In this document: in pieces, positions 1 through 63,039 of the stretch
How positions within the stretch are numbered: position 1 is the first letter of the stretch
How the letters are laid out: the number at the start of each line of letters is the position of its first letter
Assembly: GCA_023145615.1 (NCBI GenBank)
Contig: JAGLDK010000005.1
Span: forward strand, 1 to 63,039
Length of the DNA stretch: 63,039 nucleotides
DNA from: Ichthyobacteriaceae bacterium
Lineage (GTDB): Bacteria; Bacteroidota; Bacteroidia; Flavobacteriales; JADGDT01
Direction: 5' to 3'
Translations under genes and position numbers: made by a program
The notes under the pieces: generated by a model
The model's input: the letters and a program-made list of their open reading frames with translations, nothing else
Told to the model about the DNA's origin: nothing
The model's database searches: none

Positions 1-33
1 TTGTGGACTTTTTGAGTTTTATATTGATGAAGT

Positions 34-996
34 TTATTTGTTTTTTATTTTTATGTAGTTTTTAAAACCACCAATTAAATTTCCTTTCATTAAGTTTTGT
101 TCAACCCACGATATTGCACGGTATTTAGTTTTTTCGTGGTTTAAAAGTTTTCTACCTTTTTTTTGTCTTCCAGAATATTGTAAGTCATCTTTCCAATTGA
201 ATTTTGCAATCCAATCTTTCATTATAGCCGGATGAGTTCCTTTAAATTCCGGAATACGATTTAAAGGACCATAATCGAAAATATTGTCGTGATCTTTGCT
301 AACCTCTTCAATACTCGATTCTTTTCCTCTAAAAGTTTTATTTGCGGATATGTTCTTTTTCGACATTGAACGTGGTGGACGTACATGTCCGTAATGATAA
401 ACATAAGCCTCAAGTTCAATAATATTTAACTTTGTGCTACCTTCTTTTTTCATGTAATCGTTAAAAGAATAATCAAACTCCTCGAATTTTCTGAACGACT
501 GAGCATCTTTCCATGAATGAATTTTATTGTTTTTACGTACAATTCTAATTTCTAAAGGATACCATTTATGATTGCGATGCACATGATTGTAATCTCCCCA
601 AAAATGATTGTATTTAAAAAGAAAACCATCAACTTTTTCATTGTCAACATTATCTTCCATTGCCTTTTTTATTTCGGCATAATCTTCTTCGTGTATAGCT
701 TCATCACCTTGAATATAAATAAGCCAATCGCCTGTGCAGGCTTGCATTGCAATGTCGGTTTGTTGAGCGTAAATTGTGTTTTTCGGATACTCGTCGGCAT
801 TCCAAACAGTATGAATTACTTTTATTTTTGGGCTGTTAATCGATTCTATAATTTCCATTGTATTATCATCGGCATCATTATCGCCAACGGCAATTACAAA
901 CTCATCAACTAATGGTAAAACCGATAAAATAGACTCCTTGGCAGGTATATATAATTTACTAGCATTCTTTATAAATGTAAATCCGCTTACTTTCAT
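34..996 (-). CDS. Glycosyltransferase family 2 (GT-A fold)
   Basis: 320-aa ORF. The N-terminus has the GT2 pattern 'FTFIKNASK...DEFVIAVGDNDADDNT' and there is a DxD-like 'IQGDEAIHE'. Confidence 0.7.
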   Translation of the reverse strand: MKVSGFTFIKNASKLYIPAKESILSVLPLVDEFVIAVGDNDADDNTMEIIESINSPKIKVIHTVWNADEYPKNTIYAQQTDIAMQACTGDWLIYIQGDEAIHEEDYAEIKKAMEDNVDNEKVDGFLFKYNHFWGDYNHVHRNHKWYPLEIRIVRKNNKIHSWKDAQSFRKFEEFDYSFNDYMKKEGSTKLNIIELEAYVYHYGHVRPPRSMSKKNISANKTFRGKESSIEEVSKDHDNIFDYGPLNRIPEFKGTHPAIMKDWIAKFNWKDDLQYSGRQKKGRKLLNHEKTKYRAISWVEQNLMKGNLIGGFKNYIKIKNK

Positions 997-1292
997 ATTA
1001 TTGGTTTTTGGTTAAGGACGAATATAGAAAACAAATTTATGCTTTATAAGGCTTTTTTATTCAGTTTTTAGATGAAATTGATGTTTTAATATTTAATGTA
1101 ATAGCGGTGTATTTGTTTTAATTCGATTTAAAAAATCAGCTAATAGCCAAATAGTGCCACCACTTTGCCAAAAAGTGTATTGATACCCGATTATTTTTTC
1201 ATGTATTTAGCATTATATAAAACTATAACACAACTGTGTAAATTGATATTACATGATTTTTACACAAACTACAACCCTATTTAATTATTAAT

Positions 1293-2681
1293 ATGAAAAC
1301 AAACGTAATAGCAATATTTGATATTGGTAAGACAAACAAAAAAATTATACTATTTGATTTTGACTTAAAAATTAGGCACGAAAAAGAAGTCCGTTTTTCG
1401 GAAATATTAGATGATGATGGCTTTGCTTGCGATGATATTGTACGTATTGAAAAATGGATTGATGATACTCTTTATAATATTGTAAAAGAAGAAAAATACA
1501 ATGTTAAGGCTATTAATTTTTCAACCTATGGAGCTACTTTAATGTATTTAAATGAAGATGGAGAGAGATTAACACCTTTGTATAATTATTTAAAAGAAAT
1601 GCCCAAATATATTGTTAATGATATTTATGAGCAAAACAACGGATTAATTGAATTTACTCGTAGAACAGCATCTCCTGCTTTGGGTTTTTTAAATTCAGGT
1701 TTTCAAATTAAGTGGCTCGAAAAAGAAAAATCAAATACATATAAAAAAGTAAAAAGCATATTACACTTTCCTCAGTATTTAAGTTATGTGTATTCGAATA
1801 GAGTAACTTCTGAGCCAACATCAATTGGATGCCATACTGCAATGTGGGATTTCGACAACTCGAAATATCATAGTTGGGTTAGTGAATTAAATGTTGATAT
1901 GCCCGAACCAGTTTCAAGTTCAACATTATATAACACCACAGTTGCTGGGCAATCAACAAAAGTTGGAGTAGGTATTCATGATAGTTCTGCTGCACTTGTG
2001 CCTTATTTATACGCTAATAAAAACGAATTTATTTTAGTATCAACAGGTACTTGGGCAATTAGCATGAATCCGTTTAATAAAGAAACTCTTACTCAATTAG
2101 AATTAGATTCGGATTGTTTGTGTTTTATGAGTGTTAATAAAGAACAAGTAAAATCATCGAGATTATACATGGGTTATATACACGAAGTAAATGTTAAAAT
2201 GTTGAGCGATTATTTTAATGTGCCAGCCGATTCGTATAAAAATGTAGAGTTAAACGAGTTTACTATTGATACGTTAAATGAAACTTACGGAAGTTATAAA
2301 GCATTCTTTAAAAAGGGTATTCCCGAAAATTACGTTGATAACACTGTTGATTTATCTCAATTCAGCTCATACGATGTTGCATATCATCAGTTAATGATTG
2401 ATTTAACTTGGTATAGTATTAAGTCGATAGAATTGGTTATTCCGTATACCGATACTTCAGATAAAATTTATATAACCGGTGGTTTTGCTAAAAACGATAT
2501 TTATGTAAAATTAATATCGGGATACTTTATTGATAAAACGGTTTACACATCTGAAATAGACAATGCAAGTGCTTTAGGTGCCGCATTAGTTATTAGAGAT
2601 GAACTTGTTAAAGGAGAAAAATTAAACCTTGATTTAGGTTTGAAAGAGTGTAAGGAAACTTTGAATATTGAGGAGTTTTAA
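1293..2681 (+). CDS. rhaB: FGGY-family carbohydrate kinase, probable L-rhamnulokinase
   Basis: 462 aa. It has the N-terminal 'IAIFDIGKTNKK' actin-fold phosphate motif, plus 'VGVGIHDSSAA' and 'ITGGFAKN'. It is clustered with rhaA and a class II aldolase. Confidence 0.6.
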   Translation: MKTNVIAIFDIGKTNKKIILFDFDLKIRHEKEVRFSEILDDDGFACDDIVRIEKWIDDTLYNIVKEEKYNVKAINFSTYGATLMYLNEDGERLTPLYNYLKEMPKYIVNDIYEQNNGLIEFTRRTASPALGFLNSGFQIKWLEKEKSNTYKKVKSILHFPQYLSYVYSNRVTSEPTSIGCHTAMWDFDNSKYHSWVSELNVDMPEPVSSSTLYNTTVAGQSTKVGVGIHDSSAALVPYLYANKNEFILVSTGTWAISMNPFNKETLTQLELDSDCLCFMSVNKEQVKSSRLYMGYIHEVNVKMLSDYFNVPADSYKNVELNEFTIDTLNETYGSYKAFFKKGIPENYVDNTVDLSQFSSYDVAYHQLMIDLTWYSIKSIELVIPYTDTSDKIYITGGFAKNDIYVKLISGYFIDKTVYTSEIDNASALGAALVIRDELVKGEKLNLDLGLKECKETLNIEEF

Positions 2682-2746
2682 AAATCTGAAAACATAGGAT
2701 TAAGAAAATATAAAAACACAAAACACAAAAATAAAAATTTAAAAAA

Positions 2747-4036
2747 ATGAAAATCGACATTAACACAATTCATCCAAAAGAGCTAATTGCTTTTATGTTG
2801 GAAAAAGTTTATAAAGCCGGAAACACAACTACATCGGGCGGAAATATTTCTGTTAGAGACGAAAAAGGAGATGTTTGGATTACTCCTTCATCGGTTGATA
2901 AAGGACGTTTAACTCATAAAGATATTTCGTGTATTAAAGCCGATGGAAGTATTACGGGGTTGCATAATCCATCTTCAGAATATCCTTTTCATGTAGGTGT
3001 TTACGAAAAAAGAGATGATTTAAATGCTGTTATTCATGCACACTCTCCTGCTTTGGTTGCGTTTAGTATTGTTGGAAAAATTCCTAATACTAAAATTACA
3101 CCTTATGTAAATGCTATTTGTGAGGAAATGGGTTTTGCCGATTACAGAGTTCCAGGTAGTCAGGATTTAGGAGATGTTATTGCTGAAGAATTTGCCAAAG
3201 GATTTAATGCTGTAATTATGGAAAACCACGGTGTTGTAATTGCGGGTAAAGATATGATGGAAGCGTATAATCGTTTCGAAACTCTTGAATTACTTGCTCA
3301 AACACTAATAAATGCAAGTGAGTTTGGTACTCCATATCAATTATCGGATAAGGATATTGAAAACTATAATGTTGCTGCGGCAAATATTATGAACAAAAAT
3401 ACAGAGGTTTTATATTCTTCGGAAGAAAAGGAAATTAGAACCGAGATTGTTGATTTTATGAACAGATCAACACTACAAAAATTAATGTACTCTAGTGTTG
3501 GGTCGATTTCGGTACGTATTGCCGATGATAAGTTTGTTACTACTCCTGGAGATAAATTGCGTTGGAATCTTTCTGCCGATGATTTAATTCAGGTTGATGG
3601 AGATAAAATTGAAAACGGAGTTGCAAATAATCATGTTGCTTTAGATAAAGAGATTTTTGACACTAATAAAGATGTTAATGCAATTGTGCATACTTCATCG
3701 CCAAACTTAATGGCATTTTCGGTTATTCATAAAAACCTAGATGTGCGTACAATTCCAGAAAGTTGGATTTTCCTTCAAGATATTTTAAATGTAAAATACG
3801 GAGATCAATTTGCTGGTTCAACAGAAATTGCTAACAAATTAACTTTAGGTAGCCCGTTGGCTGTTATAGAAAACGATTCGGTTTTAGCAATTGGAAAAGA
3901 TTTAACTACTGCTTTCGATAGACTTGAAATTGGAGAATTCAGTGCTAAATCTTTAATAATGGGTAATAAACTTGGAGATTTTAAACCAATGTCGGAAACT
4001 GATGTTGAGGATTTAAGAGTTGCTTTTTTAAGCTAA
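2747..4036 (+). CDS. Two-domain class II aldolase/adducin-family protein, probable L-rhamnulose-1-phosphate aldolase
   Basis: 429 aa made of two tandem aldolase-II halves. Half 1 has 'VIHAHSPALVAF' and 'MENHGVVIAGKD'. Half 2 has 'IVHTSSPNLMAF' and 'IENDSVLAIGKD'. Confidence 0.65.
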   Translation: MKIDINTIHPKELIAFMLEKVYKAGNTTTSGGNISVRDEKGDVWITPSSVDKGRLTHKDISCIKADGSITGLHNPSSEYPFHVGVYEKRDDLNAVIHAHSPALVAFSIVGKIPNTKITPYVNAICEEMGFADYRVPGSQDLGDVIAEEFAKGFNAVIMENHGVVIAGKDMMEAYNRFETLELLAQTLINASEFGTPYQLSDKDIENYNVAAANIMNKNTEVLYSSEEKEIRTEIVDFMNRSTLQKLMYSSVGSISVRIADDKFVTTPGDKLRWNLSADDLIQVDGDKIENGVANNHVALDKEIFDTNKDVNAIVHTSSPNLMAFSVIHKNLDVRTIPESWIFLQDILNVKYGDQFAGSTEIANKLTLGSPLAVIENDSVLAIGKDLTTAFDRLEIGEFSAKSLIMGNKLGDFKPMSETDVEDLRVAFLS

Positions 4037-4043
4037 ACTTTTT

Positions 4044-4100
4044 GAGTCCACTTCGAAAAAGTCCGTTTTTTTATTGGATTTAACTCTTCGGAGTGGACTT
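4044..4100 (+). terminator. Imperfect inverted repeat with an internal T-run after the aldolase gene
   Basis: GAGTCCACTTCG pairs with CGGAGTGGACTT, and GTCCGTTTTTTT lies inside. Its function is uncertain. Confidence 0.3.
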
Positions 4101-4254
4101 TAACATCTTAAAACTTTAGGATGTAAATATTGTGGTTGCACAACCTTTGGCGTATTAATACGTAAATGGTTTTTTTAATAAAAGGCTGTAACTACAATAA
4201 TTATAATTTATAAAATTTAGAAACTAACATATTTAACTATTCAAATAATATAAC

Positions 4255-5715
4255 ATGATTGACGTATTAACAGAAGTAAAAGTATATCAGCAATACATTA
4301 ATGGAGAGTGGGTTGAATCTGAATCAACAGAAATGATTGAGGTTTTAAATCCTGTAACCGAAGAGGTGATTTCAGTTGTTCCTAAAGGAGCTGTTGCAGA
4401 TGCTGAAAAGGCTTTGCAAGCTGCAAAAAATGCACAAGATGCTTGGGAAGATTTACCTGCTGCGGCACGTGGAGAGTATTTAAAACAAATGGCTGTTGTA
4501 ATTACCGAAAACAGAGTTGCTTTGGCTGAAACATTGGCTAATGAGCAGGCTAAAGTTATTGGTTTGGCTCAGGTTGAAATTGATGCTACTGCTGCTTATT
4601 TCGATTATTATGCAGGTTGGGCACGACGTATTGAGGGAGAGATTATTCAGTCGGATAGACCAGGAGAAATCATGTATTTACACAAACATGCAATTGGTGT
4701 TGCTGTTGGTATTTTACCTTGGAATTTCCCGTTTTTTGTAATGGCTCGTAAAGTTGCTGCTGCTTTAATTACTGGTAACACAATAGTTGTAAAGCCAAGT
4801 CAGGAAGCTCCAAATGTAATTATGGAGTGGATGCAGTTGGTTAATGAAAAAATGAGTTTACCTGCAGGAGTTTTAAACTTTGTAAATGGTGCTGGTTCAA
4901 TTGTTGGTCAGGCTCTTTCTGAATCTCCTATTACTGGAATTATTTCTTTAACCGGATCGGTAGGTGCCGGACAAAAGGTTATGGAAGCTGCTGCTAAAAA
5001 CATTACAAAAGTATCGTTAGAATTAGGAGGTAAAGCTCCTGCTATTGTTGCTAAAGATGCTGATTTAGATATGGCGGTTAAAGCTGTTGTTGATTCGAGG
5101 TTGATATTTTCGGGACAAGTTTGTAATTGTGCTGAGCGTGTTTATGTAGCTGCCGAAATTTATGACGAGTTTGTTGCAAGAGCTAAAAAACTTATGAGCG
5201 AAACTAAGGTTTCTCATGCTTTTGATGGAGAATCGGCAATGAGTTCAATGGTTTCTCAAAATCAGGTTGATAAAGTTGAAGGTATGGTAAACAGAGCTAT
5301 TGAAGCAGGTGCTAAACTTGAAACTGGTGGAGAAAAGATGAAGGTTGATGGTAAAGGATTTTTCTTTCAGCCAACATTGTTAACTAATGTAACTCAGGAT
5401 TCTGAAATTATTCAAGAAGAAATTTTCGGACCTGTACTTCCTGTAATGAAATTCAACACAATTGAGGAGGCTGTAAAAATGGCTAACGATAGTGAGTTTG
5501 GATTAACATCTTCGGTTTATTCTAACGACTATAATACAATTATGTATGTTCAGAAAAGATTGAAATTTGGAGAGGTTTATATAAATCGTGAGCATTTTGA
5601 AGCTATACAAGGTTACCATGCAGGATGGAGAAAATCAGGTATTGGTGGTGCAGATGGAAAGCACGGAATGGAAGAGTATTTAGTAACTAAGGTTGTTTAT
5701 TCTCAGGCTAACTAA
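4255..5715 (+). CDS. aldA: NAD(P)-dependent aldehyde dehydrogenase, probable lactaldehyde dehydrogenase
   Basis: 486 aa with the ALDH catalytic motifs 'LELGGKAP' and 'FSGQVCNCAERVYV'. The lactaldehyde role is inferred from its position between the aldolase and lutABC. Confidence 0.7.
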   Translation: MIDVLTEVKVYQQYINGEWVESESTEMIEVLNPVTEEVISVVPKGAVADAEKALQAAKNAQDAWEDLPAAARGEYLKQMAVVITENRVALAETLANEQAKVIGLAQVEIDATAAYFDYYAGWARRIEGEIIQSDRPGEIMYLHKHAIGVAVGILPWNFPFFVMARKVAAALITGNTIVVKPSQEAPNVIMEWMQLVNEKMSLPAGVLNFVNGAGSIVGQALSESPITGIISLTGSVGAGQKVMEAAAKNITKVSLELGGKAPAIVAKDADLDMAVKAVVDSRLIFSGQVCNCAERVYVAAEIYDEFVARAKKLMSETKVSHAFDGESAMSSMVSQNQVDKVEGMVNRAIEAGAKLETGGEKMKVDGKGFFFQPTLLTNVTQDSEIIQEEIFGPVLPVMKFNTIEEAVKMANDSEFGLTSSVYSNDYNTIMYVQKRLKFGEVYINREHFEAIQGYHAGWRKSGIGGADGKHGMEEYLVTKVVYSQAN

Positions 5716-5791
5716 TTATTAAGTAATAAAATAATTTATTTAAAATTGATAGTGTTCGCTCGTTCACTTTTAATTTGAATTAAAGCTTATA

Positions 5792-5841
5792 ATGGAGTTG
5801 ATGTTTTAAATATAAACTTTAAAACATCAACTCCATTTTTT
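5792..5841 (+). terminator. Rho-independent terminator after aldA
   Basis: A 19-bp stem, ATGGAGTTGATGTTTTAAA / TTTAAAACATCAACTCCAT, followed by TTTTT. Confidence 0.7.
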
Positions 5842-5865
5842 ATAAAACAACAAACAATTTGTAAT

Positions 5866-6612
5866 ATGAAAGTAGGATTATTTATACCGTGTTTTGTTGA
5901 TCAGTATTATCCTGAGGTAGGAAAGGCAACTTATCAGTTGCTTACTAAATTGGGTTGCGATGTTGATTATCCAACGGGGCAAACTTGTTGCGGACAACCA
6001 ATGGCAAATGGTGGACATGCAAAAGATTCGGTAAAATTGGCGTATAAGTTTGTTGATATTTTTTCGGAATACGATTATGTGGTTGGTCCTTCGGGAAGTT
6101 GTGTAAGCCATGTTAGAGATCATTACGATATTATTGAGCAAACCGATGATGTAAAACATGTTAGAAAGGATACTTGGGAAATAAGCGATTTTTTGGTTAA
6201 TGTGTTAAAGGTTGATGGAGGTATGCTAAAGGCAAGTTTTCCGCATAAAGTAGGCGTGCATAATTCGTGTCATGCACATAGGCATTTGGGGGTAGGAATT
6301 CAATCGGAATTAAATATACCAAATCAGGAATCAACAATAGAAAAGTTGCTTGCTTTGGTAAATGGTGTTGAAGCTGTAGAAATGGAACATCCCGACGAAT
6401 GTTGTGGTTTTGGTGGTACGTTTAGTGTTACAGAGGCTACTGTATCGGTGCAAATGGGGAAGAATAGAATTAAGGAACACATAAAAGAAAATGTAGAGTT
6501 TATTACCGGAGTTGATATGTCGTGTTTAATGCACATGGAAGGGATTTTGAAAAGAGAAGGACATAAAGTTGAGGTTAAACATTTGGTTGAAATTTTAAAT
6601 TCAGAGTTATAA
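5866..6612 (+). CDS. lutA: Lactate utilisation protein A (CCG-domain Fe-S oxidoreductase)
   Basis: 248 aa with two cysteine-rich CCG motifs, 'GQTCCGQP' and 'DECCGFGG'. It is the first gene of a lutABC triplet. Confidence 0.8.
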   Translation: MKVGLFIPCFVDQYYPEVGKATYQLLTKLGCDVDYPTGQTCCGQPMANGGHAKDSVKLAYKFVDIFSEYDYVVGPSGSCVSHVRDHYDIIEQTDDVKHVRKDTWEISDFLVNVLKVDGGMLKASFPHKVGVHNSCHAHRHLGVGIQSELNIPNQESTIEKLLALVNGVEAVEMEHPDECCGFGGTFSVTEATVSVQMGKNRIKEHIKENVEFITGVDMSCLMHMEGILKREGHKVEVKHLVEILNSEL

Positions 6613-8078
6613 TGGAACCTACACAAGCTAAACCGCAAACAAAATTTAACACAAAATCTGAAACGAAACCTAAAGCAAATCTTAAAACAAAAAAGATAAT
6701 TAAACAACAAACACAAACACAAACACACGCACAGTTAGCCGAAGGGTTTTTATCGAATCAATTAAAGGCAAGTTGGTTTAATAAAAGTATTTGGTATCAG
6801 CGTGATAAAAGAGATGTGGCAACCAAAAAACTCAACGAGTGGGAAACACTTAGAGAGTTAGCATCGGATATAAAAGCACATACTTTATCGAAATTAGATG
6901 AGTATTTAATTGAGTTTGAAGAAAAGGCAACAGCCAACGGAATAAATATACATTGGGCTTCTGATGATAAGGAACACAACGAAATTGCAACCAATTTATT
7001 GAAAAAACACAATGCCAAAAAGGTTGTAAAAAGTAAATCGATGCTTTCGGAAGAGTGCGAACTGAATCATCATTTAGAAAATAATGGTATTGAAATTATA
7101 GAATCGGATTTAGGAGAAAGGATATTGCAATTTTCTGGAGAAAAACCAAGTCATATTGTAATGCCAGCTATTCATAAAACCAAAGAAGAGATTGGAGAGT
7201 TATTTGAGGAAAAGTTAAATACCAAAAAAAGTAACGATCCTGTTTATTTAACTCAAGCGGCACGATTACATTTAAGAGAAAAGTTTATAAATGCCGATGC
7301 ATCAATGAGCGGTGTAAATTTTGCGGTTGCCGAAACCGGTAGTTTTGTTCTTTGTACAAACGAAGGAAATGCCGATTTGGGTTTAACTGCAAACTCTAAA
7401 TTACACATTGCATCAATGGGAATTGAAAAGATAATTCCGAAGCAAGAGCATTTAGGGGTTTTTGTTAGAATGCTTGCTCGTAATGCAACTGGGCAACCAA
7501 TAACTACATATACAAGTCATTTTACAAAGCCAAATAAAGGTTCGGAAATACATATAATTATTGTTGATAATAACCGAACAAAATTGTTGGCAGAAGAGAA
7601 GTTTAACTCTTCGTTAAAATGCATACGTTGTGCGGCTTGTATGAATACTTGTCCGGTGTTTAAAAATAGTGGAGGACACTCTTATAATTTTGTTATTCCA
7701 GGACCTATTGGTGCAATTTTAGCACCAGCCCACGATATAAAAAAGTACGAAGATATGCCATTTGCATCTACGCTTTGCGGATCGTGTAGCAATGTTTGTC
7801 CGGTTAAAATAAATATACACGAACAGTTGTACGATTGGCGTCAGGAAATTACCCAACGCAAAAGTTCGTTTACCATAAAAAGTATAATGATGAAAGGTGG
7901 TGCTTTTGTACTAAGTCATACTTGGATGTATCGATTGTTTGGTAAAATAGGAGGTTTTTTTGTTCATAATTTCCGAAAGATTTCGACAATGGCAACACCA
8001 TGGGGAAAAGGCAGAGAGTTGCCCGATGTTCCGAAAGAAAGCTTTAAGGATTGGTGGGATAATAATGCTAAGAAGTAG
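6612..8078 (+). CDS. lutB: Lactate utilisation protein B (4Fe-4S, LUD domain)
   Basis: 488 aa with two ferredoxin motifs, 'CIRCAACMNTCPV' and 'CGSCSNVCPV'. The start overlaps the lutA stop as TAATG. There is an unusual K/T/Q-rich N-terminal extension of about 40 aa. Confidence 0.8.
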   Translation: MEPTQAKPQTKFNTKSETKPKANLKTKKIIKQQTQTQTHAQLAEGFLSNQLKASWFNKSIWYQRDKRDVATKKLNEWETLRELASDIKAHTLSKLDEYLIEFEEKATANGINIHWASDDKEHNEIATNLLKKHNAKKVVKSKSMLSEECELNHHLENNGIEIIESDLGERILQFSGEKPSHIVMPAIHKTKEEIGELFEEKLNTKKSNDPVYLTQAARLHLREKFINADASMSGVNFAVAETGSFVLCTNEGNADLGLTANSKLHIASMGIEKIIPKQEHLGVFVRMLARNATGQPITTYTSHFTKPNKGSEIHIIIVDNNRTKLLAEEKFNSSLKCIRCAACMNTCPVFKNSGGHSYNFVIPGPIGAILAPAHDIKKYEDMPFASTLCGSCSNVCPVKINIHEQLYDWRQEITQRKSSFTIKSIMMKGGAFVLSHTWMYRLFGKIGGFFVHNFRKISTMATPWGKGRELPDVPKESFKDWWDNNAKK

Positions 8079-8135
8079 CATTTTAATTAGTTACAAATTA
8101 GTAATTAGTTATTTTGAAATTAATATTTACAGGTT

Positions 8136-8720
8136 ATGACAACTAGAGAAAAAATACTGAATAGAATAAAAAAAGGTGTAGCACCAAATGTTGATTTGCC
8201 AGATATGAGCATTGCCGAAAGTTGGATAACTCCAATTAACCACCATGATTTAAAGCTTGTTTTAGAAAGTGTTGGGGGCGATTTGCAATATGTTGATTCG
8301 GTTGAAGAATTGAACTATAAGTTAGGCGATATGTTTCCTGAGAGCTTAAATATTTACTCAAATGTAAAGGGTGTAGATTCTAATTTTAGTATAAAAAATA
8401 AAACGGCAATTGAACTTGCAAATATTGGAGTAGCGGTGCTTAATGGCGATTTTATTGTTGAAGAAAATGGAGCAGTTTTTATATCGGATAAAAATATGGG
8501 GTTAGATTCAATACCCACTATTACTGAATATTTGGTAATGGTTATTCCGAAAAATAATATTGTTAAAACAATGCATCAGGCTTACAAACAGTTTAATTTA
8601 AGAGAGCTTAGATATGGTACATTTATTTCTGGTCCATCTAAAACAGCCGATATAGAATCGACTTTGGTATTTGGAGCACATGGAGCCAAAAATTTAACTG
8701 TATTTATGGTTAACGAGTAG
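8136..8720 (+). CDS. lutC: Lactate utilisation protein C (LUD/YkgG family)
   Basis: 194 aa. It is the third gene of the lutABC triplet and has the expected size. Confidence 0.65.
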   Translation: MTTREKILNRIKKGVAPNVDLPDMSIAESWITPINHHDLKLVLESVGGDLQYVDSVEELNYKLGDMFPESLNIYSNVKGVDSNFSIKNKTAIELANIGVAVLNGDFIVEENGAVFISDKNMGLDSIPTITEYLVMVIPKNNIVKTMHQAYKQFNLRELRYGTFISGPSKTADIESTLVFGAHGAKNLTVFMVNE

Positions 8721-8889
8721 TAAAGTAAGTAAAACTCAATGTTTTTTTTGAGCAAAAAGTGACATAGAAATGCCAATTTGTGTATTGCCATTAAGTGTAT
8801 ATAAATTCATATTTGTATAAATATTATTACGAAACAAAATTTAATAATTGCAGAACTACGCAATTTTACCATAAAAAACATAATATATA

Positions 8890-10164
8890 ATGAATGTAAT
8901 TAAGCAAGCATACGATTTGGCAAAAACTGAGTATGCAAAATTAGGAGTTGATACTGATGCAGTAATCAAAAAAATGGCTGATGTAAATGTAAGTTTACAT
9001 TGCTGGCAAACCGACGATGTTGGAGGTTTTGAAACTCCTGATGCTGAGCTTGGAGGTGGAGGAATTCAGGTTACCGGAAATTATCCTGGTAAAGCAAATT
9101 CAATAGAGGAAATGCGTGCCGATTTAGATAAATCAATGTCGTTAATTCCGGGTAAACAGCGTTTGAACTTACATGCAATTTACGGAGAGTTTCAAGGCTC
9201 GTTTGTTGATAGAGATGAGGTTGATGTTGAGCATTTTCAGGGTTGGATTGATTGGGCTAAAGAAAGAGAAATTGGTTTAGATTTTAATGCTTCTTGTTTT
9301 TCTCATCCTAAATCTAACGATGGTTTTACATTGTCGAGCAAGAATGAAGAAATACGTTTGTTTTGGGTTGAACACGTAAAGCAGTGTAGAAAAATTTCGG
9401 CAGAAATGGGTAAGCAGTTAGGTACTGCTTGTGTGCATAATATTTGGATTCCAGACGGGTCGAAAGATACTCCGGTTGATAGATCAGGGCATAGAAAGCT
9501 TTTGAAGAAATCGTTAGACGAAATTTTTGCAGTAGAATATCCAAAAGAACATATTAAAGATGCTGTTGAAAGTAAATTATTCGGAATAGGATCGGAATCG
9601 ATGGTAGTAGGTTCTCATGATTTTTACATGGGGTATGCTGTTAAAAACGAGAAATTAATTTGTTTAGATAATGGGCATTTCCATCCAACAGAGCAGGTTG
9701 GAGATAAAATATCATCTACACTAGAGTTTGTTGATGAGGTTTTGTTACACGTTACTCGTGGGGTTAGATGGGATAGTGATCATGTTGTTACTTTAAACGA
9801 TGATGTTACTATGATAGCTCAGGAAGTTGTACGTGCAAATGTTTTAGATAGAGTTAATATTGGACTTGACTTTTTTGATGCTAGTTTAAACAGAGTAGGG
9901 GCTTATGTAGTTGGAACTCGTGCAACACAAAAAGCATTTTTAATAGCTTTGTTAGAGCCAACAAAACTTATTTTAAAGTTTGAGGAAGATGCTAAGTATT
10001 TTGAAAGATTAGCAATGTTAGAAGAGATGAAAACAATGCCTTTTGGAGCAGTTTGGAATTACTATTGTGAGCAAGAAGGAGTGCCTGCAAACGGTGCTTA
10101 TATTACAGATGTACAGCAGTATGAAAAAGAAGTGCTTTTAGAAAGATCTATGGTTGAAGCATAA
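8890..10164 (+). CDS. rhaA: L-rhamnose isomerase
   Basis: 424 aa. 'VSLHCWQTDDVGGFE', 'NLHAIY' and 'DNGHFHPTE' are typical of RhaA-type isomerases. Confidence 0.8.
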   Translation: MNVIKQAYDLAKTEYAKLGVDTDAVIKKMADVNVSLHCWQTDDVGGFETPDAELGGGGIQVTGNYPGKANSIEEMRADLDKSMSLIPGKQRLNLHAIYGEFQGSFVDRDEVDVEHFQGWIDWAKEREIGLDFNASCFSHPKSNDGFTLSSKNEEIRLFWVEHVKQCRKISAEMGKQLGTACVHNIWIPDGSKDTPVDRSGHRKLLKKSLDEIFAVEYPKEHIKDAVESKLFGIGSESMVVGSHDFYMGYAVKNEKLICLDNGHFHPTEQVGDKISSTLEFVDEVLLHVTRGVRWDSDHVVTLNDDVTMIAQEVVRANVLDRVNIGLDFFDASLNRVGAYVVGTRATQKAFLIALLEPTKLILKFEEDAKYFERLAMLEEMKTMPFGAVWNYYCEQEGVPANGAYITDVQQYEKEVLLERSMVEA

Positions 10165-10187
10165 TAATTAAGTTGTTTTTTTATAAT

Positions 10188-10236
10188 AAAAAAGGGTAGA
10201 TAGTGAATGTATATATTCACTATCTACCCTTTTTTT
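10188..10236. terminator. Bidirectional terminator between convergent rhaA and engB
   Basis: A 15-bp perfect stem, GGGTAGATAGTGAAT / ATTCACTATCTACCC, flanked by an A-run and a T-run. Confidence 0.8.
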
Positions 10237-10254
10237 ATATTATTAAATAGAAGT

Positions 10255-10878
10255 TTATTTTGCTTTTCCAACAAAGTGTTCTTGATACTCAGTGTTGTAT
10301 TTTTCAATAAATTCTGATATTTCTTCTTTACCTTTTTTGCTTTCGGCAGATGTAATAAAAATCTCAGGAAGTACATCCCACTCTTGAGTAAGAGTATTTT
10401 TATACTTCATAATATTTGCATTAAGTTGCCCTAGTTTAAGCTTGTCGGATTTTGTAAACACAATACTAAACGGAATACCTTTTTCGCCAAGCCATCTCAT
10501 AAACTCTAAGTCTATTTTTTGAGCATCGTGTCTCGAGTCGATTAGTACAAATAAATTAACTAAGTTTTTTCTGTTAGTAATATATTCGGTAATTATTTTA
10601 CCAAAACTTCTTCTTAACGACTTAGAAACCTGAGCATATCCATAACCAGGTAAATCAACTAAAAACCAATGATTATCAATTAAGAAATGATTTATCAACT
10701 GAGTTTTTCCAGGCTTACCAGAAGTTTTAGCTAATTTTTTGTTATTAGTCAGCATGTTAATTAACGATGATTTACCAACATTAGATCTGCCAATAAATGC
10801 GTATTCAAGTCTGTTTTCTGTTGGACATTTATTCCAATCAGTGTTACTTATAACAAAAGATGAGCTATGTATTTCCAT
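10255..10878 (-). CDS. engB: Ribosome-biogenesis GTPase EngB/YihA/YsxC
   Basis: 207 aa with G1 '[12 protein letters not shown]', G3 'DLPGYG' and G4 'TKSDK'. Confidence 0.85.
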
Positions 10879-10879
10879 T

Positions 10880-11644
10880 TTATTTAAATGTTTTATTCAT
10901 CCAAGCATCTAAAATTCTATTGAATTCTTCGGGACGTTCTTGCATAGCAGAATGTCCACATTTTTCTACCCAATGTAATTCGGAATTAGGCATAAGTTTA
11001 TCAAATTCTTTAGCTACTTCTGGAGGAGTTACTGTATCGCTGTCTCCCCAAATTAAACAAGTAGGAAGATTCATTTTAGTGATGTCTTTAGCCATATTAT
11101 GTCTGATTGCACTTTTTGCAATAGACAATATTCTGATGGCTTTGTTACGGTCGTTAACAGTGTCGTATATTTCGTCAACAAGCTCTTTAGTAGCCATTTT
11201 CGGATCGTAAAATACTTCTTCTGTTTTGGTTTTGATGTAGTCGTAGTCGCCTCTTTTAGGATAAGTATCGCCCATTGAATTTTCGTATAAACCAGAACTT
11301 CCGGTTAATACCATTCCTCTAATTTTTTCAGGGTGATTTTTAGCAAACAACAATGCAATGTGTCCGCCTAGTGAGTTTCCTACAATAACTACGTTTTCAA
11401 GATTAAGGTAATCAATTAAATCATTAACATGATTTGTAAGATTCTTAACGTTGGTTTTTAGTAAAGGTAAGTTGTATATTGGTAATTCTGGAGCTATTAC
11501 TCTGTAGCCATCTTTAGAAAGATTTTCTATTACGGCATCGAAGTTACTTAAGCCTCCCATTAATCCATGTAATAGAATTATAGGTTGTCCTTCTCCTTTG
11601 TCGATGAATTTAAAATTTTCTTCTTTTTTCTTTTTGAAAAACAT
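10880..11644 (-). CDS. Alpha/beta-fold hydrolase
   Basis: 254 aa with 'LLHGLMGG' and the nucleophile elbow 'GNSLGG'. It lies 1 nt upstream of engB on the same strand. Confidence 0.7.
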
Positions 11645-11867
11645 ATAGATGTTGGTTTACATAATATGGCAAAAGTATAAATATTGTAATCAAAATCTAA
11701 TATTTTATAACACTCTTTCAAATTTAAAAACTGATTTAGGTCTTTTGTATATTTAAATAGACTAAAATCAGTTTTTTAACTGAATGTAATTGTGTAAAAG
11801 ACTAAGAGTACTAATTACGTAAAACTTTAATTTAAAGAAGAAATAATAGGACTAACGATGTTTTATA

Positions 11868-12074
11868 TTAGTTTATTGCTTCAATACTTTCGAAAAATTT
11901 ATTTTCAAGCTCAATGTACTCATTATTATTAATGCTTAAATCTACTCTTTTCGATAAAAGTAAATTCATTGTATATCTAATTACTTCAACTCTGTTGTAT
12001 CCTAACTCTAATAAATCAGCTGTGTAATCAATAATACTTTTATATATAGATAATATATTGTTGTTCGTGTTCAT
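11868..12074 (-). CDS. Hypothetical small protein (68 aa)
   Basis: Only an ORF, with no recognisable motif. Confidence 0.3.
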   Translation of the reverse strand: MNTNNNILSIYKSIIDYTADLLELGYNRVEVIRYTMNLLLSKRVDLSINNNEYIELENKFFESIEAIN

Positions 12075-12283
12075 AATAGTGGTCGGTTTATGTTTTTTAT
12101 TTGACTTTTCAAATATTAGTAATATTTTATTATGGACGCATACAATCTGATAAAGTGCGTTATTTTAAGACGAAGTGGCGATTTATTAAATCAAACGCAT
12201 TGTTTTTGATTTCGATATACTTGAAAATTACGCACTTGTGTCTATTATTTAGGTTTATGTTTTGAGTTGTGTTAATTAGTTTG

Positions 12284-12291
12284 TATATTTG
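12284..12291 (+). promoter_or_regulatory. Bacteroidota-type -7 promoter box TATATTTG upstream of rimP
   Basis: An exact TAnnTTTG match 59 nt upstream of the rimP ATG. Confidence 0.45.
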
Positions 12292-12310
12292 CGCTGAAAT
12301 TTAAAAGGAA

Positions 12311-12339
12311 GAGAGGGGGCAATAAGTCCCCTCTTTTTA
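12311..12339 (+). promoter_or_regulatory. Terminator-like leader hairpin (possible attenuator) before rimP-nusA-infB
   Basis: AGAGGGG-N9-CCCCTCT followed by TTTTT, ending 10 nt before the rimP ATG. No upstream + strand gene is present that it could terminate. Confidence 0.5.
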
Positions 12340-12349
12340 TACCAATTTT

Positions 12350-12817
12350 ATGGATAAAGATAAAGTAAAGTACTTGCTCACAGAGGCCTTAGGGCGTAAC
12401 GAAGAGCTATTTTTAGTTAGTTTTGATATTAGTACAGCAAATCAAATTTTTGTTGTTATTGATGGAGATAATGGCGTTCCAGTAAGCGAATGCATAAGAA
12501 TTAGCCGTAGTATTGAGCAAAACCTTGATAGAGAAGAAGGAGATTTTTCTTTAGAGGTTGCTACTTTTGATGTTGCTCATTCGTTAATACTGCCTCGACA
12601 GTACGAAAAGAATGTTGGAAGAAAGTTGAAAATCAAAACTATTGAAAACGAAAAGTTCGAAGGAGATTTGATTTCATTTTCGGAAGAAGATGGAGTGTTG
12701 TTGAAATGGAAAGAAAGAGTTCCTAAAACACTTGGTAAAGGCAAAGTAACTGTAGAGAAAGAGCAAGCATTTAGCCTTGACTCTATAAAAGAAGCAAAAG
12801 TTGTTATTATATTTTAA
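12350..12817 (+). CDS. rimP: Ribosome maturation factor RimP
   Basis: 155 aa lying directly upstream of nusA-infB, which is the conserved rimP-nusA-infB synteny. Confidence 0.75.
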   Translation: MDKDKVKYLLTEALGRNEELFLVSFDISTANQIFVVIDGDNGVPVSECIRISRSIEQNLDREEGDFSLEVATFDVAHSLILPRQYEKNVGRKLKIKTIENEKFEGDLISFSEEDGVLLKWKERVPKTLGKGKVTVEKEQAFSLDSIKEAKVVIIF

Positions 12818-12826
12818 AGTTAGATA

Positions 12827-14065
12827 ATGGATAATCGCGAATTAATTGAATCGTTTTCTGAATTTAAATCATCAAAAAACATCGATCGTGTTACGTTGAT
12901 GTCAATCTTAGAAGAAGTTTTTAGGGCTGCATTAAATAAGAAATATGGTTCAGACGATAACTTCGACATTATTGTAAATCCTGATAAAGGGGATTTAGAA
13001 ATATGGAGAAATCGTATTGTTGTAGAGGATGGTTTTGAGGAAGATGATAATGAAGAGATAACTTTATCTGAAGCACGCAGAATTGAACCTGATTTTGAAG
13101 TTGGGGAGGAAGTTTCTGAGGAAGTTAAGATTATGGATTTAGGACGTAGAGTTATTTTATCTCTAGGTCAGAATCTACGTTCTCGTATTCAGGAACATGA
13201 CAGTACAATTTTGTACAAGAAGTTTAAGGAGAAAGTTGGTGATTTGGTTTCAGGCGAAATACACCATGTACGTCCTAATGTAGTTATAATTATTGATGAC
13301 GAGGGGGTTGAGATGATACTACCTAAGGATCAACAAATACCATCAGATTATTTCCGTAAAGGAGAAAATATTAAGGCGGTATTAAAGGATGTAGAACTTA
13401 AGGGTACTAAACCACAAATTATAATTTCACGTACATCTCCATTATTCTTAGAGAGATTATTTGAACAAGAAATTCCTGAAGTTGCTGACGGTTTAATTAC
13501 TGTAAAGGGTGTTGTTAGAATACCTGGAGAAAAAGCAAAAGTGGCTGTAGAGTCTTACGACGAACGTATTGATCCGGTAGGAGCATGTGTTGGTATGAAA
13601 GGTGCTAGAATACACGGAATTGTTCGAGAGCTTGGAAATGAAAATATTGATGTTATTAATTATACAAATAATTTAAATTTGTATATAACTAGAGCATTGA
13701 ATCCAGCTAAAGTTTCTAAGATAGAAATTAAAGAAGAAGAGAAAAAGGCGGAAGTTTGGGTAGACCCAGAAGAAGTGTCGAAAGCCATTGGACGAGGCGG
13801 AAGTAACATTAGGTTAGCAGGACAGTTAGTTGGTTATGAAATTGATGTTTTCAGAGATATAAAATTACAAGATGAAGACGTTGAATTACGTGAGTTCTCA
13901 GATGAAATTGAGGCTTGGGTAATTGATGAATTTTATAAAATTGGCGCTGACACTGCTAAAAACGTATTAGCTCTTAGTGTTGAAGAATTAGTAAGACGAA
14001 CTGATTTAGAAGAAGAAACGATTCAGCATGTAAAAGGAATTTTAAGTTCTGAATTTGATAACTAA
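12827..14065 (+). CDS. nusA: Transcription termination/antitermination factor NusA
   Basis: 412 aa with an S1 region and two KH GXXG motifs, 'GACVGMKGARI' and 'AIGRGGSNIRLA'. Confidence 0.9.
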   Translation: MDNRELIESFSEFKSSKNIDRVTLMSILEEVFRAALNKKYGSDDNFDIIVNPDKGDLEIWRNRIVVEDGFEEDDNEEITLSEARRIEPDFEVGEEVSEEVKIMDLGRRVILSLGQNLRSRIQEHDSTILYKKFKEKVGDLVSGEIHHVRPNVVIIIDDEGVEMILPKDQQIPSDYFRKGENIKAVLKDVELKGTKPQIIISRTSPLFLERLFEQEIPEVADGLITVKGVVRIPGEKAKVAVESYDERIDPVGACVGMKGARIHGIVRELGNENIDVINYTNNLNLYITRALNPAKVSKIEIKEEEKKAEVWVDPEEVSKAIGRGGSNIRLAGQLVGYEIDVFRDIKLQDEDVELREFSDEIEAWVIDEFYKIGADTAKNVLALSVEELVRRTDLEEETIQHVKGILSSEFDN

Positions 14066-14129
14066 TTCTCGTTATTATTTAATGAGAAGTATTGTAGATT
14101 AAGCAAGAAAAAATAGATTGAATTAATAT

Positions 14130-16955
14130 ATGTCAGACGGTAAAAAAATAAGACTCTCTAAAGCTTTAAAGGAGCTAAATATATCTAAAGAAAGAGCTGT
14201 TGAGTTCTTGACAAAGAAAGATATTAAGCTTGAATCAGGGAATCCCAATCAAAAGATTGATGGAAGTGTTTACGATGTGCTTCTAAATGGTTTTCAGGCT
14301 GATAAAAGCAAAAAGCAAGAGTCTAAAGAAGTAGGAGAGGAAAAACGTCGTGAAAAAGAAGCTATTCGTACCGAAAGAGATCACGAGCAGCAATTAAAAA
14401 AGGAAAAGCTGGATAAAGAAAAGCAAACTGCTAAACTTGAAAAAGAAGCAACCGCTAAGCAGAAAGCAAATTCCGAAGAACAAGAGCGTAAGAAGTTGAT
14501 GTCTGAAATGCAGAAAAAACAGCAGGAAGAGGAAGTTGTAAAAGGTAAGGCCAAGAAAGTACAAGGACCAAAAACTGTAGGTAAAATTGAATTAGACGCA
14601 AACAAGTCTAAGCCAAAAACCGAAATTGAAAAAGTTAGTGCTCAGGCAGTAATTAAGCAAAATGTTTCTTCGAAAGAAAAAGAAGCAGAAAAGCCTAAGG
14701 AGAAAGAAGCTACAGCTGATAGTGCTGAGAAGCTTACTACTAATTATGCTAAGCTTTCGGGACCTAAACTTACAGGACAAAAAATTGATTTATCTCAATT
14801 TAATAAGCCTAAAAAGAAGGATCCTAAAAAGGACGATAAGAACAAAAAACGTCCTCGTAAACGTATTAATAAAAAGGTTGATCCAAATAAACCTGCTGGT
14901 CAGGGACAAGGTGGAGCAGCTAAAAAGCCAAATGGAGGCGGCGGAGTAGGTCGTCCTATTGGTAGTGGCGGCGGAGTAGGTCGTCCACAAGCAGGAAGAA
15001 AGAATTTCAAAAAAGCGGGTCCACGTACACCAATTGTAAAAGCTGAACCAACTGAAGCAGAAATTTCTAAACAAATAAAAGATACTTTAGATAAGTTAAC
15101 TAATAAAGGATCTAAAGGAGCTAAGGGTGCTAAGTATCGTCGTCAGAAACGTGATGTACGTAGAGAGCAAACTGATGCTGAAATAGCAAAGCAGGAAGCT
15201 GAAAAAAGCGTATTGAAAGTAACAGAGTTTGTTACAGTAATGGAGCTTGCTACCATGATGGATATTTCTATCAACCAGGTTATATCATCTTGTATGAGTC
15301 TTGGTATTATGGTAACAATGAACCAGCGTTTGGATGCAGAAACTCTTTCGATAGTTGCTGAAGAATTTGGTTTCGAAACTGAATTTGTAAGTGCAGAACT
15401 TGAAGAGTCGATTGTTGAAGTAGAAGATAAAGAAGAAGATTTAAAGAATCGTGCACCTATTGTAACAGTAATGGGACACGTTGATCATGGTAAAACTTCG
15501 TTATTGGATTACGTTCGTAATGCAAATGTTATTGCTGGAGAGTCTGGAGGTATTACACAGCATATTGGTGCTTATGGAGTTAAGTTAGAAAGTGGTCAAA
15601 GAATTACTTTCCTTGATACTCCTGGTCACGAGGCCTTTACTGCAATGCGTGCTCGTGGTGCTAAAGTTACCGACGTTGCAATTATTGTAATTGCTGCCGA
15701 TGATGATGTGATGCCACAAACAAAGGAAGCAATATCTCACGCACAAGCTGCTGGAGTTCCTATTGTATTTGCAATAAACAAGGTTGATAAACCTCATGCA
15801 AATCCTGATAATATTAAAAATCAGTTATCACAAATGAACTTGTTGATTGAAGAATGGGGTGGGAAAATACAGTCTCATGAAATTTCAGCTAAAACAGGTC
15901 AGGGTGTTACTGAATTAATGGAGAAAGTTCTTTTGGAAGCAGAAATGCTTGACTTAAAAGCTAACCCAGAAAAATCTGCTGTAGGTAATGTTGTTGAAGC
16001 ATCTTTAGATAAAGGTCGTGGATATGTGTCTACAATTCTTGTACAAGCTGGTACATTACGAATTGGAGATTATATGTTAGCCGGTAAAAATTCGGGTAAA
16101 GTTAAGGCGATGTTTGATGAACGTGGTAAAAACGTTTTGGTTGCAGGTCCTTCAACTCCGGTTTCAGTACTTGGTTTAGATGGTGCACCACAAGCAGGTG
16201 ATAAATTTAATATATTTGACGACGAAAGAGAGGCTAAACAAATTGCAGCTCGTAGAACTCAATTACAACGTGAGCAAAGTGTAAGAACTCAGAAACATAT
16301 TACACTTGATGAAATTGGTCGTCGTATTGCTATTGGAGATTTCCAAGAGTTGAATATTATACTTAAGGGTGACGTTGATGGTTCGGTTGAAGCATTATCT
16401 GCATCATTACAGAAATTATCAACAGACGAAATACACGTTAATATTATACATAAAGGTGTTGGACAAATTACAGAATCGGATGTGTTATTAGCTACGGCTT
16501 CTGATGCAATTATTATCGGATTCCAAGTGCGCCCTTCAGGTAATGCTAGAGTTATTGCTGATAGAGAAAGTATTGATATACGTACTTACTCAATTATTTA
16601 TGATGCAATTAATGAAGTAAAAGATGCAATGGAAGGTATGCTTTCTCCAGAAATGAAGGAAGAAGTTACTGGTAACATCGAAGTACGTGAGACATTCAAA
16701 ATATCGAAAGTTGGTACTATTGCTGGTTGTATGGTAATTAGTGGTAAAGTATTCCGTAATAGTAATATCCGTATTATACGTGATGGTATTGTTGCTCACA
16801 CAGGAACATTAGGTTCTTTAAAACGTTACAAAGATGACGTTAAAGAAGTAGCTAAAGGTTACGAGTGTGGATTGAATATTGAGAAATACAATGATATTAG
16901 AGTTGGAGATATAATTGAAGCTTATCAAGAAGTAGAGGTTAAGAAAAAACTTTAA
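14130..16955 (+). CDS. infB: Translation initiation factor IF-2
   Basis: 941 aa with G1 '[12 protein letters not shown]', G3 'DTPGHEAF' and G4 'NKVDK'. The N-terminal region is K/E-rich and low in complexity. Confidence 0.95.
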
Positions 16956-16972
16956 TTGAATAGTTTATACAT

Positions 16973-17003
16973 AAAAAAAGACCGCTTTTAGCGGTCTTTT
17001 TTT
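16973..17003. terminator. Bidirectional terminator after infB
   Basis: AAAAAAA-GACCGC-TTTTA-GCGGTC-TTTTTTT. Confidence 0.8.
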
Positions 17004-17064
17004 ATGTATAATTTTTAGTAAATACTTTATAATTCAACACTTTGTTGAATTATAAATTTAATAT

Positions 17065-17148
17065 GGTTCTTTGATGAATCCCATGATTTTATAAATCGTT
17101 ATAATTGATATAGCGTTATTACTATTTTTCTTGATTTGTCAAATAACC
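17065..17148 (+). mobile_element. MITE-like element, short copy (family 'GGTTCTCTGACAAAT')
   Basis: The ends are GGTTCTTTGATGAATC and GATTTGTCAAATAACC (inverted). It is flanked by TTTAATAT and TTTAGTAT, which match at 7 of 8 positions as a direct repeat. Confidence 0.6.
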
Positions 17149-17157
17149 TTTAGTATT

Positions 17158-17877
17158 CTAAAAATCTCTTACAGAAAATACCACATTTTTAAATAATTCG
17201 GGGTTGTCAATTACCAACTTTAATTTGATAGCCACATATTCCGGACTATATAATTCATCATTGTTGTAATAATCTTTAAATTTCTGAACTGAATTAAAAT
17301 CATTCTTTTTAGTTTCTCTTATCGACTGTTGCATTTTTGTTTTTACAACGCCTGGTGCAATAGAATATACCTTTATATGATGTTGTTTTTTTAATGCAAT
17401 TTCAGTATTTAGAGTTTCTGTATATAAGTCTAAACCTGATTTAGAAGCACAATATGTACTCCAACCGTCAACGGCTCTTTTGCCTGCTCCTGAGCTAATA
17501 TTTATTATTTTAATTGGTAATTTCTTGTCAGCAAATTCATTAATGAATTTGTTAGTTAATATGCTTGGAGATACTAGATTTACATTGTATAGATTAGCTA
17601 TATCTTGGTTGTTTTGATTTCCTATATGAGCAATTGGCTCTATTATTCCTGCATTATTAATCAATATGTAACTGTTGCAATTTTCATAATGTTTAAACTT
17701 GAAATCAATTAAGTTTTCGGGCTTCGATAAATCAAAATTTACGTGTGTGTAATTTGCATGTGTAATAGTTTTTGTTCGGCTAATTCCTACTACTTTGTAA
17801 TTATTACTGCTTAGTAATAGCAAAGCTGTTGCTTTTCCAATTCCGCTGCTTGCTCCAGTTATATACGCTACTTTCAT
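17158..17877 (-). CDS. Short-chain dehydrogenase/reductase (SDR)
   Basis: 239 aa with 'ITGASSGIGKA' (TGxxxGxG) and the 'YCASK' (YxxxK) catalytic motif. Confidence 0.75.
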   Translation of the reverse strand: MKVAYITGASSGIGKATALLLLSSNNYKVVGISRTKTITHANYTHVNFDLSKPENLIDFKFKHYENCNSYILINNAGIIEPIAHIGNQNNQDIANLYNVNLVSPSILTNKFINEFADKKLPIKIINISSGAGKRAVDGWSTYCASKSGLDLYTETLNTEIALKKQHHIKVYSIAPGVVKTKMQQSIRETKKNDFNSVQKFKDYYNNDELYSPEYVAIKLKLVIDNPELFKNVVFSVRDF

Positions 17878-18223
17878 TCTATTCGTTTATTTTAATAAAT
17901 ATATTCTATCCAAATTCCTCAATTAAATCATTCTTTTTCAATAATAGTATCGCCTTTAGATATACCTATGACATGATGAATATTTACTGTTTTCAATTTT
18001 TCTTTGCAAGTTTATGTGCAATTGTGGTTTCAAATCTTTTTATGCCGATTACGGCAAAACGTGGTTTGTTTTTTATTTTAAATTTTCAGATTTCAATCCA
18101 GTTAATTATTTAGTTGAAAAAAATGAAACACTAAATTACAAACAAATAACTGTCTTTGAATGTGTTTTAAATAGTTTTGAAAGGATTTAAATAGTATTAT
18201 TGCCAACATATAAATAATATATT

Positions 18224-19039
18224 ATGAATCAAATCATTTCGGCTTCAATAGTTGTATATAATACTAAAGTAGATGTTTTAGAAGAAAGTATTTTGAGTTA
18301 TTTAAACTCGGATGTTACTGGCGATTTATGGATTATTGATAACTCACCTTTGGGTGATTTTTCTTATTTATCAAGCAAGTTTAATGAAATAAAATATATT
18401 AAAACTGATGATAATTTGGGCTATGGAAGAGCGCATAATATTGCATTGAAATATTTTGCAAATAAAACCACTTATCATTTAGTTTTAAACCCCGATGTGT
18501 CTTTTAATAGCAATGTTATTTCGGGTTTGATTAATTATATGAATAGCAATATTAATGTAGGACTTGTTGCTCCAAAAGCTCTTTACCCCGATGGTTCTTC
18601 TCAGAGTAATGGAAGGTTGATTCCTAGTCCGAAAGATTTAATTATGCGTAGATTTTTCGGAGTTCATAAAAAAGATAATAAATCAAACAATATTTATGAG
18701 TTAAATTTTAATCAAACCGAACCTTATTTAGCACCTGTTATTTTGGGTAGTTTTATGCTTTTTAGAAATAGTAGTGTTTCTGAAATAAACTTCTTTGATG
18801 AACGTTTCTTTTTGTATCCTGAAGATATTGATATTTCGAGAAGGATTTTTGAAAAATACAATTGCGTAATCAATACTAATTACACTTTTATTCATCATCA
18901 TGCTCAAGATTCATACTTTAGTTTTAGTACTTTGAAAGTGCATATTGCCGAAATGTTTAAATATTTTGGTAAATGGGGGTGGTTTAACGATGAACTTAGA
19001 ATGTTGTTAAATGAAAAGGCATTAAATAATAAATATTAA
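18224..19039 (+). CDS. Glycosyltransferase family 2
   Basis: 271 aa with 'SASIVVYNT', 'WIIDNSP' and 'YPEDIDIS', as in rhamnosyl/GT2 transferases. Confidence 0.7.
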   Translation: MNQIISASIVVYNTKVDVLEESILSYLNSDVTGDLWIIDNSPLGDFSYLSSKFNEIKYIKTDDNLGYGRAHNIALKYFANKTTYHLVLNPDVSFNSNVISGLINYMNSNINVGLVAPKALYPDGSSQSNGRLIPSPKDLIMRRFFGVHKKDNKSNNIYELNFNQTEPYLAPVILGSFMLFRNSSVSEINFFDERFFLYPEDIDISRRIFEKYNCVINTNYTFIHHHAQDSYFSFSTLKVHIAEMFKYFGKWGWFNDELRMLLNEKALNNKY

Positions 19040-19403
19040 ATTGTTCATGTAAAAACTTAAATAATAATTTGATAATCAATTAATAAGTATTTTTATTGAC
19101 ATTATAATAATTATATAATTCATATTATTTCCAATTAATTTGGATGCTATTTTATCTGAAAAGTACAATGGTTTAGTCACGGTTTTATGTTAATTACTTT
19201 GGAGAATTTACCTGAAAGTTTTATATAAAATAGTGCTTTTATTGATATAATATTATATATTCGACAAATAAATCTTTACTATTTTTAATGGAATGCAATT
19301 GTCAAAGAGAAACATAAAGCCTAATATATTTAATAATAGATCTCAAATGCGAGTGGTTTACTTAAACCATGAAACATCTGTAGGTTTTAAAATAAATATA
19401 TCT

Positions 19404-19991
19404 ATGTATACTTATTTTTTTAAAAGATATTTTGATGTTTTAGTCTCTTTAATTATTTTAGTTTTATTATCTCCTATTTTAGTTTTTCTCTATCTAATTA
19501 CTAGTGTAACTTCAAAAGGTGGAGGTTTTTATTTTCAGAAAAGAATTGGATTGGCAGGAAAGGAATTTTATATATTTAAATTTCGATCAATGATAGTTAC
19601 TGCCGAAGGATTTAACACTCCTCAGCTTACTGAATTAAACGATGGTAGAATTACTGTTTGGGGTAAGTTTATGCGTAAATATTATCTTGATGAACTTCCT
19701 CAGTTTTTAAATGTATTACGTGGAGATATGTCGATAGTTGGCCCACGTCCGGAACGAGAATTCTTTATAAATCAAATAAATAGAAGAGGTGGTAATTTTA
19801 ACGATCTTATTCAGATTAAACCAGGTATTACATCTTTAGGTCAAATTAGATACGGATACGCTAGTTCTGTTGATCAAATGATGAGTCGTCTTAAATACGA
19901 GAAACTGTATTTGAAAAAGATATCGTTATATACTGATGTTAAAATTATACTAAACACTTTTGTTTCTGTTTTAAAGGCAAAAGGAATGTAA
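19404..19991 (+). CDS. Bacterial sugar transferase (undecaprenyl-phosphate sugar phosphotransferase family)
   Basis: It has 'KRYFDV', 'FKFRSM' and 'DELPQFLNVLRGDMSIVGPRPE'. The ORF is open from 19293, but the family normally starts at the 'MYTYFFKRYFD' Met at 19404. Confidence 0.8.
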   Translation: MYTYFFKRYFDVLVSLIILVLLSPILVFLYLITSVTSKGGGFYFQKRIGLAGKEFYIFKFRSMIVTAEGFNTPQLTELNDGRITVWGKFMRKYYLDELPQFLNVLRGDMSIVGPRPEREFFINQINRRGGNFNDLIQIKPGITSLGQIRYGYASSVDQMMSRLKYEKLYLKKISLYTDVKIILNTFVSVLKAKGM

Positions 19992-20826
19992 TGTTTACAT
20001 TGTTATTGTTTCATGTGTTAAAATAACTAATTATTCTTTCTTTTACGGTAAATTTTATATCATTTTATTTTACAATATACCCTATAATTCAGTTGACTTT
20101 AATACTCTTTAAGTTGATGTATTTTATTTTTGTCTAATAATTTTAGATGCTTAAATTTATATATGCATCTTTATTTTATTGCAATTGAACTACGCTATAT
20201 TTTACCTTAATTTTCGAATACAATATTCCCTGTTTTCCCTTTTTTTATTTAAAATTTAAGTAATTATACTTCTAATAAAATTACTGTTAATTGTTCCTGT
20301 ATATTTTTTGAATTACTTTAAATTCTAAATTTTAAAGATTCAATATAATCTAGTTTTAGATATAAAATATGAATCTTTTTTCGAATTTCAGCAAAAAAAC
20401 GACTCTTTTTTCTGCTTTTTAACATTTTTGGATAAAAATAATTTTTTCAAACAGATTGAAATTTCAAAGTTTTTCGTTTTTATATATAATAGCCTTTTTT
20501 TTTGCGTCAGTTAGTTTATCGAAGTTTTTAGCACTTATACTGAATGTCTTACTCTGTAATGCCTTGTTTTATATAGATGTTATGATATAATTTATTTTTA
20601 TTTATTGCTTTTCTTTTATTATTATATAGTGTAAAAATATATCACTTTGCAACTTCAATAACTGTGCTTGCATAGTATATAAAATATATTGTTATTCTTT
20701 TGTAAAAAGGAAAAAAGAAGCTACTTTTCGCCGCTTCAAATTTATACGTTTAATAGCTAGAGTAGTTTATGTTAATCGGTAGGGTTTGATTGTAAACGAA
20801 TAAACAATTTCGAAAAATATAGAATA

Positions 20827-21816
20827 ATGAGCAATATCACAGCAGCAATTACTGCCGTTGGAGGATATGTTCCTGATTATGTAATGACTAATAAGGAACT
20901 TGAAACCATGGTTGATACTAACGACGAGTGGATACGCTCGCGAACAGGTATTGAAGAAAGAAGGATTTTGAAGGAAGAAGGTGCTGGTACATCTTTTATG
21001 GCAATTAAAGCTGGAAATGAAATTATAGAGAAGAGTGGAATTGATGCTAAAGATATCGACTTAGTAATAGTTACTACTGCAACGCCTGATATGAATGTGG
21101 CTTCAACTGCATCGCATGTGGCTACGCAAATTGGTGCGGTTAATGCTTTTGGTTACGATATTAGTGCTGCATGTTCTGGTTTTGTTTATGGTCTTTCAAC
21201 TGGTTCTGCCTTTATTGAAAGTGGAAAATACAAGAAAGTTATAGTTATTGGTGCCGATAAAATGTCGAGCATTGTTGATTATACCGACCGTAATACATGT
21301 ATTATTTTTGGAGATGGAGCTGGAGGAGTTTTACTTGAGCCTAACACCGAAGGTTACGGACTTCAGGATGAATATTTACGATCGGATTCTGTTGGACGTG
21401 AATTCTTGAATATGGAAGCTGGTGGATCATTATTACCTCCTAGTCATGAAACTGTTGATAATCGTCAACATTTTATTCGTCAAGATGGGCGTACTGTATT
21501 TAAGTATGCGGTAAGTAAAATGACAGAAGCTGCAACTATTATAGCTGAGCGTAATGATTTAAATAGCGATAATATTACTTGGCTTGCTGCACATCAGGCA
21601 AACAAACGTATTATAAACGCAATAAGTAGCCGTTTGAATTTAAAGGATGAGCAAGTAATGATGAATATTGAAAAGTATGGTAACACTACCAACGGTACTA
21701 TTCCATTACTTTTGTGGGACTACGAAGAAAAATTGAAAAAAGGAGATAAGATTATTATTGCTGCCTTTGGTGGAGGTTTCACATGGGGGTCGCAGTATTT
21801 AACTTGGGCATATTAA
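20827..21816 (+). CDS. fabH: Beta-ketoacyl-ACP synthase III
   Basis: 329 aa with the active-site Cys in 'SAACSGF', plus 'AAHQANKRI' and 'YGNTTNGTIP'. Confidence 0.9.
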   Translation: MSNITAAITAVGGYVPDYVMTNKELETMVDTNDEWIRSRTGIEERRILKEEGAGTSFMAIKAGNEIIEKSGIDAKDIDLVIVTTATPDMNVASTASHVATQIGAVNAFGYDISAACSGFVYGLSTGSAFIESGKYKKVIVIGADKMSSIVDYTDRNTCIIFGDGAGGVLLEPNTEGYGLQDEYLRSDSVGREFLNMEAGGSLLPPSHETVDNRQHFIRQDGRTVFKYAVSKMTEAATIIAERNDLNSDNITWLAAHQANKRIINAISSRLNLKDEQVMMNIEKYGNTTNGTIPLLLWDYEEKLKKGDKIIIAAFGGGFTWGSQYLTWAY

Positions 21817-21998
21817 TAAAGTATAATAATAATTTAAGTACTGGTTTGTTTTAAACTTATTGTTTAAGCACTTTGTTATAATTGATATTAATCTTTTAAA
21901 CAAATAAAAATAAACCTAAAGTTGATAGTTTAATAACTATTAACCAAGTTGAGTTAATTATAACTCGGTTTGAATTAACAATATTTAAATACAAAATT

Positions 21999-22478
21999 AT
22001 GGAATTAAAGGAAATTCAAAACTTGATTAAGTTTGTTGCTAAATCAGGAGCAAGCGAAGTTGCTTTAGAAATGGATGATATTAAAATCACCATTAAAACA
22101 TTAGGCGAAGTTGCAGAGCACACAATAGTTCAGCAAATGCCAATGCCAGGTTACGGTCAAATGCCAGTTGCACCTGCTGTTGCTGCTCCAGTTGGAGAAG
22201 CGGCTGCTGCTGTTCCTGCTGAAGATGAGGATTCAAAATATATAGCTATTAAGTCGCCAATGATTGGTACTATCTACCGTAAGCCAACGCCAGAAAAACC
22301 TGCGTTTGTTAAAGTAGGAGATGAGATTTCGGCAGGAGATGTAGTTTGTATTATTGAAGCTATGAAGTTGTTTAACGAAATTGAGTCGGAAGTATCAGGT
22401 AGAATTGTAAAAGTATTAGTGGATGATAATTCTCCTATCGAATACGATCAGCCTTTATTCTTAGTTGACCCGTCGTAG
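21999..22478 (+). CDS. accB: Acetyl-CoA carboxylase biotin carboxyl carrier protein
   Basis: 159 aa with an Ala/Pro-rich linker and the biotinyl-lysine motif 'IIEAMKLFNEIE'. Confidence 0.9.
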   Translation: MELKEIQNLIKFVAKSGASEVALEMDDIKITIKTLGEVAEHTIVQQMPMPGYGQMPVAPAVAAPVGEAAAAVPAEDEDSKYIAIKSPMIGTIYRKPTPEKPAFVKVGDEISAGDVVCIIEAMKLFNEIESEVSGRIVKVLVDDNSPIEYDQPLFLVDPS

Positions 22479-22581
22479 TTAAGTTTTAGGTTTGTAGTTT
22501 GAGAGTTTAATTTACTAATAATGAACTAAACTTTGGCAAAACTACAAGCAAATTCAAAAGCCAATTAAAAGGTTAATCCTT

Positions 22582-23952
22582 ATGGCTAATAAAACAACTT
22601 TTAAGATGCTTAAAAAAATATTAATTGCCAATCGTGGGGAAATTGCGTTACGTATCATACGTACTGCTCGCGAGATGGGTATAAAAACAGTTGCTGTATA
22701 TTCTACGGCAGATGTTGATAGTTTGCATGTGCGTTTTGCAGATGAAGCTGTTTGTATTGGTCCGGCTGCTAGTTCTGAGTCTTATTTAAAAGCTCATAAC
22801 ATATTAGCTGCTGCCGAAATTACAAATGCCGATGCTATTCATCCAGGTTACGGGTTTTTATCCGAAAGTGCTTCATTCTCTAATCTTTGCGAAGAACATG
22901 GAATTAAGTTCATTGGAGCTTCGCCTGAAATGATTAATAGTATGGGAGATAAGGCTAATGCCAAAGAAACTATGAAAAGAGCAGGTGTGCCTGTTGTTCC
23001 TGGTTCTGATGGTGTTATTCCTGATTTTGAAACATGTGAAAAACTTGCAGTAGAAGTTGGATATCCTGTAATGCTTAAAGCTTCTGCCGGTGGTGGAGGT
23101 AAAGGTATGCGTGCTGTTTACAAGCCCGAACAATTAAAAAAGGCTTGGGAAGATGCTCGTCAGGAATCAATGGCAGCTTTTGCAGATGAAGAAATGTACA
23201 TGGAAAAACTTATTGTTGATCCACGTCATATCGAAATTCAAGTAATTGGAGATTCAACAGGTAGAGCAAGTCACTTATCAGAAAGAGATTGTTCAATACA
23301 GCGTCGTCACCAAAAGCTTACCGAAGAAACTCCGTCGCCATTTATGACAGATGAGCTTCGTGAAGCAATGGGAGAAGCAGCCGTTAGAGCTACCGAGTTT
23401 ATTAAATACGAAGGAGTTGGTACAATAGAATTCTTAGTTGATAAGGATCGTAACTTCTACTTTATGGAAATGAATACTCGTATTCAGGTAGAGCACCCAA
23501 TTACAGAGCAGGTTATTGATTACGATTTAATACGTGAGCAAATTAAAGTAGCAAGTGGTTTACTTATTTCAGGAAAAAACCATTTACCTAAACTTTTCTC
23601 TATTGAGTGTAGAATTAATGCTGAGGATCCGTTTAACGAATTCCGTCCATCTCCGGGTAAGGTAACAAATTTCCATGCTCCAGGAGGACACGGAGTACGT
23701 GTTGATACTCATGTTTATGCAGGATACGTTATTCCTCCATATTACGATTCGATGATTGCTAAGCTTATTACAACTGCGCAATCAAGAGAAGAGGCTATTA
23801 ATAAAATGAAACGTGCATTAGATGAGTTTGTTATTGAAGGAGTAAAAACTACTATTCCTTTTCACAGAGCACTAATGGATAACGAAGCTTATAACGAAGG
23901 TGTTTATACAACTGCGTTTATGGATACATTTGTATTAGAAAGTCCTAAATAA
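22582..23952 (+). CDS. accC: Acetyl-CoA carboxylase biotin carboxylase
   Basis: It has '[12 protein letters not shown]', 'GGGGKGMR' and '[12 protein letters not shown]'. The true start may be the internal ATG at 22606 ('[12 protein letters not shown]'). Confidence 0.95.
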
Positions 23953-23986
23953 ATAACCTGATTTAGTAGGTTTATTTATTAAACAT

Positions 23987-24028
23987 AAAAAAAAGTCTGT
24001 ATCTAAATTTAGATACAGACTTTTTTTT
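23987..24028. terminator. Bidirectional terminator between convergent accC and the Crp/Fnr gene
   Basis: An 11-bp stem, GTCTGTATCTA / TAGATACAGAC, flanked by A8 and T8. Confidence 0.8.
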
Positions 24029-24089
24029 ATGAAATACTTTTAAAATTATATTAAAGTTTATCGAGGCATTATTATTTACAGCTAGTTAA

Positions 24090-24782
24090 TTAGCCATTTT
24101 TATAAGCCACCATTAATTTGTTTTTATCTAAAATACAGATTCTATCTTTTTTAAGTTCTATAACCTTTTCCTCGTTAAATTCTCTCAAAACTCTACCTAC
24201 ACTCATTACTGACATGTTAGAGAATTCGGCTAAATCTTTACGAGTTATAAACGACATAATTTCGTTGCTATCGAAAACATCGGTTGATAGAATTAACAAT
24301 GACCAAGCAATACGTCCGGTAAGTTGTTTCGACGAAGAATTAGCCATGTTGTTAAAATTACTAACACCTTTTTTATTGATGTTTTTTATTGTTTCGGCAG
24401 CAAACTTACTATTTTTATTTATCAGTTTTTCAAACAAGCTATTATCGAAACTGCAAACAATACAATCAGTTAATGCCTCTAGTGTGTGTTGCATTATGGT
24501 GTTTACAAAAAGCCCGTCAAGTCCTATTAAATTACATTTTTTTTCTATTGAAACTAATGTTCGGGTGCTAGTAAATTCTTTGTAGAATTTAACATAACCT
24601 TTCTTTAAAAATAAGATGTTTGTGTTTGCCGATCCTTGCTTAGCAAGTACTTCACCTTTCTTATAATTAACTATAATTTTGGTTTTTTCTAGTTCCTCTA
24701 AGTCCTCACTTGTAAGTACATCAAAGCACTTTGACCTACCCTTGCATTTTATGTCAATATACTCATTGTCTCTAAACGTCAT
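24090..24782 (-). CDS. Crp/Fnr-family transcriptional regulator
   Basis: 230 aa with a cNMP-binding-like beta-roll at the N-terminus and a C-terminal HTH 'RKDLAEFSNMSVMSVGRVLREF'. It has five Cys, including the N-terminal 'CKGRSKC'. It is divergent from the Mbx-like operon. Confidence 0.75.
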   Translation of the reverse strand: MTFRDNEYIDIKCKGRSKCFDVLTSEDLEELEKTKIIVNYKKGEVLAKQGSANTNILFLKKGYVKFYKEFTSTRTLVSIEKKCNLIGLDGLFVNTIMQHTLEALTDCIVCSFDNSLFEKLINKNSKFAAETIKNINKKGVSNFNNMANSSSKQLTGRIAWSLLILSTDVFDSNEIMSFITRKDLAEFSNMSVMSVGRVLREFNEEKVIELKKDRICILDKNKLMVAYKNG

Positions 24783-24802
24783 GATTGTGTTATTTAAGGT
24801 TG

Positions 24803-24810
24803 CAAATGTA
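24803..24810 (-). promoter_or_regulatory. -7 box TACATTTG (minus strand) for the Crp/Fnr regulator gene
   Basis: An exact TAnnTTTG match on the minus strand, about 21 nt upstream of the ATG at 24782. Confidence 0.4.
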
Positions 24811-24993
24811 CATTTTTTAGTTTCTTAAGCATCACTATTTAAGATTATTAGGAAAGATTGTTAACGAGTGTTATTGTTTATGCAACATAAGTAACTGTTT
24901 TTGATAAATATAGATACCTGTATATGTGTTTTATTTATCGTTTAAATAGGTTATTCTATGATGTTATACAGTGATAAATAAGGATTGGCTGAT

Positions 24994-25001
24994 TAAATTT
25001 G
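24994..25001 (+). promoter_or_regulatory. -7 box TAAATTTG for the Mbx-like operon
   Basis: An exact TAnnTTTG match 40 nt upstream of the ATG at 25041. Confidence 0.45.
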
Positions 25002-25040
25002 CGAACAAGTATTGTAAAAATCACAATTATTATTAATCAC

Positions 25041-25529
25041 ATGAAGAATAATGCACTAATGTTTTTGACTTTGATGTCAGTTTGGGTGTTGCTTAACGCA
25101 TCATTAGACCCAACGCTATTGGCTATCGGAGCAGGTGTTAGTTTGCTTATATCTTTTGCTTTTTGCTCAAAATGCGATGTAATAAGTGGTATAAACTTAA
25201 GTCCCAAGGCTATAGCTTATTCATTTATGTTCGTTTTTGTGTTTATTGGCGAGTTGATAAAAGCAAACATTAGCATCTCAAAGAGAGTTTTAGCGCCTTC
25301 ACTACCTATTAATCCAGGTATTGTACAGGTAAAAACTAAATTGAAGTCGAAAGTTGGAAGAATGGTATTAGCAAATGCCATAACTCTTACGCCAGGTACA
25401 TTTACATTGGATATTAAAGGCGAAGACCTTTTTATTCATTGGGTAGATGTAAAATCAACAGATGTTGATGGAGCGACAAAAGAGATAGTATCAACGTTTG
25501 AAAAGTATTTGGAGGTAATGTATGGTTAG
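25041..25529 (+). CDS. MrpE/MnhE-like membrane subunit (Mbx subunit A equivalent)
   Basis: It carries the 'LANAITLTPGTFTLD' MnhE signature. The ORF-track start at 24999 is a TTG inside a TAAATTTG -7 box, and the first ATG is at 25041. Confidence 0.8.
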   Translation: MKNNALMFLTLMSVWVLLNASLDPTLLAIGAGVSLLISFAFCSKCDVISGINLSPKAIAYSFMFVFVFIGELIKANISISKRVLAPSLPINPGIVQVKTKLKSKVGRMVLANAITLTPGTFTLDIKGEDLFIHWVDVKSTDVDGATKEIVSTFEKYLEVMYG

Positions 25530-25782
25530 TTCATTTATTTATTTAGCTGTAGCGATTAGTTTAATCAGCGTTTTGATCGTCTTAGTAAGATTTGCTAAGG
25601 GACCAGAAAAAGTAGATCGCATTGTTGCTTTTGATGTTATTTCAATTATTGGAGTTTCATTAATATTATTAATAGCAACGTTGATGAAGAGAGTTATTTA
25701 CATTGATGTAGCAATAGTTTATGCTATTCTAGGATTTATCGGTGTAGTTGTTGTTTCACGATTCATTAAAAAAGGACTGTAA
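25522..25782 (+). CDS. MrpF/PhaF-like membrane subunit (Mbx B equivalent)
   Basis: 86 aa with 'RFAKGPEKVDRIVAFDVISI'. It overlaps the upstream gene by 8 nt. Confidence 0.8.
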   Translation: MVSSFIYLAVAISLISVLIVLVRFAKGPEKVDRIVAFDVISIIGVSLILLIATLMKRVIYIDVAIVYAILGFIGVVVVSRFIKKGL

Positions 25783-26144
25783 TGGGAGATTTGTTAGAAA
25801 TTATTGGAGGTGTATTTCTGGTATTAGGTAGTATTACTATGCTGTTAGCAGCAATTGGAATGTATCGTATGCCTGATTTTTATAACCGTATCCAGGTGGC
25901 TACAAAAGCTTCAACATTGGGTTTATTGCAAGTGGCTTTAGGAGTTGGATTAATTATGCCAGGATGGGCACCAAAATTGGTTGTTCTTTTTGTGTTTATA
26001 TTATTCACAAACCCTATTTCTTCTCATTTAGTAGCTCGTGCTGCTTACTTTACAAAAGTACCAATGAGTAAGGATACTAAAATTGACAAACTAAAAGAGT
26101 CAATTAGCAAAGCACATTTGAAAACTGTAAAAACTAAAGCTTAA
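25782..26144 (+). CDS. MrpG/PhaG-like membrane subunit (Mbx C equivalent)
   Basis: 120 aa with 'MYRMPDFYNRIQVATKASTLG'. It has a TAATG stop/start overlap. Confidence 0.8.
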   Translation: MGDLLEIIGGVFLVLGSITMLLAAIGMYRMPDFYNRIQVATKASTLGLLQVALGVGLIMPGWAPKLVVLFVFILFTNPISSHLVARAAYFTKVPMSKDTKIDKLKESISKAHLKTVKTKA

Positions 26145-26149
26145 GAAAG

Positions 26150-26392
26150 ATGTTAACAGTATTAGCAGCAATATTAGGAATAGCAGCTGTAGTAGGAGCA
26201 TACTACGCTATTCACAATGAAAAATTGACCGCAGCTATAATTGCATCAGGAATAGTTGGTATGGTGTCGTCAATATTATTTTTATTATTAGCAGCACCAG
26301 ATGTTGCAATGACAGAAGCAAGTATTGGTAGTGCATTAACTACTGCTATCTTTTTCTTCACTTTAAACAAAATAAGACAAACAAATGGATAA
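26150..26392 (+). CDS. MbhD/DUF4040-like small membrane subunit (Mbx D equivalent)
   Basis: 80 aa with two to three TM segments and 'AAPDVAMTEASIGSALTT', which resembles the MnhB N-terminal part. Confidence 0.7.
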   Translation: MLTVLAAILGIAAVVGAYYAIHNEKLTAAIIASGIVGMVSSILFLLLAAPDVAMTEASIGSALTTAIFFFTLNKIRQTNG

Positions 26393-27089
26393 GAAATTTA
26401 TGGTAGCGCTGCTTGTAGCAGCTATGGCAGTTATTCTATTTCCTTTGTTTCAATCATTTGAAGGAGGAACGCAATTAAGCGAATTAGGACAATATTACAC
26501 GCAAAATGGAGTAAGCGATACAGGAGCAACCAACTTGGTAGCATCTGTAGTTGTTACTTACAGAGGGTTAGATACTCTTGGTGAGGTAACTATTTTATTC
26601 CTTGCAGCATCTATTATCTCATTCTTTTTGAGTGTAAGTAAAGATGATAGAATTGAAAACAGAACAGTTATGTCTGTAACCGAAATTTTGAGTACCGCAT
26701 CTCAAACTCTTGTGCCAATTATTGTATTGGTAGGAGCTTATATTTTGGTTAACGGTCATTTAACTCCAGGTGGAGGTTTCCAGGGTGGTGCTATTATTGC
26801 ATCGGGTACCTTACTTATGTTCTTAGCAAATCCAAATCACAAATTAAACCACACAATTATTCATGTTATTGAATCTACTTCAGGTATTGCATTCGTAGCT
26901 ATTGGTGTTATTGGTGTTTTAATGATGGACGGCGGATTTTTAAGTAACAAGTTGTTCGATCTTGGTACTCCGGGTGAGGTTATCTCAGCAGGAGCTATGC
27001 CATTAATCAACATTTTCTTGGGACTTAAAGTAGGAACAGAGTTATCTAACGTTCTTGGAATATTTGTAGAATCACAAAACGAGAAATAA
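26385..27089 (+). CDS. MnhB/MrpB-domain membrane subunit (Mbx F equivalent)
   Basis: 234 aa with 'VVTYRGLDTLGEVTILF' and 'GHLTPGGGFQGGA'. It overlaps the upstream gene by 8 nt. Confidence 0.8.
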   Translation: MDKKFMVALLVAAMAVILFPLFQSFEGGTQLSELGQYYTQNGVSDTGATNLVASVVVTYRGLDTLGEVTILFLAASIISFFLSVSKDDRIENRTVMSVTEILSTASQTLVPIIVLVGAYILVNGHLTPGGGFQGGAIIASGTLLMFLANPNHKLNHTIIHVIESTSGIAFVAIGVIGVLMMDGGFLSNKLFDLGTPGEVISAGAMPLINIFLGLKVGTELSNVLGIFVESQNEK

Positions 27090-27090
27090 G

Positions 27091-27450
27091 ATGGATCAGT
27101 ATTTAGGACAAGTAGTGATGGCAATAGGATTTATTCTTGCAATTTTAGGGTTGTATGGCTTATTGTCTCAAAAAAACATGATAAAGATGATTCTTGGTTT
27201 CTCAATATTTACTACTGGTGTAAATATTATTATGGTTGCCATAGGATATGTAAAGGGAGGTACAGCACCTATTTTAGATGCTGAAGGAAATGCAGTTGCA
27301 AAATTTGTAGATCCAGTACCACAGGCTTTGGTATTAACATCAATCGTTATTGGATTAGGTGTTACAGCTATGATGTTGGCTTACGTTATGAAGTTGTATC
27401 AGGATAAAAAGAGTTTGAACATAAATGACTATAAAGATTTAAAATGGTAG
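27091..27450 (+). CDS. MrpC/NuoK-like membrane subunit (Mbx G equivalent)
   Basis: 119 aa with 'DPVPQALVLTSIVIGLGVTAMML'. Confidence 0.8.
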   Translation: MDQYLGQVVMAIGFILAILGLYGLLSQKNMIKMILGFSIFTTGVNIIMVAIGYVKGGTAPILDAEGNAVAKFVDPVPQALVLTSIVIGLGVTAMMLAYVMKLYQDKKSLNINDYKDLKW

Positions 27451-30400
27451 GACCAATTTATATTATAGCACTTGCTCTCGGACTTGCGTTTTTCCTTGGG
27501 TTTTTTGGAAAGTCGGCTAAGACTCTTTCAGTTTACCTAATGTTAGCAGGACTTGCTGCCATGACATGTATCTCTGGTACGTGGCTTAGCGCATTTATCG
27601 ACGGAAGTGTTTCGACACAGGAAATTTATACGGCTGGTTTTAAACCTCCGTATTCTATTAATTTAAGAATGGGTCTTGAGGAGGCTGCGTTTACGTTTAT
27701 TATTAACCTAATCGGACTTCTTGGAGGAACATACTTATTTCAAACACTTAAAAAAGCAGGTAATGCCGCAATGTCGGTATTTATCATACTTATTATGAGT
27801 TTGAATGTTATTGTAATGACACGTGATCTTTTCAACCTTTTCGTATTCGTTGAGATTGGAAGTATCGCTACTGCTGGTTTAATACTTTTAGACAAAGAGT
27901 CGAAAGCATTACAAGCCGGTTTGAAATACATGATTGCTACAGGAGTAATTTCTGGTTTATTATTAATCGGAATTATATTTGCTTATAGCTTTGTAGGTAA
28001 TTTAAATATTGATGCTATTATTGGTGCTAACCTTGCAGGTACAACTGCTGGTATGGTTGCTGCTTTTTTAATAGTAGTTGTTCTTGTACTTGAGTTAAAA
28101 CCTTTCCCAGCAAACGGATGGGGACTTGATGTTTACGAAGCTGCAAACCCTGGAGTTGGTGCATTAGTATCGGCTGCAATCGGAACTGCTAGTTTATTCG
28201 TACTTCACAAAGTTCTACCAATGGCTGGAGAATCTTTTTACCCTTACATTGTAGCGGTAGGAGTTATTACTTTTGTAGGTTCGAACTTAGTAGGTACTCA
28301 ACAAAAAAATGCAAACCGTTTGTTAGGATATTCTTCTATCGGACAACTTGGATTGGTTGTTGCAGTTATCGGACTAGAGCCTGTATTAGGAACTAGTTTT
28401 AAATTCATCGCATTTGCTTTAATAATCAATCACGTATTGGCTAAAGCAGGTTTGTTCTGGATTTCAGGAATTATTAGAAAAGCTAATATTTCAGAATGGT
28501 CGGTATTGCGTACAAAACCAGCATTACTTATTTCATTCTTGATTTTCATATTTGCTTTAATCGGATTCCCTCCATTCCCTTCTTTCTTCGGAAAATATCA
28601 GTTAATCATGAATTTGATTTCTTCTGATAACATTGGTACTGCTGCATTTATCCTTATCGGATCTTTTGCCGAAGGTATTTACATGTTCCGTTGGGTAGGC
28701 GATGCGTTGAAAAACGAAGTTGCTGAAGATGCTACTGAATCTCTTGATTGTGGAAAACTAAACAAGGTACTTCCTGTATTATTGATGGCTGTAGCTGTTG
28801 TTGCTGCCGGATATTTATCAATACCTTTTGTTGATGGAGCTTATTCTACATACTTTATTCCACTTGCATTTATTATGTTTATTGGATTAATTGATAGTTT
28901 CCTTCCTGCTGTTGTAAAGAACGTTGTTTCTATTGCAGGTATGGCATACTTCACTTACGTTATGTATCCAATTATTGAGGGTGATTTAATGCGTTCTATT
29001 TTCTTCGGAATATTTATGATTGGGGGTATTCTTACTCTTATTCCTGGATTTGCTAAGAAAGGTAAGCGCGAAGGTTTCTATCCTGCTGCATTATTAATGT
29101 ATGCTGGTTTAGCAACTATTATTACTGCTGATAACACTTTCGGATTTTTCTTCGGATGGGAATTAATGACTGCTGGTTCTTACTTCCTTATCATTCGTGG
29201 TAAACGTTCAAAAGCTCACGCATATTCATACATGTTGTTCTCTGTTGCCGGAGCTTACTTAATCCTTTTCGGATTCGGTTTTGCTTATCAAGCAATTGGT
29301 TCATCGTTGTTAGAAGGATTAGGAGAGATTAAATTGTTGCCTACATTGGCTTACACTGCATTGGCTATTGGTTTCATGACAAAAACGGCATCATTAGGTC
29401 TTCATATATGGTTGCCAGGTGCACACGGTGAAGCTGAGTCTGACGTATCTCCAATGGTATCGGCAGTATTGCTTAAAGCCGGAGTATTTGGTTTAATGTT
29501 GTTGTTCCTTAATATGGGAGACAATGGTGAAACTATTTTATACGTACTAGGTTGGGTTGGAGCATTTACTGCTTTAATGGGTAACCTTTCTGCAACTTTC
29601 CAGGAAGATGCAAAACGTATGTTGGCTTACTCTTCAATAGGGCAATTAGGATATATCCTTTTCGCTATTTCAATGATGACTACTTTAGGATGGTTAGCAG
29701 GTTTTACTTATGTGTTAAACCACTTTATGTTTAAATCTATTCTGTTTATGGTAGTTGGAGGAATTGTTGTAGCAACAGGTACTCACGATTTATACCGTAT
29801 GGGTGGACTTATCAAAAAAATGCCTTTAGCATTTATAGCTGTTATGGTTGCTATGATTACTATGGCTGGTCTTCCACCACTTTCAGGATTTGCAGGTAAA
29901 TGGTTGTTCTACAACGCTGTAATTCTTAAAGGATGGTACATTCAAGGAGTTATAGTATTCTTTGCAGGTACAATTGCATTTATGTATGCATACAAAATGC
30001 TTCACTCAATTTTCTTTGGTCAATTAAAAGATAACCACCGAAACTTAAAAGAGTTAAGTCCTGCAATATTAATTCCTGCTTATATTCTTATTGCAGGTAT
30101 TATGTACTTCTCAGTATTCCCACAAGACGTTCTACAACCTATAAACGAACTATTAGTTAGTTTAAATCTTGGAGATACACTTACATGGGCTGCCGATGGT
30201 AATGCAACTACAGTATTAAGTAACTGGAATGGTAATGCTGTTATGATAATTATTGTAACAACATTTGCTTTAGTATTGCTTTATACTATGCTAATTACTG
30301 GTAAAACTAAAAAACTTGAGCAGTTTAACATTGCTTATTCTGCCGAGCGTCCTTTCCGTCCTGAAACAACACATTATTCACATAATATGTTTGCAGGATT

Positions 30401-30581
30401 AAATAAGGCTATTGGATTTTTAGTAGCTCCTGGAATTACAAGTTTCTGGAATAATGTAAGTACTATGGTAATGGATTTTGCTGGTATGGTGAGAAGAATT
30501 TACAGTGGTAATGGACAGGTTTATGCTGGTCAGATCATTGTTTATATCATAGTTTTCTATTTTATAGCATTAGGTAAATAA
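27444..30581 (+). CDS. Fused double antiporter-like subunit (two NuoL/M/N-MrpD modules; Mbx H + H' equivalent)
   Basis: 1045 aa. Module 1 has 'LFVFVEIGS' (TM5 Glu) and 'LKYMIATG'. Module 2 has 'FFGWELMTAGSYF' and 'MTKTASLGLHIWLPGAHGEAESDVSPMVSAVLLKAG'. Confidence 0.85.
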   Translation: MVGPIYIIALALGLAFFLGFFGKSAKTLSVYLMLAGLAAMTCISGTWLSAFIDGSVSTQEIYTAGFKPPYSINLRMGLEEAAFTFIINLIGLLGGTYLFQTLKKAGNAAMSVFIILIMSLNVIVMTRDLFNLFVFVEIGSIATAGLILLDKESKALQAGLKYMIATGVISGLLLIGIIFAYSFVGNLNIDAIIGANLAGTTAGMVAAFLIVVVLVLELKPFPANGWGLDVYEAANPGVGALVSAAIGTASLFVLHKVLPMAGESFYPYIVAVGVITFVGSNLVGTQQKNANRLLGYSSIGQLGLVVAVIGLEPVLGTSFKFIAFALIINHVLAKAGLFWISGIIRKANISEWSVLRTKPALLISFLIFIFALIGFPPFPSFFGKYQLIMNLISSDNIGTAAFILIGSFAEGIYMFRWVGDALKNEVAEDATESLDCGKLNKVLPVLLMAVAVVAAGYLSIPFVDGAYSTYFIPLAFIMFIGLIDSFLPAVVKNVVSIAGMAYFTYVMYPIIEGDLMRSIFFGIFMIGGILTLIPGFAKKGKREGFYPAALLMYAGLATIITADNTFGFFFGWELMTAGSYFLIIRGKRSKAHAYSYMLFSVAGAYLILFGFGFAYQAIGSSLLEGLGEIKLLPTLAYTALAIGFMTKTASLGLHIWLPGAHGEAESDVSPMVSAVLLKAGVFGLMLLFLNMGDNGETILYVLGWVGAFTALMGNLSATFQEDAKRMLAYSSIGQLGYILFAISMMTTLGWLAGFTYVLNHFMFKSILFMVVGGIVVATGTHDLYRMGGLIKKMPLAFIAVMVAMITMAGLPPLSGFAGKWLFYNAVILKGWYIQGVIVFFAGTIAFMYAYKMLHSIFFGQLKDNHRNLKELSPAILIPAYILIAGIMYFSVFPQDVLQPINELLVSLNLGDTLTWAADGNATTVLSNWNGNAVMIIIVTTFALVLLYTMLITGKTKKLEQFNIAYSAERPFRPETTHYSHNMFAGLNKAIGFLVAPGITSFWNNVSTMVMDFAGMVRRIYSGNGQVYAGQIIVYIIVFYFIALGK

Positions 30582-30591
30582 TAACTATTTA

Positions 30592-30641
30592 ATCAATTGC
30601 TATTAGTTATAAATATTGGTTTGTAACTAATAGCAATTGAT
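30592..30641 (+). promoter_or_regulatory. 18-bp perfect hairpin in the H/H'-to-M spacer of the Mbx-like operon
   Basis: ATCAATTGCTATTAGTTA-N14-TAACTAATAGCAATTGAT, with no T-run after it. Confidence 0.5.
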
Positions 30642-30663
30642 ATTTAGTTTGATAATTATAATT

Positions 30664-31581
30664 ATGGATTATAGTATAACAAAATTTTTATGGTCATTGC
30701 TTGGGCTATTCATTATCCTTAACTGGGGAATGCTTATGTCGTCAACAATGCGTAGAGTAGGAGCAAGACTTGCTGGTAGAATTGGAGTACCAATGTATCA
30801 ACCTTGGATTGATCTTGCTAAATTAATGGCTCTTAAGACTTGGTTGTCTCATGGAGTTATGTACTACATAGGACCTGTATTTCGTCTTGTAGGAGGTGTA
30901 GGTATGTTCCTTTTTATGCCGATAATTTTCGGTTCTGAAATTTGGAGTAACTATTCTTTTTCGGGAGATTTAATCTTATTGCTTTATTTCCAATCATTCG
31001 GAATGTTAGGTATGGCAATGGGTGCATCTGATAGTTCATCGCCACACGCCTCAATAGGTATTTCTCGTGGTTTAGCTCAGTTTGCAGCAGTAGAGGTTCC
31101 TATGACTTTAGCAGTTATTGCAATTGCTATTCAACACCAAACGTTTTCGTTTAATTCAATTATGGAAGCTCAACAAGGTGGAGTATTAAATTGGACTATT
31201 TTTACTAACCCATTAGCATCTATTGCTGGTATGTTAGCAATGTTAGGAGCAATGAGCCACTCGCCATTTAACCTTGTAAAAGCACCAAACGAAATTCCAA
31301 TAGGACCACCAACTGAATATCACTCATCATTTTTGAGTGTTTTACGTACAAACAGTGCTATTATTCACGTAGTAGAAGCTGCTTTGTTCATGAACTTATT
31401 CTTCGGTGGAGCTGATACTTGGTTAATGTACATTGTTAAAACTTTCTTCGTTTACTTTATTTCGGTATTTGTAGGTATGGTTTTCCCTCGTATGAAAGTT
31501 GAAGATTCGGTACGTTGGTTCCTTAAATGGCCAACAGCAGTTGGAATTATTGCAGTATTAGTAGCTGCATATTGGAAGTAA
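30664..31581 (+). CDS. NuoH/MbhM-like membrane subunit (Mbx M equivalent)
   Basis: It has 'GISRGLAQFAAVEVPM' and 'SPFNLVKAPNEIPIGPPTEYHS', as in NuoH/HyfC. The ORF-track TTG start at 30637 lies inside a hairpin arm, and the first ATG is at 30664. Confidence 0.8.
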   Translation: MDYSITKFLWSLLGLFIILNWGMLMSSTMRRVGARLAGRIGVPMYQPWIDLAKLMALKTWLSHGVMYYIGPVFRLVGGVGMFLFMPIIFGSEIWSNYSFSGDLILLLYFQSFGMLGMAMGASDSSSPHASIGISRGLAQFAAVEVPMTLAVIAIAIQHQTFSFNSIMEAQQGGVLNWTIFTNPLASIAGMLAMLGAMSHSPFNLVKAPNEIPIGPPTEYHSSFLSVLRTNSAIIHVVEAALFMNLFFGGADTWLMYIVKTFFVYFISVFVGMVFPRMKVEDSVRWFLKWPTAVGIIAVLVAAYWK

Positions 31582-31813
31582 TTTTTAATTGCCTTTTGCA
31601 AATTAAAAACGTTATAGGCTTTAAGCTTTAATTCGAATGCTTTATTAGCATCGTTAAGGCTTAATGCTTTAGTTGTAAATAAAAATGTTGGTTTGTAATA
31701 ATTATTTGATTTTCAAATAATTGCACATCATTTTTGCATTGGTAGTATAATTTGTACTACTGTATAAAGCATTATAGCGTATAGCTTTTTTTGCTAAAGC
31801 AAAAAAAAAGAAA

Positions 31814-32476
31814 ATGGAAGAGAAAAAAGATAAGTTTTTAGCACCTGAAAACGAAGTTAGACAGGTGTCTGCTCCTGACGGATCTATTATTGAAGTTGAT
31901 CCGTTAAAGGATTACTTCAGTCAAGAGAAGCCAGAGCCATATAAAGTAGGTTCAGGGCCTGTTGAGAATTTCCTTAACTGGGCACGTGCTGAGAGTTTAT
32001 GGGTATTAGGATTTGGAACTGGATGTGGAAGTATTGAAATTCCACCATTGGTAACACCTCGTTTCGATATGTACCGTTTTGGTGTGCAAATGAGAGCTAC
32101 TCCACGTCAATCAAACGTATTTATTATTTCAGGATACCTTGCCATAAAAACTCTTAAAAGAGCTATTCGTGCTTACGAGCAAATGCCTAGCCCTAAATAT
32201 ATAGTTGCACTTGGTAGTTGTACAATTAATGGAGGTATGTATTACGATTCATACAATACCATTAATCGTTTAGATCAATATTTGCCAGTTGATGCTTATA
32301 TAGCTGGATGTATGCCACGTCCGGAGGCTTTATTAGCTGGTTTTGCTGAGTTGAAAAAACTTATTAAAGCTGGTAAAGGTCACAAGGCAAACGAGTATGT
32401 TGAAAATCTTGAATGGTACAAAACAAACCAAAAGAAGATTATCAAGGATTGGAATATGCCTGATTACAACTGGTAA
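31814..32476 (+). CDS. NuoB/MbhJ-like [4Fe-4S] subunit with only three cysteines (Mbx J equivalent)
   Basis: 220 aa with 'GFGTGCGSIEI', 'LGSCTINGG' and 'IAGCMPRPEAL'. These are the only three Cys in the protein. Confidence 0.85.
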   Translation: MEEKKDKFLAPENEVRQVSAPDGSIIEVDPLKDYFSQEKPEPYKVGSGPVENFLNWARAESLWVLGFGTGCGSIEIPPLVTPRFDMYRFGVQMRATPRQSNVFIISGYLAIKTLKRAIRAYEQMPSPKYIVALGSCTINGGMYYDSYNTINRLDQYLPVDAYIAGCMPRPEALLAGFAELKKLIKAGKGHKANEYVENLEWYKTNQKKIIKDWNMPDYNW

Positions 32477-32591
32477 TATTGAGTTGAAGCGTTTATTGTT
32501 GTAAAATTTAATTTATCAGCAAAACAATTATAGTTATGTTGATAAATGATTAAATCATTCAACGATTAAACAATTAAACATTGAAGAAAAA

Positions 32592-33170
32592 ATGCAAAAA
32601 GGAATAAATAATTTGATTGAAAAATTCGGTGCCTCTGATTTAGTTGAGAGAAGATCGGGTTTGTCTTTTATTACTGTTGATCAAACTAAAGCTGTTGCCG
32701 CTATCACACATCTTAAGGATATTGATGGTTATACTGTTTTATCTTTTATTACAGCAGCAGATTGGATTGAAGATGGAAAGATGCAATTAACTTATATGTT
32801 GAATAATCCTGCTGAAGTTGCAGAGATTGCTATTCGTGTAATGTTAGAGCGTAAAAAAGAAGCTGGAGAATCAATGGAGACAATTCATCACCTTTGGCCA
32901 AATGCTAAAAAATGGCAACAGGAGTTGAAAGAAATGTACGGTGTTGATTTCCCAACAAGCCCAGGTGTTAACGATTCTTTCATTCTTGAAGGATGGGATG
33001 ATATGCCACCTAACCGTCGCGATTTCGATACTAAGCAATATGCAGAGGACACTTTCTTCCCTCGTGGAGGTCGTGTTACTCACGATCCTGCTACTTACAT
33101 GCGCGAACAGCTTGATCCAAAAGATCCTCAGTACTATACTAAGAAGAAGAAAAAAGACATTAATAGTTAA
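32592..33170 (+). CDS. NuoC/MbhK-like 30-kDa subunit (Mbx K equivalent)
   Basis: 192 aa with 'HHLWPNAKKWQQELKEMYGVDF', which corresponds to the NuoC 'W..A.W.ERE..DMFGI' region. Confidence 0.75.
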   Translation: MQKGINNLIEKFGASDLVERRSGLSFITVDQTKAVAAITHLKDIDGYTVLSFITAADWIEDGKMQLTYMLNNPAEVAEIAIRVMLERKKEAGESMETIHHLWPNAKKWQQELKEMYGVDFPTSPGVNDSFILEGWDDMPPNRRDFDTKQYAEDTFFPRGGRVTHDPATYMREQLDPKDPQYYTKKKKKDINS

Positions 33171-33180
33171 TTTTTGAGAG

Positions 33181-34374
33181 ATGGGAATTAGTAAATTATT
33201 TACGATGAATGAAGACAGAAGTCTTTATCCTGAACATGATGAAAATGGGAAACCTATCATCGACCTTGAGTCTCATAAGTTTTTAAAACTATGGCAAGGA
33301 CCTCAACATCCTGGTATTACTGGTAACATGTCGTTAGAATTGACAGTAAGTGGAGATGAAATTGTAGAATCTAAAACTCACGTAGGTTACCTACACCGTG
33401 GATTTGAGAAGTTACTTGAACGTAGATTGTTTGTGCAATGTATGCCAACATCTATCCGTTTGTGTGTTGCCGAACCAGATCCAAATGAGTACATAGTATC
33501 AACAGCTGTTGAGGAGCTTGGAGGAATTGAAATTCCTGATAATGCTAAATGGTTGAGAATGCTTTCGTTAGAAATGGCTCGTTTACAAGTTTTGTTACGT
33601 GGTGTTCCTGGTCAGGCTGGTACTTTTGCACTTGGTTTAGGATACCAGTGGGGTAACTACCTTCGTGATTTAATTCTTGATAGTTTTGAAGAATTAACAG
33701 GTGGGCGTGTTTATCATATGTACATTATTCCTGGTGGAGTTCGTGGTAATTTACCTGAAGGCTTTAAAGGGCGTATGTTAGAAAAACTTAAGCTAATTGA
33801 TGAGTTTGTTGTAAAAATAGACAAGTTGATTTTTCAAAACGTTGTTTTCGAAAGCAGAGCCAAAGGATTAGGTCATATACCTAAAGAGTGGGTTGATAAA
33901 TATGGAGTTTACGGACCTGCAGCTCGTGCGTCAGGTGTTATGCGCGATGTGCGTAAAACTAACCCTTACTTAAACTACGATCAATTAGATTTCGAACCTC
34001 ATGTAACTACAGAGGGAGATGTTTATGCTCGTTCGGTTGTTAGATACAATGATCTTCAAATGACTGTTGACATGATTCGTCAGATTTTAGATAAGATGCC
34101 TGATGGTGGAGATATTAGAGCGCAAACTCCAAACGTTTTACACTGGAAAATTCCTAAAGGAGAAACTTATGTAAAGTGTGAAAGTTCTCGTGGTGAGTAT
34201 GGTATGTATTTTGTGACTGACGGTAGCGATAAGCCTCGTAGAGCTCACTTAAAAGGACCTTCTTATACTCACGCAAATGCACTTTTAGATAAATTGCTTA
34301 TTAATGCTAACATAGCAGATACAGCGGCAATTATGGTTTCTTTAGCAACTTGTCCTCCAGAAATAGAGAGGTAA
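33181..34374 (+). CDS. NuoD/MbhL/MbsL-like catalytic-core subunit lacking a complete NiFe site (Mbx L equivalent)
   Basis: 397 aa with 'GPQHPGITGNMSL' and 'GYLHRGFEKL'. The N-terminal motif is 'RLCVAE' and the C-terminal end is 'ATCPPEIER', so both positions read CxxE rather than CxxC. Confidence 0.85.
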   Translation: MGISKLFTMNEDRSLYPEHDENGKPIIDLESHKFLKLWQGPQHPGITGNMSLELTVSGDEIVESKTHVGYLHRGFEKLLERRLFVQCMPTSIRLCVAEPDPNEYIVSTAVEELGGIEIPDNAKWLRMLSLEMARLQVLLRGVPGQAGTFALGLGYQWGNYLRDLILDSFEELTGGRVYHMYIIPGGVRGNLPEGFKGRMLEKLKLIDEFVVKIDKLIFQNVVFESRAKGLGHIPKEWVDKYGVYGPAARASGVMRDVRKTNPYLNYDQLDFEPHVTTEGDVYARSVVRYNDLQMTVDMIRQILDKMPDGGDIRAQTPNVLHWKIPKGETYVKCESSRGEYGMYFVTDGSDKPRRAHLKGPSYTHANALLDKLLINANIADTAAIMVSLATCPPEIER

Positions 34375-34402
34375 ATTGGTTTAACTGTTGAAATGTTGAA
34401 CT

Positions 34403-34426
34403 GTTGAAATACTTCGGTGTTTTAAC
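34403..34426 (+). promoter_or_regulatory. UUCG-tetraloop hairpin in the L-to-N spacer of the Mbx-like operon
   Basis: GTTGAAATAC-TTCG-GTGTTTTAAC gives a 10-bp stem including two G-U pairs. It is preceded by CTGTTGAAAT direct repeats. Confidence 0.45.
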
Positions 34427-34468
34427 AACTAAACAAAAAACTATTAAACGAATAAACATTAAGAAAAA

Positions 34469-36277
34469 ATGAATATAAAAAAGTTATTAACACCGTTTAC
34501 TGCTTGGGGTAATGTAACTAAAGATCCTGTTACAATTAAGGATCCTTTAAACGAGCGTCCAGGTGCAGATAGATATAGAGGTTTTCACCGAAACGATGTA
34601 GAAGCATGTGTTGGTTGTGGTTCTTGTGAAGATATTTGCGAGAATGAAGCAATTGACTTAATGCCTGCAAAGGATACAAAAGATGGTGATTCAGGATTAC
34701 GCCCAATGATTGATTACGGTCGTTGTTGCTGGTGTGCTCTTTGTGTTGATGTTTGTACTACAAACTCACTTACATTGAGTAACGAATATACTTGGATTTC
34801 TACCGACCCTGAAGATTTCAGATATATACCTGGTATAGATAAAAAAGAATGGGATAATAATAACGATAAAGGTTGGAAAAAACCTGAGCCAAACTACGAA
34901 TTCTATCCATTAAAAAGAATTCAACCGTCTCACTTATCGCCCGAAGATCGTTCCGATTCGTTTATCGAAATGATGCATGGTTATTCAAAAGACCAAGCAA
35001 TGCAAGAAGCCGATCGTTGTGTTGAGTGTGGTATTTGTACTGCAACTTGTCCTGCACACATGGGTATTCCTGAGTATATCAAAGCTATTCGTAACGATGA
35101 TTTAGAGGAAGGTTTACGTATACTTTACGATACAAACCCATTACCAGAAATTTGTGGACGTATTTGTACTCATAAATGTGAAACTGTTTGTACAATCGGA
35201 CATAAAGGAGATCCATTATCTATCCGTTGGCTGAAACGTTATATTGCCGATCAAAATCCATCGGAGAGATATAAGAAAATTCTTGAAACTGAAAACCTTG
35301 TATCAAAAGGGAAGAAAGTTGCAATTATTGGTGCTGGTCCTTCTGGATTATCAGCAGCTCACTACTTAGTACAGATGGGTTACGAAGTTAAGATTTTTGA
35401 AAAACTTGCAGCTGCCGGTGGTATGATGCGTTACGGTATTCCATCGTATCGTTTACCTTACGACCAAATAGACAAGGATATTGATTACATCTTAAGTCTT
35501 GGAGTAGATATTCAGTATAACATAAACGTTGGAAACGGTGAAGGAGAAATTTCTCTTGAAACTTTAGGAAATGATTATGATGCTGTATTCTCTGGTACTG
35601 GGTTACACTTAGGACGTTCAACAGGTATTCCTGGTTCTGATAACAAGCACGTTTACGCTTCTCCAGATTTATTACGTTGGATAGTTGAAGGAAAAGAATT
35701 TGAGGTTCCTGAAAACGTAGTAGTTATTGGTGGTGGTAACGTGGCAATGGACATTACTCGTTCAATGGCTCGTTTGCAGATGAAGAAATACGGAAAAGTT
35801 GGTGTTATTACTACTGCTCTTGAAGGAGAAGATAAAATGCCAGCCGATCGTGAAGAAATTGACGAAGGACGTGAAGAAGGATGTATTATCAACCCAGGTT
35901 GGGCTCCAAAATCAGTGGAAATTGATTCGAATGGTGTACCAACAGGATTAAATGTTGTTAAATGTCACTCTTTATTCGATTCTGAAGGACGTTTCAACCC
36001 TCAAACTGATGAAGACAATAAGGAATTCTGGCCTGGTACAATGATTATTGAATCAATTGGACAGGGTATGGATATTTCTTACCTAGATGGAAAATACAAA
36101 GATCAGTTAGAATTCGGACCAAGAGGAAGAGTTCAAACAGATGAGTATTACCAAACAGGTTTACCATGGTTATTCATGGGTGGAGACATCATTAAAGGAC
36201 CAGATGTTATTACAGGTATTGCTACAGGTCATAAAGCTGCAGTAGGTATCGACAGAATGCTAAATCCAGAATTCTAG
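34469..36277 (+). CDS. Fusion of a NuoI/MbhN-like 2x[4Fe-4S] ferredoxin domain with a GltD/SudA/NfnB-type NAD(P)H-dependent FAD oxidoreductase (Mbx N equivalent plus extra module)
   Basis: 602 aa. The N-terminus has 'CVGCGSCEDIC' and 'CCWCALCVDVC'. The middle has 'RCVECGICTATCP...EICGRICTHKCETVC'. Further on come 'VAIIGAGPSGLSAAHYL', 'GGMMRYGIPSYRLP', 'VVVIGGGNVAMD' and 'FMGGDIIKGPDVITGIATGHKAA'. Confidence 0.85.
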   Translation: MNIKKLLTPFTAWGNVTKDPVTIKDPLNERPGADRYRGFHRNDVEACVGCGSCEDICENEAIDLMPAKDTKDGDSGLRPMIDYGRCCWCALCVDVCTTNSLTLSNEYTWISTDPEDFRYIPGIDKKEWDNNNDKGWKKPEPNYEFYPLKRIQPSHLSPEDRSDSFIEMMHGYSKDQAMQEADRCVECGICTATCPAHMGIPEYIKAIRNDDLEEGLRILYDTNPLPEICGRICTHKCETVCTIGHKGDPLSIRWLKRYIADQNPSERYKKILETENLVSKGKKVAIIGAGPSGLSAAHYLVQMGYEVKIFEKLAAAGGMMRYGIPSYRLPYDQIDKDIDYILSLGVDIQYNINVGNGEGEISLETLGNDYDAVFSGTGLHLGRSTGIPGSDNKHVYASPDLLRWIVEGKEFEVPENVVVIGGGNVAMDITRSMARLQMKKYGKVGVITTALEGEDKMPADREEIDEGREEGCIINPGWAPKSVEIDSNGVPTGLNVVKCHSLFDSEGRFNPQTDEDNKEFWPGTMIIESIGQGMDISYLDGKYKDQLEFGPRGRVQTDEYYQTGLPWLFMGGDIIKGPDVITGIATGHKAAVGIDRMLNPEF

Positions 36278-36303
36278 AAATAGATTTTAAGATTATATAT
36301 TTT

Positions 36304-36339
36304 AAAACCTCCAAGGTCGGATGATCTTGGAGGTTTTTT
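36304..36339 (+). terminator. Rho-independent terminator ending the Mbx-like operon
   Basis: AACCTCCAAG-N10-CTTGGAGGTT followed by a T-run. Confidence 0.8.
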
Positions 36340-36376
36340 GTTTTCATAACTTTAGGTGTGTAATCAATATTTAATT

Positions 36377-36480
36377 TATTCTCTGTCAAATACCGTGATT
36401 TGATAAATAGTTATTATCGTTACAATCGCAAAACGTTATAACCTATATAGCGTTTATCATATCCATAATTAATATTTAAA
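36377..36480 (+). mobile_element. MITE-like element, copy lacking the right end
   Basis: TTCTCTGTCAAATACCGTGATTTGATAAATAGTTATTATCGTTACAATCGCAAAACGTTATAACCTATATAGCG aligns with 62558-62630. No right TIR was found. Confidence 0.55.
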
Positions 36481-36484
36481 CCAT

Positions 36485-36520
36485 AAAAAAAGGGGTAAAC
36501 CAAACAGTTCACCCCTTTTT
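36485..36520. terminator. Terminator for the S41 peptidase gene (bidirectional shape)
   Basis: A7-GGGGTAAAC-N6-GTTCACCCC-T5. Confidence 0.65.
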
Positions 36521-36535
36521 AATATTATAAAAGTT

Positions 36536-38629
36536 CTAATTTAAATCGTGCAATATGTTTACCGATTCTTCAATGTAAGCATCTTTTGTTAAATACTTAT
36601 GCCATCTTTTTCGTTTTCCAGCTAATGACGAATCTAGTTTAACTAGTTCTAATTCCTTTTTTGTTGAAACAAAATCAAGGTTATTATTGTACTCCGATAT
36701 AGGTTTGAATTTTTCTATTTCCATTTCAAACTCTTCGTTTTCTTTGTTGTAAGTATCAATATTAAGCGATGCTTTAACATCTTCCTGACGGCTTTTAAGC
36801 CATTTAGCATTTTCGTCAATCAAAATAAATTGTTCTGATTCCGAAATACGTTTCGCACTTTTCTTTTTAATATTTTTAATATTATTATTTAAGTGCCATT
36901 TCTTGTACTTAAGAGGAGTAATAGTATCCCAAGCCATTGCGTTATCTTGTTCCTTTTCTCCAATATCTAAATACATATATCGGTTTGGTAACTTTACGTC
37001 CGATTCAACTCCCTTTAATTGAGTAGCTCCTCCATTTATTCTGTAAAACTTTTGGATTGTTAACTTTATTGCACCAAGTGGTTTTACATCTAATTTTGGA
37101 TTAATCAAATTGTCTAAATTCCAAATATTCTGCACAGTTCCTTTTCCGTAAGAATGATCGCTACCAATAATAACAGCTCTACCATAATCTTTCATTGCAG
37201 CTGCAAGTATTTCAGATGCCGATGCCGAGTATTGATTAATCATTATAACTAATGGGCCACTCCATAAAACGCTTTTATCTTTATCCTTGTATATCTCAGG
37301 GTCTTTATCTCTCGATTTTACTTGTACAATAGGTCCGTCTTTAATAAATAATCCCGACATTTTTATTGCAGCTTGTAAAGATCCACCACCATTATTTCTA
37401 AGGTCTAGTATAATACCTTCAACACCTTCTTTCTTTAATTTTATTATTTCTTTTTCAACATCATCGGCAGAGTTACGTGCATTTTTATCGTTAAAGTTTA
37501 CGTAAAATTTAGGAAGATTAATTAACCCATATTTAATATTGTTTTTTTGTATAACAACACTTTTAGCAAATGTTTCTTCTATTTCAACAACATCTCGGGT
37601 AATGCTAATTTCCTTTTTGCTACCATTAATTTTCTTAACCAAAAGTTTTACAACAGTACCTTTTTTACCTTTAATTAATTCAACAGCATCATCTAAACGC
37701 ATACCAACAACGTTTACAGCTTCGCCATCGTTTCCTTGAGATACTTTTATAATTTTATCTTCAACCTCTAAATCTCCTTGTTTCCACGATGGGCTACCAC
37801 TTATAACTTCTATAATTGTAATGTAGCTATCTTTAACTTGTAAACGAGCTCCAATACCTTCAAGCTGTCCCGACATACTTTGGTCGAAACGTTTTTTGTC
37901 TTTTGGTGCAAAATAAGTAGTGTGTGGATCGAATTGAGCTGTTAATACATTTAAATAAATCGATAACCATTCATCTCTGGTTAATTCAACCATTCTTTTA
38001 TTAAAAGCCTCTACAGTTTTTAAAACACCTTTTCTAGCTTCTTTTTCAAGTTCTTCATTTGTTTTTACAACATATTCGGGGTTGTCTTTAATTTCTTTTT
38101 CTTGAGTTTCTAAAGCATCAGTATATCTTATTAATACGTTGTACTTTAAGTATAATCTCCAACGCTCATTAAGTTCATTTAAATCTTTTGCAAAATCAAG
38201 CTTATCAACATCCGAAACCAAATATTCATCCTTACTAAAATTCATTGGTTTAGAAAGAATTTCGGTATAAATTTCTTTAGTATTTTCAATACGCTTGTGT
38301 ACATTTTTATATGTTAAATCGAAAAAAGTTAAATCGCCAAATTTTAACTGATCATCAATTAAAGTATTAAAAGGATGGAATTTATCTATGTCAGATTGTA
38401 TAAAATACCTCTTCGAATAATCAAGTCTTTCAATATAACTCTCGTAAAAATCTTCCGAAAATTTATTGTCAAGACTGTGAGGAGCGTAATGTCCTTCGTT
38501 TAAAACATACTGAATAAGCTCAAGTATAACTCTATCTTTATCTGGTTTAGGTTCTAAAAACCCGTAAGTTACTCCTGCAACTACAAGTATTAACGAAAGA
38601 ATTGCTATTCTAAATGATTTCTTCTTCAT
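36536..38629 (-). CDS. Carboxy-terminal processing (tail-specific) peptidase, family S41
   Basis: 697 aa with a signal anchor, a PDZ-like region, and the Ser/Lys dyad context 'QYSASASEILAAA' and 'SYGKGTVQ'. Confidence 0.85.
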   Translation of the reverse strand: MKKKSFRIAILSLILVVAGVTYGFLEPKPDKDRVILELIQYVLNEGHYAPHSLDNKFSEDFYESYIERLDYSKRYFIQSDIDKFHPFNTLIDDQLKFGDLTFFDLTYKNVHKRIENTKEIYTEILSKPMNFSKDEYLVSDVDKLDFAKDLNELNERWRLYLKYNVLIRYTDALETQEKEIKDNPEYVVKTNEELEKEARKGVLKTVEAFNKRMVELTRDEWLSIYLNVLTAQFDPHTTYFAPKDKKRFDQSMSGQLEGIGARLQVKDSYITIIEVISGSPSWKQGDLEVEDKIIKVSQGNDGEAVNVVGMRLDDAVELIKGKKGTVVKLLVKKINGSKKEISITRDVVEIEETFAKSVVIQKNNIKYGLINLPKFYVNFNDKNARNSADDVEKEIIKLKKEGVEGIILDLRNNGGGSLQAAIKMSGLFIKDGPIVQVKSRDKDPEIYKDKDKSVLWSGPLVIMINQYSASASEILAAAMKDYGRAVIIGSDHSYGKGTVQNIWNLDNLINPKLDVKPLGAIKLTIQKFYRINGGATQLKGVESDVKLPNRYMYLDIGEKEQDNAMAWDTITPLKYKKWHLNNNIKNIKKKSAKRISESEQFILIDENAKWLKSRQEDVKASLNIDTYNKENEEFEMEIEKFKPISEYNNNLDFVSTKKELELVKLDSSLAGKRKRWHKYLTKDAYIEESVNILHDLN

Positions 38630-38969
38630 TTACTAGTTTTATTGTTTTTATAAAAATACAAGTATTAAACTTTAATACAATTTTAATACTAATTCCTTAA
38701 ATAAGGCTCAAATATAGGTATAATCTGAAACTGTAACGCTGTATTTATGCCTAACAATGAAAGATACATTATATATATATCCATATTGCATTTTAATTTA
38801 CATTTCGGCAATATCACTTAAGCGATATTTGATTTGGTTATTTAATGGCTTAATAATTGGTTATTTATTATGATAGAATTAGAAGTGAACGAGTTAACAA
38901 AATACATACTATGAAAAAATATATGACTATACATAAATTTATACTAGTGAAGTTTTATTATAACTGAAT

Positions 38970-39009
38970 AACTAACCATCTACAATTAAAAATTAACCAT
39001 TACTTATAA
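38970..39009 (+). repeat. Mosaic intergenic repeat, module B (ACAATTAAARATTAACCATTACTTA)
   Basis: AACTAACCATCTACAATTAAAAATTAACCATTACTTATAA matches 57464-57500 and the reverse complement of 47361-47400. Confidence 0.6.
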
Positions 39010-39147
39010 TATGTATTCTGAACTTCAAATTTTGTAAATTTACACATTATTACTATTGTTTTTTTGATGAACTACTAGTTTAAAGTATGTAGTTGTTTCT
39101 GAATTGATAGGTTACTGTTGTTATTTAAATTTAAAAATATATAGATT

Positions 39148-39927
39148 ATGTCTAACAAACCACTAATACTTATTACAAACGACGATGGAATTACAGCTCC
39201 CGGAATAAGAATGTTAATTTCTGTAATGAACGAACTAGGAGATGTTGTAGTTGTGGCACCAGATAAGGGGCAGTCGGGTATGGGGCATGCTATTACCATA
39301 AATTCAACAATACATATTGATAAACTTACGGTTGAAAACGAGCCTCAAATTGAGTACAGTTGTACGGGTACGCCTGCCGATTGTGTTAAACTTGCTGTTA
39401 GTGAGTTGTTAGATCGTAAACCCGATTTATGTGTTTCGGGTATAAATCACGGGTCAAATTCGGCTATAAATGTTATTTATTCCGGAACTATGTCGGCTGC
39501 AATTGAGGCTGGTATGGAAGGCATTCCTTCAATAGGATTTTCTCTTTTAGATTTTTCGTTGTCGGCTAATTTCGAACCTGCTAGAAAGTATATAAAAAAA
39601 ATAGCAAATAATGTTTTAGAAAACGGATTGCCATCAGGAGTAATTCTGAATGTAAATATTCCGAAACTTGAAGCTGACAAAATACAAGGTGTAAAAGTAT
39701 GCCGACAAGCTAACGCCACTTGGCACGAGGAATTTGATAAACGTATTGACCCACGTGGTAGAACTTATTTTTGGTTAACAGGTAAATTTGTTAACCTTGA
39801 TGAGGGAGAAGATACCGACGAGTGGGCTTTAGAAAACGGATATATATCGGTTGTTCCGGTTCAGTACGATTTAACTGCATATCATGCAATTCAGGATTTA
39901 AATACACGCAACTTAAATGAACTATAA
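39148..39927 (+). CDS. surE: 5'/3'-nucleotidase SurE
   Basis: 259 aa with 'ILITNDDGITAPGI' and 'SGINHGSNS'. Confidence 0.9.
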   Translation: MSNKPLILITNDDGITAPGIRMLISVMNELGDVVVVAPDKGQSGMGHAITINSTIHIDKLTVENEPQIEYSCTGTPADCVKLAVSELLDRKPDLCVSGINHGSNSAINVIYSGTMSAAIEAGMEGIPSIGFSLLDFSLSANFEPARKYIKKIANNVLENGLPSGVILNVNIPKLEADKIQGVKVCRQANATWHEEFDKRIDPRGRTYFWLTGKFVNLDEGEDTDEWALENGYISVVPVQYDLTAYHAIQDLNTRNLNEL

Positions 39928-40201
39928 ACAGTTATTTATTGGAATGATTTTGGGGTTTGTTACTCCAATTTTTGCTTTTTCGGTGTGGGTTACAACTTTT
40001 ACAGATTTCGATGTTCCTAGTGCAATTGATTTTGTAATAAAAAGACGTTTGTATGCTGAGGTGTTAAGTTTATCGGCTATATCAAATATGGTGGTTTTTT
40101 ATTTGTTTATAGAAACCAATAAAGATACTATGGCAAAAGGCGTTATTTTTACTACAATGATTTTAGCGTTTATAGTTTTTGTTATAAAAATGGTAAAGTA
40201 A
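39917..40201 (+). CDS. Small membrane protein (94 aa, 3 predicted TM segments)
   Basis: A hydrophobic ORF that overlaps the surE 3' end by 11 nt. Confidence 0.5.
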   Translation: MNYKQLFIGMILGFVTPIFAFSVWVTTFTDFDVPSAIDFVIKRRLYAEVLSLSAISNMVVFYLFIETNKDTMAKGVIFTTMILAFIVFVIKMVK

Positions 40202-40361
40202 TATATCAGTATTAAAAGTTATTTAAAAATAGGAGGTTCTCTAACTAATGTATAAAAATAGTAGGAGAACTAAAGTTTAACAACCAAGTTAGTTTCTCTT
40301 TATTTTGTACTGAAAGGGCAATTTATCCAAATATAATTCGAACTTGTTTTTAAACTTTACA

Positions 40362-40470
40362 AGTACCATGACACAATTTTTTGTGTATATAAATTTAATT
40401 TAACGAGTATTTATATGTGCTATATAATTAACCATTACTTACCTATAAATGCACATTGATAAATTAACGT
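40362..40470 (+). repeat. Mosaic intergenic repeat, composite of modules D-B-C
   Basis: AGTACCATGACACAATT..TGTGTATA is module D, TATAATTAACCATTACTTA is module B, and GCACATTGATAAATTAACG is module C. It is collinear with 58730-58800. Confidence 0.6.
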
Positions 40471-40477
40471 AGAACGT

Positions 40478-41587
40478 ATGAAATATTATATAATTGCAGG
40501 AGAAGCTTCAGGAGATTTACACGGGTCTAATTTAATGAAGCATTTATTGAAGGAGGATGAAAATGCCGAATTCAGATTTTGGGGAGGAGATTTAATGCTT
40601 GAGCACAGCAATAATATTGTAAAGCATTATAGAGATTTGGCTTTTATGGGTTTTGCCGAGGTGGCAATGAATTTACGTACCATATTAGGAAATATAACAT
40701 TGTGTAAATCTGACTTATTAGAGTATAAACCCGATGTGTTAATACTTATTGATTACCCTGGTTTTAATATGCGTATTGCCGAATTTGCCAAAAAAAATGG
40801 AATGAAAGTATTCTATTATATTGCTCCGCAAATTTGGGCTTGGAAAGAAGGACGAATAAAAAACATTAAAAAGTACGTTGATAAAGTTTTTGTAATTCAG
40901 CCTTTCGAAAAAGCTTTTTATAAAAAACACAATTACGAAGTTGATTATGTTGGGCATCCGCTAGTTGATGCTATTGAAAATAGCGATGCTGTTGATGAAG
41001 ATGCTTTTCGCAAAAAATTTAACTTAAATAGCAAGCCAATTATTGCGGTTTTGCCTGGTAGTAGAAAGCAAGAAATATCAAAATCTCTTCCACTAATGCT
41101 TAGTGTAATGGATAATTTTAAAGATTATCAGTTTGTAATTGCTGGTGCACCATCTCAAAAGTATTCGTTTTATCAAAAATATATTACATCAAACAATGTA
41201 AGTTTTATTGACAATAAAACGTATAATTTATTGCAAATATCTCATGCTGCACTTGTTACATCCGGAACTGCAACTCTTGAGGCTGCGCTACTTAAGGTAC
41301 CCGAAATTGTATGTTATAAAACAAGTAGTATTTCGTATCATATAGGTAAACGGATAGTTAAAATTGACTATATTTCGTTGCCGAATTTAATAATGGATAA
41401 GGCTATTGTTACCGAATTAATTCAGGATGATTTTAACACCGAAAGGCTTACATCAGAATTATCATTAATAATTGAAGGAGATGGTAGAAAAGAAATGTTA
41501 AATAATTTCGATAAATTAACTTCAATACTTGGTGGAGGCGGTGCTTCGGCAAAAGTTGCAAACTTAATTGTTAAATATTTGCAATAA
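40478..41587 (+). CDS. lpxB: Lipid-A-disaccharide synthase
   Basis: 369 aa with 'YYIIAGEASGDLHGSNL', 'IDYPGFN' and 'TSGTATLEAAL'. Confidence 0.9.
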   Translation: MKYYIIAGEASGDLHGSNLMKHLLKEDENAEFRFWGGDLMLEHSNNIVKHYRDLAFMGFAEVAMNLRTILGNITLCKSDLLEYKPDVLILIDYPGFNMRIAEFAKKNGMKVFYYIAPQIWAWKEGRIKNIKKYVDKVFVIQPFEKAFYKKHNYEVDYVGHPLVDAIENSDAVDEDAFRKKFNLNSKPIIAVLPGSRKQEISKSLPLMLSVMDNFKDYQFVIAGAPSQKYSFYQKYITSNNVSFIDNKTYNLLQISHAALVTSGTATLEAALLKVPEIVCYKTSSISYHIGKRIVKIDYISLPNLIMDKAIVTELIQDDFNTERLTSELSLIIEGDGRKEMLNNFDKLTSILGGGGASAKVANLIVKYLQ

Positions 41588-41671
41588 ATAAACAATAAAT
41601 AAACAACGTTACTAATTCTGTATTTTATTACTTTAAAACAAAATACAGAAAACTATACCCACACTTATTTT

Positions 41672-42835
41672 ATGAAACAATTATTAGTTATAATCTTGTT
41701 TTTAGGCATTTACGCTAATGCTATTGCCGATGATGGTAAACTAATGATTCGTTTATTTTCAACATCAATTAGTGCTAGTACTAAGGTTAAGGTTACATCG
41801 GGGCATTACTATTTACTAGCATTATCGAAAAATAAAAAGGTAATTGATACCATTGCAAAAGTAACAAGTGCCAATGGTAATTCTTTATTATTTAATTATT
41901 ATAGATTACGTATAAAAGTACGCAAATCTAATTCCGAACTTGGTTGGTATGGCAATATTGAGTTACGTGCTGCTAATAATAAATCATCGTTTAGTGTGGT
42001 TTACGGAAATGAATTTAAACGTAATTATAACGGATCGTTATTAATATATCCTAAAAAAAAGAATTTAGAGGTAATAAATAAAATTGATATTGAAAGATAC
42101 GTAGCAGGTGTTGTAAAATCGGAAGTTGGAGTAAACAGAAGCGCTGAGTTTTACAAAGTACAATCAATATTAGTTAGAACTTATGCTATTAAAAATAGAA
42201 ATAAATTTATAGCCGATGGTTATCATTTAACCGACGATGTGCGTAGTCAGGTTTATTTCTCGAAATGCGATTTACCTATTATAAATAAGGCTGTTAATAT
42301 TACAAAAGGTAAGGTTGTTGTTGATAAAAAAAACAATTTAATATTGGCTGCTTTTCATGCAAATAGTGGAGGACAAACCATAAATTCAGGAGATGCTTGG
42401 GTTAGAGAATTACCCTATTTGTTATCGAAAAAAGATCCATTTAGTGTGCAAACCGACGAGGGTACTGCTTGGAGTGTTACAATGGATAAAAACGAATATT
42501 TAAACTATTTTTTAAAAAATGCACCGCAGTATTCTAAAAATAAAAAGTTCAAAGAAGCTGTGCTGAATTTCTCTCAAGTTAATAGAAGACCTAATTTTGT
42601 TTACAAAAATTTTAAAATAAAACTAAAAACAATACGTTTACAATTTAAGCTTCGATCTTCATTTTTTAGTGTAATACCTAAAGGAAATAAAGTTGTGCTT
42701 AAAGGAAAAGGATATGGTCATGGAGTTGGTTTATCGCAAGTAGGAGCAAGTAATATGGCCGAGGAAGGATATAGTTATCAGAAAATAATAAAATTTTATT
42801 ACACCGGAGTACAAATTAAAAACTACTCATTATAA
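41672..42835 (+). CDS. SpoIID/LytB-domain protein
   Basis: 387 aa with a signal peptide, 'AAFHANSGGQT' and 'GYGHGVGLSQ'. Confidence 0.7.
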   Translation: MKQLLVIILFLGIYANAIADDGKLMIRLFSTSISASTKVKVTSGHYYLLALSKNKKVIDTIAKVTSANGNSLLFNYYRLRIKVRKSNSELGWYGNIELRAANNKSSFSVVYGNEFKRNYNGSLLIYPKKKNLEVINKIDIERYVAGVVKSEVGVNRSAEFYKVQSILVRTYAIKNRNKFIADGYHLTDDVRSQVYFSKCDLPIINKAVNITKGKVVVDKKNNLILAAFHANSGGQTINSGDAWVRELPYLLSKKDPFSVQTDEGTAWSVTMDKNEYLNYFLKNAPQYSKNKKFKEAVLNFSQVNRRPNFVYKNFKIKLKTIRLQFKLRSSFFSVIPKGNKVVLKGKGYGHGVGLSQVGASNMAEEGYSYQKIIKFYYTGVQIKNYSL

Positions 42836-42885
42836 ATGTAAGTTACATTACCGAAAATTTCAGTTCTATTTTGTTTGTAGTAGGT

Positions 42886-42910
42886 AGCTAAAAATGAGTT
42901 GTTTTTAGCT
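42886..42910 (+). terminator. Hairpin after the SpoIID-domain gene
   Basis: AGCTAAAAA-N7-TTTTTAGCT, with only a weak T-run. Confidence 0.4.
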
Positions 42911-42932
42911 TTCTAAAACCAAACAAATTAAC

Positions 42933-43031
42933 ACATCGTTACCTTGAGAGGGACTTGTGGAATAGAAAGGTGTATCACGACAGAGAAATACTCACTATTG
43001 TCACTATTAACATAGATGTTTCAACTACGTT
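42933..43031 (+). repeat. About 100-nt dispersed repeat, copy A
   Basis: It shares the blocks ACATCGTTACCTTGAG, GAAAGGTRTATCACKACARAKAAATACTC and ATAGATGYTTYAACTACGTT with 48606-48705. Confidence 0.6.
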
Positions 43032-43116
43032 AAACTCTGTTCAACATGATGCTCCTACAATAATTACCTACTATTTTTAACATAAACCAAAATATATTAG
43101 TTCTGAATTTAAGAAA

Positions 43117-43169
43117 CATAAAATGGCAATTTGTAAAACTCATAAGAGTTTGCAAATTGCCATTTTATG
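43117..43169. terminator. Long hairpin downstream of the AddB-like gene
   Basis: Arms of about 24 bp, CATAAAATGGCAATTTG(T)AAACTC / GAGTTTGCAAATTGCCATTTTATG. Confidence 0.55.
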
Positions 43170-43208
43170 TTTTGTATTATTTAATTTGAGATATTAAATT
43201 GATAACAA

Positions 43209-43248
43209 CACATTGTTAATTTAACGAAGTGTTGTTAACCATTATTTA
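43209..43248 (+). repeat. Mosaic intergenic repeat, module C plus a B-like end
   Basis: CACATTGTTAATTTAACGAAGTGTTGTTAACCATTATTTA. It abuts the stop codon of the AddB-like gene. Confidence 0.5.
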
Positions 43249-46053
43249 CAAATCAACATTTTCTTTAAAAGGAAAATCAATGTTCATTATTTCTTCAATC
43301 AAGCTCGATAGCCTTTCTCCGAAACCATTAATATCTTCTGTTTCTAAAATTTGAACTTTGTTTTTTGATAATATTAAAGTATTATTTGAAACTGTGTTTT
43401 TAAGAGAAATTATACCACTTACTAATTCGTTGTCAACAAACTCTGGGAAATTTTGACGTACCATCATAGCATAAGCCATTAATTGCAGTGCTTTAGGTTT
43501 TCCCTCTTCATTGGTAATTTCATCGAATGTTGATATTCCAACATCTTTTGGTTCAACTTTTCCCGATTTATAATCTAAAACACGTACCACACCGTCAAGT
43601 ATATCAATTCTATCAACCGAACCTCTTATTTTTGTTTTTATAATTTGGTTGTTAACTTTTACATCAATACTTGCTGTTAAATCGGCTTCTAACCCAACAA
43701 TTTTAAGACTTCTGCCTCCTTTAATTAATATTAATTCCGACTTTAAAAAGTTACTAACAAAACCTTTTGCAACATTATAAGCTAGTAAGTTTTTTCCATG
43801 AGAAATATCTCCATTTTGATAAACGCTTTGAAATTGAATTTTAGTGTATTTATCAATTAACTTAAACATATTATTAATGTCTTTGTCGGTAATGTATTTA
43901 CTCACAAATGGTTTGTATAGATCTTCTAAAACGCCATGTATTACAGTACCTAGTGTATTTGGCTTTGCAGTTTCTTCTACTTCATTTTGCTCATCTAATC
44001 TTAAAATACGTCGATAATAAAATTCTAACGGATTTCGCATATATAATGATAGGGCAGAAGGAGAGTAACCTCTATCTCCAATTTCAATAAGTCGTTGTAC
44101 TATTTCTTTATTTTTAGGAATTATAATTTCTTTGGTAACAGTAGGCGATGGTTTACTACTCAATAACGATTCGGTAATGTTAAACATACCTTTGGTTTCG
44201 TGTAAAATTTGAGTTATAAATCGGCTTGGTTCTCCTGCTCCAAAATCATCCGATTCGGTATTGTAAAGCAGAAATATATTTTTTGCACGTTGTATTAACC
44301 TATAAAAATGATATGCATATAAGGCATCTTTTTCTTTATAAGTTGGTAACCCTTCCTCTAACTTTAAATCGTATGGAATAAACGAATTTTGACCATCGCT
44401 TGCTGGAATTACTCCTTCGTTTACCGATGTCATTATTATGGTTTCAAAATCTAAAACTCTTGTTTCTAAAACCCCCATTAATTGTAAACCCTCTAAAGGT
44501 TCTCCTCTGAACGATAACGATTCGCTACCCAAAATTTGCTTAAAAAACGAATGCAGAATTTTTACATCTTTAAAAAACGGATAAACCTCGTTGTAAGTTT
44601 TAAGTTGATTAAATATTTGAGAAAATCGGAATAAATACTCTAAATCTAACTCGTAATCTTTAGCGTTTTTTGTATATATAGATTTTACGTAAGTTATAAT
44701 GTTTATTACATTATTAATAGCTGTTGTGCTTTTGTTATCCCACGGGGTAAATATAATTTTAAGTAAATCATTGTCAATAAACTTTAACACATCTTGTTTT
44801 CCAATAAACACCAAGTTGTGGTTGTAAATTTGTTTTATTATATGGCTGGGTGTTTTTTCGGTTTCGGTACTAAAGTGGTTAAGTATTTCGTTTAATAGCG
44901 GGTGTTTTAATACCGAAATAACATCTTTATGATAAAACGGTTTTTTGTTTCCGGTACGTCCAAGTTTTGTGGCTTTATTCTGCATATCGAAAATTAAATC
45001 GAAAAAACCAGCAATTGGAGTACTTTTAATAGGAAACCCCATTGTGATGTTAATCTTATCTAAATTATCGGGCAATGAATTTAACGTTGGAAGCAATAAA
45101 TTTTCGTCGGATAAAACTACCGCAGTGTTTTTAAATAATTGAGATGGAGATTGATTTTGAGAAATATCTTCAAGAATTTGACCTGCCATTTTTGCCTGAC
45201 CAATCATTTTTGGTACACCAATAATTTCTATATTTTTAGGCTTGGAAAAATTATCCTGAATCCAATTAAATTCTTCTGTTTTAAATATATCCCAACTGTT
45301 TTTATGTTTTCTTAAAAACATGCCAGCTTCCTGAACTGGGTTTTTATAATAATAGCTGTCGGCATCCCAATAAATATTTGCTTTTTCAGCATTTAACATA
45401 GCCGTAATAATACTTGTTTCAGCAGAAGTTAACGCATTAAATCCAACAAAGTTAAAATGTTTATCATCGGGTATATTTGTTATAAAATCAGCAATATTGT
45501 TCGATGCATTTCTGAAAGCCATACCCTGAAAAGCGTAAGTTTCGGCATTAAGTGTTTTTTTTAATTCATGATAATATACCTCAAGCTGATTCCAAAAATC
45601 GAGGTAATTTTTCATCAACTTTGTGGGATCGTTCGGAGTCCAACTTTCAATTCGTTTAACATCTCTTAGATTGCTAAACATTTTATCAGAATCAATTAAA
45701 TATCTATCAATTTCGTTGAAATCGAATAACGCAATTGAAGCCCATTTAGAGAACTGATCGAAAGTATCTCTATCGTCGGGGTGTATTTTATTTTTTTCTG
45801 AAACAGAATCGTAAACCTGATAAAACTTAAATAGCAGAGTAATATTATCGAGTATTTTATATCCGCTAATCTCCTCAATAAACTCCTCGATAGTTATTAT
45901 TTTTGGCGACCAAATAGCATGTTCCGATTGCTGATGTATTTCGTTTTTCATGAAAACACCGGCTCTACGAGAAGGTAAAACAATAGTTTGATTTTCTATT
46001 TCCTTGTCTGATTCCAGAATATTAGAAACTACTTGCGATATAAAACTTTGCAT
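43246..46053 (-). CDS. PD-(D/E)XK nuclease-family protein, AddB/RexB-like
   Basis: 935 aa with the C-terminal nuclease motif 'RGSVDRIDILDGVVRVLDYKSGK'. There is no N-terminal Walker A and no C-terminal Cys cluster. Confidence 0.6.
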   Translation of the reverse strand: MQSFISQVVSNILESDKEIENQTIVLPSRRAGVFMKNEIHQQSEHAIWSPKIITIEEFIEEISGYKILDNITLLFKFYQVYDSVSEKNKIHPDDRDTFDQFSKWASIALFDFNEIDRYLIDSDKMFSNLRDVKRIESWTPNDPTKLMKNYLDFWNQLEVYYHELKKTLNAETYAFQGMAFRNASNNIADFITNIPDDKHFNFVGFNALTSAETSIITAMLNAEKANIYWDADSYYYKNPVQEAGMFLRKHKNSWDIFKTEEFNWIQDNFSKPKNIEIIGVPKMIGQAKMAGQILEDISQNQSPSQLFKNTAVVLSDENLLLPTLNSLPDNLDKINITMGFPIKSTPIAGFFDLIFDMQNKATKLGRTGNKKPFYHKDVISVLKHPLLNEILNHFSTETEKTPSHIIKQIYNHNLVFIGKQDVLKFIDNDLLKIIFTPWDNKSTTAINNVINIITYVKSIYTKNAKDYELDLEYLFRFSQIFNQLKTYNEVYPFFKDVKILHSFFKQILGSESLSFRGEPLEGLQLMGVLETRVLDFETIIMTSVNEGVIPASDGQNSFIPYDLKLEEGLPTYKEKDALYAYHFYRLIQRAKNIFLLYNTESDDFGAGEPSRFITQILHETKGMFNITESLLSSKPSPTVTKEIIIPKNKEIVQRLIEIGDRGYSPSALSLYMRNPLEFYYRRILRLDEQNEVEETAKPNTLGTVIHGVLEDLYKPFVSKYITDKDINNMFKLIDKYTKIQFQSVYQNGDISHGKNLLAYNVAKGFVSNFLKSELILIKGGRSLKIVGLEADLTASIDVKVNNQIIKTKIRGSVDRIDILDGVVRVLDYKSGKVEPKDVGISTFDEITNEEGKPKALQLMAYAMMVRQNFPEFVDNELVSGIISLKNTVSNNTLILSKNKVQILETEDINGFGERLSSLIEEIMNIDFPFKENVDL

Positions 46054-46090
46054 ATTTGTTTGTATGTTAATAGTCCGTTACTTTTTAAAG

Positions 46091-46136
46091 TAACACACTG
46101 TACATTGTTAATTTAAATTTTAACGGAGTGTTGTAT
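46091..46136 (+). repeat. Mosaic intergenic repeat, module C
   Basis: TGTACATTGTTAATTTAAATTTTAACGGAGTGTTG matches the reverse complement of 47411-47447 and 60118-60155. Confidence 0.55.
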
Positions 46137-46137
46137 G

Positions 46138-46659
46138 TTAAAGTTGTTCGAAATAAATATCCAACATATTAAACGATTTACCCTTTTCAGGTTGAGTTTC
46201 TGTTAACGGATATCCCATTCCTAAAATACACTCAACTCTAAAATTATCAGGAATATTTAATAGCTTTTTTACGTAATGTTCCGACGATTGATCTTTAATA
46301 TTACGGTTTCGTATTTGTACCCAAGTACTTGCCAAATTATTGTTTACTGCCGAAAGCATTAAGTAAGAAGACGCAATTGAAGCATCTTCAATCCACACAT
46401 CCGACTTTAATTCATCAGCTAAAATTACAATAGCAAGTGCTGAATTATTTAAAAAATTTGCTCCAGAATCTTTACTTTCCGATAATTTATGTAGCATGTT
46501 ATCATTTCGGATAACCACAAACTTTAATGGATATTTTGATTTAGAAGATGGCGTAAATTCAAGTGGTTGCAGTAGTTTCTTTAAAACTTCATCATCAATT
46601 TTTTTATCCGTAAATTTTCTAACACTTCGTCGGTTTTCAATAATATCAATAAAATCCAT
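46138..46659 (-). CDS. Nitroreductase-family protein
   Basis: 173 aa with the N-terminal 'IIENRRSVRKFTDKKI', typical of the family. Confidence 0.75.
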   Translation of the reverse strand: MDFIDIIENRRSVRKFTDKKIDDEVLKKLLQPLEFTPSSKSKYPLKFVVIRNDNMLHKLSESKDSGANFLNNSALAIVILADELKSDVWIEDASIASSYLMLSAVNNNLASTWVQIRNRNIKDQSSEHYVKKLLNIPDNFRVECILGMGYPLTETQPEKGKSFNMLDIYFEQL

Positions 46660-46804
46660 ACAATTTATATAAGAGATTTAAGGTATAACTAAAATAATGA
46701 ACTACGCTAGTAAATATGTAGCTTTGCTACTAATGAACAAGTGAACATTAATAGAACTAATAATGGTTTATGAACATTAAATAATTAACCGTTTAATTTA
46801 ACCA

Positions 46805-47335
46805 TTAACTACCTAGTTGTTTAAATATTTCCCAAATAACAACACCTGCACTTACCGAAATATTTAACGAATGTTTTGTGCCATGTTGAGGAATTTCAAT
46901 AACCATATCCGATGCTGAAACAACGCTTTGTTGCACTCCTTTTACCTCGTTTCCGAAAATAATTGCATACTTGGTATTTTCTTCGGCTTTAAATTCATTT
47001 AGCATTGTTGCATTTTCGGCTTGCTCAATCGACGCTATTTTTACTCCATCATTTTTCAGTTTTTCAACCAAGCTTAAAGTATCTTCAACATGCTCCCATT
47101 CTACCGAATCGGTTGCACCCAAAGCAGTTTTATGAATGTCTTTATGAGGAGGTTGAGCGGTAATACCACACAAATAAATTTTTTCTACCAAAAAAGCATC
47201 CGAAGTACGAAAAACCGAACCAATATTGTTTAAACTTCTAATATTATCGAGTATAACTATTAAAGGTGTTTTTTCGGCTTGTTTAAACTGATTAACATCT
47301 TTTCTGTTTAATTCACTGTTTTTTAATTTTCTCAT
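46805..47335 (-). CDS. SpoU/TrmH-family RNA 2'-O-methyltransferase
   Basis: 176 aa with 'NNIGSVFRTSDAF', 'AIIFGNEVKGV' and 'IPQHGTKHSLNISVSAG'. Confidence 0.8.
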   Translation of the reverse strand: MRKLKNSELNRKDVNQFKQAEKTPLIVILDNIRSLNNIGSVFRTSDAFLVEKIYLCGITAQPPHKDIHKTALGATDSVEWEHVEDTLSLVEKLKNDGVKIASIEQAENATMLNEFKAEENTKYAIIFGNEVKGVQQSVVSASDMVIEIPQHGTKHSLNISVSAGVVIWEIFKQLGS

Positions 47336-47360
47336 GATGCAAAAATAATGATTTGAAACC

Positions 47361-47447
47361 GTTTAAGTAATGGTTAATTTTTAATTGTCAATGGTTAATC
47401 CTTTAGTACCTATAATACTCCGTTAAATTATAAATTAACAATGTACA
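47361..47447 (-). repeat. Mosaic intergenic repeat, composite (C - AGGTACT - B in reverse orientation)
   Basis: The reverse complement reads TGTACATTGTTAATTTATAATTTAACGGAGTATTAT-AGGTACTAAA-GGATTAACCATTGACAATTAAAAATTAACCATTACTTAAA. Confidence 0.6.
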
Positions 47448-47721
47448 ATTATCAATTTAATACTCTAAAATTTAGCAATATAAATCATTAAATAGCTATA
47501 ACATTTTTTATTATTGATTTTACTGAAGTACAGTATGTTACGGTAGAAAATAACGAACTATTTTTTGAATAAATTATTAAAAATAATATACGCATTATTG
47601 TAAAATATATTAAATTGTATATAACAATAAAGTGTAATGCAAGTTGCTGATTTATAAATGTAAATATGTAATTATTGCACAAATTTTATTTTAATAATAA
47701 TTTATTTTAACCTCACTTAAT

Positions 47722-48555
47722 ATGAATAAGTTTAAATTAATTACAATAGTTACTGCATTAGGTTTGTTTGCAATTTTTTCATCGTGTAATGATGATGAAG
47801 TAGATTATATTGTAACTCAAACCGATTTAAAAACTCAGGCTACCGAAACTGCGTTGGTAGATGTTATTTTAGCAGATGTTGAATTGCAAGGAGAGTCGGC
47901 TTTCGAAAGAAATGATAACACTTTTATTCTTGAAAAAAAAGAAGATAATCCATCGGTTAATGTAAAAATTAATACTGTTGAAAAATACATGATTATAGAT
48001 TTCGGAAGTGGAATTGAAGGAATTAAGGGTTTTGTACGTAAAGGAAAAATTATAGTTAATTATACAGGTGGTTTTTGGAATGAAGGCGATAGTGTAAAGT
48101 ATAGTTTTAAGGATTATTACATTGATGATAATAAGGTTGAAGGAAATAAAGAGTTTATTAGATTAAAGCCTGTTTTAATAGAAGGAGTATCTAAACCAAA
48201 AACAAAAGTAACAGTAGATATTAAAATTGTAAAAGCCGATGAAAGCGGTGTTGTAACCCGAAAATCGGATAGAGTTAGAGTTTGGGAAGAAGGATCGGCA
48301 ACACGCAAAATTTGGGTTGATGATAAGTTTTCGTTAACCGGTACTTCGTGGGGTAAATACTCTAACGGAAAAGATTATACCATTACAATTACTGAGCCTT
48401 TACTTGTTAGTATGGATTGCCCAAATTCAATTGTTGGAGGAGAAGTTGAGGTTAAAAATAACAAATGGACTCAGGTGGTTAATTTCGGAGATGGAACTTG
48501 CGATAATTTTTATGAAATTACTAAAGGCGATGTTAGTTTTCCGATGGTTTGGTGA
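47722..48555 (+). CDS. Lipoprotein of unknown function
   Basis: 277 aa with a signal peptide and the lipobox 'AIFSSC'. Confidence 0.55.
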   Translation: MNKFKLITIVTALGLFAIFSSCNDDEVDYIVTQTDLKTQATETALVDVILADVELQGESAFERNDNTFILEKKEDNPSVNVKINTVEKYMIIDFGSGIEGIKGFVRKGKIIVNYTGGFWNEGDSVKYSFKDYYIDDNKVEGNKEFIRLKPVLIEGVSKPKTKVTVDIKIVKADESGVVTRKSDRVRVWEEGSATRKIWVDDKFSLTGTSWGKYSNGKDYTITITEPLLVSMDCPNSIVGGEVEVKNNKWTQVVNFGDGTCDNFYEITKGDVSFPMVW

Positions 48556-48605
48556 TGAAATAACCGAATAAATACAGTATTACATTTAATAATATGTTAT
48601 TTTAT

Positions 48606-48705
48606 ACATCGTTACCTTGAGCGTAGTTTTGCGGAGTTGAAAGGTATATCACTACAAATAAATACTCTATATAATAGCTGTTTATATAGATGCTTTAACT
48701 ACGTT
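48606..48705 (+). repeat. About 100-nt dispersed repeat, copy B
   Basis: It is in the same orientation as copy A and has the same three conserved blocks separated by variable spacers. Confidence 0.6.
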
Positions 48706-48762
48706 TTTACCGCTTAACTTTAAAAACTCCGTTCCACATTACTATACTAAACAAAAATAATT

Positions 48763-48796
48763 ACACATTGTTAATTGTTAATTTAACAATGTATTG
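48763..48796. repeat. Mosaic intergenic repeat, module C (palindromic version)
   Basis: ACATTGTTAA-TTGTTAAT-TTAACAATGT, with perfect 10-bp arms. Confidence 0.5.
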
Positions 48797-48906
48797 AAAT
48801 TACAATAAGAAACATAACTAATACACTTGTCAATTATCGATAGGTGTATTTTTTGTTTGGTATATGTGGTAAATTATAATTTGCTAATAACTGTAAAATA
48901 TTAAAT

Positions 48907-50580
48907 ATGATACGATATACATTAATAATGCTATTTGCTATATTAATTGCATTAAATGTAAGTGGACAAGAATCGGAGAAATTAGATACTATAAAATTGG
49001 ATACCACAAAAGTTGAAGTTACTGAAGATACTTTGCATCCGGTTATTGAAAAAATAGATAATTCAAGTTCTATTGAAGAATCGTATAATAAAGGAAATGC
49101 GTTTCCGGTTATTATTAAAAAGGATACTGTATATACCATTTTTGAGAAAGCAAAAAGTAATTCGGTTTCTACACAAGCAGTTTTGTGTGCCGATAGAATA
49201 AGGGATGTTTTAAAAAGAGATATTTATATAAGAGATTCGATAAAGGTTGTTGATAGTGCCGAATATTTGGTGCTTAAATATGCTGGAACTACATTGGTTG
49301 AATTTAGCGATACTACCGCAACTGTATCGGGGGCTAGTAAAAGTGAGTATACAATTTATTTAACCGAAAGTTTAACAACTTACTTAGAATCGAATCAAAA
49401 AGAAGGTTTACTCGATAAATTAATAAAGGTGGTAATATATTTAGTTATATATATATTGATGCTGTTTTTGTTGAAGTTTTTACATAAAAAAGCCAGAAAT
49501 TGGGTAGTAAATAACGAGCTTGCAATATTTAGTATGCTCGAAAAAATGAACATACACAGGGTAAAAGAAGAAGATAAAGAAAAGGTAGAAAAGAATTTAC
49601 TTTACTTAATTAAGTGGATTAACAGAGTGTTTGTTTTGTTTATTTCGTATTTAATGTTGCCTGCAATTTTAAGTGTGTTTTATTACACGCAATCAATTGG
49701 AGAAAAATTATTCGGATATGTACTTAATCCGCTTATGCGATCGGTAGATGCTGTTAGTAGTTTTATTCCAAATTTATTCGAAATAATAGTAATAGTTTTT
49801 CTGTTTAAAGGACTTTTAAAACTGGTTAATTATTTCTTCGAAGAAATAGAATCGGGTCATATTCATATATCAGGTTTTTATCAAGATTGGGCACAACCCA
49901 CATCTAACATCGTAAAAATAATACTGTATATATTTTTAATAACAATAATATTTCCGTTGTTGCCTGGTGCCGAATCGGATGCGTTTAAAGGAATATCGGT
50001 ATTTGTGGGGGTGTTACTGTCAATGGGGTCAACATCGGTGGTATCTAATGCGCTTAGTGGTTTGGTTATGACGTATATGCGCCCGTTTAATGTAGGCGAT
50101 AGAATTAGTACCGATAGTGTTACTGGTGTTGTAATTCAAAAGAATATATTAGTTACCCGTATTAGAACTCCTAAAAATGTTATTGTTACAATTCCGAATT
50201 CGAAAATACTATCCGGACACAGCGAAAATTATTCTAAATCGGCGTTAATATCAAATCTAATAATTCATGGAGGAGTAACAATTGGTTACGATGTTGATTG
50301 GAGGATTGTACATAAATTACTTATTGATGCAGCTAAAAATACCGATGGTTTGGTTAATACTAAAGAGCCTTTTGTGTTGCAAACAAGCTTAGATGATTTT
50401 TATGTTGCTTACGAAATTAATGCATACACCAACAATGCATCAAATTACATTAATACTAAATCCGAATTATTTAAGAATATTTTAGAACAGTTTAATACTG
50501 CTGGTGTTGAAATTTTATCTCCACATTACAGAGCAAATCGTTCGGGTAGAGATACTGCAATTCCTGATAATGAAGAATGA
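48907..50580 (+). CDS. Mechanosensitive ion channel (MscS family) with an N-terminal exported domain
   Basis: 557 aa with 'LSGLVMTYMRPFNVGDRISTDSVTGVVIQKNILVTRIRTPKNVIVTIPNSKI'. Confidence 0.75.
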   Translation: MIRYTLIMLFAILIALNVSGQESEKLDTIKLDTTKVEVTEDTLHPVIEKIDNSSSIEESYNKGNAFPVIIKKDTVYTIFEKAKSNSVSTQAVLCADRIRDVLKRDIYIRDSIKVVDSAEYLVLKYAGTTLVEFSDTTATVSGASKSEYTIYLTESLTTYLESNQKEGLLDKLIKVVIYLVIYILMLFLLKFLHKKARNWVVNNELAIFSMLEKMNIHRVKEEDKEKVEKNLLYLIKWINRVFVLFISYLMLPAILSVFYYTQSIGEKLFGYVLNPLMRSVDAVSSFIPNLFEIIVIVFLFKGLLKLVNYFFEEIESGHIHISGFYQDWAQPTSNIVKIILYIFLITIIFPLLPGAESDAFKGISVFVGVLLSMGSTSVVSNALSGLVMTYMRPFNVGDRISTDSVTGVVIQKNILVTRIRTPKNVIVTIPNSKILSGHSENYSKSALISNLIIHGGVTIGYDVDWRIVHKLLIDAAKNTDGLVNTKEPFVLQTSLDDFYVAYEINAYTNNASNYINTKSELFKNILEQFNTAGVEILSPHYRANRSGRDTAIPDNEE

Positions 50581-50583
50581 TAA

Positions 50584-50656
50584 TAATGGTTAATTGTCAA
50601 TGTATAATTCTCCAGTACCTATAAAATTATACACACAAATAATTGTGTAATGGCAC
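50584..50656 (-). repeat. Mosaic intergenic repeat, composite (B-like - AGTACCTATAA - D in reverse)
   Basis: AATGGTTAATTGTCAATG...CCAGTACCTATAAAATTATACACACAAATAATTGTGTAATGGCAC. The 3' part is the reverse complement of module D. Confidence 0.55.
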
Positions 50657-50660
50657 ATAT

Positions 50661-50720
50661 AAACAAATTACGGGTTATTATTGAAAATTAAAATCTTCAA
50701 TAATAACCCGTAATTTGTTT
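50661..50720. terminator. 25-bp perfect hairpin between convergent genes
   Basis: AAACAAATTACGGGTTATTATTGAA-N10-TTCAATAATAACCCGTAATTTGTTT. Confidence 0.55.
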
Positions 50721-50772
50721 ATTAAGTAAGTGTTGTTTTATAAATATTGAGTTTTATTAGTAACACTAAGCT

Positions 50773-51228
50773 TTATACTTCTTCGTAAAAATCAACACCC
50801 ATTCCTTCTTCTTGAACAGAAATTTCAATAATGTGTTTATCTGTAAAGTGCAGAAGTATTTTATCGTTCAATAACTCACCATTCTTTTCCGAAAATGTAA
50901 CGTCCTTTATTTCGTTATCTAAAATAGGAAACCAATGTTTATCGAGCGTTGCATTTTCTCTAATAATAGTAGCTTGACCATTAAATTCAGTTTCTGTTTT
51001 TAGTTTTTCTTCTTCAAAGTTTACACTTTTAACCTCTATGCCATCGTTTTCAGTTCCGTAGTTTAAAGATAAAAGAGTATCGTCTTGCATGCGTAATTCA
51101 ATCCAATCGAGGCTACTAAACCCATCTTCACTAGCAAGATTTTTCCATAAATAGTAAACTACTTTTCCAATCTTTTTTCCTTTCAATTCCGAAATTGCTT
51201 CGTGGCAACTTGTCGATAAAAATCCCAT
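50773..51228 (-). CDS. Hypothetical cytoplasmic protein (151 aa)
   Basis: Only an ORF, acidic, with no motif recognised. Confidence 0.4.
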   Translation of the reverse strand: MGFLSTSCHEAISELKGKKIGKVVYYLWKNLASEDGFSSLDWIELRMQDDTLLSLNYGTENDGIEVKSVNFEEEKLKTETEFNGQATIIRENATLDKHWFPILDNEIKDVTFSEKNGELLNDKILLHFTDKHIIEISVQEEGMGVDFYEEV

Positions 51229-51386
51229 AACTAATTATTTATACTGATTGATGATTTCTAGTTTTAAAGTGGCAAAATTACTAATTAATAACATACTTGT
51301 ATGTTGTTTCTTACAATAAAACTTTTACATAAAAAACAGAAACACCATGTAATACCAAAATAAACGGCTAATTAGCGTAATTAAGC

Positions 51387-51971
51387 TTAGTTTTTAGTGG
51401 TTTTTTTCGATTTATCGTATAAAAGTTCATCAACTTCAATAATATTTCCGGGTATAAAATCATCAATATGTATATCTCCAATTCTAACTCTAACTAATCT
51501 TAGGGTAGGAAAGCCAACCGACGCAGTCATTTTACGTATTTGACGAAACTTTCCTTCAGTTATTATTACCGAAATCCAACTCGATGAACGATGATTATCT
51601 CGTACACGAGGTATTCTTTCCACAAAATTAGGGTTACTTATAAGTTTAACTTTAGCAGGTAGAGTAGTGTATTTATTGCTATTATTACCAATGTTAACAC
51701 CATTTATAAGTTTGCTAATTGCGTTAGGTGTTATAACGCCATCAACTTGTACATAATACTCTTTATCTACACTTTTACTTCTTATATCATCGCTTATTTT
51801 TCCGTTGGTAGTTAGTAAAAGTAAACCTTCCGATGCTTCATCTAATCTGCCAATAGCCATTGTTCCTTCGGCAAAATCAAATAATTCTCCAAGTAATTTT
51901 TTGCTACGTTTTTGTTGTCCTCTTGTAAACTGACTCAAATATCCGTAGGGTTTATGTAATATATAGTGCAT
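51387..51971 (-). CDS. Pseudouridine synthase, RsuA/RluE family (no S4 domain)
   Basis: 194 aa with the catalytic Asp motif 'IGRLDEASEGLLLLTTNG' and 'GKFRQIRKM'. Confidence 0.8.
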   Translation of the reverse strand: MHYILHKPYGYLSQFTRGQQKRSKKLLGELFDFAEGTMAIGRLDEASEGLLLLTTNGKISDDIRSKSVDKEYYVQVDGVITPNAISKLINGVNIGNNSNKYTTLPAKVKLISNPNFVERIPRVRDNHRSSSWISVIITEGKFRQIRKMTASVGFPTLRLVRVRIGDIHIDDFIPGNIIEVDELLYDKSKKTTKN

Positions 51972-51974
51972 AAA

Positions 51975-52604
51975 TTACAATTCTAGTTTCCATTGTTTAT
52001 AAAAACCATTAATAGCCTTTTCGTTTGCAATAGTGCTTGCTGGCCCATGTCCGGGATATACATTTACATTATCATTTAAACTATCAATTAAATTTACAAC
52101 CGATTTTTTAAGGCTTTTAATATCTCCCATTGGAAAATCCCATCTACCAACCGAACCTTGAAAAAGAGTATCGCCCGAGCATAAATCATTATCTATTTTA
52201 TAACAAACACCGCCAGGAGTATGTCCAGGAGTAAGTATAATCTCAATAGTTTTATCGTCTATTTTAAAAGTTTCCGATTCGTTAATTTGTACAATGTTAA
52301 TATCTTTTATGTTAAAAGGTACATCTCTGCCAAACATTGTAAAACCGTTGTTGGTATTATCAATAAGTATTTGATATTCGTTTTTGTGTAAATACACAGG
52401 AACATCAAAAGCATCAATAGCACCTATATGATCGGCATGTGCATGAGTTAATAAAACACCCAATACAGTTAGGTTTTTACTCTCAACATATCTTAAAAGA
52501 GTTTGCTTATCGCTACCCGGATCAACTATGTAGCATTTTTTATTGTGTTCTATTATATAGCAGTTTACAGGTATATCGCCTTGTAATAATAAATGATGAA
52601 GCAT
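51975..52604 (-). CDS. MBL-fold metallo-hydrolase (glyoxalase II-like)
   Basis: 209 aa with 'LLTHAHADHIG' (HxHxDH) and 'TPGHTPG'. Confidence 0.8.
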   Translation of the reverse strand: MLHHLLLQGDIPVNCYIIEHNKKCYIVDPGSDKQTLLRYVESKNLTVLGVLLTHAHADHIGAIDAFDVPVYLHKNEYQILIDNTNNGFTMFGRDVPFNIKDINIVQINESETFKIDDKTIEIILTPGHTPGGVCYKIDNDLCSGDTLFQGSVGRWDFPMGDIKSLKKSVVNLIDSLNDNVNVYPGHGPASTIANEKAINGFYKQWKLEL

Positions 52605-52704
52605 AGGTTTAAAATTTACGTTTTTTTAAATGTAGTGTAGTATATTTTTATATAGGGATTAATAATAATTCATCATTGTAAATGACGAACTTTTCCAAAT
52701 ATTA

Positions 52705-52755
52705 TTTATGCGGTAAATATAGGTGTTATCAAATCACTGTATTTGTCAGAGAGCC
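52705..52755 (-). mobile_element. MITE-like element fragment (inverted orientation)
   Basis: The reverse complement, GGCTCTCTGACAAATACAGTGATTTGATAAC..., matches the left end of the family. Confidence 0.5.
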
Positions 52756-52989
52756 TAAACTTTTTGCTAAGATTATTGGTAATCCATCAAATTTGTTATG
52801 TTGTAGATTTTTTTTGCATTGTTGGCTAATACTTGTGTGTCATGCACTGAGAATATAACATCCTTATCTGTGTTATTTTATCCAATTTTTTTTAATATTA
52901 TGGGCTATAAATTCAAATTGCCATATCTTTTATAGATAATAGTTTTTGTGTTTACTATTCAATAACAATAAAACCAAAATGGGTTAAAA

Positions 52990-53059
52990 AAACAATTACA
53001 GCACTTCAATTTTATCAACTTAAATTTAAGCTGATAAAATTGAGGTACTGTAATTGTTT
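52990..53059. terminator. 30-bp imperfect hairpin downstream of the 127-aa secreted-protein gene
   Basis: AAACAATTACAGCACTTCAATTTTATCAAC pairs with GCTGATAAAATTGAGGTACTGTAATTGTTT. Confidence 0.5.
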
Positions 53060-53104
53060 ACTGTAAAAAAATAGGTTTGTTAAATAGCTAATTAAAGGTT
53101 GTGT

Positions 53105-53488
53105 TTAAAAACTTTTAGCTTCGTCTTTCCACCAGTTTTTAACCGATATTTTTTGTCCACCTCTTTCTCTGCATTCCTTTTCGGCCATAATAATAGCGTT
53201 GCTTAAATTTTGGTTTCCGGCAACAATACCTATTACTTTTTTGCCCGATTTTGTTGTGCCTTCAGCTATTGCACCATATCCTTTTTTGCTTGTAAAGTAA
53301 ACCGGAGCGGGAGAATTTCCGCCTAAATTAATACATCTTTCAAATGCAATATCAGATGTATGGGTCGACCCCGAAGAATAACCAAATGTGTCGGTTTGTT
53401 GACAAAAGTAAACCGATGTTTGAGCTTGTAATGTGTTTAAATTAACCAAACCAAATACAATAAATAATGCAAGTGCTGTTTTTTTCAT
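53105..53488 (-). CDS. Small secreted protein, DUF4189-like
   Basis: 127 aa with a signal peptide, 'GYGAIAEG' and a conserved Cys pair. The family assignment is from memory only. Confidence 0.4.
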   Translation of the reverse strand: MKKTALALFIVFGLVNLNTLQAQTSVYFCQQTDTFGYSSGSTHTSDIAFERCINLGGNSPAPVYFTSKKGYGAIAEGTTKSGKKVIGIVAGNQNLSNAIIMAEKECRERGGQKISVKNWWKDEAKSF

Positions 53489-53900
53489 AGTAATTTTTTT
53501 TAGGGTTGATATATGTGTTAGGTAGTTTTGTAATGTTAATTTTCAGTAGCCTTTAGGTTTTATATTTTTTAATTTTACTACTATAATTTTTTAATATAAA
53601 CGGGCTTTAAAAAGTATGTTTTATTAAAAGTATATTTCAGAAGGTAATAGATTAACCAAATTATAGTATCAATTGTTTAATTGATTTAATAGGTTAATTA
53701 CCTGTATTATAGTTTGTTATGATAAATATACTAATAGATATTCAACTATCAGTAGTTAAATACAAAATATTATTAGTTAAAATGCTTATTTATAAGATGT
53801 TACGATTTGAGTTTGTAGTATTGTAGTAATTATTTATCCTTGATAATCAGTAAGTTGTAATATACCGGCTGTTACATTCTTATAATACATAATTATATAT

Positions 53901-53908
53901 TATTTTTG
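53901..53908 (+). promoter_or_regulatory. -7 box TATTTTTG for lysS
   Basis: An exact TAnnTTTG match 28 nt upstream of the ATG at 53936. Confidence 0.45.
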
Positions 53909-53935
53909 CAAACTCTAAAGTTAAGATATACATAT

Positions 53936-55630
53936 ATGCAATTATCAGAACAAGAAATAGTTAGACGTGAGTCGCTTCAGAAGTTAAGAGATTTAGGAAT
54001 AGATCCTTACCCAGCAGCTCAATACATGGTTGATACATATACAAAAGATATTACCTCGGATTTTGAAAAGTTTGATGGTAAAGAAGTTGTTATTGCTGGT
54101 AGAATGATGAGCCGTAGAATTATGGGTAAAGCATCGTTTGCCGAAATTAAGGATGCTCAAGGTCGAATTCAGGTTTATATTTCCAGAGATGATATAGCTA
54201 CCGAATCTGTACCTGAAATGTATAATCAAGTGTTCAAGAAACTTATGGACATTGGTGATATTATAGGTATAAAAGGTAAAGTTTTTAAAACACAAGTTGG
54301 AGAAATTTCAATTCATGTTACAGAACTTACAATGCTTTCTAAATCGTTAAAGCCTCTTCCGGTTGTTAAAACCGATGATAAAGGTGTTGTGCACGATGCA
54401 TTTAACGATCCTGAAATGCGTTACCGTCAGCGTTATGTAGATTTAATTGTAAACGATAGCGTAAAAGATACTTTTATAAAGCGTACAAAAATTACCAATA
54501 CAATGCGCCAATTCTTCAACGATGAAGGATATTTAGAAGTTGAAACTCCAATATTACAACCAATACCGGGTGGTGCAACAGCACGTCCGTTTATGACACA
54601 CCACAATGCGTTAGATATGCCATTATATATGCGTATTGCTAACGAGCTTTACCTGAAACGATTAATAGTTGGTGGTTTTGATGGTGTATATGAGTTTGCA
54701 AAAGATTTCCGTAACGAAGGAATGGATCGTACACACAATCCTGAATTTACTGTAATGGAGCTTTATGTAGCTTATAAAGATTACAATTGGATGATGGACT
54801 TTACCGAAAAGTTACTTCAAAAAATTGCTATTGAAACCAACGGTACTACCGAGCTTAGTGTTTGGGGTAACGATGTAAGTTTTAAAGCACCTTTCCGCCG
54901 TTTGCCAATGCTTGATGCTATTAAAGAGTACACAGGTATTGATATTACAGGTATGGATGAGGTTCAGTTGAAAGAAGTTTGTAAACAACTTGATATTGAA
55001 ACCGACGAAACAATGGGTGTTGGTAAACTTATTGATGAGATTTTTGGAGAAAAATGTGAGGCTAACTTAATTCAGCCAACATTTATTACCGATTATCCAA
55101 AAGATATGAGTCCGCTTACAAAAGAACACCGAGATAATCCTGAACTTACAGAGCGTTTTGAGCTTATTGTAAACGGTAAGGAATTAGCAAATGCATACTC
55201 TGAGCTTAACGATCCTATTGATCAGAAAGAAAGATTTGAAGCACAGTTAGCACTTTCAGAAAAAGGAGATGACGAAGCAATGTTTATTGATCAAGATTTT
55301 GTTAGAGCATTAGAATATGGAATGCCTCCAACATCAGGTATCGGAATTGGAATTGACCGTTTGGTTATGATGATGACCGATAACGCATCAATACAAGAAG
55401 TGTTGTTTTTCCCTCAAATGAAACCAGAAAAAACAGCTCCTTCTGTTGAGTTAAAAGATCACGAAAAAGAGCTTTTTGAATTAGTGCAAAACAATGATGG
55501 TATTGCATTAGCCGATTTGAAAGAAAAAGCGGGTTTAAGCGGAAAGAAATGGGATAAAGGAATGAAAACTTTAACCAAACATAATTTAGTAAAAATTAAC
55601 GGAGAAACTAAAACAGTTGATTTAGTTTAA
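53936..55630 (+). CDS. lysS: Lysine--tRNA ligase (class II) with a C-terminal extension of about 69 aa
   Basis: It has '[15 protein letters not shown]', '[11 protein letters not shown]' and '[13 protein letters not shown]'. The ORF-track start at 53906 is a TTG inside a TATTTTTG -7 box, and the first ATG is at 53936. Confidence 0.95.
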
Positions 55631-55651
55631 GGTTACATACTATATAAAATT

Positions 55652-55686
55652 AAAAAAGGAATCTCGGTTTGAGGTTCCTTTTTTTT
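55652..55686 (+). terminator. Rho-independent terminator after lysS
   Basis: GGAATCTC-GGTTT-GAGGTTCC followed by T8. Confidence 0.7.
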
Positions 55687-55802
55687 GTGGTGTATTTTCC
55701 GAAATGCCTGAAAATACAACTGTAAATTCTTTATATAAACTTTTATATCGTGCTGATTTTAAATATCATTATAAAAAAGACATTTTTATCTGCTAAAATT
55801 AT

Positions 55803-55810
55803 TAAGTTTG
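55803..55810 (+). promoter_or_regulatory. -7 box TAAGTTTG for trxA
   Basis: An exact TAnnTTTG match 46 nt upstream of the ATG. Confidence 0.4.
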
Positions 55811-55855
55811 TGGAAGTATAAAGCAGAATTAAATATTAAATAATTCAACATAGTT

Positions 55856-56176
55856 ATGGCATTAGAAGTAGTTGATGCAAATTTTGAAGTAGAAGTACTT
55901 CAATCAGACAAAGTAGTATTAGTAGATTTTTGGGCAGCTTGGTGTGGTCCTTGTAGAATGGTTGGACCTATTGTTGAGGAACTAGCTAAAGACTACGAAG
56001 GAAAAGCTGTAATAGCTAAAGTTGATGTTGATAATAATCCATCAATTTCTTCAGCACTTGGAATCAGAAATATTCCAACGTTATTATTTTTTAAAGATGG
56101 TAAGGTTGTTGATAAGCAAGTTGGAGTAGCTCCAAAAGAGGCACTAGCAGCTAAACTTGATGCTTTAATAGGATAG
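55856..56176 (+). CDS. trxA: Thioredoxin
   Basis: 106 aa with the 'WAAWCGPCRM' active site. Confidence 0.95.
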   Translation: MALEVVDANFEVEVLQSDKVVLVDFWAAWCGPCRMVGPIVEELAKDYEGKAVIAKVDVDNNPSISSALGIRNIPTLLFFKDGKVVDKQVGVAPKEALAAKLDALIG

Positions 56177-56191
56177 TATAATATTCTATAT

Positions 56192-56247
56192 ATCAGCATA
56201 AAAAAAGAGAGAACTAAAATTTTAGTTCTCTCTTTTTTTATGCTGAT
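56192..56247. terminator. Bidirectional terminator between trxA and the BI-1 gene
   Basis: A 56-nt near-perfect palindrome, ATCAGCATAAAAAAAGAGAGAACTAAAA/TTTTAGTTCTCTCTTTTTTTATGCTGAT. Confidence 0.8.
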
Positions 56248-56254
56248 AAGTTTT

Positions 56255-56317
56255 GTTTTCTGACAAATACCGTAATTTGATAATAACTAATTTTAATATT
56301 TTTTTTATCAGAAAATC
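56255..56317 (+). mobile_element. MITE-like element, 63-bp mini copy with a perfect 9-bp target-site duplication
   Basis: The ends are GTTTTCTGACAAATACCGTAATTTGATAA and TTATCAGAAAATC. It is flanked by ATAAGTTTT (56246-56254) and ATAAGTTTT (56318-56326). Confidence 0.7.
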
Positions 56318-56357
56318 ATAAGTTTTAAACCCATCATACTTTGTGTAATATGGTTAT

Positions 56358-57095
56358 TTAATCTTTACTCGAAATTTTAGATAATAACTTTAGCATTTCA
56401 ATATAAAGCCAAATTAAAGTAACTAATAATCCAAATGCTCCCATCCACTCAAATTGTTTTGGTGCATTATTTCTTACTCCTTTTTCAATAGTATCGAAAT
56501 CTAAAATTAAACTTAAGGCAGCCACGGCAGTAACTACTAAAGAAAATACTATCGACATTAAAGAGTTTCCTTGTAAAAAAGAATAAGACCCAAAAAACGA
56601 CATAATCATACTAATAATATATACAGTCATAATAGCACCCATCGACGCCATAATAACAGCTCTGAATTTTTCTGTAGCCTTTATTAAACCTTGCTTGTAT
56701 GCAAATAGCATAACAAATAAAGTTCCGAAGGTTAAGGCAGTAGCCTGCATTGGTAAACCAGGAAATTTAACTTCAAATAAAGCAGACAAGCCACCAATTG
56801 CAGCTCCTTCGAAAAGAGCATAAGCAGGTACTGTAATGTGTGCCCATTCATTTTTAAAAATTGTTACCATTGATAAAATAAAGCCTCCAATAAATCCAAC
56901 ACCCATAATCATACTAACATTGCCACCTTGCATATATGTGTTCCAAGTGTATGCTGCCGAAGCAACAACAAGTAATAATGATATTAGTGTTTTGTTGATG
57001 GTGCCTTGTAAAGTCATTGGTGCGCTAGTTGCGTACGATGCTTTACCCCATACATTCTCTCCAAAAGCTGGATTTGATGATTTCATTAAACTCAT
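56358..57095 (-). CDS. Bax inhibitor-1/YccA-family membrane protein
   Basis: 245 aa with about seven TM segments. The N-terminal 'SSNPAF' and overall topology are typical of BI-1/YccA. Confidence 0.7.
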   Translation of the reverse strand: MSLMKSSNPAFGENVWGKASYATSAPMTLQGTINKTLISLLLVVASAAYTWNTYMQGGNVSMIMGVGFIGGFILSMVTIFKNEWAHITVPAYALFEGAAIGGLSALFEVKFPGLPMQATALTFGTLFVMLFAYKQGLIKATEKFRAVIMASMGAIMTVYIISMIMSFFGSYSFLQGNSLMSIVFSLVVTAVAALSLILDFDTIEKGVRNNAPKQFEWMGAFGLLVTLIWLYIEMLKLLSKISSKD

Positions 57096-57463
57096 AATCG
57101 ATTTGTTTTTGTTTGAAACAAATAAACAAAATTATTAACATGTAAACAGATAAAATTCATCAACATATATATAAATCATACCAACTATATTGTTAGATAC
57201 ATAAAATATTATTTTAGCTTGCACGCGTCTTGTTTTTGGTGTGTTTATTGCATGTTATTTACGCGTTGTTTGCATGTTGTTTAATGTAATTATTTATATG
57301 TAAGCATGTTAGTTAATTATGTGGGTTTGTTTAAAATTGAGAGTATTCATTTTTAATTATTGACATAATAAATAAAATCTTGAATTAAAGCTTAGATTCA
57401 ACTAATAAATGCAACTTTTTTATTATTTAATAACTTCCTCACTCTAATTATTAGAGAGGCAAC

Positions 57464-57500
57464 ATTAATTATTGACAATTAAAGATTAACCATTACTTAA
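57464..57500 (+). repeat. Mosaic intergenic repeat, module B
   Basis: ATTAATTATTGACAATTAAAGATTAACCATTACTTAA. Confidence 0.55.
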
Positions 57501-57531
57501 TAATATAGTAAAAAATAAAACAACATTAAAT

Positions 57532-58713
57532 ATGAATGAATTAATTATTGATTTAATACAAAAAACGGGTGTTCCGTTATCTTTTCAGAACAATATTTTA
57601 TTGCTGATAAATACATTATTACTTGTTGCTCTTGTGTGGTTTATAATGTGGATATCGAAAAGAGTAGTGCTAACTTTTGTTGATAAAGTTGTGCGAAATT
57701 CGAAAGTTAAGTGGGATGATGTTTTTTTAGAAAATAAAGTATTCCGATCGTTTTCTTATTTGGTTCCGTTAATTGCTATTGATTATTTAACTCCACTGTT
57801 TTATAAACATGGTAAAGGATTAATAAGTTTTATTGATGTGGCTACCGATGTGGCTGCTGTTTGGGCAATATATAATATAGTTACCCGCATAATAACGTCG
57901 GTAGTTGAGTTAAGTAAAGGAGCCGACAGGTATGTTTCAATTGCATTACAGAGTTTATCTCAGCTAGTAAAACTTTTTATTGCAGTTATTGCTATAATAG
58001 TTACTGTTTCAATTTTACTGAATATAAATTTATCTTCAATTTTTGGAGCACTTGGAGCCATGACGGCAATATTGCTATTGGTTTTTAAAGATACAATTTT
58101 GGGTTTTGTTGCCAGTATACAAATAGCAACTACTAAAATGGTATCGTTAGGCGATTGGGTTGCAATACCAAGTTATAATGCCGACGGTCCGTTATTGGAG
58201 CTTAATTTAGTAACTGCCAAAATTAAAAATTGGGACAATACCATTACTACAATACCTACTTACTCGCTTATTACTTCGTCGGTAAAAAACTGGGAAGGTA
58301 TGGTTGATGATGGAGCACGACGCATAAAACGATCTCTTAATTTCGACGTAAAATCGGTTAGGTTTTTAACAGATGCCGATGTTGAACGATTCAATGAAAT
58401 TGAATTGCTAAAAGGACATGTTGATAGTAAAAACGGAAAAACTAACTTAGGCGTTTTCAGAAAATATGCCGAGTTGTTATTAATGAATAATCCAGTTATA
58501 TCTAAAAAGCATACATTAATGGTGCGTCAATTACAAACTTCTCAAAGCGGAATTCCGTTAGAGGTTTATTGTTTTTCGTTAGATACTGGGTGGGTTAATT
58601 ACGAAAATATTCAAGCCGATATATTAGATCAATTAATAGCTTCGGCAAATATGTTCGATTTAAATATATTCCAAAATCCATCAGGAGACGATTTAGTTTC
58701 GTTAAAAAAATAA
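57532..58713 (+). CDS. Mechanosensitive ion channel family protein (MscS/YbdG-like)
   Basis: 393 aa with 'LLVFKDTILGFVASIQIATTKMVSLGDWVAI'. Confidence 0.7.
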   Translation: MNELIIDLIQKTGVPLSFQNNILLLINTLLLVALVWFIMWISKRVVLTFVDKVVRNSKVKWDDVFLENKVFRSFSYLVPLIAIDYLTPLFYKHGKGLISFIDVATDVAAVWAIYNIVTRIITSVVELSKGADRYVSIALQSLSQLVKLFIAVIAIIVTVSILLNINLSSIFGALGAMTAILLLVFKDTILGFVASIQIATTKMVSLGDWVAIPSYNADGPLLELNLVTAKIKNWDNTITTIPTYSLITSSVKNWEGMVDDGARRIKRSLNFDVKSVRFLTDADVERFNEIELLKGHVDSKNGKTNLGVFRKYAELLLMNNPVISKKHTLMVRQLQTSQSGIPLEVYCFSLDTGWVNYENIQADILDQLIASANMFDLNIFQNPSGDDLVSLKK

Positions 58714-58729
58714 GCAATTTTGTTGTTTA

Positions 58730-58800
58730 AGTACCATAACACAATTGTGTGTATAAGTTAATTAGTGTTTATAATAACTGTATAATTAACCATTACTTAA
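58730..58800 (+). repeat. Mosaic intergenic repeat, composite of modules D-B
   Basis: AGTACCATAACACAATTGTGTGTATAAGTTAATTAGTGTTTATAATAACTGTATAATTAACCATTACTTAA. Confidence 0.6.
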
Positions 58801-58849
58801 CAGTTTACTTTTAATTTCAGAAATTTAAAATGTTGAAATATTTATTTAT

Positions 58850-59404
58850 ATGAAAAACAAGAATATAATTAGTTTGGTTTTATTACTGATGATTTTAATG
58901 TTTTCGGATGAGGTTTTTTCTCAGAATAAAATAATAGTTAATGTTGATAAACAAGAATTGTATTTGCTAAAAGGTACTGATACTTTAAATGTTTATAAAG
59001 TTTCGACAGCAACAAACGGAATAGGAAATAAATCAGGATCAAACAAAACACCACTTGGTAAACACTCGGTAATTAGTAGGGTAGGAGAGGGTAAACCAAT
59101 TGGAGCCACGTTTGTAGGTAGGCAGTTTACGGGTAAAATATCCGAAATTATTACCGATAGTATTGATGTAGCCGATGACTTAGTGTTGAGCCGCATAATG
59201 CGTTTGCAGGGGCTTGAAGAAGGTGTTAATAAAGGAAGTGGTATCGATTCGTATAAAAGATATATTTATATACATGGCACAAACGAGGAGGGATTGATTG
59301 GTAAACCTGCATCTCATGGCTGTATCCGAATGTTTAATAACGATGTTATTGATTTGTTTAATAAAACAGAAATAGGTACGCAAGTTAATATTGTAAAAGA
59401 GTAG
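58850..59404 (+). CDS. L,D-transpeptidase (YkuD domain)
   Basis: 184 aa with a signal peptide and the 'IHGTNEEGLIGKPASHGCIRM' catalytic His/Cys motif. Confidence 0.8.
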   Translation: MKNKNIISLVLLLMILMFSDEVFSQNKIIVNVDKQELYLLKGTDTLNVYKVSTATNGIGNKSGSNKTPLGKHSVISRVGEGKPIGATFVGRQFTGKISEIITDSIDVADDLVLSRIMRLQGLEEGVNKGSGIDSYKRYIYIHGTNEEGLIGKPASHGCIRMFNNDVIDLFNKTEIGTQVNIVKE

Positions 59405-59541
59405 AATTTAAGGGGTTTAAAATTCGATAAATTTAGTTGTTTTTTGTGCTGTATAAATTTAATAGTTTTGTATATTTAACGTAGTAAAAAGCTCAGGTAT
59501 AAAAAAAAATGAGTATTATTTGTGTGGAACAAATAAATTTA

Positions 59542-59549
59542 TATCTTTG
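59542..59549 (+). promoter_or_regulatory. -7 box TATCTTTG for the tRNA-Gln array
   Basis: An exact TAnnTTTG match 24 nt upstream of tRNA copy 1. It is part of the block TATCTTTGCACCCGCAA, which is shared with 62969. Confidence 0.55.
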
Positions 59550-59572
59550 CACCCGCAATCAGGAAATTATTT

Positions 59573-59643
59573 TGCCCCATGGTGTAATGGTAACACATCG
59601 GTTTTTGGTACCGCCATTCAAGGTTCGAGTCCTTGTGGGGTAA
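59573..59643 (+). tRNA. tRNA-Gln (anticodon UUG), copy 1
   Basis: Hand-folded cloverleaf. The acceptor stem is TGCCCCA/TGGGGTA, the D stem is GTGT/ACAC, the anticodon loop is TT-TTG-GT, and the T arm is CAAGG-TTCGAGT-CCTTG. No CCA is encoded. Confidence 0.85.
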
Positions 59644-59678
59644 CTTCTTTTTTTGCTTGTTCATTCAAATATTGTAAT

Positions 59679-59749
59679 TGCCCCATGGTGTAATGGTAAC
59701 ACATCGGTTTTTGGTACCGCCATTCAAGGTTCGAGTCCTTGTGGGGTAA
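59679..59749 (+). tRNA. tRNA-Gln (anticodon UUG), copy 2
   Basis: Its 71-nt sequence is identical to copy 1. Confidence 0.85.
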
Positions 59750-59789
59750 CTTCTTTTTTTTAAGAATTTACAATATTTATACATAATGA

Positions 59790-59860
59790 TGCCCCATGGT
59801 GTAATGGTAACACATCGGTTTTTGGTACCGCCATTCAAGGTTCGAGTCCTTGTGGGGTAA
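59790..59860 (+). tRNA. tRNA-Gln (anticodon UUG), copy 3
   Basis: Its 71-nt sequence is identical to copy 1, and terminators follow at 59872-59905 and 59938-59977. Confidence 0.85.
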
Positions 59861-59871
59861 CATCATTTATT

Positions 59872-59905
59872 AGGCTCTAAGTTTTTAACTTAGAGCCTTT
59901 TTTTT
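59872..59905 (+). terminator. Terminator after the tRNA-Gln array
   Basis: AGGCTCTAAGT-N5-ACTTAGAGCCT followed by T8. Confidence 0.8.
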
Positions 59906-59937
59906 GCCCTGATTTTAAATCAGATGTAATTGTTTTT

Positions 59938-59977
59938 AAAGCCTCGTGTTTGTATTTATACAGTACGAGGCTTTTTT
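59938..59977 (+). terminator. Second tandem terminator after the tRNA-Gln array
   Basis: AAAGCCTCGT-N17-ACGAGGCTTT followed by a T-run. Confidence 0.65.
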
Positions 59978-60117
59978 ATTAAAATGTATTTGTTGTAACT
60001 AATGCATTGTTGTTTTTTTTTGCCGTAACACATTGTATGTCAGTAAAGTTAAGTGTAGAAAATACCACAGCTACTAATGCTTTATGTTATTGATTTTTAG
60101 AGTGTTAAATTGATGAT

Positions 60118-60155
60118 TGCACATTGTTGATTTATAATTTAACAGAGCATTGATA
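60118..60155 (+). repeat. Mosaic intergenic repeat, module C
   Basis: TGCACATTGTTGATTTATAATTTAACAGAGCATTGATA. Confidence 0.5.
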
Positions 60156-60249
60156 ACAATAGTTTAACATTAAATTAATGTGTTATTATTTTGTTTAACT
60201 TGTGTGTATAATATTGTTTATCTGCTTGTGTATAATTGAAATAATATAA

Positions 60250-60257
60250 TAGTTTTG
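60250..60257 (+). promoter_or_regulatory. -7 box TAGTTTTG upstream of the porin gene
   Basis: An exact TAnnTTTG match 66 nt upstream of the ATG. Confidence 0.35.
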
Positions 60258-60322
60258 TCGCAGTTAATAATCAATAAAGGCGTGTTTGAACTAAAAACAC
60301 CTACTTTGAAATTTATTTTATA

Positions 60323-61489
60323 ATGATGAAAATTTACAAATTAATTATAGTATTACTTTTTTTACCAACTGCATTTGTCTTTAGTCAGATTAAGTATGAT
60401 GGTTCTTTTGGAAAAGGATTAAAGTTTAATACCGAAGATGATTCTTTTTATTTAAAATTCAGAACACGTATTCAGCCACGATGGGATTTTGAAAAAACAG
60501 AAGAAAGTGAAGTAAAAAATCAGGGAAAAGTAAAGCGTGCACGTTTAAAGTTTGATGGTTATTTTATTAATCCTGATTTAAGGTTTAAGATTGAGTACGA
60601 TGTAGTAGGAGGTTATGTGCGTGATGCTATGGTTAAATATAATGTAAGTACAGAATCGTTTGGAGATTTCGACTTTTGGTTTGGTCAGGGTAAATTACCA
60701 GGAAACAGAGAGCGTGTTGTATCGTCTGCCAATCTTCAGTTTGTTGATAGATCAGTTTTTAATAAATACTTTAATTTAGATAGAGATAACGGTATACAGC
60801 TTCATCATAATTTTAGTATAGGTAATGTATTAATTAGAGATAGGTATGCAATAAGCTCAGGAAACGGTATTTTAGAAAATAAAAAATCAGAAGGTTTGGC
60901 TTATACAAGTAAGATAGAAGTTTTGCCAATGGGAAAGTTTACTAAAAAAGGAGACTATGTTAGTGCTGATGTTTATAGAGAAAAAAGTCCGAAGTTGTCA
61001 ATAACTGGTTTTGCAAGTTATAACTCCGATTCTTATAAAAGTAGAGGACAGCTTGGAGAAGAAATGTTTGAAAATTTAGGTGGATTAGATGGTGATAGCG
61101 AATTGATAAAATCTGATTTATTATCTCTTGGAGCAGACATGCTGTTTAAGTATAAGGGTTTTTCTTTTGCGTGTGAAGTAGGAGAGCGTCGTGTACTTGA
61201 TTCTGATGCTAAAGAAAGCGATACATATATAGGTTATGGAGGTTTTGGTTCTAATATACAGTCGGGGTATGTTTTTAAAAATATGTGGGAGCTGTCGGGT
61301 AGATATGCGTTTGTTGACTCGTATAGCTCCAATAATTATAATATAAAAGATTACACATTAGGTATAAGTAAGTATATTGTTTATAACGCATTTAAGATAC
61401 AAGCCGATTTTACTTATAGAGAAACTGAAAAAGAATCTAAATTACTAGAAAGTACTATTGCAAGATTACAAATTGAGATGCAATTTTAA
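60323..61489 (+). CDS. Outer-membrane porin (phosphate-selective porin O/P-like)
   Basis: 388 aa with a signal peptide, alternating beta-strand pattern and a C-terminal '...LQIEMQF' ending in an aromatic residue. Confidence 0.5.
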   Translation: MMKIYKLIIVLLFLPTAFVFSQIKYDGSFGKGLKFNTEDDSFYLKFRTRIQPRWDFEKTEESEVKNQGKVKRARLKFDGYFINPDLRFKIEYDVVGGYVRDAMVKYNVSTESFGDFDFWFGQGKLPGNRERVVSSANLQFVDRSVFNKYFNLDRDNGIQLHHNFSIGNVLIRDRYAISSGNGILENKKSEGLAYTSKIEVLPMGKFTKKGDYVSADVYREKSPKLSITGFASYNSDSYKSRGQLGEEMFENLGGLDGDSELIKSDLLSLGADMLFKYKGFSFACEVGERRVLDSDAKESDTYIGYGGFGSNIQSGYVFKNMWELSGRYAFVDSYSSNNYNIKDYTLGISKYIVYNAFKIQADFTYRETEKESKLLESTIARLQIEMQF

Positions 61490-61540
61490 AATATCAAGTT
61501 GCTTACATTATTGCTTGATAGTTTAATGCTTTATGGAGCT

Positions 61541-61578
61541 AAAAAAAACCTTACCGATTAATTTGGTAAGGTTTTTTT
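61541..61578. terminator. Bidirectional terminator between the porin and the 158-aa gene
   Basis: A8-CCTTACC-N9-GGTAAGG-T7. Confidence 0.8.
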
Positions 61579-61593
61579 ATTTTAAAGTATATT

Positions 61594-62070
61594 TTAATTT
61601 CGCTCAAGTGCCGCTACTTCCGATACTTCATCTGCAACTTCATTCATAACTCTAAGCTTAATTTCTCTTTCTACATTAAAATAATCAACAACTTTAACAG
61701 GGTCAATTTTGTTTCTCATTTTTTTGTAGTATTTAGCTTCAAGATCTAGCATGTCTTCTTTAATTGTTTGCATATCTTCATAAATGGTCATTGATTCTTG
61801 CCAAGTTATGTTTTCGCGTTTGTCGGAGTACTTAGTAAGCAGTGTAATGTATTGTTCGTTCATTTCTCCTAATGTAGTATTGTACTCCTCGTAAAGAGGC
61901 CAAAAGTATTTAGAGTCTTCTAGCGATAAAACTAATGAATTATTTACAACTTCTTTTTTAATTACGTTATCAAGAGCTCTTTTTTCATATTCCGAATATT
62001 CAGTAGTTACCTGCGCAGATACTACTGATGCGGTAATTAACAGAACCAAGCTTATTATGTACTTTTTCAT
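61594..62070 (-). CDS. Exported protein of unknown function (158 aa)
   Basis: A signal peptide ending 'SVVSAQV', with no recognised domain. Confidence 0.5.
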   Translation of the reverse strand: MKKYIISLVLLITASVVSAQVTTEYSEYEKRALDNVIKKEVVNNSLVLSLEDSKYFWPLYEEYNTTLGEMNEQYITLLTKYSDKRENITWQESMTIYEDMQTIKEDMLDLEAKYYKKMRNKIDPVKVVDYFNVEREIKLRVMNEVADEVSEVAALERN

Positions 62071-62372
62071 AGTATTTTTTTTAGTTGATTAATACTTTTT
62101 AAAAGTACTGTAATAGTTTGTCGCAGTCTATAAATAACTGTAACGGGTATATTATTTCGATTAATAAATACTATTCTTTTTGTGTACGGATTAACGAAGT
62201 TTAAATCACGTTTAAAGGTAATAAGGATTCTGGGTGCTAAAAGTGTTCTATAATTTATATGTTTATTGAGGTTTGTGGTTGTTGTATTGTTATGTTCATT
62301 AGTGTAGATAAAAGTAATCAACTGCTTCGTTATTTTTTTGTGCATCATCTTATTATAATTTATTGAATCCAT
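62067..62372 (-). CDS. Doubtful ORF (101 aa, N/T/I-rich)
   Basis: Its only support is a 4-nt ATGA overlap with the downstream gene. The composition looks like translated AT-rich spacer. Confidence 0.2.
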   Translation of the reverse strand: MDSINYNKMMHKKITKQLITFIYTNEHNNTTTTNLNKHINYRTLLAPRILITFKRDLNFVNPYTKRIVFINRNNIPVTVIYRLRQTITVLLKSINQLKKIL

Positions 62373-62448
62373 TAATGTTTGGTAATTTAGTTATAGTGTG
62401 TTGAATAAAAGATATACCATATCTATGATGTCGATGTGATATTAAAAT

Positions 62449-62478
62449 GTGCATTGTTAGATGAATTTTTTAACTCCT
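62449..62478 (+). repeat. Mosaic intergenic repeat, module C (degenerate)
   Basis: GTGCATTGTTAGATGAATTTTTTAACTCC. Confidence 0.35.
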
Positions 62479-62555
62479 AAAATTATTTCAACAAATAGTT
62501 ACATTATGAGTAGTGTAACTATTTGTAAATAGAATTGTTGTTGATTTATATTTTT

Positions 62556-62706
62556 GGTTCTCTGACAAATCCCGTGATTTGATAAGACGTTATTATCGTA
62601 ACAATCGCAAAACGATATAATCTATATAGTGTTATCCTTATTTTTAGACTATAACATTTGTAACGATAACAAATATTAATATTTTCACTTGATTTGTCAG
62701 AGAATC
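62556..62706 (+). mobile_element. MITE-like element, longest copy (151 bp)
   Basis: The terminal inverted repeats are GGTTCTCTGACAAATC (62556-62571) and GATTTGTCAGAGAATC (62691-62706), matching at 15 of 16 positions. The flanks are ATATTTTT and ATATTCTA. Confidence 0.7.
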
Positions 62707-62968
62707 ATATTCTATTATTTAATTATGAGTGTTGGATATGTAGTGTGTAAAATTTAATTTAAGTTTTTAGGGTTGTGCTTTACTGTAGTTGATGAAAAAT
62801 AATAATAAAAATATTTAGTTATCATTTAATTGCTGTTTTAAATTGTAAATTACTAGTATATAATATGTTATGTTTTATTTAGAGTAGTATTTATGTATAG
62901 TGAGAAATAAAAAGGAAAAATAAATACATCTTTTTTTAAGAATAGTTTGGTAGAATGAAAAACCCGTG

Positions 62969-62976
62969 TATCTTTG
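62969..62976 (+). promoter_or_regulatory. -7 box TATCTTTG for the right-edge tRNA
   Basis: The block TATCTTTGCACTCGCAA matches the tRNA-Gln promoter block at 16 of 17 positions. Confidence 0.55.
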
Positions 62977-63020
62977 CACTCGCAAAACGGAACAATTAGC
63001 AACGTTTAGCCAACCAAAAT

Positions 63021-63039
63021 TCCTCTTTAGCTCAGTTGG
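63021..63039 (+). tRNA. 5' end of a tRNA truncated by the window edge (possibly tRNA-Asn)
   Basis: 'TCCTCTT-TA-GCTCAGTTGG' is an acceptor 5' strand followed by a D arm. The UCCUCU start resembles bacterial tRNA-Asn. The anticodon is not in the window. Confidence 0.5.

Follow-up and report, generated by a model that had tools for sequence, protein, structure and literature searches.

The window, the whole stretch of 63,039 nucleotides analysed here, contains a run of 12 genes predicted from sequence to encode a bacterial MBX/MBS-type complex that combines an Mrp antiporter module with a complex-I-like Q-module and carries a flavoprotein on its last subunit. We interpret the product as an anaerobic, ion-translocating reductase of the MBS type linked to NAD(P)H, with sulfane sulfur as its probable substrate, a reading to which we assign a probability of roughly 45%. 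The 12 co-directional ORFs given at 25041-36277 in the preliminary description are all present on the + strand. Subunits were annotated with Pfam profiles, and the closest solved structures were identified by comparison with the PDB:

25041..25529, + strand: subunit A, MrpE/MnhE-like (Pfam MNHE, 2.3e-36)
25522..25782, + strand: subunit B, MrpF-like (Pfam MrpF_PhaF, 1.1e-16)
25782..26144, + strand: subunit C, MrpG/MnhG-like (Pfam PhaG_MnhG_YufB, 4.4e-25)
26150..26392, + strand: subunit D, MbhD/DUF4040-like (Pfam MbhD, 3e-19)
26385..27089, + strand: subunit E, MbsE type (Pfam MnhB, 3.3e-23; MbhE, 2.1e-08)
27091..27450, + strand: subunit G, MrpC/NuoK-like (Pfam Oxidored_q2, 7e-25)
27444..30581, + strand: fused H-H', 1045 aa (Pfam Proton_antipo_M in two stretches, 4.5e-85)
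30637..31581, + strand: subunit M, NuoH/MbsM-like membrane anchor (Pfam NADHdh, 6.3e-45)
31814..32476, + strand: subunit J, NuoB/MbsJ-like, proximal [4Fe-4S] carrier (Pfam Oxidored_q6, 1.2e-21)
32592..33170, + strand: subunit K, NuoC/MbsK-like (Pfam Complex1_30kDa, 2.6e-17)
33181..34374, + strand: subunit L, NuoD/MbsL-like (Pfam Complex1_49kDa, 2.1e-60)
34469..34816, + strand: MbsN/NuoI-like 2x[4Fe-4S] domain of the last subunit (6u8y_N, 3.8e-19, aa 7-116; Pfam Fer4 families)
34931..36277, + strand: NfnB/GltD-like domain of the last subunit, with 2x[4Fe-4S], FAD site and NAD(P)H site (Fer4_20, 1.2e-30; Pyr_redox_2, 5e-22)

The subunit assignments proposed earlier for the first 11 ORFs each find a matching Pfam family. 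The gene order, A-B-C-D-E-G-HH'-M-J-K-L-N with subunit M before J-K-L, bears out the proposed correspondence to an mbx/mbs operon, as P. furiosus MBS (formerly MBX, 6U8Y) has the same subunit set in the order A-B-C-D-E-G-H-H'-M-J-K-L-N. This 12-gene order is common to at least 57 further genomes, most of them from Bacteroidota, being found in 57 of 57 related loci that span the fused antiporter gene from end to end, and together with the Pfam assignments of the 12 ORFs it is far beyond chance. MBS was the best PDB match for every part tested (L, J, M, H, H', E, K and the N-domain), in agreement with the earlier view of a bacterial MBX/MBS relative distinct from hydrogenases, complex I and plain Mrp antiporters. 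A plain Mrp antiporter was rejected, with MBS chains ranking well ahead of Mrp, complex I and MBH as solved relatives. Complex I (NuoA-N) and cyanobacterial NDH-1 share with the locus a homologous Q-module (B, C, D and I), homologous H, K and antiporter-like L/M/N subunits, and a nucleotide-oxidising flavoprotein supplying the Fe-S chain. In contrast to complex I, NuoA, J, E, F and G are absent, with an Mrp E/F/G/B module in their stead; as the preliminary description had noted, none of these five, nor any hyp, hyc or sulfur-metabolism gene, occurs among the annotated window ORFs.

In the membrane arm, subunit E unites the equivalents of MbhE and MbhF/MnhB in one protein, and residues 27-226 align with residues 27-227 of its top PDB match (6u8y_E, 7.4e-40). 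MBS likewise has a single fused E, whereas in MBH ([NiFe] hydrogenase, 6CFW), which also joins an Mrp-derived membrane arm to J, K, L, M and N, the counterpart is split over two chains, E and F. MBH further has a single H, M after L, and four NiFe cysteines in L, none of which applies to the locus. The fused H-H' protein is predicted to form two antiporter-like pump modules. Its N-terminal half matches 6u8y_H (9.8e-39) and its C-terminal half aligns with 6u8y_X (MbsH', 1.3e-57) as far as residue 615 of 618, with the long C-terminal extension of MbsH' present on the second module. Unlike in MBS, H and H' are joined in one protein, a fusion kept in 57/57 related loci. The key Glu/Lys residues are conserved, with the exception of Thr/Ser at the equivalent of the TM8 Lys (K250) of MbsH.

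The Q-module subunits point in the same direction. Subunit M has 6u8y_M as its top PDB match (3.3e-39; NdhA, 1e-14). Its ORF encodes 314 aa from TTG 30637, with ATG 30664 located 9 codons (27 nt) further in, and the ATG is more likely to be the start because the gene as publicly annotated on the source contig encodes 305 aa. Subunit K matches 6u8y_K best (3.2e-08), and subunit J matches 6u8y_J (3.5e-60). The J motif GFGTGCGS aligns to AFCTGCGG of MbsJ with equal loop lengths, and the protein contains only three cysteines (C71, C136 and C166), which correspond to C28, C93 and C123 of MbsJ, exactly the residues that ligate the catalytic [4Fe-4S] cluster of MBS. The non-ligating C25 of MbsJ is replaced by Gly, and this combination of three Cys and Gly holds across 68 relatives, the sole exception being one Tyr at C166. 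Subunit J also lacks the tandem CC motif of NuoB.

Subunit L aligns with MbsL (6u8y_L) at 3.4e-87 and 296 bits, with Nqo4 at 3.3e-56 and 194 bits, and with MbhL at 1.4e-38 and 136 bits; HycE is also a detectable relative. Inspection of the four NiFe cysteine positions found only two occupied, C95 and C391, aligned with C85 and C385 of MbsL, and these vestigial cysteines vary between relatives. This variability is neutral for the MBS-type reading because the residues are dispensable in MBS. It also counts against a group-4 membrane-bound [NiFe] hydrogenase (Mbh/Ech/Hyc-like), which common ancestry, module architecture and the detectable similarity of L to MbhL and HycE would suggest, but which is effectively refuted because the metal ligands are missing. 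The MBS-like and un-Mbh-like gene order, the lack of hyp/hyc maturation genes among the annotated window ORFs, and the lower score for MbhL than for MbsL also count against a hydrogenase.

At the positions of the quinone ligands His38 and Tyr87 of Nqo4, subunit L has T47 and V96, both invariant in 73 relatives. These residues weigh on the idea of an alternative complex I, a NAD(P)H:menaquinone oxidoreductase with the GltD-like module standing in for NuoEFG. Menaquinone is made by Bacteroidota, the ~250 mV between NADH and MK would be sufficient for two pump modules, and an NAD(P)H flavoprotein atop NuoI parallels modular complex I. In addition, the chamber of MBS is hydrophobic and equal in width to that of complex I (PMC7684303). 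However, the head-group ligands are replaced by Thr and Val, the cluster in J has three Cys and no tandem CC, NuoA and NuoJ are missing, and the subunits are far nearer MBS than complex I (296 vs 194 bits for L), which makes a menaquinone reductase very unlikely. MbsL likewise lacks the quinone His/Tyr of complex I (PMC7684303).

The last ORF (34469..36277, + strand, 602 aa) had been described as NuoI-like, which holds for aa 7-116 and overlooks an NfnB/GltD-like flavoprotein fused to it at aa 155-602. The N-domain matches the NCBIfam NuoI and FpoI models at ~1e-22, and 9/9 of its cysteines are invariant across 80 relatives; an AF2 model of the fused subunit is of poor quality in this domain. 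The full-length protein matches NCBIfam NF010590/PRK13984 at 1.7e-251. The GltD-like domain aligns end to end with NfnB/GltD (T. maritima NfnB, 4ylf_B, 1.5e-69) and has the Fer4_20, FAD Rossmann and NAD(P)H Rossmann order of the NfnB/GltD/DPD N-terminal module, with 8 cluster cysteines, GAGPSG and GGGNVAMD all conserved. Overall, the subunit has 17 invariant cysteines (four clusters), a FAD GxGxxG motif and the dinucleotide motif. In contrast to NfnB, GltD and DPD, the flavoprotein module is covalently joined to a respiratory-complex subunit, and the window contains no NfnA, GltB or DHOD partner. The module also differs from NuoF of complex I in being of the GltD type, with FAD rather than FMN. 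Above all, this 450-aa module with its two extra clusters distinguishes the locus from MBS, which draws on free ferredoxin in a hyperthermophilic archaeon. The preliminary description had considered the terminal acceptor unreadable from context, but a complete FAD/NAD(P)H module of this type points to a pyridine nucleotide as redox partner. In place of the canonical NADPH-type YRR stands an invariant T-[S/A/C]-L-E-x-E, a single motif that hints at NADH rather than NADPH.

The same module would serve an ion-translocating ferredoxin:NAD(P)+ oxidoreductase, Rnf-like in function and the original 'Mbx' proposal, in which electrons from ferredoxin enter at the clusters of the N-domain and pass to the GltD-like flavin for reduction of NAD(P)+; in a mixed-hub variant they would be shared out, some going to NAD(P)+ and some to a substrate in the pocket. 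GltD/NfnB-type modules are reversible in known enzymes, here the module sits directly on the ferredoxin-accepting subunit, the driving force from ferredoxin to NAD(P)+ exceeds that from NADH to polysulfide, and genome papers give bacterial Mbx this role (PMC4758237; 10.1101/322537). We nonetheless judge it unlikely, as electrons flowing from ferredoxin to the flavin would skip the J/L/M pocket, the presumed start of coupling in the superfamily, while conservation is strict both for the three-Cys J cluster and for the residues of the pocket. Moreover, the archaeal enzyme first assigned that role proved to be a sulfane reductase (PMC7684303).

The architecture is not new: mbx-like operons with a GltD-like flavoprotein are an already described type, published in 2015 for Thermotoga and proteobacteria with the flavoprotein in place of NuoI (PMC4758237), covered by NCBIfam NF010590/PRK13984 for the fused protein, and common in Bacteroidota. 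In Thermotogae MBX a gltD-like flavoprotein similarly takes the place of the NuoI-like subunit or is fused to it (PMC4758237), and the Thermosipho melanesiensis orthologue ABR31076.1 is 52% identical over its full length (residues 4-599) and shares the T-S-L-E variant of the NAD(P)H site. T. maritima MBX has 13 subunits versus 12 ORFs in the window, for which the H-H' fusion could account, and it is induced by S0 at the transcript level, with mbxA up 4.4-fold on S0 addition (PMC9431562). The Thermotogae carriers differ from the window host in phylum and growth temperature, and the sequence comparison covers the N-GltD protein. The host is uncultured and Flavobacteriales-like, with ~31% G+C, and presumably a mesophile; judging by name, sulfidic caves or springs, cold seeps and sediments seem to be the sources of many related MAGs, an anecdotal observation. 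In line with the earlier statement that bacterial versions lack an experimentally assigned function, our limited literature search found no report of measured substrates for this bacterial type.

Most relatives carry further genes. A DHOD-like gene (NF005741, 5e-115) lies ~30 nt 3' of N-GltD in 58/80 related loci and a CBS-pair gene occurs in 38/80, so that a DHOD-like FMN protein, a CBS protein or both are found in 76/80. The window has neither. These genes raise the possibility of another substrate, either an organic disulfide or trisulfide at the pocket or the substrate of the DHOD-like protein at an accessory subunit, with the window holding a trimmed form of a larger, still undescribed enzyme. 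The GltD-like module, NuoI-like domain and DHOD-like protein together comprise every domain type of dihydropyrimidine dehydrogenase, and the GltD part has DPD among its PDB relatives. Yet the DHOD-like gene is dispensable for the core complex because it is missing from the window and from its closest relatives (L001-L005), and no PDB relative or literature was found that ties the protein to a function. We regard this reading as quite unlikely.

Three further features accompany the genes:

24090..24782, - strand: divergent Crp/Fnr-family regulator, 230 aa (Pfam cNMP_binding, 5.6e-13; HTH_Crp_2, 3.8e-11)
30593..30640, + strand: RNA hairpin inside the operon, separating HH' from M (terminator scan)
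36304..36337, + strand: intrinsic-terminator-like hairpin at the operon end, a 15-bp stem then a T-run

A homologue of the regulator lies divergently upstream in 33-36 of the 46 related loci with upstream sequence, and 30 of 34 homologues have the FNR-type C-x2-C-x5-C plus a fourth Cys; in the clade of the window, Asp takes the place of the first motif Cys. The protein is a probable redox- or O2-sensing regulator of the operon. The intra-operon hairpin is strong (-31.2 kcal/mol, z = -9.1) and showed no conservation in the relatives compared, and the terminal hairpin begins 27 nt past the stop codon of the last ORF.

The analysis shows the gene content of the locus, its homology, the motifs for cofactor binding and the conservation of synteny, and we infer the substrate, direction of electron flow, nucleotide preference, pumped ion and regulation of the complex. 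Judging from the cofactor motifs, electrons could move between NAD(P)H, FAD, the two [4Fe-4S] clusters of the GltD-like domain, the two MbsN-like [4Fe-4S] clusters and the three-Cys, site-differentiated [4Fe-4S] cluster in J, which would face a chamber built by J, L and M. If P. furiosus MBS is taken as the model, a hydrophobic substrate, most likely sulfane sulfur (polysulfide), may be reduced at the open iron of this cluster without proton chemistry, and the redox step would power the fused H-H' modules and the Mrp-type Na+/H+ module. The MBS-type reading is supported by the position of M before J-K-L, the two antiporter-like modules, the single MbsE-type E, the three-Cys J, the vestigial L and the Thr/Val at the quinone positions; its sulfur component by the S0 induction of mbxA in T. 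maritima, whose phylum carries an orthologue of the same subtype, and anecdotally by the names of related MAGs; and its anaerobic component by the FNR Cys pattern of the upstream regulators. The lack of sulfur-metabolism genes among the annotated window ORFs counts against sulfane sulfur, and the proposed scheme leaves the DHOD-like and CBS genes of the relatives unaccounted for. From standard potentials, NADH to polysulfide spans only ~50-60 mV, roughly 10-12 kJ per 2 e-. This is meagre for two pump modules; a ferredoxin donor or a higher-potential acceptor would fit better.

For the bacterium, an MBS-type reductase of this kind would probably be expressed anaerobically under control of the divergent FNR-like regulator. 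Its fused flavoprotein would be the counterpart of NuoEFG, connecting the complex to the pyridine-nucleotide pool in place of ferredoxin or alongside it.

The operon comprises twelve co-directional ORFs on the plus strand, with short or overlapping junctions throughout except for a 233-nt gap that precedes the NuoB-like (J) gene. Named with the letters of the membrane-bound sulfane sulfur reductase of Pyrococcus furiosus (MBS, formerly MBX), its genes follow the MBS/MBX order A-B-C-D-E-G-H-H'-M-J-K-L-N, with M placed before J-K-L and with H and H' fused.

Features of the operon and its borders, with Pfam assignments and E values
24090-24782, minus strand: Crp/Fnr-family regulator, divergent and upstream of the operon, kept there in most relatives
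25041-36277, plus strand: the twelve ORFs
ORF 1: MNHE, 2.3e-36
ORF 2: MrpF_PhaF, 1.1e-16
ORF 3: PhaG_MnhG_YufB, 4.4e-25
ORF 4: MbhD, 3e-19
ORF 5: MnhB, 3.3e-23, and MbhE, 2.1e-08
ORF 6: Oxidored_q2, 7e-25
ORF 7, 1045 aa: Proton_antipo_M in two stretches, 4.5e-85
ORF 8: NADHdh, 6.3e-45
ORF 9: Oxidored_q6, 1.2e-21
ORF 10: Complex1_30kDa, 2.6e-17
ORF 11: Complex1_49kDa, 2.1e-60
ORF 12, 602 aa: Fer4 families, Fer4_20, 1.2e-30, and Pyr_redox_2, 5e-22
36304-36337: 15-bp hairpin with a T-run, 3' of the last stop codon

MBS is, to our knowledge, the only biochemically and structurally characterized member of its branch of the complex I superfamily, and is viewed as a bridge between hydrogenases and complex I. 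We compared the sequences of L, J, M, both antiporter halves, E, K, and the N-domain of the last ORF with the PDB. For every subunit compared, P. furiosus MBS (PDB 6U8Y) supplies by far the top-scoring chain, and the affinity of L and J is ranked by PDB bit scores, which stand in for a labelled-reference tree. The window and MBS also share the presence of two antiporter-like subunits, the second of which carries a C-terminal lateral-helix extension.

PDB matches of the operon subunits (E values)
L: MbsL, 3.4e-87 (296 bits); Nqo4, 3.3e-56; MbhL, 1.4e-38; HycE, 8.8e-26
J: MbsJ, 3.5e-60; complex I PSST, ~1e-40
M: MbsM, 3.3e-39; NdhA, 1e-14
Fused antiporter, N-terminal half: MbsH (6u8y_H), 9.8e-39
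Fused antiporter, C-terminal half: MbsH' (6u8y_X), 1.3e-57, to residue 615 of 618, including the C-terminal extension
E: MbsE, 7.4e-40 over the full length (two pieces in the hydrogenase relative MBH)
K: MbsK, 3.2e-08
N-terminal 116 residues of the last ORF: MbsN, 3.8e-19

The active-site features of MBS defined previously (PMC7684303) served as the standard for comparing L and J at the level of residues. In L, the motifs RLCVAEPD and ATCPPEIER correspond to RICVPEPD and NCPPDIDR of MbsL, leaving one cysteine in each former NiFe motif (C95, equivalent to MbsL C85, and C391, equivalent to MbsL C385). The group 4 hydrogenases Mbh, Ech, and Hyc instead have two CxxC motifs that provide four NiFe cysteines, which excludes a [NiFe] hydrogenase. 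The proton-transfer residue E21 of MbhL is a further feature missing from the L subunit of MBS. Cysteine is kept at the C95 position in 59 of 73 relatives and at C391 in 62 of 79, with replacements that include Ala (13/73) and Tyr (17/79), a variation that fits the dispensability of these vestigial cysteines in MBS (PMC7684303). The short loop of J is of the MBS type and aligns with MbsJ without gaps (GFGTGCGS and AFCTGCGG, respectively). Residues C71, C136, and C166 of J match the cluster ligands C28, C93, and C123 of MbsJ, while a glycine occupies the position of the non-ligating C25. This glycine is invariant in relatives, and the three cysteines are kept apart from a single Tyr at C166. 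The proximal [4Fe-4S] cluster of J is therefore predicted from the alignment to be ligated by three cysteines.

Other residues of L bear on a role in quinone reduction. The quinone-ligand positions H38 and Y87 of Nqo4 are T47 and V96 in L, and both residues are invariant in 73 relatives. An NAD(P)H:menaquinone oxidoreductase, or 'alternative complex I', is a rival reading contradicted by these missing ligands and by the MBS-like J cluster. Respiratory complex I itself is rejected on its missing subunits, with no NuoA, NuoJ, or NuoEFG among the annotated ORFs of the window, as well as on the His and Tyr of NuoD that are absent from L and the tandem CC of NuoB, which is GTGCG in J. The clear affinity to MBS also rejects a plain Mrp antiporter. 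In both pump modules, the key Glu and Lys residues are kept in relatives except at the equivalent of MbsH K250, a TM8 lysine that belongs to the central charged axis. At this site the fused antiporter protein (27444-30581) has Thr (residue 248), and 56 of 60 relatives have Thr or Ser. The MbsH'-like half retains all equivalents of the central charged axis. Thus, the two main proposals of the preliminary description hold: the ORF coordinates and the profile HMM assignments bear out a twelve-ORF operon, and gene order, PDB affinity, and the residues of L and J bear out its MBX/MBS-type identity. The operon is real, intact, well conserved, and of the MBX/MBS type.

The last ORF departs from MBS. 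In MBS, N is a stand-alone subunit of ~200 aa and ferredoxin is the donor for polysulfide/DMTS reduction, which is coupled to ion translocation, whereas in the window a 450-aa NfnB/GltD-like module is joined to the N-domain. The gene, described as NuoI-like in the preliminary description, thus encodes more than a plain ferredoxin subunit of that type. Residues 155-602 align end to end with several proteins of the NfnB/GltD type, including NfnB of Thermotoga maritima (4ylf_B, 1.5e-69), the large subunit of P. furiosus NfnI (2.3e-66), and GltD (~1e-45), and the N-terminal part of dihydropyrimidine dehydrogenase (DPD) is a further relative of this region. The family model NF010590/PRK13984 ('putative oxidoreductase') matches nearly the entire protein (residues 2-599 against model positions 7-607 of 611, E = 1.7e-251), with a score of 835.7 bits that lies below the curated equivalog cut-off of 946. 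By NCBI's threshold the protein is therefore a relative of NF010590 and not an equivalog. The 17 cluster cysteines, of which the N-domain has nine (a CC pair among them) and the GltD-like Fe-S domain eight, do not vary in 80 relatives, and the FAD motif GxGxxG and the dinucleotide motif GGGNVAMD are also kept. With the J cluster included, FAD and five [4Fe-4S] clusters are predicted for the peripheral arm. An AlphaFold2 model of the fused protein from a 43-sequence alignment had a mean pLDDT of 67.5, with values below 50 in the N-terminal Fe-S domain, and was unusable for inter-domain geometry. In NfnAB, NfnB is paired with NfnA, which carries a [2Fe-2S] cluster and FAD, whereas no NfnA-like gene is found in the operon or the annotated flanking ORFs of the window.

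The nucleotide site of the GltD-like module differs from that of its relatives. In DPD, the YRR/FRK motif binds the 2'-phosphate of NADPH. This motif, which follows the second strand of the NAD(P)H fold in NfnB, GltD, and DPD, is replaced here by an invariant T-[S/A/C]-L-E-x-E. An acidic residue at the nucleotide site is the usual mark of NADH preference, and this one motif suggests that the enzyme may prefer NADH to NADPH. The wider family of fused NuoI-GltD proteins is split at this site (representatives P0121-P0136, P0235, and P0260): the T-x-L-E type, with a QxKKYGK insertion, occurs in the window, Thermosipho, and WOR-3, and the canonical NADPH-type YRR in Spirochaetaceae, Hydrothermae, and others.

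A scan of one genome per species located close relatives of the fused protein at 277 places. The best 80 of the 277 are at least 65% identical and nearly all from Bacteroidota, with Flavobacteriales and Ichthyobacteriaceae MAGs at 79-86% identity. Other Bacteroidota among the best 80 are Draconibacterium, Lentimicrobiaceae, Prolixibacter bellariivorans, and P. denitrificans, and a few of the 80 bear the labels Chlorobiota, Delongbacteria, Aminicenantes, or Spirochaetaceae. When all twelve proteins were compared with the related loci by tblastn, the gene order recurred wherever the contig reaches, and the H-H' fusion was present in 57 of 57 loci. Beyond these loci, a search of 1.84 billion cluster representatives yielded ~15 clusters (50% identity level) whose alignments span the entire fused protein, with identities as low as ~34%. 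The members with names include WOR-3, Candidatus Hydrothermae, Spirochaetaceae, and Thermosipho melanesiensis (ABR31076.1, 616 aa, 52% identity over residues 4-599). The window lies within the metagenomic scaffold ENA ERZ23498500, which is 158.5 kb long.

Two features within the operon were dropped as features of the system because they are genome-specific or variable among relatives. The first is an RNA hairpin between the H-H' and NuoH-like genes at 30593-30640 (+), with a 22-bp perfect stem (-31.2 kcal/mol, z = -9.1), which overlaps the mechanical TTG start of the NuoH-like gene and is not conserved in relatives. The second is the long M-J gap, which could offer room for an internal promoter; M-J spacing in relatives is mostly 10-30 nt, and 120-230 nt in a few. 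In the window this gap (31582-31813), between the membrane-arm genes and J-K-L-N, is AT-rich and includes a sigma-70-like site at 31722-31751.

The divergent Crp/Fnr-family gene suggests that the operon may be under O2 or redox control. An FNR-type C-x2-C-x5-C motif and a fourth cysteine are present in 30 of 34 homologs of the regulator, with the first cysteine of the motif replaced by Asp in the window and three of its closest relatives (L001, L002, and L004). Across the 34 regulator-operon intergenic regions, the best matches to the E. coli-type FNR box TTGAT-N4-ATCAA were no better than in shuffled sequences, except at two loci, and no regulatory site can therefore be claimed. The other annotated genes of the window are for housekeeping or sugar catabolism (accBC, fabH, EPS genes, nusA, infB, surE, lpxB, and a tail-specific protease). 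A rhamnose-catabolism cluster at 1293-10164 (+) encodes an FGGY kinase, a class II aldolase fusion, an aldehyde dehydrogenase, and RhaA, and is interleaved with LutABC-like lactate-utilization genes (CCG, LUD, and Fer4_8 domains). Three tRNA-Gln(UUG) genes of equal Rfam score lie in tandem at 59573-59861 (+), ~106-111 nt apart.

Most relatives carry accessory genes next to the operon. A gene for a DHOD-like FMN TIM-barrel protein of ~327 aa (NF005741/PRK07565, 5e-115) is found in 58 of 80 loci, all among L006-L080, as a co-directional thirteenth gene ~30 nt 3' of the fused gene (e.g., L073:2646-3629 and L054:12014-12994). A sequence search of the PDB found no relative of this protein at 1e-5. 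In 38 of 80 loci (L001-L005 and 33 others; e.g., L002:11970-12440), a gene for a CBS-pair protein of ~156 aa lies downstream of the operon, and one or both genes occur in 76 of 80. The closest relatives of the window (L001-L005) have the CBS gene only, and in the window, which has neither, the operon closes in the terminator-like hairpin at 36304-36337. The DHOD-like protein, GltD-like module, and NuoI-like domain would together complete the domain set of DPD, and we know of no prior description of a DPD-like redox module on a respiratory pump. A substrate other than sulfur, linked to the DHOD-like protein, is a further possible reading.

Operons of this kind have been described before. Mbx-like operons with a gltD-like flavoprotein in the place of NuoI were reported from Thermotoga and proteobacteria, and the flavoprotein was read as the site of NAD(P)+ reduction (Degli Esposti 2015, PMC4758237). 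The T. maritima cluster was described as a 13-subunit MBX homologous to MBS, with mbxA upregulated 4.4-fold on S0, and was predicted, without measurement, to reduce sulfur with ferredoxin as donor while pumping Na+ (Liang et al. 2022, PMC9431562). In a Mesotoga preprint, Mbx is treated as a ferredoxin:NADP oxidoreductase (10.1101/322537). The Thermotoga type and the window share the full-length fusion of NuoI-like and GltD-like parts as the last gene. With these descriptions the architecture was already known. The preliminary description recognized the MBX/MBS type correctly, but the operon belongs, as a member from Bacteroidota, to a bacterial kind described before, 'mbx with gltD-like subunit'. 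A limited literature search, which also covered Ignavibacteria, Prolixibacter, Draconibacterium, and 'Ehr', found nothing on an MBX/MBS complex in Bacteroidota, and in public annotations the fused protein carries no name more specific than 'FAD-dependent oxidoreductase' or 'glutamate synthase small chain'. Occurrence of the complex in Bacteroidota thus appears under-reported.

The most economical reading is a wire from NAD(P)H to the J cluster, coupled to MBS-like sulfane reduction and ion pumping. Electrons could flow from NAD(P)H to FAD, the two clusters of the GltD-like domain, the two clusters of the N-domain, and the three-cysteine cluster of J, ending in the J/L/M chamber. There, the site-differentiated J cluster would reduce sulfane sulfur without proton chemistry, as in MBS, and the reduction would trigger the H-H'/Mrp pump modules, with the GltD-like flavoprotein taking the role that the N-module has in complex I. 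A rival reading, an Rnf-like ferredoxin:NAD(P)+ oxidoreductase in line with the activity given for Mesotoga Mbx, would bypass the conserved pocket. The wire to sulfane sulfur has weak points of its own, namely a small driving force, the lack of sulfur genes among the annotated neighbors of the operon, and the unexplained accessory genes. From standard potentials, the NADH-to-polysulfide step provides only ~50-60 mV, similar to the yield quoted for MBH, 12 kJ per 2 e- (PMC8165549). At a probability of roughly 0.3, we tentatively propose that the complex serves many anaerobic or facultative marine Bacteroidota, as well as Thermotogae, WOR-3, and others, as a 'complex I for sulfur': a pyridine-nucleotide-driven (probably NADH-driven) enzyme that would pump ions and reduce sulfane sulfur at a bare three-cysteine [4Fe-4S] cluster, and to which most carriers would also dock the DHOD-like FMN protein as a DPD-like redox module.

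The interest of the operon lies in its built-in NAD(P)H module, its cultured mesophilic carriers, and a function for which the searchable literature holds no measurement of donor, acceptor, or coupling ion. The built-in flavoprotein appears to fill, independently, the step that NuoEFG covers in complex I. The DHOD-like and CBS genes of relatives are worth following up beside the core complex. The operon is common in Bacteroidota, and because its carriers include cultured mesophiles (P. bellariivorans, P. denitrificans, and Draconibacterium), the role of bacterial Mbx could be examined in organisms less demanding than hyperthermophiles. Should sulfane sulfur be the substrate, the complex would be a new and abundant player in sediment sulfur cycling, and if the reading as a 'complex I for sulfur' is true, it would represent a widespread and so far unrecognized form of energy-conserving sulfur reduction in sulfidic sediments.

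Follow-up and report, generated by a model that had tools for sequence, protein, structure and literature searches.

A bacterial MbsJ orthologue with the three-cysteine cluster signature of the MBS family, encoded beside a predicted NAD(P)H-linked flavoprotein module

In a 63,039-nucleotide stretch of DNA from an Ichthyobacteriaceae bacterium (the window, by which we mean the whole stretch that was analysed), we identified a gene (31814–32476, + strand) whose product, judged from its sequence, is the bacterial counterpart and orthologue of MbsJ from the MBS complex of Pyrococcus furiosus. By analogy with MBS, this protein (J) probably holds an MbsJ-type cluster bound by three cysteines, in which the fourth iron has no cysteinyl ligand and would form the catalytic site of a bacterial MBS/Mbx-type respiratory complex. 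The three-cysteine cluster has already been published as the defining trait of the MBS family (PMC7684303, PMC8165549) and is not novel; here it is found in a bacterial orthologue.

The three cysteines of J

The open reading frame starts at the first ATG after a stop codon, in agreement with the public gene call, and its product of 220 aa belongs to the NuoB/PSST family. Pfam assigns it to Oxidored_q6, and NCBIfam offers generic NuoB subfamily models only. The top match in a sequence search of the PDB was P. furiosus MbsJ (PDB 6U8Y, chain J; E = 3.5e-60), to which J residues 51–212 align without a gap and with an offset of 43 throughout (HMMER). Foldseek, given an AlphaFold2 model of J, also returned 6u8y_J as its first match (E = 2.8e-13, TM 0.68), with 51% identity over 165 columns of the alignment. 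By homology, J is therefore predicted to be the carrier of the proximal [4Fe-4S] cluster.

The preliminary description of this DNA had counted only three cysteines in the whole protein, and the translation agrees: they lie in ‘GFGTGCGSIEI’, ‘LGSCTINGG’ and ‘IAGCMPRPE’. In the gapless alignment to 6u8y_J, C71 (32024–32026, +), C136 (32219–32221, +; within ‘GSCTINGG’) and C166 (32309–32311, +; 32309–32314 together with Met167) correspond to MbsJ C28, C93 and C123, the Cys166–Met167 pair matching C123–M124 in the clade-specific motif ‘GCMPRPE’ (‘GCPP’ in NuoB). These residues are thus putative cluster ligands 1, 2 and 3. In MBS, the proximal [4Fe-4S] cluster is ligated by MbsJ C28, C93 and C123 only (PMC7684303). 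Because the cysteines of J make up exactly this ligand set, the alignment supports the earlier suggestion that the cluster is site-differentiated.

Two glycines mark the positions at which related proteins carry further cysteines. Alignment with bovine PSST, gapless over residues 50–188 (HMMER), places C71 on the first cysteine of the ‘CC’ pair and Gly72 (32027–32029, +) on the second, as had been proposed from the sequence for the tandem pair of NuoB. Gly68 (32015–32017, +) takes the place of MbsJ C25, a fourth cysteine that does not ligate the cluster in the archaeal enzyme. MbsJ C25 is too distant to act as a ligand, owing to a loop that is three residues shorter than that of MbhJ; the MbsJ-C25A and MbsL-C85A/C385A variants have wild-type dimethyltrisulfide reductase activity (PMC7684303). 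The unique iron of MBS is the proposed site of polysulfide binding and cleavage (PMC7684303). The preliminary description had cited a claim that MBS catalysis takes place at a site-differentiated cluster and not at the cysteines of the L subunit, and this is what that paper states.

Conservation across homologues

The three-cysteine pattern is nearly invariant among the 120 closest homologues of J (at least 74% identity). The first motif reads ‘LGFGTGCGSIE’ in 118 of them and ‘LGYGTGCGSIE’ in 1, which gives the pattern in 119/120, and C136 and C166 are present in all 120. Extra cysteines are sporadic in this set and confined to the N-terminal extension (query position 36 in 22/120 and position 46 in 8/120). 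The nearest homologues, at 90% identity, are from metagenome-assembled genomes of Flavobacteriales and Ichthyobacteriaceae.

When one genome per GTDB species was scanned for distribution, at least 587 genomes proved to encode a relative; the best 80 loci were examined in detail. In all of these best 80, Gly replaces the C25 equivalent and ‘GCMPRPE’ is present; 79 have ‘GSCTINGG’. They span at least six phyla and include Bacteroidota, Chlorobiota, Alpha-, Beta- and Gammaproteobacteria, Marinimicrobia, Aminicenantes and Spirochaetes. The preliminary description had regarded orthologues with the normal four-cysteine pattern as a sign of sequencing error or strain-specific mutation; none was found, the three-cysteine pattern occurring in 119 of the 120 closest homologues and in the best 80 loci. 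Carriers include genera that do not reduce sulfur, or that are partly aerobic or sulfur-oxidizing, such as Celeribacter, Sedimenticola, Lamprobacter and Rhodoferax.

We also searched 1.84 billion representatives clustered at 50% identity. Among these, the MBS-type group (defined by ‘TGCG’ and ‘GCMPRPE’) has few members and stands clearly apart from NuoB-type proteins. The tandem ‘CC’ is present in 110/110 NuoB-type representatives, and ‘CG’ replaces it in 10/10 MBS-type sequences; ‘CG’ is therefore clade-defining rather than a chance substitution. The J positions that are invariant in the MBS clade and differ from the 110 NuoB representatives are T69, G70, G72, P78, Y108, T113, L114, N139, L153, A164 and M167. 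Within the MBS-type group, a C25-equivalent cysteine is retained in representatives of Thermococcus, Thermotogota (‘HYCTGCG’) and Chitinispirillaceae/Deltaproteobacteria. It is gone from the Spirochaetales and WOR-3 representatives and from the whole clade that contains J, in which Gly takes its place.

Candidates for a fourth ligand

A conserved fourth cysteine in J was found neither in the 120 close homologues nor in the best 80 loci, nor among 150 of the 50%-identity representatives that were scanned for extra cysteines. The preliminary description had held that a conserved fourth ligand supplied by J would overturn its proposal, and no such cysteine emerges from these alignments.

It had also suggested that the fourth ligand might be Cys95 or Cys391 of the L subunit. 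This is disfavoured: among 71 complete L orthologues, both cysteines are present in 42, C95 alone in 19 (with Tyr at position 391) and neither in 10. Because the pair varies in this way, and because MbsL C85A/C385A is active (PMC7684303), we exclude the L cysteines as obligatory inter-subunit ligands. By comparison, E98, D100, E103, E394, E396 and R397 of L are invariant in the 71 orthologues, and E98 and E394 stand where the second cysteine of each of the two hydrogenase CxxC motifs was lost. Candidate non-cysteine ligands are T69, S73 and E75 of J, and the invariant E98 and E394 of L.

Operon and partner subunits

J is encoded by the ninth gene of a 12-gene operon (24999–36277, +), in which six small membrane subunits are followed by H-H′, M, J, K, L and N. 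The six small subunits of the Mrp-type arm (24999–27450, +), assigned by Pfam and syntenic in all complete related loci, are MnhE/A, MrpF/B, MnhG/C, MbhD, MbhE-MnhB and a NuoK-like G. The next gene (27444–30581, +) encodes a fused H-H′ protein of 1,045 aa with two antiporter-like modules, recognized by Pfam as two stretches of Proton_antipo_M. Its halves match NCBIfam PRK08377 and PRK08668, and the fusion is present in 72/72 loci. [quoted passage not shown]

The L subunit (33181–34374, +) is an MbsL orthologue (6u8y_L, E = 3.4e-87). It retains two vestigial [NiFe] cysteines, C95 in ‘RLCVAEPD’ and C391 in ‘LATCPPEIER’, which correspond to MbsL C85 and C385. The other two are missing, CxxE replacing CxxC at both sites. 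Also missing are the quinone ligands: H38 and Y87 of Nqo4 are replaced by T47 and V96, both of which are invariant in 71 orthologues.

The last gene (34469–36277, +) encodes an N subunit of 602 aa that is a fusion of two modules (Pfam Fer4_20 and Pyr_redox_2). Residues 7–116 form an MbsN-like domain with two [4Fe-4S] clusters (6u8y_N, E = 3.8e-19), and residues 155–600 form an NfnB/GltD-like FeS-FAD-NAD(P)H domain (4ylf_B, E = 1.5e-69; NfnB is the large subunit of NfnI). Proteins matched by the second domain carry two [4Fe-4S] clusters, FAD and an NAD(P)H site. The fusion is present in 64/65 loci, and NCBIfam PRK13984 (‘putative oxidoreductase’) covers its full length. No NuoE, NuoF or NuoG genes were found in the operon with Pfam. 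Given this operon make-up, the N fusion and an L subunit devoid of quinone ligands, we assign the complex, from its gene content, to the MBS/Mbx type with a predicted NAD(P)H-linked input module; it would be neither a hydrogenase nor a quinone reductase.

Gene order is the same in all complete related loci among the best 80 of at least 587. Upstream of the operon, a divergently transcribed gene (24090–24782, − strand) encodes a Crp/Fnr-family regulator (Pfam cNMP_binding and HTH_Crp_2), and a homologue lies upstream in 30/54 loci by clustering of open reading frames and in 28 loci by tblastn. A rubrerythrin-like gene follows the operon at a distance of no more than 4 kb in 8/57 loci and occurs somewhere in the locus in 14 (tblastn), all of them proteobacterial. 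In the flanks of the window, a search for sulfur-metabolism genes yielded housekeeping genes only (NusA, IF-2, FabH, AccB/AccC, SurE, LpxB and Prc).

Comparison with known complexes

The closest resemblance is to P. furiosus MBS. J shares with MbsJ the three ligand cysteines in identical positions, ‘TGCG’ and ‘GCMPRPE’, and the C-terminal helices; L shares with its counterpart the two vestigial [NiFe] cysteines; and both complexes have an Mrp-type arm (A, B, C, D, E and G), two antiporter-like modules, a NuoH-like M and the same gene order. The bacterial version differs in that Gly replaces the non-ligating C25 of MbsJ, J begins with about 43 additional, conserved residues, and H and H′ are joined in one protein. 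Whereas MbsN is a stand-alone protein that accepts electrons from ferredoxin, the bacterial N contains an NfnB/GltD-like NAD(P)H flavoprotein as a second, fused domain. The hosts also contrast: a hyperthermophilic archaeon for MBS and a Bacteroidota bacterium of low GC content (32%) for J.

Bacterial operons of this kind, with an NAD(P)H flavoprotein, are already known from genomes (PMC4758237). In the mbx-like operons of Thermotoga and proteobacteria, a gltD-related flavoprotein replaces NuoI, a terminal rubrerythrin is often present, and NuoD keeps vestigial Ni-Fe cysteines (Degli Esposti 2015, PMC4758237); the operons with the gltD-related flavoprotein have been read as reducing NAD(P)+ (PMC4758237). 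The mbx operon of T. maritima is induced by S0 (PMC9431562). The operon that encodes J resembles these (PMC4758237, PMC9431562) in having an Mrp module together with homologues of NuoH, NuoB, NuoC and NuoD, and in linking a NuoI homologue to a GltD-like flavoprotein. As in the operons of PMC4758237, the NuoD homologue has vestigial Ni-Fe cysteines and some proteobacterial loci have a rubrerythrin-like gene. In the literature, we found genomic mentions of the bacterial complex only (PMC4758237, PMC9431562) and no biochemical, structural or purification study; the papers that we consulted also do not make the three-cysteine point for bacterial mbx-like complexes.

Complex I offers a more distant comparison. 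J has the same fold and the same loop length as NuoB, Nqo6 and PSST, shares three of the four N2 ligands with them and has E75, D85, R88, P97–R98 and other residues in common. Unlike NuoB, it has ‘CG’ for the tandem ‘CC’ (‘GTGCG’ for ‘G(L/T)(A/S)CC’) and ‘GCMP’ for ‘GCPP’. The complex as a whole is unlike complex I in that L lacks the quinone His and Tyr, the operon has no NuoEFG module and the membrane arm is of the Mrp type.

MbhJ of the group 4 membrane-bound [NiFe] hydrogenase (PDB 6CFW, chain J) is also a homologous small subunit that carries a proximal cluster in a complex with an Mrp module (E = 1.7e-28). MbhJ, however, uses four cysteines (a CxxC plus two), whereas J has one cysteine in that loop. 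The matched stretch measures 132 aa in J and 136 aa in MbhJ, a comparison of stretch lengths only. Group 4 hydrogenases differ further in their large subunit, as L lacks two of the four [NiFe] cysteines.

Proposed mechanism

On the strength of the match to MbsJ, we propose that the proximal [4Fe-4S] cluster of J is held by C71, C136 and C166 alone, and that its fourth iron, with no cysteinyl ligand, would face a chamber bounded by J, L and M. If the enzyme works as MBS does, this iron would bind the S–S bond of a sulfane substrate (polysulfide or an organic polysulfide) and cleave it reductively. Electrons would pass from NAD(P)H to FAD, then through the two [4Fe-4S] clusters of the NfnB/GltD-like domain and the two of the MbsN-like domain to the cluster of J. 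Ion translocation by the Mrp-type arm (H-H′ with A, B, C, D, E and G) would be coupled to turnover.

The substrate and direction that we suppose for the bacterial enzyme, by analogy, are the most uncertain part of this proposal. The potential of NAD(P)H is about −320 mV and that of polysulfide reduction about −260 mV; by an estimate from standard potentials, NAD(P)H-driven polysulfide reduction yields ~10 kJ per two electrons. Because this energy yield is small, polysulfide with NAD(P)H fits an arm with two pumps poorly. Moreover, as many carriers are sulfur oxidizers, facultative aerobes or organisms that do not reduce sulfur, the substrate or direction may differ from that of archaeal MBS. 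More speculatively, and at well below even confidence, we suggest that the clade with NfnB-fused N subunits and no C25 (at least 587 species genomes) may not be a group of ferredoxin-driven sulfur reductases but may use the open iron for other chemistry or run in reverse. In reverse, an ion-motive force may drive the reduction of NAD(P)+ with electrons taken from sulfide, polysulfide or persulfide. [quoted passage not shown]

Alternative explanations

The cluster of J could instead have a fourth, non-cysteine protein ligand (T69, S73 or E75 of J, or E98 or E394 of L) and do no more than relay electrons or provide coupling, in which case the complex would be an ion-translocating oxidoreductase of ferredoxin and NAD(P)(H) and would perform no sulfur chemistry. 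The NfnB/GltD-like NAD(P)H module of N would suit such an enzyme, and so would the NAD(P)+-reducing role read for mbx-like operons with a gltD flavoprotein (PMC4758237), which recalls the older view of Mbx as a ferredoxin:NADP+ oxidoreductase. Many carriers have no known sulfur reduction, and E98, D100, E394 and E396 of L are invariant whereas the L cysteines vary. Against these points, the archaeal prototype reduces sulfane sulfur at the unique iron, and not NADP+ (PMC7684303), and the strict conservation of the three-cysteine signature points to a functional open site. In addition, E75 is just as invariant in NuoB, which has four cysteines, and therefore does not qualify as a clade-specific ligand. 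We consider a mere relay unlikely.

It is far less probable still that J natively holds a [3Fe-4S] cluster in place of a site-differentiated [4Fe-4S] cluster. Three cysteines suffice for [3Fe-4S], and oxidation does convert the MBS cluster to this form, but the active native form of MBS is [4Fe-4S]: ferricyanide treatment, which produces [3Fe-4S], causes ~98% loss of activity and is reversed by Fe2+ (PMC7684303). The ligand layout of J, which aligns with that of MbsJ without a gap, also argues for the native form of the archaeal enzyme.

A sequencing error, pseudogene or strain-specific mutation, or the decay of a NuoB or hydrogenase small subunit, has nothing in its favour except the generic ‘NuoB’ naming in databases and is excluded for practical purposes, because three contigs from two assemblies encode an identical J protein, the codons of Gly68 and Gly72 are both GGA (two substitutions away from TGT or TGC), the three-cysteine pattern is fixed in orthologues, the operon is intact and syntenic, and there is no tandem CC, no hydrogenase CxxC and no NuoEFG module.

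Implications for the MBS family

In MBS, catalysis is proposed to take place at the three-cysteine, site-differentiated cluster, which also figures as a key step in models that derive complex I from hydrogenases. The bacterial sequences add no new principle and lend support from natural variation to the published MBS mechanism. A large bacterial clade dispenses entirely with the cysteine equivalent to MbsJ C25, and many of its members lack one vestigial cysteine of L or both, while the three ligands, ‘TGCG’ and ‘GCMPRPE’ are kept invariant. An MBS-type module, presumably catalytic by analogy, that is linked to an NAD(P)H flavoprotein occurs commonly in mesophilic members of Bacteroidota, Proteobacteria and further phyla. 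If these enzymes do use the open iron for other chemistry or in the reverse direction, cluster-based S–S chemistry would be a widespread mesophilic trait. The bacterial complex is open to experiment in cultured carriers, including Prolixibacter denitrificans DSM 27267, Celeribacter litoreus and Aliiruegeria sabulilitoris.

Predicted structure and N-terminal extension of J

The AlphaFold2 model of the J monomer has a mean pLDDT of 68.8, and values fall below 50 exactly in the cluster loops (residues 69–95 and 137–142); for this reason, the model is silent on cluster ligation. It is more informative for the N-terminal extension (residues 1 to about 49; 31814–31960, +), which has no counterpart in P. 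furiosus MbsJ and is kept in the bacterial clade. Homology to MbsJ begins at J residue 51 (MbsJ residue 8) and homology to NuoB at about residues 48–50. An extension of about 60 aa had been described previously; the extension itself is real, as its conserved residues attest, and its length is revised to about 43–50 aa. Across 39 homologues, V18, P21, D22, G23, P30, Y34 and P40 do not vary. AlphaFold2 predicts a β-hairpin (residues 16–28) and a short helix (residues 30–34) in this region, with a block-mean pLDDT of about 82 for residues 11–30, and tblastn matches in other phyla begin at query residues 1–16 of J.

Conserved residues of the J and L subunits

Residues that set the MBS-type clade apart from NuoB-type proteins are found near the cysteines of J, the three-cysteine orthologue of MbsJ. 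Met167 (codon at 32312–32314, + strand) immediately follows the third cysteine ligand, C166, in the motif GCMPRPE, which is invariant across the MBS-type clade; all 110 NuoB-type representatives (clustered at 50% identity) have GCPP. Asn139, in CTINGG, is a second clade-specific residue.

The L subunit retains two vestigial [NiFe] cysteines in the window, C95 (codon at 33463–33465) and C391 (34351–34353). Among 71 orthologues from the related loci (L003–L082, the 80 best of at least 587 genomes), C391 is replaced by Tyr in 29, and C95 by Ala, Ser or Thr in 10. E98 and E394, which take the place of the second cysteine of each former CxxC motif, are invariant.

Subunit fusions

The N subunit (602 amino acids; 34469–36277, + strand) joins an MbsN/NuoI-like domain with two [4Fe–4S] clusters to an NfnB/GltD-like FeS–FAD–NAD(P)H domain, an arrangement kept in 64 of 65 related loci. 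Because of this fusion, the sequence implies that NAD(P)H, rather than ferredoxin, would be the coupling partner. The antiporter-like subunits are also fused. Whereas MbsH and MbsH′ are separate in Pyrococcus furiosus, both are contained in one protein of 1,045 amino acids in the window (27444–30581, + strand), and H–H′ is a single fused protein in all 72 related loci in which it was compared.

Neighbouring genes and the M–J spacer

Roughly half the related loci have, directly downstream of the N fusion, a gene for a protein similar to dihydroorotate dehydrogenase (DHO_dh-like; an FMN TIM-barrel of approximately 328 amino acids) (28 of 57 loci by clustering of open reading frames; 29 by tblastn, including L005, L006, L008, L010, L011 and L013). 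Genes for a CBS-domain protein and a rubrerythrin-like protein occur in 18 and 14 related loci, respectively, the latter proteobacterial. All three genes are absent from the window, where N is followed by a convergent gene for a tail-specific protease (36536–38629, − strand).

Divergent from the operon is a gene for a Crp/Fnr-family regulator (24090–24782, − strand). Of 54 related loci, 30 have a homologue of this gene upstream of their operon, and tblastn finds one in 28 loci. An N-terminal cysteine-rich motif, such as CLLCQNKSAC in Prolixibacter, is present in some of these homologues, hinting that they may sense redox state or oxygen.

Within the operon, M and J are separated by an unusually long, AT-rich spacer of 232 nt (31582–31813). 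At approximately 31786–31807, shortly before J begins, the spacer contains a hairpin with a 9-bp stem, TTTTTTTGC-taaa-GCAAAAAAA. Judged by the starts of tblastn matches, the M–J distance appears shorter in most related loci.

Elsewhere in the window, three tandem tRNA-Gln(UUG) genes (59573–59861, + strand), spaced approximately 35–40 nt apart, have identical Rfam scores of 57.5 bits.

Follow-up and report, generated by a model that had tools for sequence, protein, structure and literature searches.

An operon of an uncultured Bacteroidota encodes a complex related to the membrane-bound sulfur reductase of archaea, and its core subunit carries the Cys-acid motifs usual in that family

The gene at positions 33181-34374 of the window (the whole stretch of 63,039 nucleotides that was analysed, from an Ichthyobacteriaceae bacterium) encodes a protein, hereafter L, which by its sequence is the hydrogenase-derived core subunit of a bacterial complex related to MBS/MBX, the membrane-bound sulfur reductase of archaea. 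The CxxE...CxxE pattern that it shows at the former NiFe-binding positions is, as far as alignments tell, the usual signature of this known family and carries no new chemistry, while the surrounding operon is, from its gene content, a bacterial ‘mbx-like’ complex of a kind already described. We think it reasonably probable that L belongs to a bacterial respiratory complex of the MBS/MBX type, in which sulfane reduction would take place at the cluster of the J subunit, with NAD(P)H as the electron input and ion pumping as the output.

L is the product of the eleventh of 12 co-directional genes (24999-36277), which are laid out as follows, together with the gene that precedes them:

24090-24782, minus strand: Crp/Fnr-family regulator, divergent, upstream of the operon (Pfam cNMP_binding and HTH_Crp_2)
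24999-27450, plus strand: six small Mrp-type membrane subunits, MnhE, MrpF, MnhG, MbhD, MbhE/MnhB and NuoK/MnhC-like (Pfam; order shared by related loci)
27444-30581, plus strand: fused double antiporter-like subunit H + H', 1045 aa, with two Proton_antipo_M domains
30637-31581, plus strand: M subunit, NuoH-like, which anchors the peripheral arm in the membrane (Pfam NADHdh, 6e-45)
31814-32476, plus strand: J subunit, NuoB/MbsJ-like (6u8y_J match)
32592-33170, plus strand: K subunit, NuoC-like (Pfam Complex1_30kDa, 3e-17)
33181-34374, plus strand: L subunit, 397 aa, MbsL/NuoD-like, a degenerate [NiFe]-hydrogenase large subunit (Pfam, PDB, Foldseek)
34469-36277, plus strand: N subunit, 602 aa, MbsN/NuoI-like followed by an NfnB/GltD-type part (Pfam Fer4_7, Fer4_20, Pyr_redox_2)

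The operon thus joins a complete Mrp-type module to NuoH/B/C/D/I-like subunits. Its genes run ...H H' M J K L N, and the MBS operon of P. furiosus is arranged likewise, with the Mrp module and H/H' ahead of M, J, K, L and N. P. furiosus is a hyperthermophilic archaeon in which H and H' are not fused, whereas the host of the window is a low-GC, uncultured bacterium of the Bacteroidota, and fusion of the two is characteristic of the Bacteroidota-type loci. The MBX operon of T. maritima (Liang et al. 2022; Degli Esposti 2015), which codes for a 13-subunit homologue of MBS and whose mbxA is upregulated 4.4-fold with S0 (PMC9431562), is likewise shared; in the Thermotogota loci (L064-L068) N is joined to a gltD-type flavoprotein. 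H and H' are separate genes there, and they are split in the Acidobacteria loci too. The genes that flank the operon in the window are of the housekeeping type or serve sugar catabolism and offer no hint of the substrate, no sulfur-metabolism genes were found beside it, and the divergent Crp/Fnr-family protein (24090-24782) is a possible candidate for its regulator.

The assignment of L stems from concordant sequence and structure comparisons. Its Pfam match is Complex1_49kDa (2e-60), and the top match among PDB sequences is P. furiosus MbsL (6u8y_L; E 3.4e-87, 39% identity), followed by the complex I 49-kDa/Nqo4 chains (~1e-55) and MbhL of the membrane-bound hydrogenase (1e-38), with HycE also among the homologues. 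An AF2 monomer model (pLDDT 79.7, pTM 0.84) recovered 6u8y_L as the first Foldseek hit (TM 0.86/0.92, rmsd 2.5 A, 40% identity); its ill-defined parts are residues 42-48, 90-97 and 392-397, the three pocket loops that face the partner subunits. The fold is held in common with complex I NuoD/Nqo4/NDUFS2 (TM ~0.85), and every score against the NCBIfam NuoD equivalog models fell below the cut-off (L stays slightly under the NCBIfam cut-offs). The public annotation of the nearest homologues (Bacteroidota MAG proteins), ‘NADH-quinone oxidoreductase subunit D’, is probably wrong in function for genes of the MBS type.

The partner that would face the L pocket, J, has 6u8y_J (MbsJ) as its best PDB match (E 3.5e-60) and contains three Cys in total (C71, C136 and C166). 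Where P. furiosus MbsJ reads F-C25-T-G-C28-G, J reads F-G68-T-G-C71-G, so that Gly68 occupies the place of MbsJ C25, a residue that cryo-EM showed to be too distant to ligate the proximal cluster, whose free Fe was proposed to be catalytic (PMC7684303, PMC8165549). The three-Cys J with FGTGCG is present in the window and in 55 loci, while CTGC (CTGCG in P. furiosus MbsJ) is kept by the Thermotogota, WOR-3, TA06 and Caldisericales loci; Thermotogota J hence has four Cys against the three of the window. Complex I differs further, as NuoB, the partner of NuoD, carries the tandem Cys-Cys of cluster N2 (ACCAVE in NDUFS7 vs GTGCG in J), which is absent from J. That a large clade of uncultured, apparently non-thermophilic bacteria has dropped precisely the Cys shown by cryo-EM to be non-ligating is consistent with a three-Cys proximal cluster in the family, and would lend it independent comparative support.

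The N subunit is composed of two parts. Residues 7-116 match MbsN (6u8y_N, 4e-19) and hold two [4Fe-4S] motifs (CxxCxxCxxxC), whereas residues 155-599 match T. maritima NfnB (4ylf_B, 1.5e-69), P. furiosus NfnI and GltD, and contribute two more [4Fe-4S] motifs as well as FAD and NAD(P)H Rossmann motifs. NCBIfam PRK13984 (‘putative oxidoreductase’) spans the whole protein at 836 bits, below its equivalog cut-off of 946. Seen from the side of the NfnB/GltD/SudA flavoproteins (4YLF chain B), the C-terminal 450 aa of N match with both [4Fe-4S] and both Rossmann motifs in place, the difference being that here they are fused to the NuoI/MbsN-like ferredoxin domain of a membrane complex and that no NfnA gene lies in the operon. 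The fusion recurs in 64 of 65 loci and agrees with the Thermotoga-type mbx-like complex, in which a NuoI-like subunit is joined to a GltD/NfnB flavoprotein; operons with a gltD-related flavoprotein and vestigial Cys were in fact known from Thermotoga and from proteobacteria (Degli Esposti 2015, PMC4758237). P. furiosus MbsN (208 aa), which accepts electrons from ferredoxin, has no such extension, and considering the NAD(P)H flavoprotein domain of N, the electron donor probably differs from the ferredoxin of MBS. With the NfnB-type extension already on record for Thermotoga-type operons, the remaining interest lies in the invariant carboxylates (see below) and in the Bacteroidota-type clade itself.

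By analogy with the cryo-EM and mutagenesis work on MBS, we reason that catalysis would reside at the proximal [4Fe-4S] cluster of J, to which J can offer three Cys ligands at most, so that one Fe would be left open for the reduction of sulfane sulfur (polysulfide) in a chamber formed by L, J and M, the L pocket itself binding neither NiFe nor quinone in the canonical manner. Electrons would enter from NAD(P)H through the NfnB/GltD-type domain of N and travel from FAD over two [4Fe-4S] clusters and a further two (all in N) to the proximal cluster (J). Turnover would power both antiporter-like units, H and H', along with the Mrp Na+/H+ module. What we infer in this scheme is the substrate, the direction in which electrons flow, and the pumping of ions. 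It gains support from the fact that L, J and the N-terminal part of N each have a chain of MBS 6U8Y as their nearest solved relative, and from the S0 induction of the T. maritima mbx homologue (PMC9431562). Against it count the lack of sulfur genes beside the operon in the window and the sub-threshold NCBIfam scores of both L and N. In addition, the step from NAD(P)H to polysulfide yields only about 10 kJ per 2e- at standard conditions (an estimate from textbook potentials), a small return for a complex with two antiporter-like pumps still in place, so that substrate or direction of flow could differ. An NAD(P)H flavoprotein serving as electron input module would, in its own right, be comparative evidence on the MBS mechanism.

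The original Mbx model would make the complex an ion-translocating ferredoxin:NAD(P)+ oxidoreductase, with NAD(P)+ reduced at the GltD/NfnB-like domain and no catalytic role for the L pocket. The gltD-type subunit of mbx-like operons has been read as the site of NAD(P)+ reduction (Degli Esposti 2015, PMC4758237), NfnB-type proteins (4ylf_B and 5jca_L are the best matches here) deal with both NADPH and ferredoxin, and electron transfer from ferredoxin to NAD(P)+ releases more free energy than that from NAD(P)H to polysulfide. However, a route from ferredoxin to FAD would skip the J/L/M chamber, which is the coupling site in all solved relatives, and the strong conservation of the three-Cys J and of the pocket residues argues that this chamber is in use; moreover, for P. 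furiosus the model was superseded by demonstrated sulfane reduction (PMC7684303, PMC8165549). We regard it as an unlikely account of the window operon.

The former active site was explored in a four-way alignment of L with P. furiosus MbsL (6-391) and MbhL (8-380) and T. thermophilus Nqo4 (26-309), all rebuilt from PDB alignments. The rebuilt sequences agree with the numbering in the literature (MbsL with Cys only at 85 and 385; MbhL with Cys 68, 71, 374 and 377; Nqo4 with H38 and Y87). The segments of L concerned, and the equivalences found, are:

33298-33330, plus strand: beta1-beta2 loop GPQHPGITGNM, with Thr47 at the place of Nqo4 His38 and Gly48 at that of MbhL Glu21
33463-33474, plus strand: motif 1, C95-V-A-E98 within SIRLCVAEPD, at the site of hydrogenase RxCGxC
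34351-34374, plus strand: motif 2, C391-P-P-E394-I-E-R-stop within LATCPPEIER (C391-E394 at 34351-34362), at the site of hydrogenase DPCxxCxxR
C95: MbsL C85, MbhL C68, Nqo4 D86
E98: MbsL E88, MbhL C71, Nqo4 H89
C391: MbsL C385, MbhL C374 (Nqo4 beyond the rebuilt segment)
E394: MbsL D388, MbhL C377 (Nqo4 beyond the rebuilt segment)
T47, V96 and G48: Nqo4 H38, Nqo4 Y87 and MbhL E21, respectively

The translation of 33181-34374 has Cys only at 87, 95, 333 and 391, and no register shift was found in this alignment that would give L either four Cys or the His/Tyr pair. Hence, the reading of the motifs in the preliminary description stands to the letter: CxxE is present at both CxxC positions (C95/E98 and C391/E394), Thr replaces the quinone His of NuoD in GPQHPGITGNM, and the position of the quinone Tyr falls within the retained Cys motif (as Val96). 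Its statement that MbsL keeps C85 and C385, while complex I keeps none, is borne out by the literature (PMC7684303, PMC8165549), and C95 and C391 do follow this two-Cys pattern. L and MbsL share the arrangement Cys-acid...Cys-acid (RICVPEPD, i.e. C85-V-P-E88, and DNCPPDIDR, i.e. C385-P-P-D388, in MbsL), the fourth position being Asp in MbsL and Glu in L. Both are devoid of Nqo4 H38/Y87 and of MbhL E21, the proton-reduction residue, as was stated for MBS (PMC7684303); in L these places are taken by Thr47, Val96 and Gly48, and of the NiFe ligands only the first and third Cys are kept. As the preliminary description had proposed, the pocket, to judge from its residues, cannot hold a canonical four-Cys [NiFe] centre (CVAE and CPPE stand for RxCGxC and DPCxxCxxR/H) and is without the canonical quinone ligands, and it is also without the hydrogenase proton-delivery Glu. 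In NuoD, by comparison, motif 1 carries Asp-Tyr, the third ligand position is Val/Ile and the His38/Tyr87 pair (Thermus numbering) of quinone-reducing members is present. L shows none of these, and the two proteins have the acid at the fourth position in common.

These substitutions bear on a further alternative, in which the complex would be a complex-I-like NAD(P)H:menaquinone oxidoreductase that takes in electrons through a different module and binds quinone at an unconventional site. Bacteroidota use menaquinone, the input module is NAD(P)H-linked and the window offers no sulfur genes nearby, all of which would suit it. The entrance of the MBS chamber is, besides, as wide as that of complex I (PMC7684303). 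Yet Thr and Val stand in place of Nqo4 His38 and Tyr87, J has three Cys only and no tandem Cys-Cys of N2, and the nearest relatives are MBS and the S0-induced mbx, so that we give this alternative slightly less credit than the ferredoxin:NAD(P)+ model and hold it to be improbable.

The motif residues were followed through successively wider samples. C95, E98, C391 and E394, as well as T47, are invariant in an alignment of 41 sequences; the four are kept in 120 of the 120 closest database homologues, and the pattern CECE occurs in 55 of 73 related loci (one genome per species, about ten phyla), which together indicate that it is not due to chance. The other loci read CECD (2), AEYE (4), SEYE (2) and CEYE (2), the remainder being partial sequences and one probable frameshift. 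Every locus that covers the region has Glu98, and at position 394 each locus carries either Glu or Asp. Of the conservation of CxxE/CxxE among orthologues, the acidic half therefore holds (Glu98 invariant, 394 Glu/Asp) but the Cys half does not: Ala or Ser and Tyr replace both Cys in Cloacimonadales (L042, L048, L051) and in one Bacteroidales group (L036, L037, L039), and Spirochaetales (L043, L049) combine Cys at the first position with Tyr at the third. The operons of the Cys-variant loci are complete, with a three-Cys J and a fused N, and the variants fall in two separate places of a rough NJ tree (without support values). These natural A/S...Y variants with intact operons agree with the MbsL C85A/C385A mutant, which keeps wild-type DMTS reductase activity (PMC7684303), and the natural loss of the vestigial Cys of L is itself comparative evidence on the MBS mechanism.

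At the scale of the superfamily (150 representatives of 50%-identity clusters, aligned with MAFFT), CCCC was found in 18, which are the true hydrogenases, while Glu or Asp occupies the fourth position in 103 of the 110 non-hydrogenase representatives (94%), among them NuoD types with D[AS]V-E and GE[VI]DR; E394 is, on these counts, a superfamily-wide trait of non-hydrogenase members. Cys at the first and third positions was seen in 19 representatives, 13 of which have acids at both other positions (8 CDCD, 3 CECD, 1 CECE and 1 CDCE). Thermotogota mbx-type L (39-43% identity to that of the window) reads CVPE...C[AP]PE and differs in the loop, GM[HN]GN as opposed to the G[IV]TGN of the window type. 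A survey of NuoD proteins (Degli Esposti 2015, PMC4758237) reported that those of the mbx, mbx-like and Fpo types, and of some ancestral Nuo complexes, retain two of the NiFe Cys, the first and the third, at Thermus positions 86 and 403. The notion that the symmetric Cys-to-acid replacement lies outside any described family is contradicted by MbsL (CVPE/CPPD), by the Thermotogota sequences and by that survey; an odd active-site motif thereby finds its place in a known family and a false lead on new Cys/Glu chemistry is removed. C95 and C391 would be vestiges of the ancestral [NiFe] site, with carboxylates at the second and fourth ligand positions as in MbsL.

It is for these reasons that we see very little prospect for the idea, raised in the preliminary description, of a new Cys2Glu2 metal or redox site (C95/E98/C391/E394) that defines the chemistry of the clade. 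The invariance of the four residues in the closest 120 homologues and in 55 of 73 loci speaks for it, as does the silence of the main text of the MBS papers on the two carboxylates (that of the structure paper, PMC7684303, has no discussion of E88, D388, Glu or glutamate). But both Cys are lost in Cloacimonadales and some Bacteroidales and one in Spirochaetales, with complete operons, they are dispensable in MBS, where C85A/C385A is fully active (PMC7684303), and complex I, too, has Glu/Asp at the position of E394. That L works as the large subunit of a group 4 [NiFe] hydrogenase, as its homology to MbhL (6CFW; 30% identity, same motif positions) and HycE might suggest, is barely conceivable and excluded at the sequence level, since MbhL has four ligand Cys (68, 71, 374 and 377) and Glu21 where L has two Cys, two Glu and Gly, 18 of 18 true-hydrogenase representatives are CCCC and hyp maturation genes were unseen among the window ORFs scanned.

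Returning to sulfane reduction at J, we tentatively suggest that the conserved core of the former NiFe pocket could be the carboxylates E98 and E394 rather than the two vestigial Cys. They might pass on charge or protons, or might form a structural clamp together with Arg93 and Arg397, both invariant, and so tie sulfane reduction at a strictly three-Cys proximal cluster to the coupling loops. The Bacteroidota-type clade may, in the same tentative picture, run an MBS on NAD(P)H in bacteria that lie beyond the known thermophilic lineages, and the Cys-free variants may be a further step toward the complex-I state.

Searches of the literature for Mbx in Bacteroidetes with complex I and Mrp, or for MbxN/MbsN with NfnB, returned no study, and under ‘Mbx-like’ Degli Esposti 2015 alone was found; the Bacteroidota-type clade is apparently unstudied. 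Its distribution could be traced in the 73 loci, which share the gene order of the operon wherever the contig permits. Within Bacteroidota the carriers are Flavobacteriales/Ichthyobacteriaceae, Bacteroidales, Draconibacterium, Prolixibacteraceae and Marinilabiliaceae, and outside it Chlorobiota-labelled MAGs, Calditrichota, Cloacimonadales, Spirochaetales, Fermentibacteraceae, Acidobacteria, WOR-3, TA06, Caldisericales and Thermotogota. Taken together, the lost Cys of J, the natural loss of the L Cys and the NAD(P)H flavoprotein as input module suggest that respiration of the MBS type, with sulfur or something related, is common among the Bacteroidota, Calditrichota, Cloacimonadota and relatives of anoxic sediments.

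Among the 73 related loci (one genome per species), natural variants of the L subunit were found in which one or both vestigial cysteines are gone and both glutamates are retained, the residues at positions 95, 98, 391 and 394 (window numbering) reading AEYE, SEYE or CEYE. The whole operon is retained in these variants, which come from Bacteroidales (L036, L037, L039), Cloacimonadales (L042, L048, L051) and Spirochaetales (L043, L049) loci, where the L gene mostly lies near 10001-11190 (locus numbering), and which fall at two separate positions in a rough neighbour-joining tree.

Window features outside the L gene

1293-10164, cluster with FGGY kinase, class II aldolase, aldehyde dehydrogenase, LutA/B/C-like proteins and L-rhamnose isomerase
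24090-24782 (-), Crp/Fnr-family regulator, divergent from the operon
27444-30581 (+), single 1045-aa ORF covering H and H', the two antiporter-like subunits of MBS
31814-32476 (+), NuoB-like J subunit with only three cysteines
34469-36277 (+), N subunit, joining a NuoI/MbsN-like part and an NfnB/GltD-type NAD(P)H flavoprotein domain in one protein

The fused architecture of N recurs in 64 of 65 related loci, and the NCBIfam model PRK13984 spans the full length of the protein. The presence of the NfnB/GltD-type domain on this subunit implies that the complex uses NAD(P)H as redox partner, instead of or besides ferredoxin. H and H' also form a single ORF in Bacteroidota-type loci and are separate genes in those of Thermotogota and Acidobacteria. 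In locus L035 one 992-aa ORF (3980-6955) covers both L and N, the L C-terminus being altered (…APKEIEK). The two genes are probably not truly fused there, a frameshift or a mistake in the assembly being the likelier cause.

In the J subunit, the position of the non-ligating C25 of P. furiosus MbsJ is instead occupied by Gly68, and the same three-cysteine form, with Gly at this site, was recovered from 55 related loci (range L001-L062); CTGC is kept in Thermotogota, WOR-3, TA06 and Caldisericales loci. The J gene is flanked by two unusually long gaps (31582-31813, 232 nt, on its 5' side; 32477-32591, 115 nt, on its 3' side) in an otherwise tightly packed operon.

The divergent Crp/Fnr-family regulator may govern expression of the operon according to redox state or anaerobic conditions. 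Further upstream, the cluster at 1293-10164 is one for sugar and lactate utilisation and has no relation to the L-subunit finding.

Follow-up and report, generated by a model that had tools for sequence, protein, structure and literature searches.

How electrons enter or leave a membrane complex whose N subunit is fused to a pyridine-nucleotide flavoprotein is the question raised by the gene that closes a 12-gene Mrp-Mbx/MBS-type operon (24999-36277) in the 63,039-nucleotide stretch of DNA that was analysed here (the window; Table 1). The gene is a single uninterrupted reading frame of 602 amino acids, in which a NuoI/MbsN-type 2x[4Fe-4S] domain is followed by a linker and by an NfnB/SudA/GltD-type module with 2x[4Fe-4S], FAD and NAD(P)H sites. 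All motifs quoted in the initial annotation were located in the protein: CVGCGSCEDIC at residues 47-57, CCWCALCVDVC at 86-96, RCVECGICTATCP at 183-195, EICGRICTHKCETVC at 227-241, VAIIGAGPSGLSAAHYL at 284-300, GGMMRYGIPSYRLP at 317-330, VVVIGGGNVAMD at 417-428 and GGDIIKGPDVITGIATGHKAA at 571-591. End-to-end alignments were obtained with over 120 database proteins (590-605 aa; 68-87% identity). At 80 genome loci spanning more than ten phyla the homologue is likewise one ORF, with a length of 585-616 aa in 74 and of 742-765 aa in five, the ORF of the last one being truncated by the contig end. The continuous frame and the full-length homologues thus confirmed the annotated single ORF, and the survey of fused versus split arrangements returned the fused form at all 80 loci. 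These collinear loci stem from independent assemblies, complete chromosomes among them; together with the full-length proteins and the conserved in-frame linker residues they rule out, for all practical purposes, that an error in sequencing or assembly merged two separate genes or that these lie next to each other by meaningless chance, a reading for which no support was found.

Table 1. Features of the Mrp-Mbx/MBS-type operon and of the fused N subunit (positions refer to the window).
Feature	Position	Strand	Remarks
Crp/Fnr-family regulator, divergent	24090-24782	-	Pfam cNMP_binding and HTH_Crp_2
Small Mrp-like subunits MrpE, F, G, split MrpB (two ORFs), MrpC	24999-27450	+	NCBIfam, synteny
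Fused H-H' antiporter-like subunit	27444-30581	+	1045 aa; two MrpD/NuoN/NuoM-like halves; NCBIfam, two stretches per model
M subunit, NuoH-like, membrane anchor of the peripheral arm	30637-31581	+	NCBIfam NuoH models, synteny; start codon uncertain
J subunit, NuoB/MbsJ-like	31814-32476	+	6u8y_J, 206 bits
K subunit, NuoC-like	32592-33170	+	NCBIfam NuoC models; position conserved across loci
L subunit, NuoD/MbsL-like	33181-34374	+	397 aa; 6u8y_L 296 bits, Nqo4 194, MbhL 136
Fused N subunit	34469-36277	+	602 aa, ATG start; last gene of the operon
NuoI/MbsN-type domain of N	34469-34813	+	aa 1-115; best solved relative MbsN (6u8y_N), E = 9e-20
Linker of N	34814-34930	+	aa 116-154; conserved within Bacteroidota (alignments A1, A2)
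NfnB/DPD-type 2x[4Fe-4S] domain of N	34931-35260	+	aa 155-264; Pfam Fer4_20, E = 1e-30; alignment to 4ylf_B
FAD- and NAD(P)H-binding Rossmann domains of N	35312-36265	+	aa 282-599; GAGPSG 288-293, GGGNVAMD 421-428; Pfam Pyr_redox_2
Predicted nucleotide-specificity determinant	35810-35824	+	T448-T449-A450-L451-E452, at the place of NfnB Y310-R311-R312
Intrinsic-terminator-like hairpin	36304-36337	+	15-bp stem, then T run; 27 nt past the N stop codon

The domains looked for with profile models (Fer4-type, Fer4_20 and Pyr_redox_2) were all found. Among Pfam models, Fer4_7/Fer4_9 matched aa 46-99, Fer4_20 aa 163-264 (E = 1e-30) and Pyr_redox_2 aa 282-580 (E = 5e-22), while NuoI/FpoI models of NCBIfam covered aa 6-119 and GltD/NfnB-type models aa 125-599. 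Both collections agree with the assignment of residues 1 to about 115 to a 2x[4Fe-4S] domain, and the annotated complete GltD-like remainder is borne out by Fer4_20, Pyr_redox_2 and the GltD/NfnB-type models, its nearest relative being NfnB. Two details had to be corrected. The linker comprises about 40 residues (116-154) instead of about 65, because homology to NfnB begins already at residue 155. Further, the N domain had been called NuoI/MbhN-type; the first part of this label stands but the second does not, as the domain scored 74.7 bits against MbsN (6u8y_N), 48.5 bits against the best NuoI and 38.9 bits against MbhN (6cfw_N). The linker found no match among solved structures or Pfam models; its residues P121, G122, K126, W128, G135, W136, K138, P139, Y143 and R150 are conserved in Bacteroidota.

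All 16 cluster cysteines of the fused protein are invariant in the 80 loci, i.e. C47, C50, C53, C57, C86, C89, C92 and C96 of the N domain (for the ligand pattern of MbsN, see PMC8165549) and C184, C187, C190, C194, C229, C233, C237 and C241 of the NfnB-like domain. The glycine motifs for FAD and NAD(P)H are invariant in alignment A1. In sequence comparisons, NfnB and NfnI-L were the closest relatives of the flavoprotein part (239 bits, compared with 156-160 bits for GltD chains). An AlphaFold2 model built on a 46-sequence alignment reached pLDDT values of 80-95 in the Rossmann part and below 50 in the N domain and linker, so that the N domain is unplaced; the N-domain and NfnB-like cluster pairs would be in contact with each other. 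Foldseek recovered NfnB, GltD and DPD folds only, with NfnI-L (5jca_L) and NfnB (4ylf_B) as best hits (target TM-score 0.81-0.82). NfnB/SudA (4YLF, 5JCA) is therefore the best match of aa 155-599 in both sequence and fold. Both proteins have seven cysteine ligands in common (the equivalents of NfnB C39, C42, C47, C51, C90, C96 and C100; ligand list from PMC7596348), and they also share the FAD site and the second Rossmann fold. In contrast to NfnB, the first cluster motif of the window protein reads C-x2-C-x2-C-x3-C instead of C-x2-C-x4-C-x3-C, the proximal-cluster ligand E117 is replaced by a lysine (K256, invariant in 80 loci), a NuoI-like domain is fused, and the YRR motif has given way to A-L-E with a six-residue insert. 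The operon and the scanned window ORFs contained neither a partner of the NfnA type (PyrK-like, with FAD and [2Fe-2S]) nor a GltB-like gene.

The replacement of YRR concerns the nucleotide site. In NfnB, Y310-R311-R312 binds the phosphate of NADPH (PMC7596348). At this place the window protein has T448-E452, which is preceded by the 6-residue insert (RLQMKKYGKV) and comes after strand 446-449 in the AlphaFold2 model. Position 452 is occupied by E in 68 of the 80 loci, all of them with the 'LE' version, and by R in the remaining 12, where YRR is kept. As YRR is lost and the glutamate is conserved, the window subtype is predicted to use NADH; by the same token, the YRR loci are predicted NADPH users. 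The split provides a simple sequence marker for predicted NADH versus NADPH use and a target for mutagenesis. DsrL-1 enzymes, which also lack YRR, use NAD(H), as was shown experimentally (PMC7596348). DsrL-1, for which the NAD(H) preference was measured, further shares with the window protein an NfnB-like core and an extra 2x[4Fe-4S] ferredoxin domain. That domain is C-terminal and serves DsrAB in DsrL, whereas it is N-terminal, of the NuoI type and part of a membrane complex in the window protein.

The partner subunits point to the MBS branch of the family. L lies directly upstream of fused N in 75 of 76 informative loci, 54 loci have the whole gene set in identical order, and the H-H' region measures about 3 kb in most loci. 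With Pyrococcus furiosus MBS (6U8Y), which is the best solved relative for each of N, J and L, the window operon shares gene content and order, the eight N cysteines, the three-cysteine cluster of J, the C85/C385 pair of L and the lack of quinone ligands. Specifically, J holds just the three cysteines that ligate the proximal [4Fe-4S] cluster of MBS (equivalents of C28, C93 and C123), the non-ligating C25 of MbsJ being changed to Gly, and L retains two vestigial cysteines equivalent to MbsL C85 and C385 (motifs RLCVAEPD and ATCPPEIER), while the other two NiFe cysteines are missing (MBS features according to PMC7684303). The quinone ligands of Nqo4 are replaced in L (H38 by T, Y87 by V). Unlike MBS, the window operon encodes H and H' as one protein of 1045 aa, and the free-standing, ferredoxin-fed MbsN of 208 aa has its counterpart in an N subunit that bears an NAD(P)H flavoprotein. 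The divergent Crp/Fnr-family protein may control the operon; in 14 loci of Bacteroidota/Chlorobiota a homologue lies at the corresponding site with the same orientation. The operon is flanked by genes for fatty-acid synthesis (FabH, AccB, AccC), a tail-specific protease, rhamnose catabolism and translation. Sulfur-related genes are absent from the flanks within the window, so that the neighbours give no hint at the substrate.

That electrons enter or leave via NAD(P)(H) had been proposed in the initial annotation; since the fused flavoprotein is conserved and integral, this link is a natural one, and the A-L-E site narrows it to NADH. The three readings offered there (an NAD(P)H:acceptor pump, a gradient-driven NAD(P)+ reductase and a bifurcating entry module) proved to be the right ones to weigh. 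On balance, the evidence tips towards the first, with the fused ORF as the N subunit of a bacterial Mrp-Mbx/MBS-type complex and as a linear, reversible NADH entry for an ion-translocating reductase of the sulfane-sulfur type. In the chain envisaged, for which we infer NADH specificity, acceptor, direction of flow and coupling to ion movement, NADH would bind to the second Rossmann fold and donate a hydride to FAD, from where single electrons would pass via the two NfnB-like [4Fe-4S] clusters and the two N-domain clusters to the three-cysteine proximal cluster of J, the putative top of the J/L/M chamber. The acceptor reduced in this chamber would, by homology with Pyrococcus MBS, most likely be sulfane sulfur or polysulfide, and its reduction would power the movement of H+ or Na+ via the fused H-H' and the Mrp-like subunits. 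The flavoprotein module would thus substitute for free ferredoxin and play the part of NuoEFG in complex I, albeit with another evolutionary origin. Probably, NuoE, F and G take an analogous role in that electrons travel from an NADH flavoprotein through an Fe-S chain to a NuoB-type cluster; the FMN of NuoF and the FAD in the NfnB-like fold differ in both fold and flavin, i.e. they are independent solutions. Ferredoxin may still dock on the N domain, or the fused flavoprotein may occupy or replace its docking site.

The acceptor is where the NADH entry model is under strain. The standard potentials are about -320 mV for NAD+/NADH and about -260 to -270 mV for S0 or polysulfide/HS-. Electron transfer from NADH to polysulfide therefore yields some 10 kJ per two electrons, far less than ferredoxin would give and hardly sufficient for the transport of a single ion. 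From this small span it follows that another acceptor is used, that the stoichiometry is low, or that the complex works close to equilibrium or backwards; the chain is probably reversible because the driving force is small. The presence of the family in sulfur oxidisers and in Rhodobacteraceae that are aerobic or facultative also speaks against the model. Quinone as acceptor would solve the energy problem but is disfavoured, as L is devoid of equivalents of Nqo4 H38 and Y87 and both J and L are MBS-like. Carriers such as Thermotoga are not known to have quinones. Indirect evidence for sulfur as acceptor comes from Thermotoga maritima, where the mbx operon (mbxA) is induced by S0 (PMC9431562), and N of its close relative Thermosipho is the same NuoI-like plus NfnB-like fusion.

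Two rivals of the NADH entry model are about equally improbable. According to the first, the identical wiring is reversed in vivo, such that a reduced sulfur compound at J/L is the donor and the membrane potential pushes its electrons uphill to NAD+. Reversal would be cheap because the NADH/polysulfide couple is near equilibrium. Among sulfur-oxidising Gammaproteobacteria the fused operon is often present (for example in Sedimenticola, Thiodiazotropha, Thiosymbion, Thiohalocapsa and Thioalkalivibrio), and Endoriftia expresses its Mrp-Mbx genes together with the rTCA cycle, the authors of that work assigning neither function nor direction. In addition, DsrL-1, an NfnB-like NAD(H) enzyme, operates as an NAD+ reductase in sulfur oxidisers (PMC7596348). 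The genome to which the window belongs, however, is low-GC and Bacteroidota-like, with sugar-catabolism and housekeeping genes as neighbours of the operon, and such a heterotroph readily makes NADH and needs to dispose of it. The induction of T. maritima mbx with S0 as acceptor (PMC9431562) also argues against reverse flow.

In the second, reduced ferredoxin is the donor and the fused flavoprotein the exit at which NAD(P)+ is reduced, the energy difference being conserved as an ion gradient. Such a reaction would give more energy than that from NADH to polysulfide. The span from ferredoxin to NAD+ amounts to about 100-150 mV. Mbx was long interpreted as a ferredoxin:NAD(P)+ oxidoreductase, Mesotoga Mbx is still drawn in this way, and Degli Esposti (2015) regarded the gltD-like subunit as the site of NAD(P)+ reduction. 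On the other hand, the archaeal Mbx proved to be MBS, a ferredoxin-dependent sulfane reductase and not an NADP+ reductase (PMC7684303). Moreover, a path from ferredoxin over the N clusters and the NfnB-like clusters to FAD would bypass the proximal cluster and chamber of J, the presumed redox/ion coupling site of the family, and would therefore leave the strictly conserved MBS-type features of J and L without a role.

Least probable of the three, and in our judgement decidedly unlikely, is a bifurcating or confurcating entry module. The two electrons of NAD(P)H would part at the NfnB-like FAD, going partly into the Fe-S chain of the complex and partly to another acceptor, or electrons of ferredoxin and of a further donor would be combined there. 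The nearest solved relatives NfnB, NfnI-L, NfnABC and Stn all have a bifurcating FAD, whereas GltD and DPD share the fold and are non-bifurcating. The lysine at the position of NfnB E117 had been considered as an argument against bifurcation; it was dropped, because the bifurcating NfnABC chains 9n5u_A and 9bov_A carry Lys there as well, which makes this residue non-diagnostic. A rubrerythrin-like protein, which is encoded next after fused N or is fused to it in 29 of the 80 loci, hints at another electron partner in those loci, a point against the plain NADH entry model, and could be the second branch. The 63-kb window is free of rubrerythrin genes, though, and neither in it nor in the operon was an NfnA-like or other partner found that could provide a second one-electron site beside the FAD. 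Further, the bifurcating relatives in the comparison all keep YRR and use NADPH there, in contrast to A-L-E in the window protein. It is rather doubtful that a respiratory ion pump has here a genuine site of bifurcation or confurcation in its NfnB-like FAD, with the rubrerythrin-like protein as possible second acceptor in other lineages; if it had, flavin-based bifurcation and chemiosmotic coupling would be united in one enzyme.

More likely than such a bifurcating pump, although still tentative, is that the family forms a broadly distributed class of ion-translocating NADH:sulfane-sulfur oxidoreductases specific for NADH, analogues of complex I with an independently recruited NADH module that would be reversible in sulfur oxidisers. 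If this is true, a complex-I-like core has acquired an NADH module a second time and independently. Respiratory complex I is considered to have early relatives in the Mrp-Mbx/MBS-type complexes, of which so far only the archaeal ferredoxin-dependent enzyme has been studied; no biochemistry of any fused complex was found in the literature searched. The bacterial version with its own pyridine-nucleotide flavoprotein occurs in hundreds of species, for instance abundant sediment Bacteroidota, Cloacimonadota, Spirochaetota and sulfur-oxidising symbionts, and a role as NADH-linked pump on sulfur compounds would change models of redox balance and energy yield for its carriers. The lineage of the window member has cultivable relatives, and organisms with the fusion that can be grown include Prolixibacter denitrificans, Halanaerobium saccharolyticum, Tropicimonas isoalkanivorans, Thermotoga and Thermosipho.

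The fusion had been presented as the feature that most clearly sets the locus apart from the described archaeal systems. It is in fact known and widespread in bacteria, and the window adds one more member: relatives of fused N are present in at least 595 species genomes. Such fusions are reportedly discussed by Schut et al. in 2013 (FEMS Microbiol Rev) and are also said to be treated by Andersson and Roger in 2002. Degli Esposti (2015) described the fusion in Thermotoga and proteobacteria, and the full-length NCBIfam model NF010590/PRK13984 ('putative oxidoreductase', built on Thermotogota) covers it. Residues 2-599 of the window protein match positions 7-607 of the 611 positions of this model with 835.7 bits (E = 1.7e-251). 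Since the curated cutoff is 946 bits, NCBI would not name the window protein by it; among the proteins tested, only that of Thermosipho melanesiensis passed (1194.7 bits). This Mbx N subunit of Thermotogota (ABR31076) has the same fusion in about 600-616 aa, is 52% identical to the window protein, likewise comes last in a 12-gene Mrp-Mbx operon and reads 'S-L-E' at the nucleotide site. The window differs in belonging to a mesophilic, low-GC, Bacteroidota-like lineage and in lacking the rubrerythrin-like gene, one of which (a weak match) comes after N in the Kosmotogaceae locus L071. What the present analysis contributes is the replacement of YRR by A-L-E, the MBS-like character of J and L and the rubrerythrin-free window.

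The annotated contrast to the described archaeal systems holds in part only, because Desulfurococcaceae have a separate sudA-like gene with their MBX-related operons. In Thermosphaera aggregans and Staphylothermus marinus, a gene for a SudA/GltD-like flavoprotein accompanies, as published, an operon of Mrp and NuoBCDHI-like genes, which the authors read as an MBX linked to NADPH dehydrogenase (PMC3035292). That flavoprotein is encoded separately and is shorter in S. marinus, whereas in the window it is fused to N. Finally, a search of representatives with the N domain returned fused as well as unfused proteins, together with fragments; among the unfused ones, an N gene of 214 aa (P0141), located on a contig of 1.6 kb, was confirmed to be complete.

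The fused N subunit is encoded by one uninterrupted reading frame, and every sequence motif that the initial annotation had quoted from it was found at its place. Pfam models located a 4Fe-4S dicluster domain at residues 46-99, a cluster domain of the DPD/GltD type (Fer4_20) at residues 163-264 (E 1e-30) and Pyr_redox_2 at residues 282-580. With NCBIfam models, residues 6-119 matched NuoI/FpoI and residues 125-599 matched GltD/NfnB-type proteins. The linker between the two halves, previously put at about 65 aa, is about 40 aa long (residues 116-154), because NfnB-like homology covers residues 155-599. In an AlphaFold2 model the flavoprotein part was confident (pLDDT 80-95) and the N domain was not; Foldseek ranked NfnI-L and NfnB first for the flavoprotein (target TM-score 0.81-0.82), followed by GltD (0.78) and DPD.

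Continuity of the frame was corroborated by homologues. Over its full length, the fused N aligned with more than 120 proteins from databases, 590-605 aa long and 68-87% identical to it. When one genome for each species was scanned with a sequence pattern, at least 595 confirmed relatives emerged. The best 80 of these, from species-representative genomes, all span residues ~1-599 and are each encoded by a single ORF; 74 of these ORFs comprise 585-616 aa, five comprise 742-765 aa, and one is cut off at a contig edge. Cultivable carriers include Prolixibacter denitrificans DSM 27267 (L008), Halanaerobium saccharolyticum (L045), Tropicimonas isoalkanivorans (L034), Thermosipho and Thermotoga. Alignments of homologues also showed that the linker residues are kept in frame. 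An assembly artefact was ruled out on the grounds of the full-length homologues, the single ORFs in 80 loci and the in-frame conservation of the linker.

Coordinates of features in the window and in homologous loci (L-numbers, loci from species genomes; P0133, a database protein).
Feature	Position	Strand	Remarks
Rhamnose and lactaldehyde/lactate utilisation cluster	1293-10164	+	in the window
Crp/Fnr-family regulator	24090-24782	-	divergent, directly upstream of operon; cNMP_binding and HTH_Crp_2
Mrp-Mbx/MBS-type operon	24999-36277	+	12 co-directional genes, fused N last
Fused double antiporter-like subunit H-H'	27444-30581	+	1045 aa, one ORF
Near-perfect inverted repeat	30593-30640	+	20-bp stem, between H-H' and M genes
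N-terminal extension of J	31814-31960	+	~47 aa; alignments begin at residue 48-51
Short direct repeat CTGTTGAAAT...TGTTGAACTGTTGAAAT	34385-34425	+	in 94-nt L-N spacer, before N start codon
Fused N ORF	34469-36277	+	602 aa, ATG start, one continuous frame
Strong terminator-like hairpin	36304-36337	+	3' of N
L072 (Thiotrichaceae MAG), N and rubrerythrin-like gene	10001-12301		sole exception to L-N adjacency
L051, rubrerythrin-like	11773-12303
L034, rubrerythrin-like	11794-12288
L072, rubrerythrin-like	11798-12301
P0133, rubrerythrin-like	aa 611-747
L036, L046, L054, L056, L058, rubrerythrin-like

The fused N belongs to a widespread family of bacterial proteins for which both annotation and description already exist; it does not represent a new kind of system. 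The proposal of a built-in pyridine-nucleotide module is a reasonable one, to which conservation lends good support. A paper of 2015 had described the fusion for Thermotoga and proteobacteria (PMC4758237). The architecture is covered by a curated full-length NCBIfam model (NF010590/PRK13984, 'putative oxidoreductase'), which the window protein matched end to end, though its 835.7 bits fell short of the cutoff of 946. The Thermosipho melanesiensis protein cleared this cutoff (1194.7 bits), whereas the bacteroidotal and proteobacterial members tested did not. In Desulfurococcaceae, a separate sudA-like gene lies beside MBX-related operons and was interpreted by the authors as indicating an NADPH-dehydrogenase-linked MBX (PMC3035292, PMC2678158). 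The mbxA gene of T. maritima is induced by S0 (PMC9431562), and for the Riftia symbiont Mrp-Mbx was listed with those complexes whose function and direction are unknown (PMC11636981). The literature searched contained no biochemical work on a fused complex.

Residues 155-599 were closest to T. maritima NfnB (4ylf_B, 239 bits) and P. furiosus NfnI-L; lower scores were obtained for GltD chains (156-160 bits) and DPD (~119 bits). Cysteines C39, C42, C47, C51, C90, C96 and C100 of NfnB correspond to C184, C187, C190, C194, C233, C237 and C241 of the fused N, all present, and the 16 cluster cysteines of the protein are invariant in the best 80 of the at least 595 relatives. In the same 80 loci C229, the equivalent of non-ligating C86 of NfnB, is invariant, and so is Lys256, which replaces the proximal-cluster ligand Glu117. 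As the bifurcating NfnABC chains 9n5u_A and 9bov_A likewise carry Lys at the Glu117 position, this residue is uninformative with respect to bifurcation.

T. maritima NfnB binds the NADPH phosphate via Y310-R311-R312, and kinetics of the NfnB-like DsrL enzymes showed that NADP(H) is used where YRR is present and NAD(H) where it is missing (PMC7596348). The corresponding site of the window protein reads T448-T449-A450-L451-E452 and is preceded by a six-residue insert relative to NfnB. Among the best 80 of the at least 595 relatives, 68, to which the Thermosipho and Kosmotogaceae proteins conform in type, have the insert plus [S/A/C]-L-E, and 12, with Saccharicrinis (L060) on the YRR side, have YRRR. 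Position 452 follows this division without exception, with Glu in the former and Arg in the latter. Judged by sequence, the family splits cleanly at this site. Rossmann folds specific for NAD are classically recognised by an acidic residue directly behind their second strand, and in the AlphaFold2 model strand 446-449 directly precedes the nucleotide site. From the loss of YRR and the Glu following this strand, NADH is predicted to be the nucleotide of the window enzyme, and NADPH that of the YRR minority.

The genes of the operon are arranged in the order MrpE-, F-, G-, B- (two ORFs) and C-like, H-H', M (NuoH-like), J (NuoB-like), K (NuoC-like), L (NuoD-like) and fused N. The N-terminal domain of the latter, initially classed as NuoI/MbhN-type, does contain a NuoI-like 2x[4Fe-4S] domain; its nearest relative, however, is P. 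furiosus MbsN (6u8y_N, 74.7 bits), with any NuoI being less similar and MbhN reaching only 38.9 bits. MbsN itself is unfused (208 aa), and an unfused N is also known from a complete metagenomic gene of 214 aa. Window J is ~60% identical to MbsJ and has only three cysteines, the counterparts of the MBS ligands to the proximal [4Fe-4S] cluster; non-ligating C25 of MbsJ is replaced by Gly. Window L is nearest to MbsL (296 bits vs 194 for Nqo4 and 136 for MbhL). It retains the equivalents of C85 and C385 of MbsL without the other two NiFe cysteines, and has Thr and Val in place of the quinone ligands H38 and Y87 of Nqo4. This pattern of cysteines and ligands and the best scores with MBS assign the predicted catalytic core to the MBS type, neither hydrogenase nor quinone reductase.

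We lean, with modest confidence, towards a linear electron wire. Electrons would pass from NADH via FAD and the two NfnB-type clusters to the two N clusters and the three-cysteine cluster of J, and an acceptor would be reduced in the J/L/M chamber, with ion movement coupled via H-H' and the Mrp-like subunits. Sulfane sulfur or polysulfide is presumed as the acceptor, on the basis of homology with MBS. Energetics is the weak point of this reading: from standard potentials, the step from NADH to polysulfide releases only ~10 kJ for each pair of electrons, which calls for (i) a low stoichiometry, (ii) a different acceptor, or (iii) an enzyme operating reversibly near equilibrium. Reverse electron flow to NAD+ would be attractive for those sulfur oxidisers that carry the operon, and is nevertheless considered unlikely. 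Equally improbable is the older model of a ferredoxin:NAD(P)+ enzyme, in which the electron path would bypass the coupling site. A bifurcating FAD in the fused N is very doubtful: no second one-electron partner was found among the window ORFs scanned, although elsewhere N has a rubrerythrin-like protein next to it or fused to it (29 of the best 80 of at least 595 relatives).

The best 80 relatives originate from Bacteroidota, Chlorobiota, Spirochaetota, Cloacimonadota, Fermentibacterota, Marinimicrobia, Alpha- and Gammaproteobacteria (many of them sulfur oxidisers), Halanaerobiales, Thermotogota, Bipolaricaulota and Anaerolineales. Synteny was informative in the 76 loci with enough upstream DNA; L lies directly upstream of N on the same strand in 75, and the whole gene set has the same order in 54. 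In the remaining locus, L072, no Mrp-Mbx genes were found within 10 kb of N, and the neighbours are polyprenyl synthetase, MIF-family and MlaE/ABC genes. Judging by this example, N and the rubrerythrin-like protein may form a pair that can be separated from the membrane complex. The operon was reported to terminate frequently with rubrerythrin (PMC4758237). A rubrerythrin-like gene directly follows N mainly in proteobacteria, and the domain is fused to the C terminus of N in spirochaete-type proteins of 742-765 aa; among the best 80 loci the closest Bacteroidota relatives lack it, as does the window.

In 14 related Bacteroidota/Chlorobiota loci, a homologue of the Crp/Fnr-family regulator (34-42% identity) is found at the equivalent place and with the same orientation; the protein is a candidate regulator of the operon. 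The TTG listed as the start of M (30637) is overlapped by the inverted repeat, so that a later ATG is probably the true start; the repeat may have an effect on how the transcript is processed or translated. The N-terminal extension of J was unmatched by MbsJ or NuoB chains. H-H' unites in one ORF two antiporter-like subunits that P. furiosus has as separate proteins, MbsH and MbsH'. The match to H-H' is ~3 kb long in most Bacteroidota and proteobacterial loci, and in several other phyla comprises the second half only. The rhamnose and lactaldehyde/lactate cluster encodes an FGGY kinase, class II aldolase, aldehyde dehydrogenase, LutA- and LutB-like proteins and L-rhamnose isomerase. Its gene content is consistent with a sugar-fermenting Bacteroidota-like host (32% GC).
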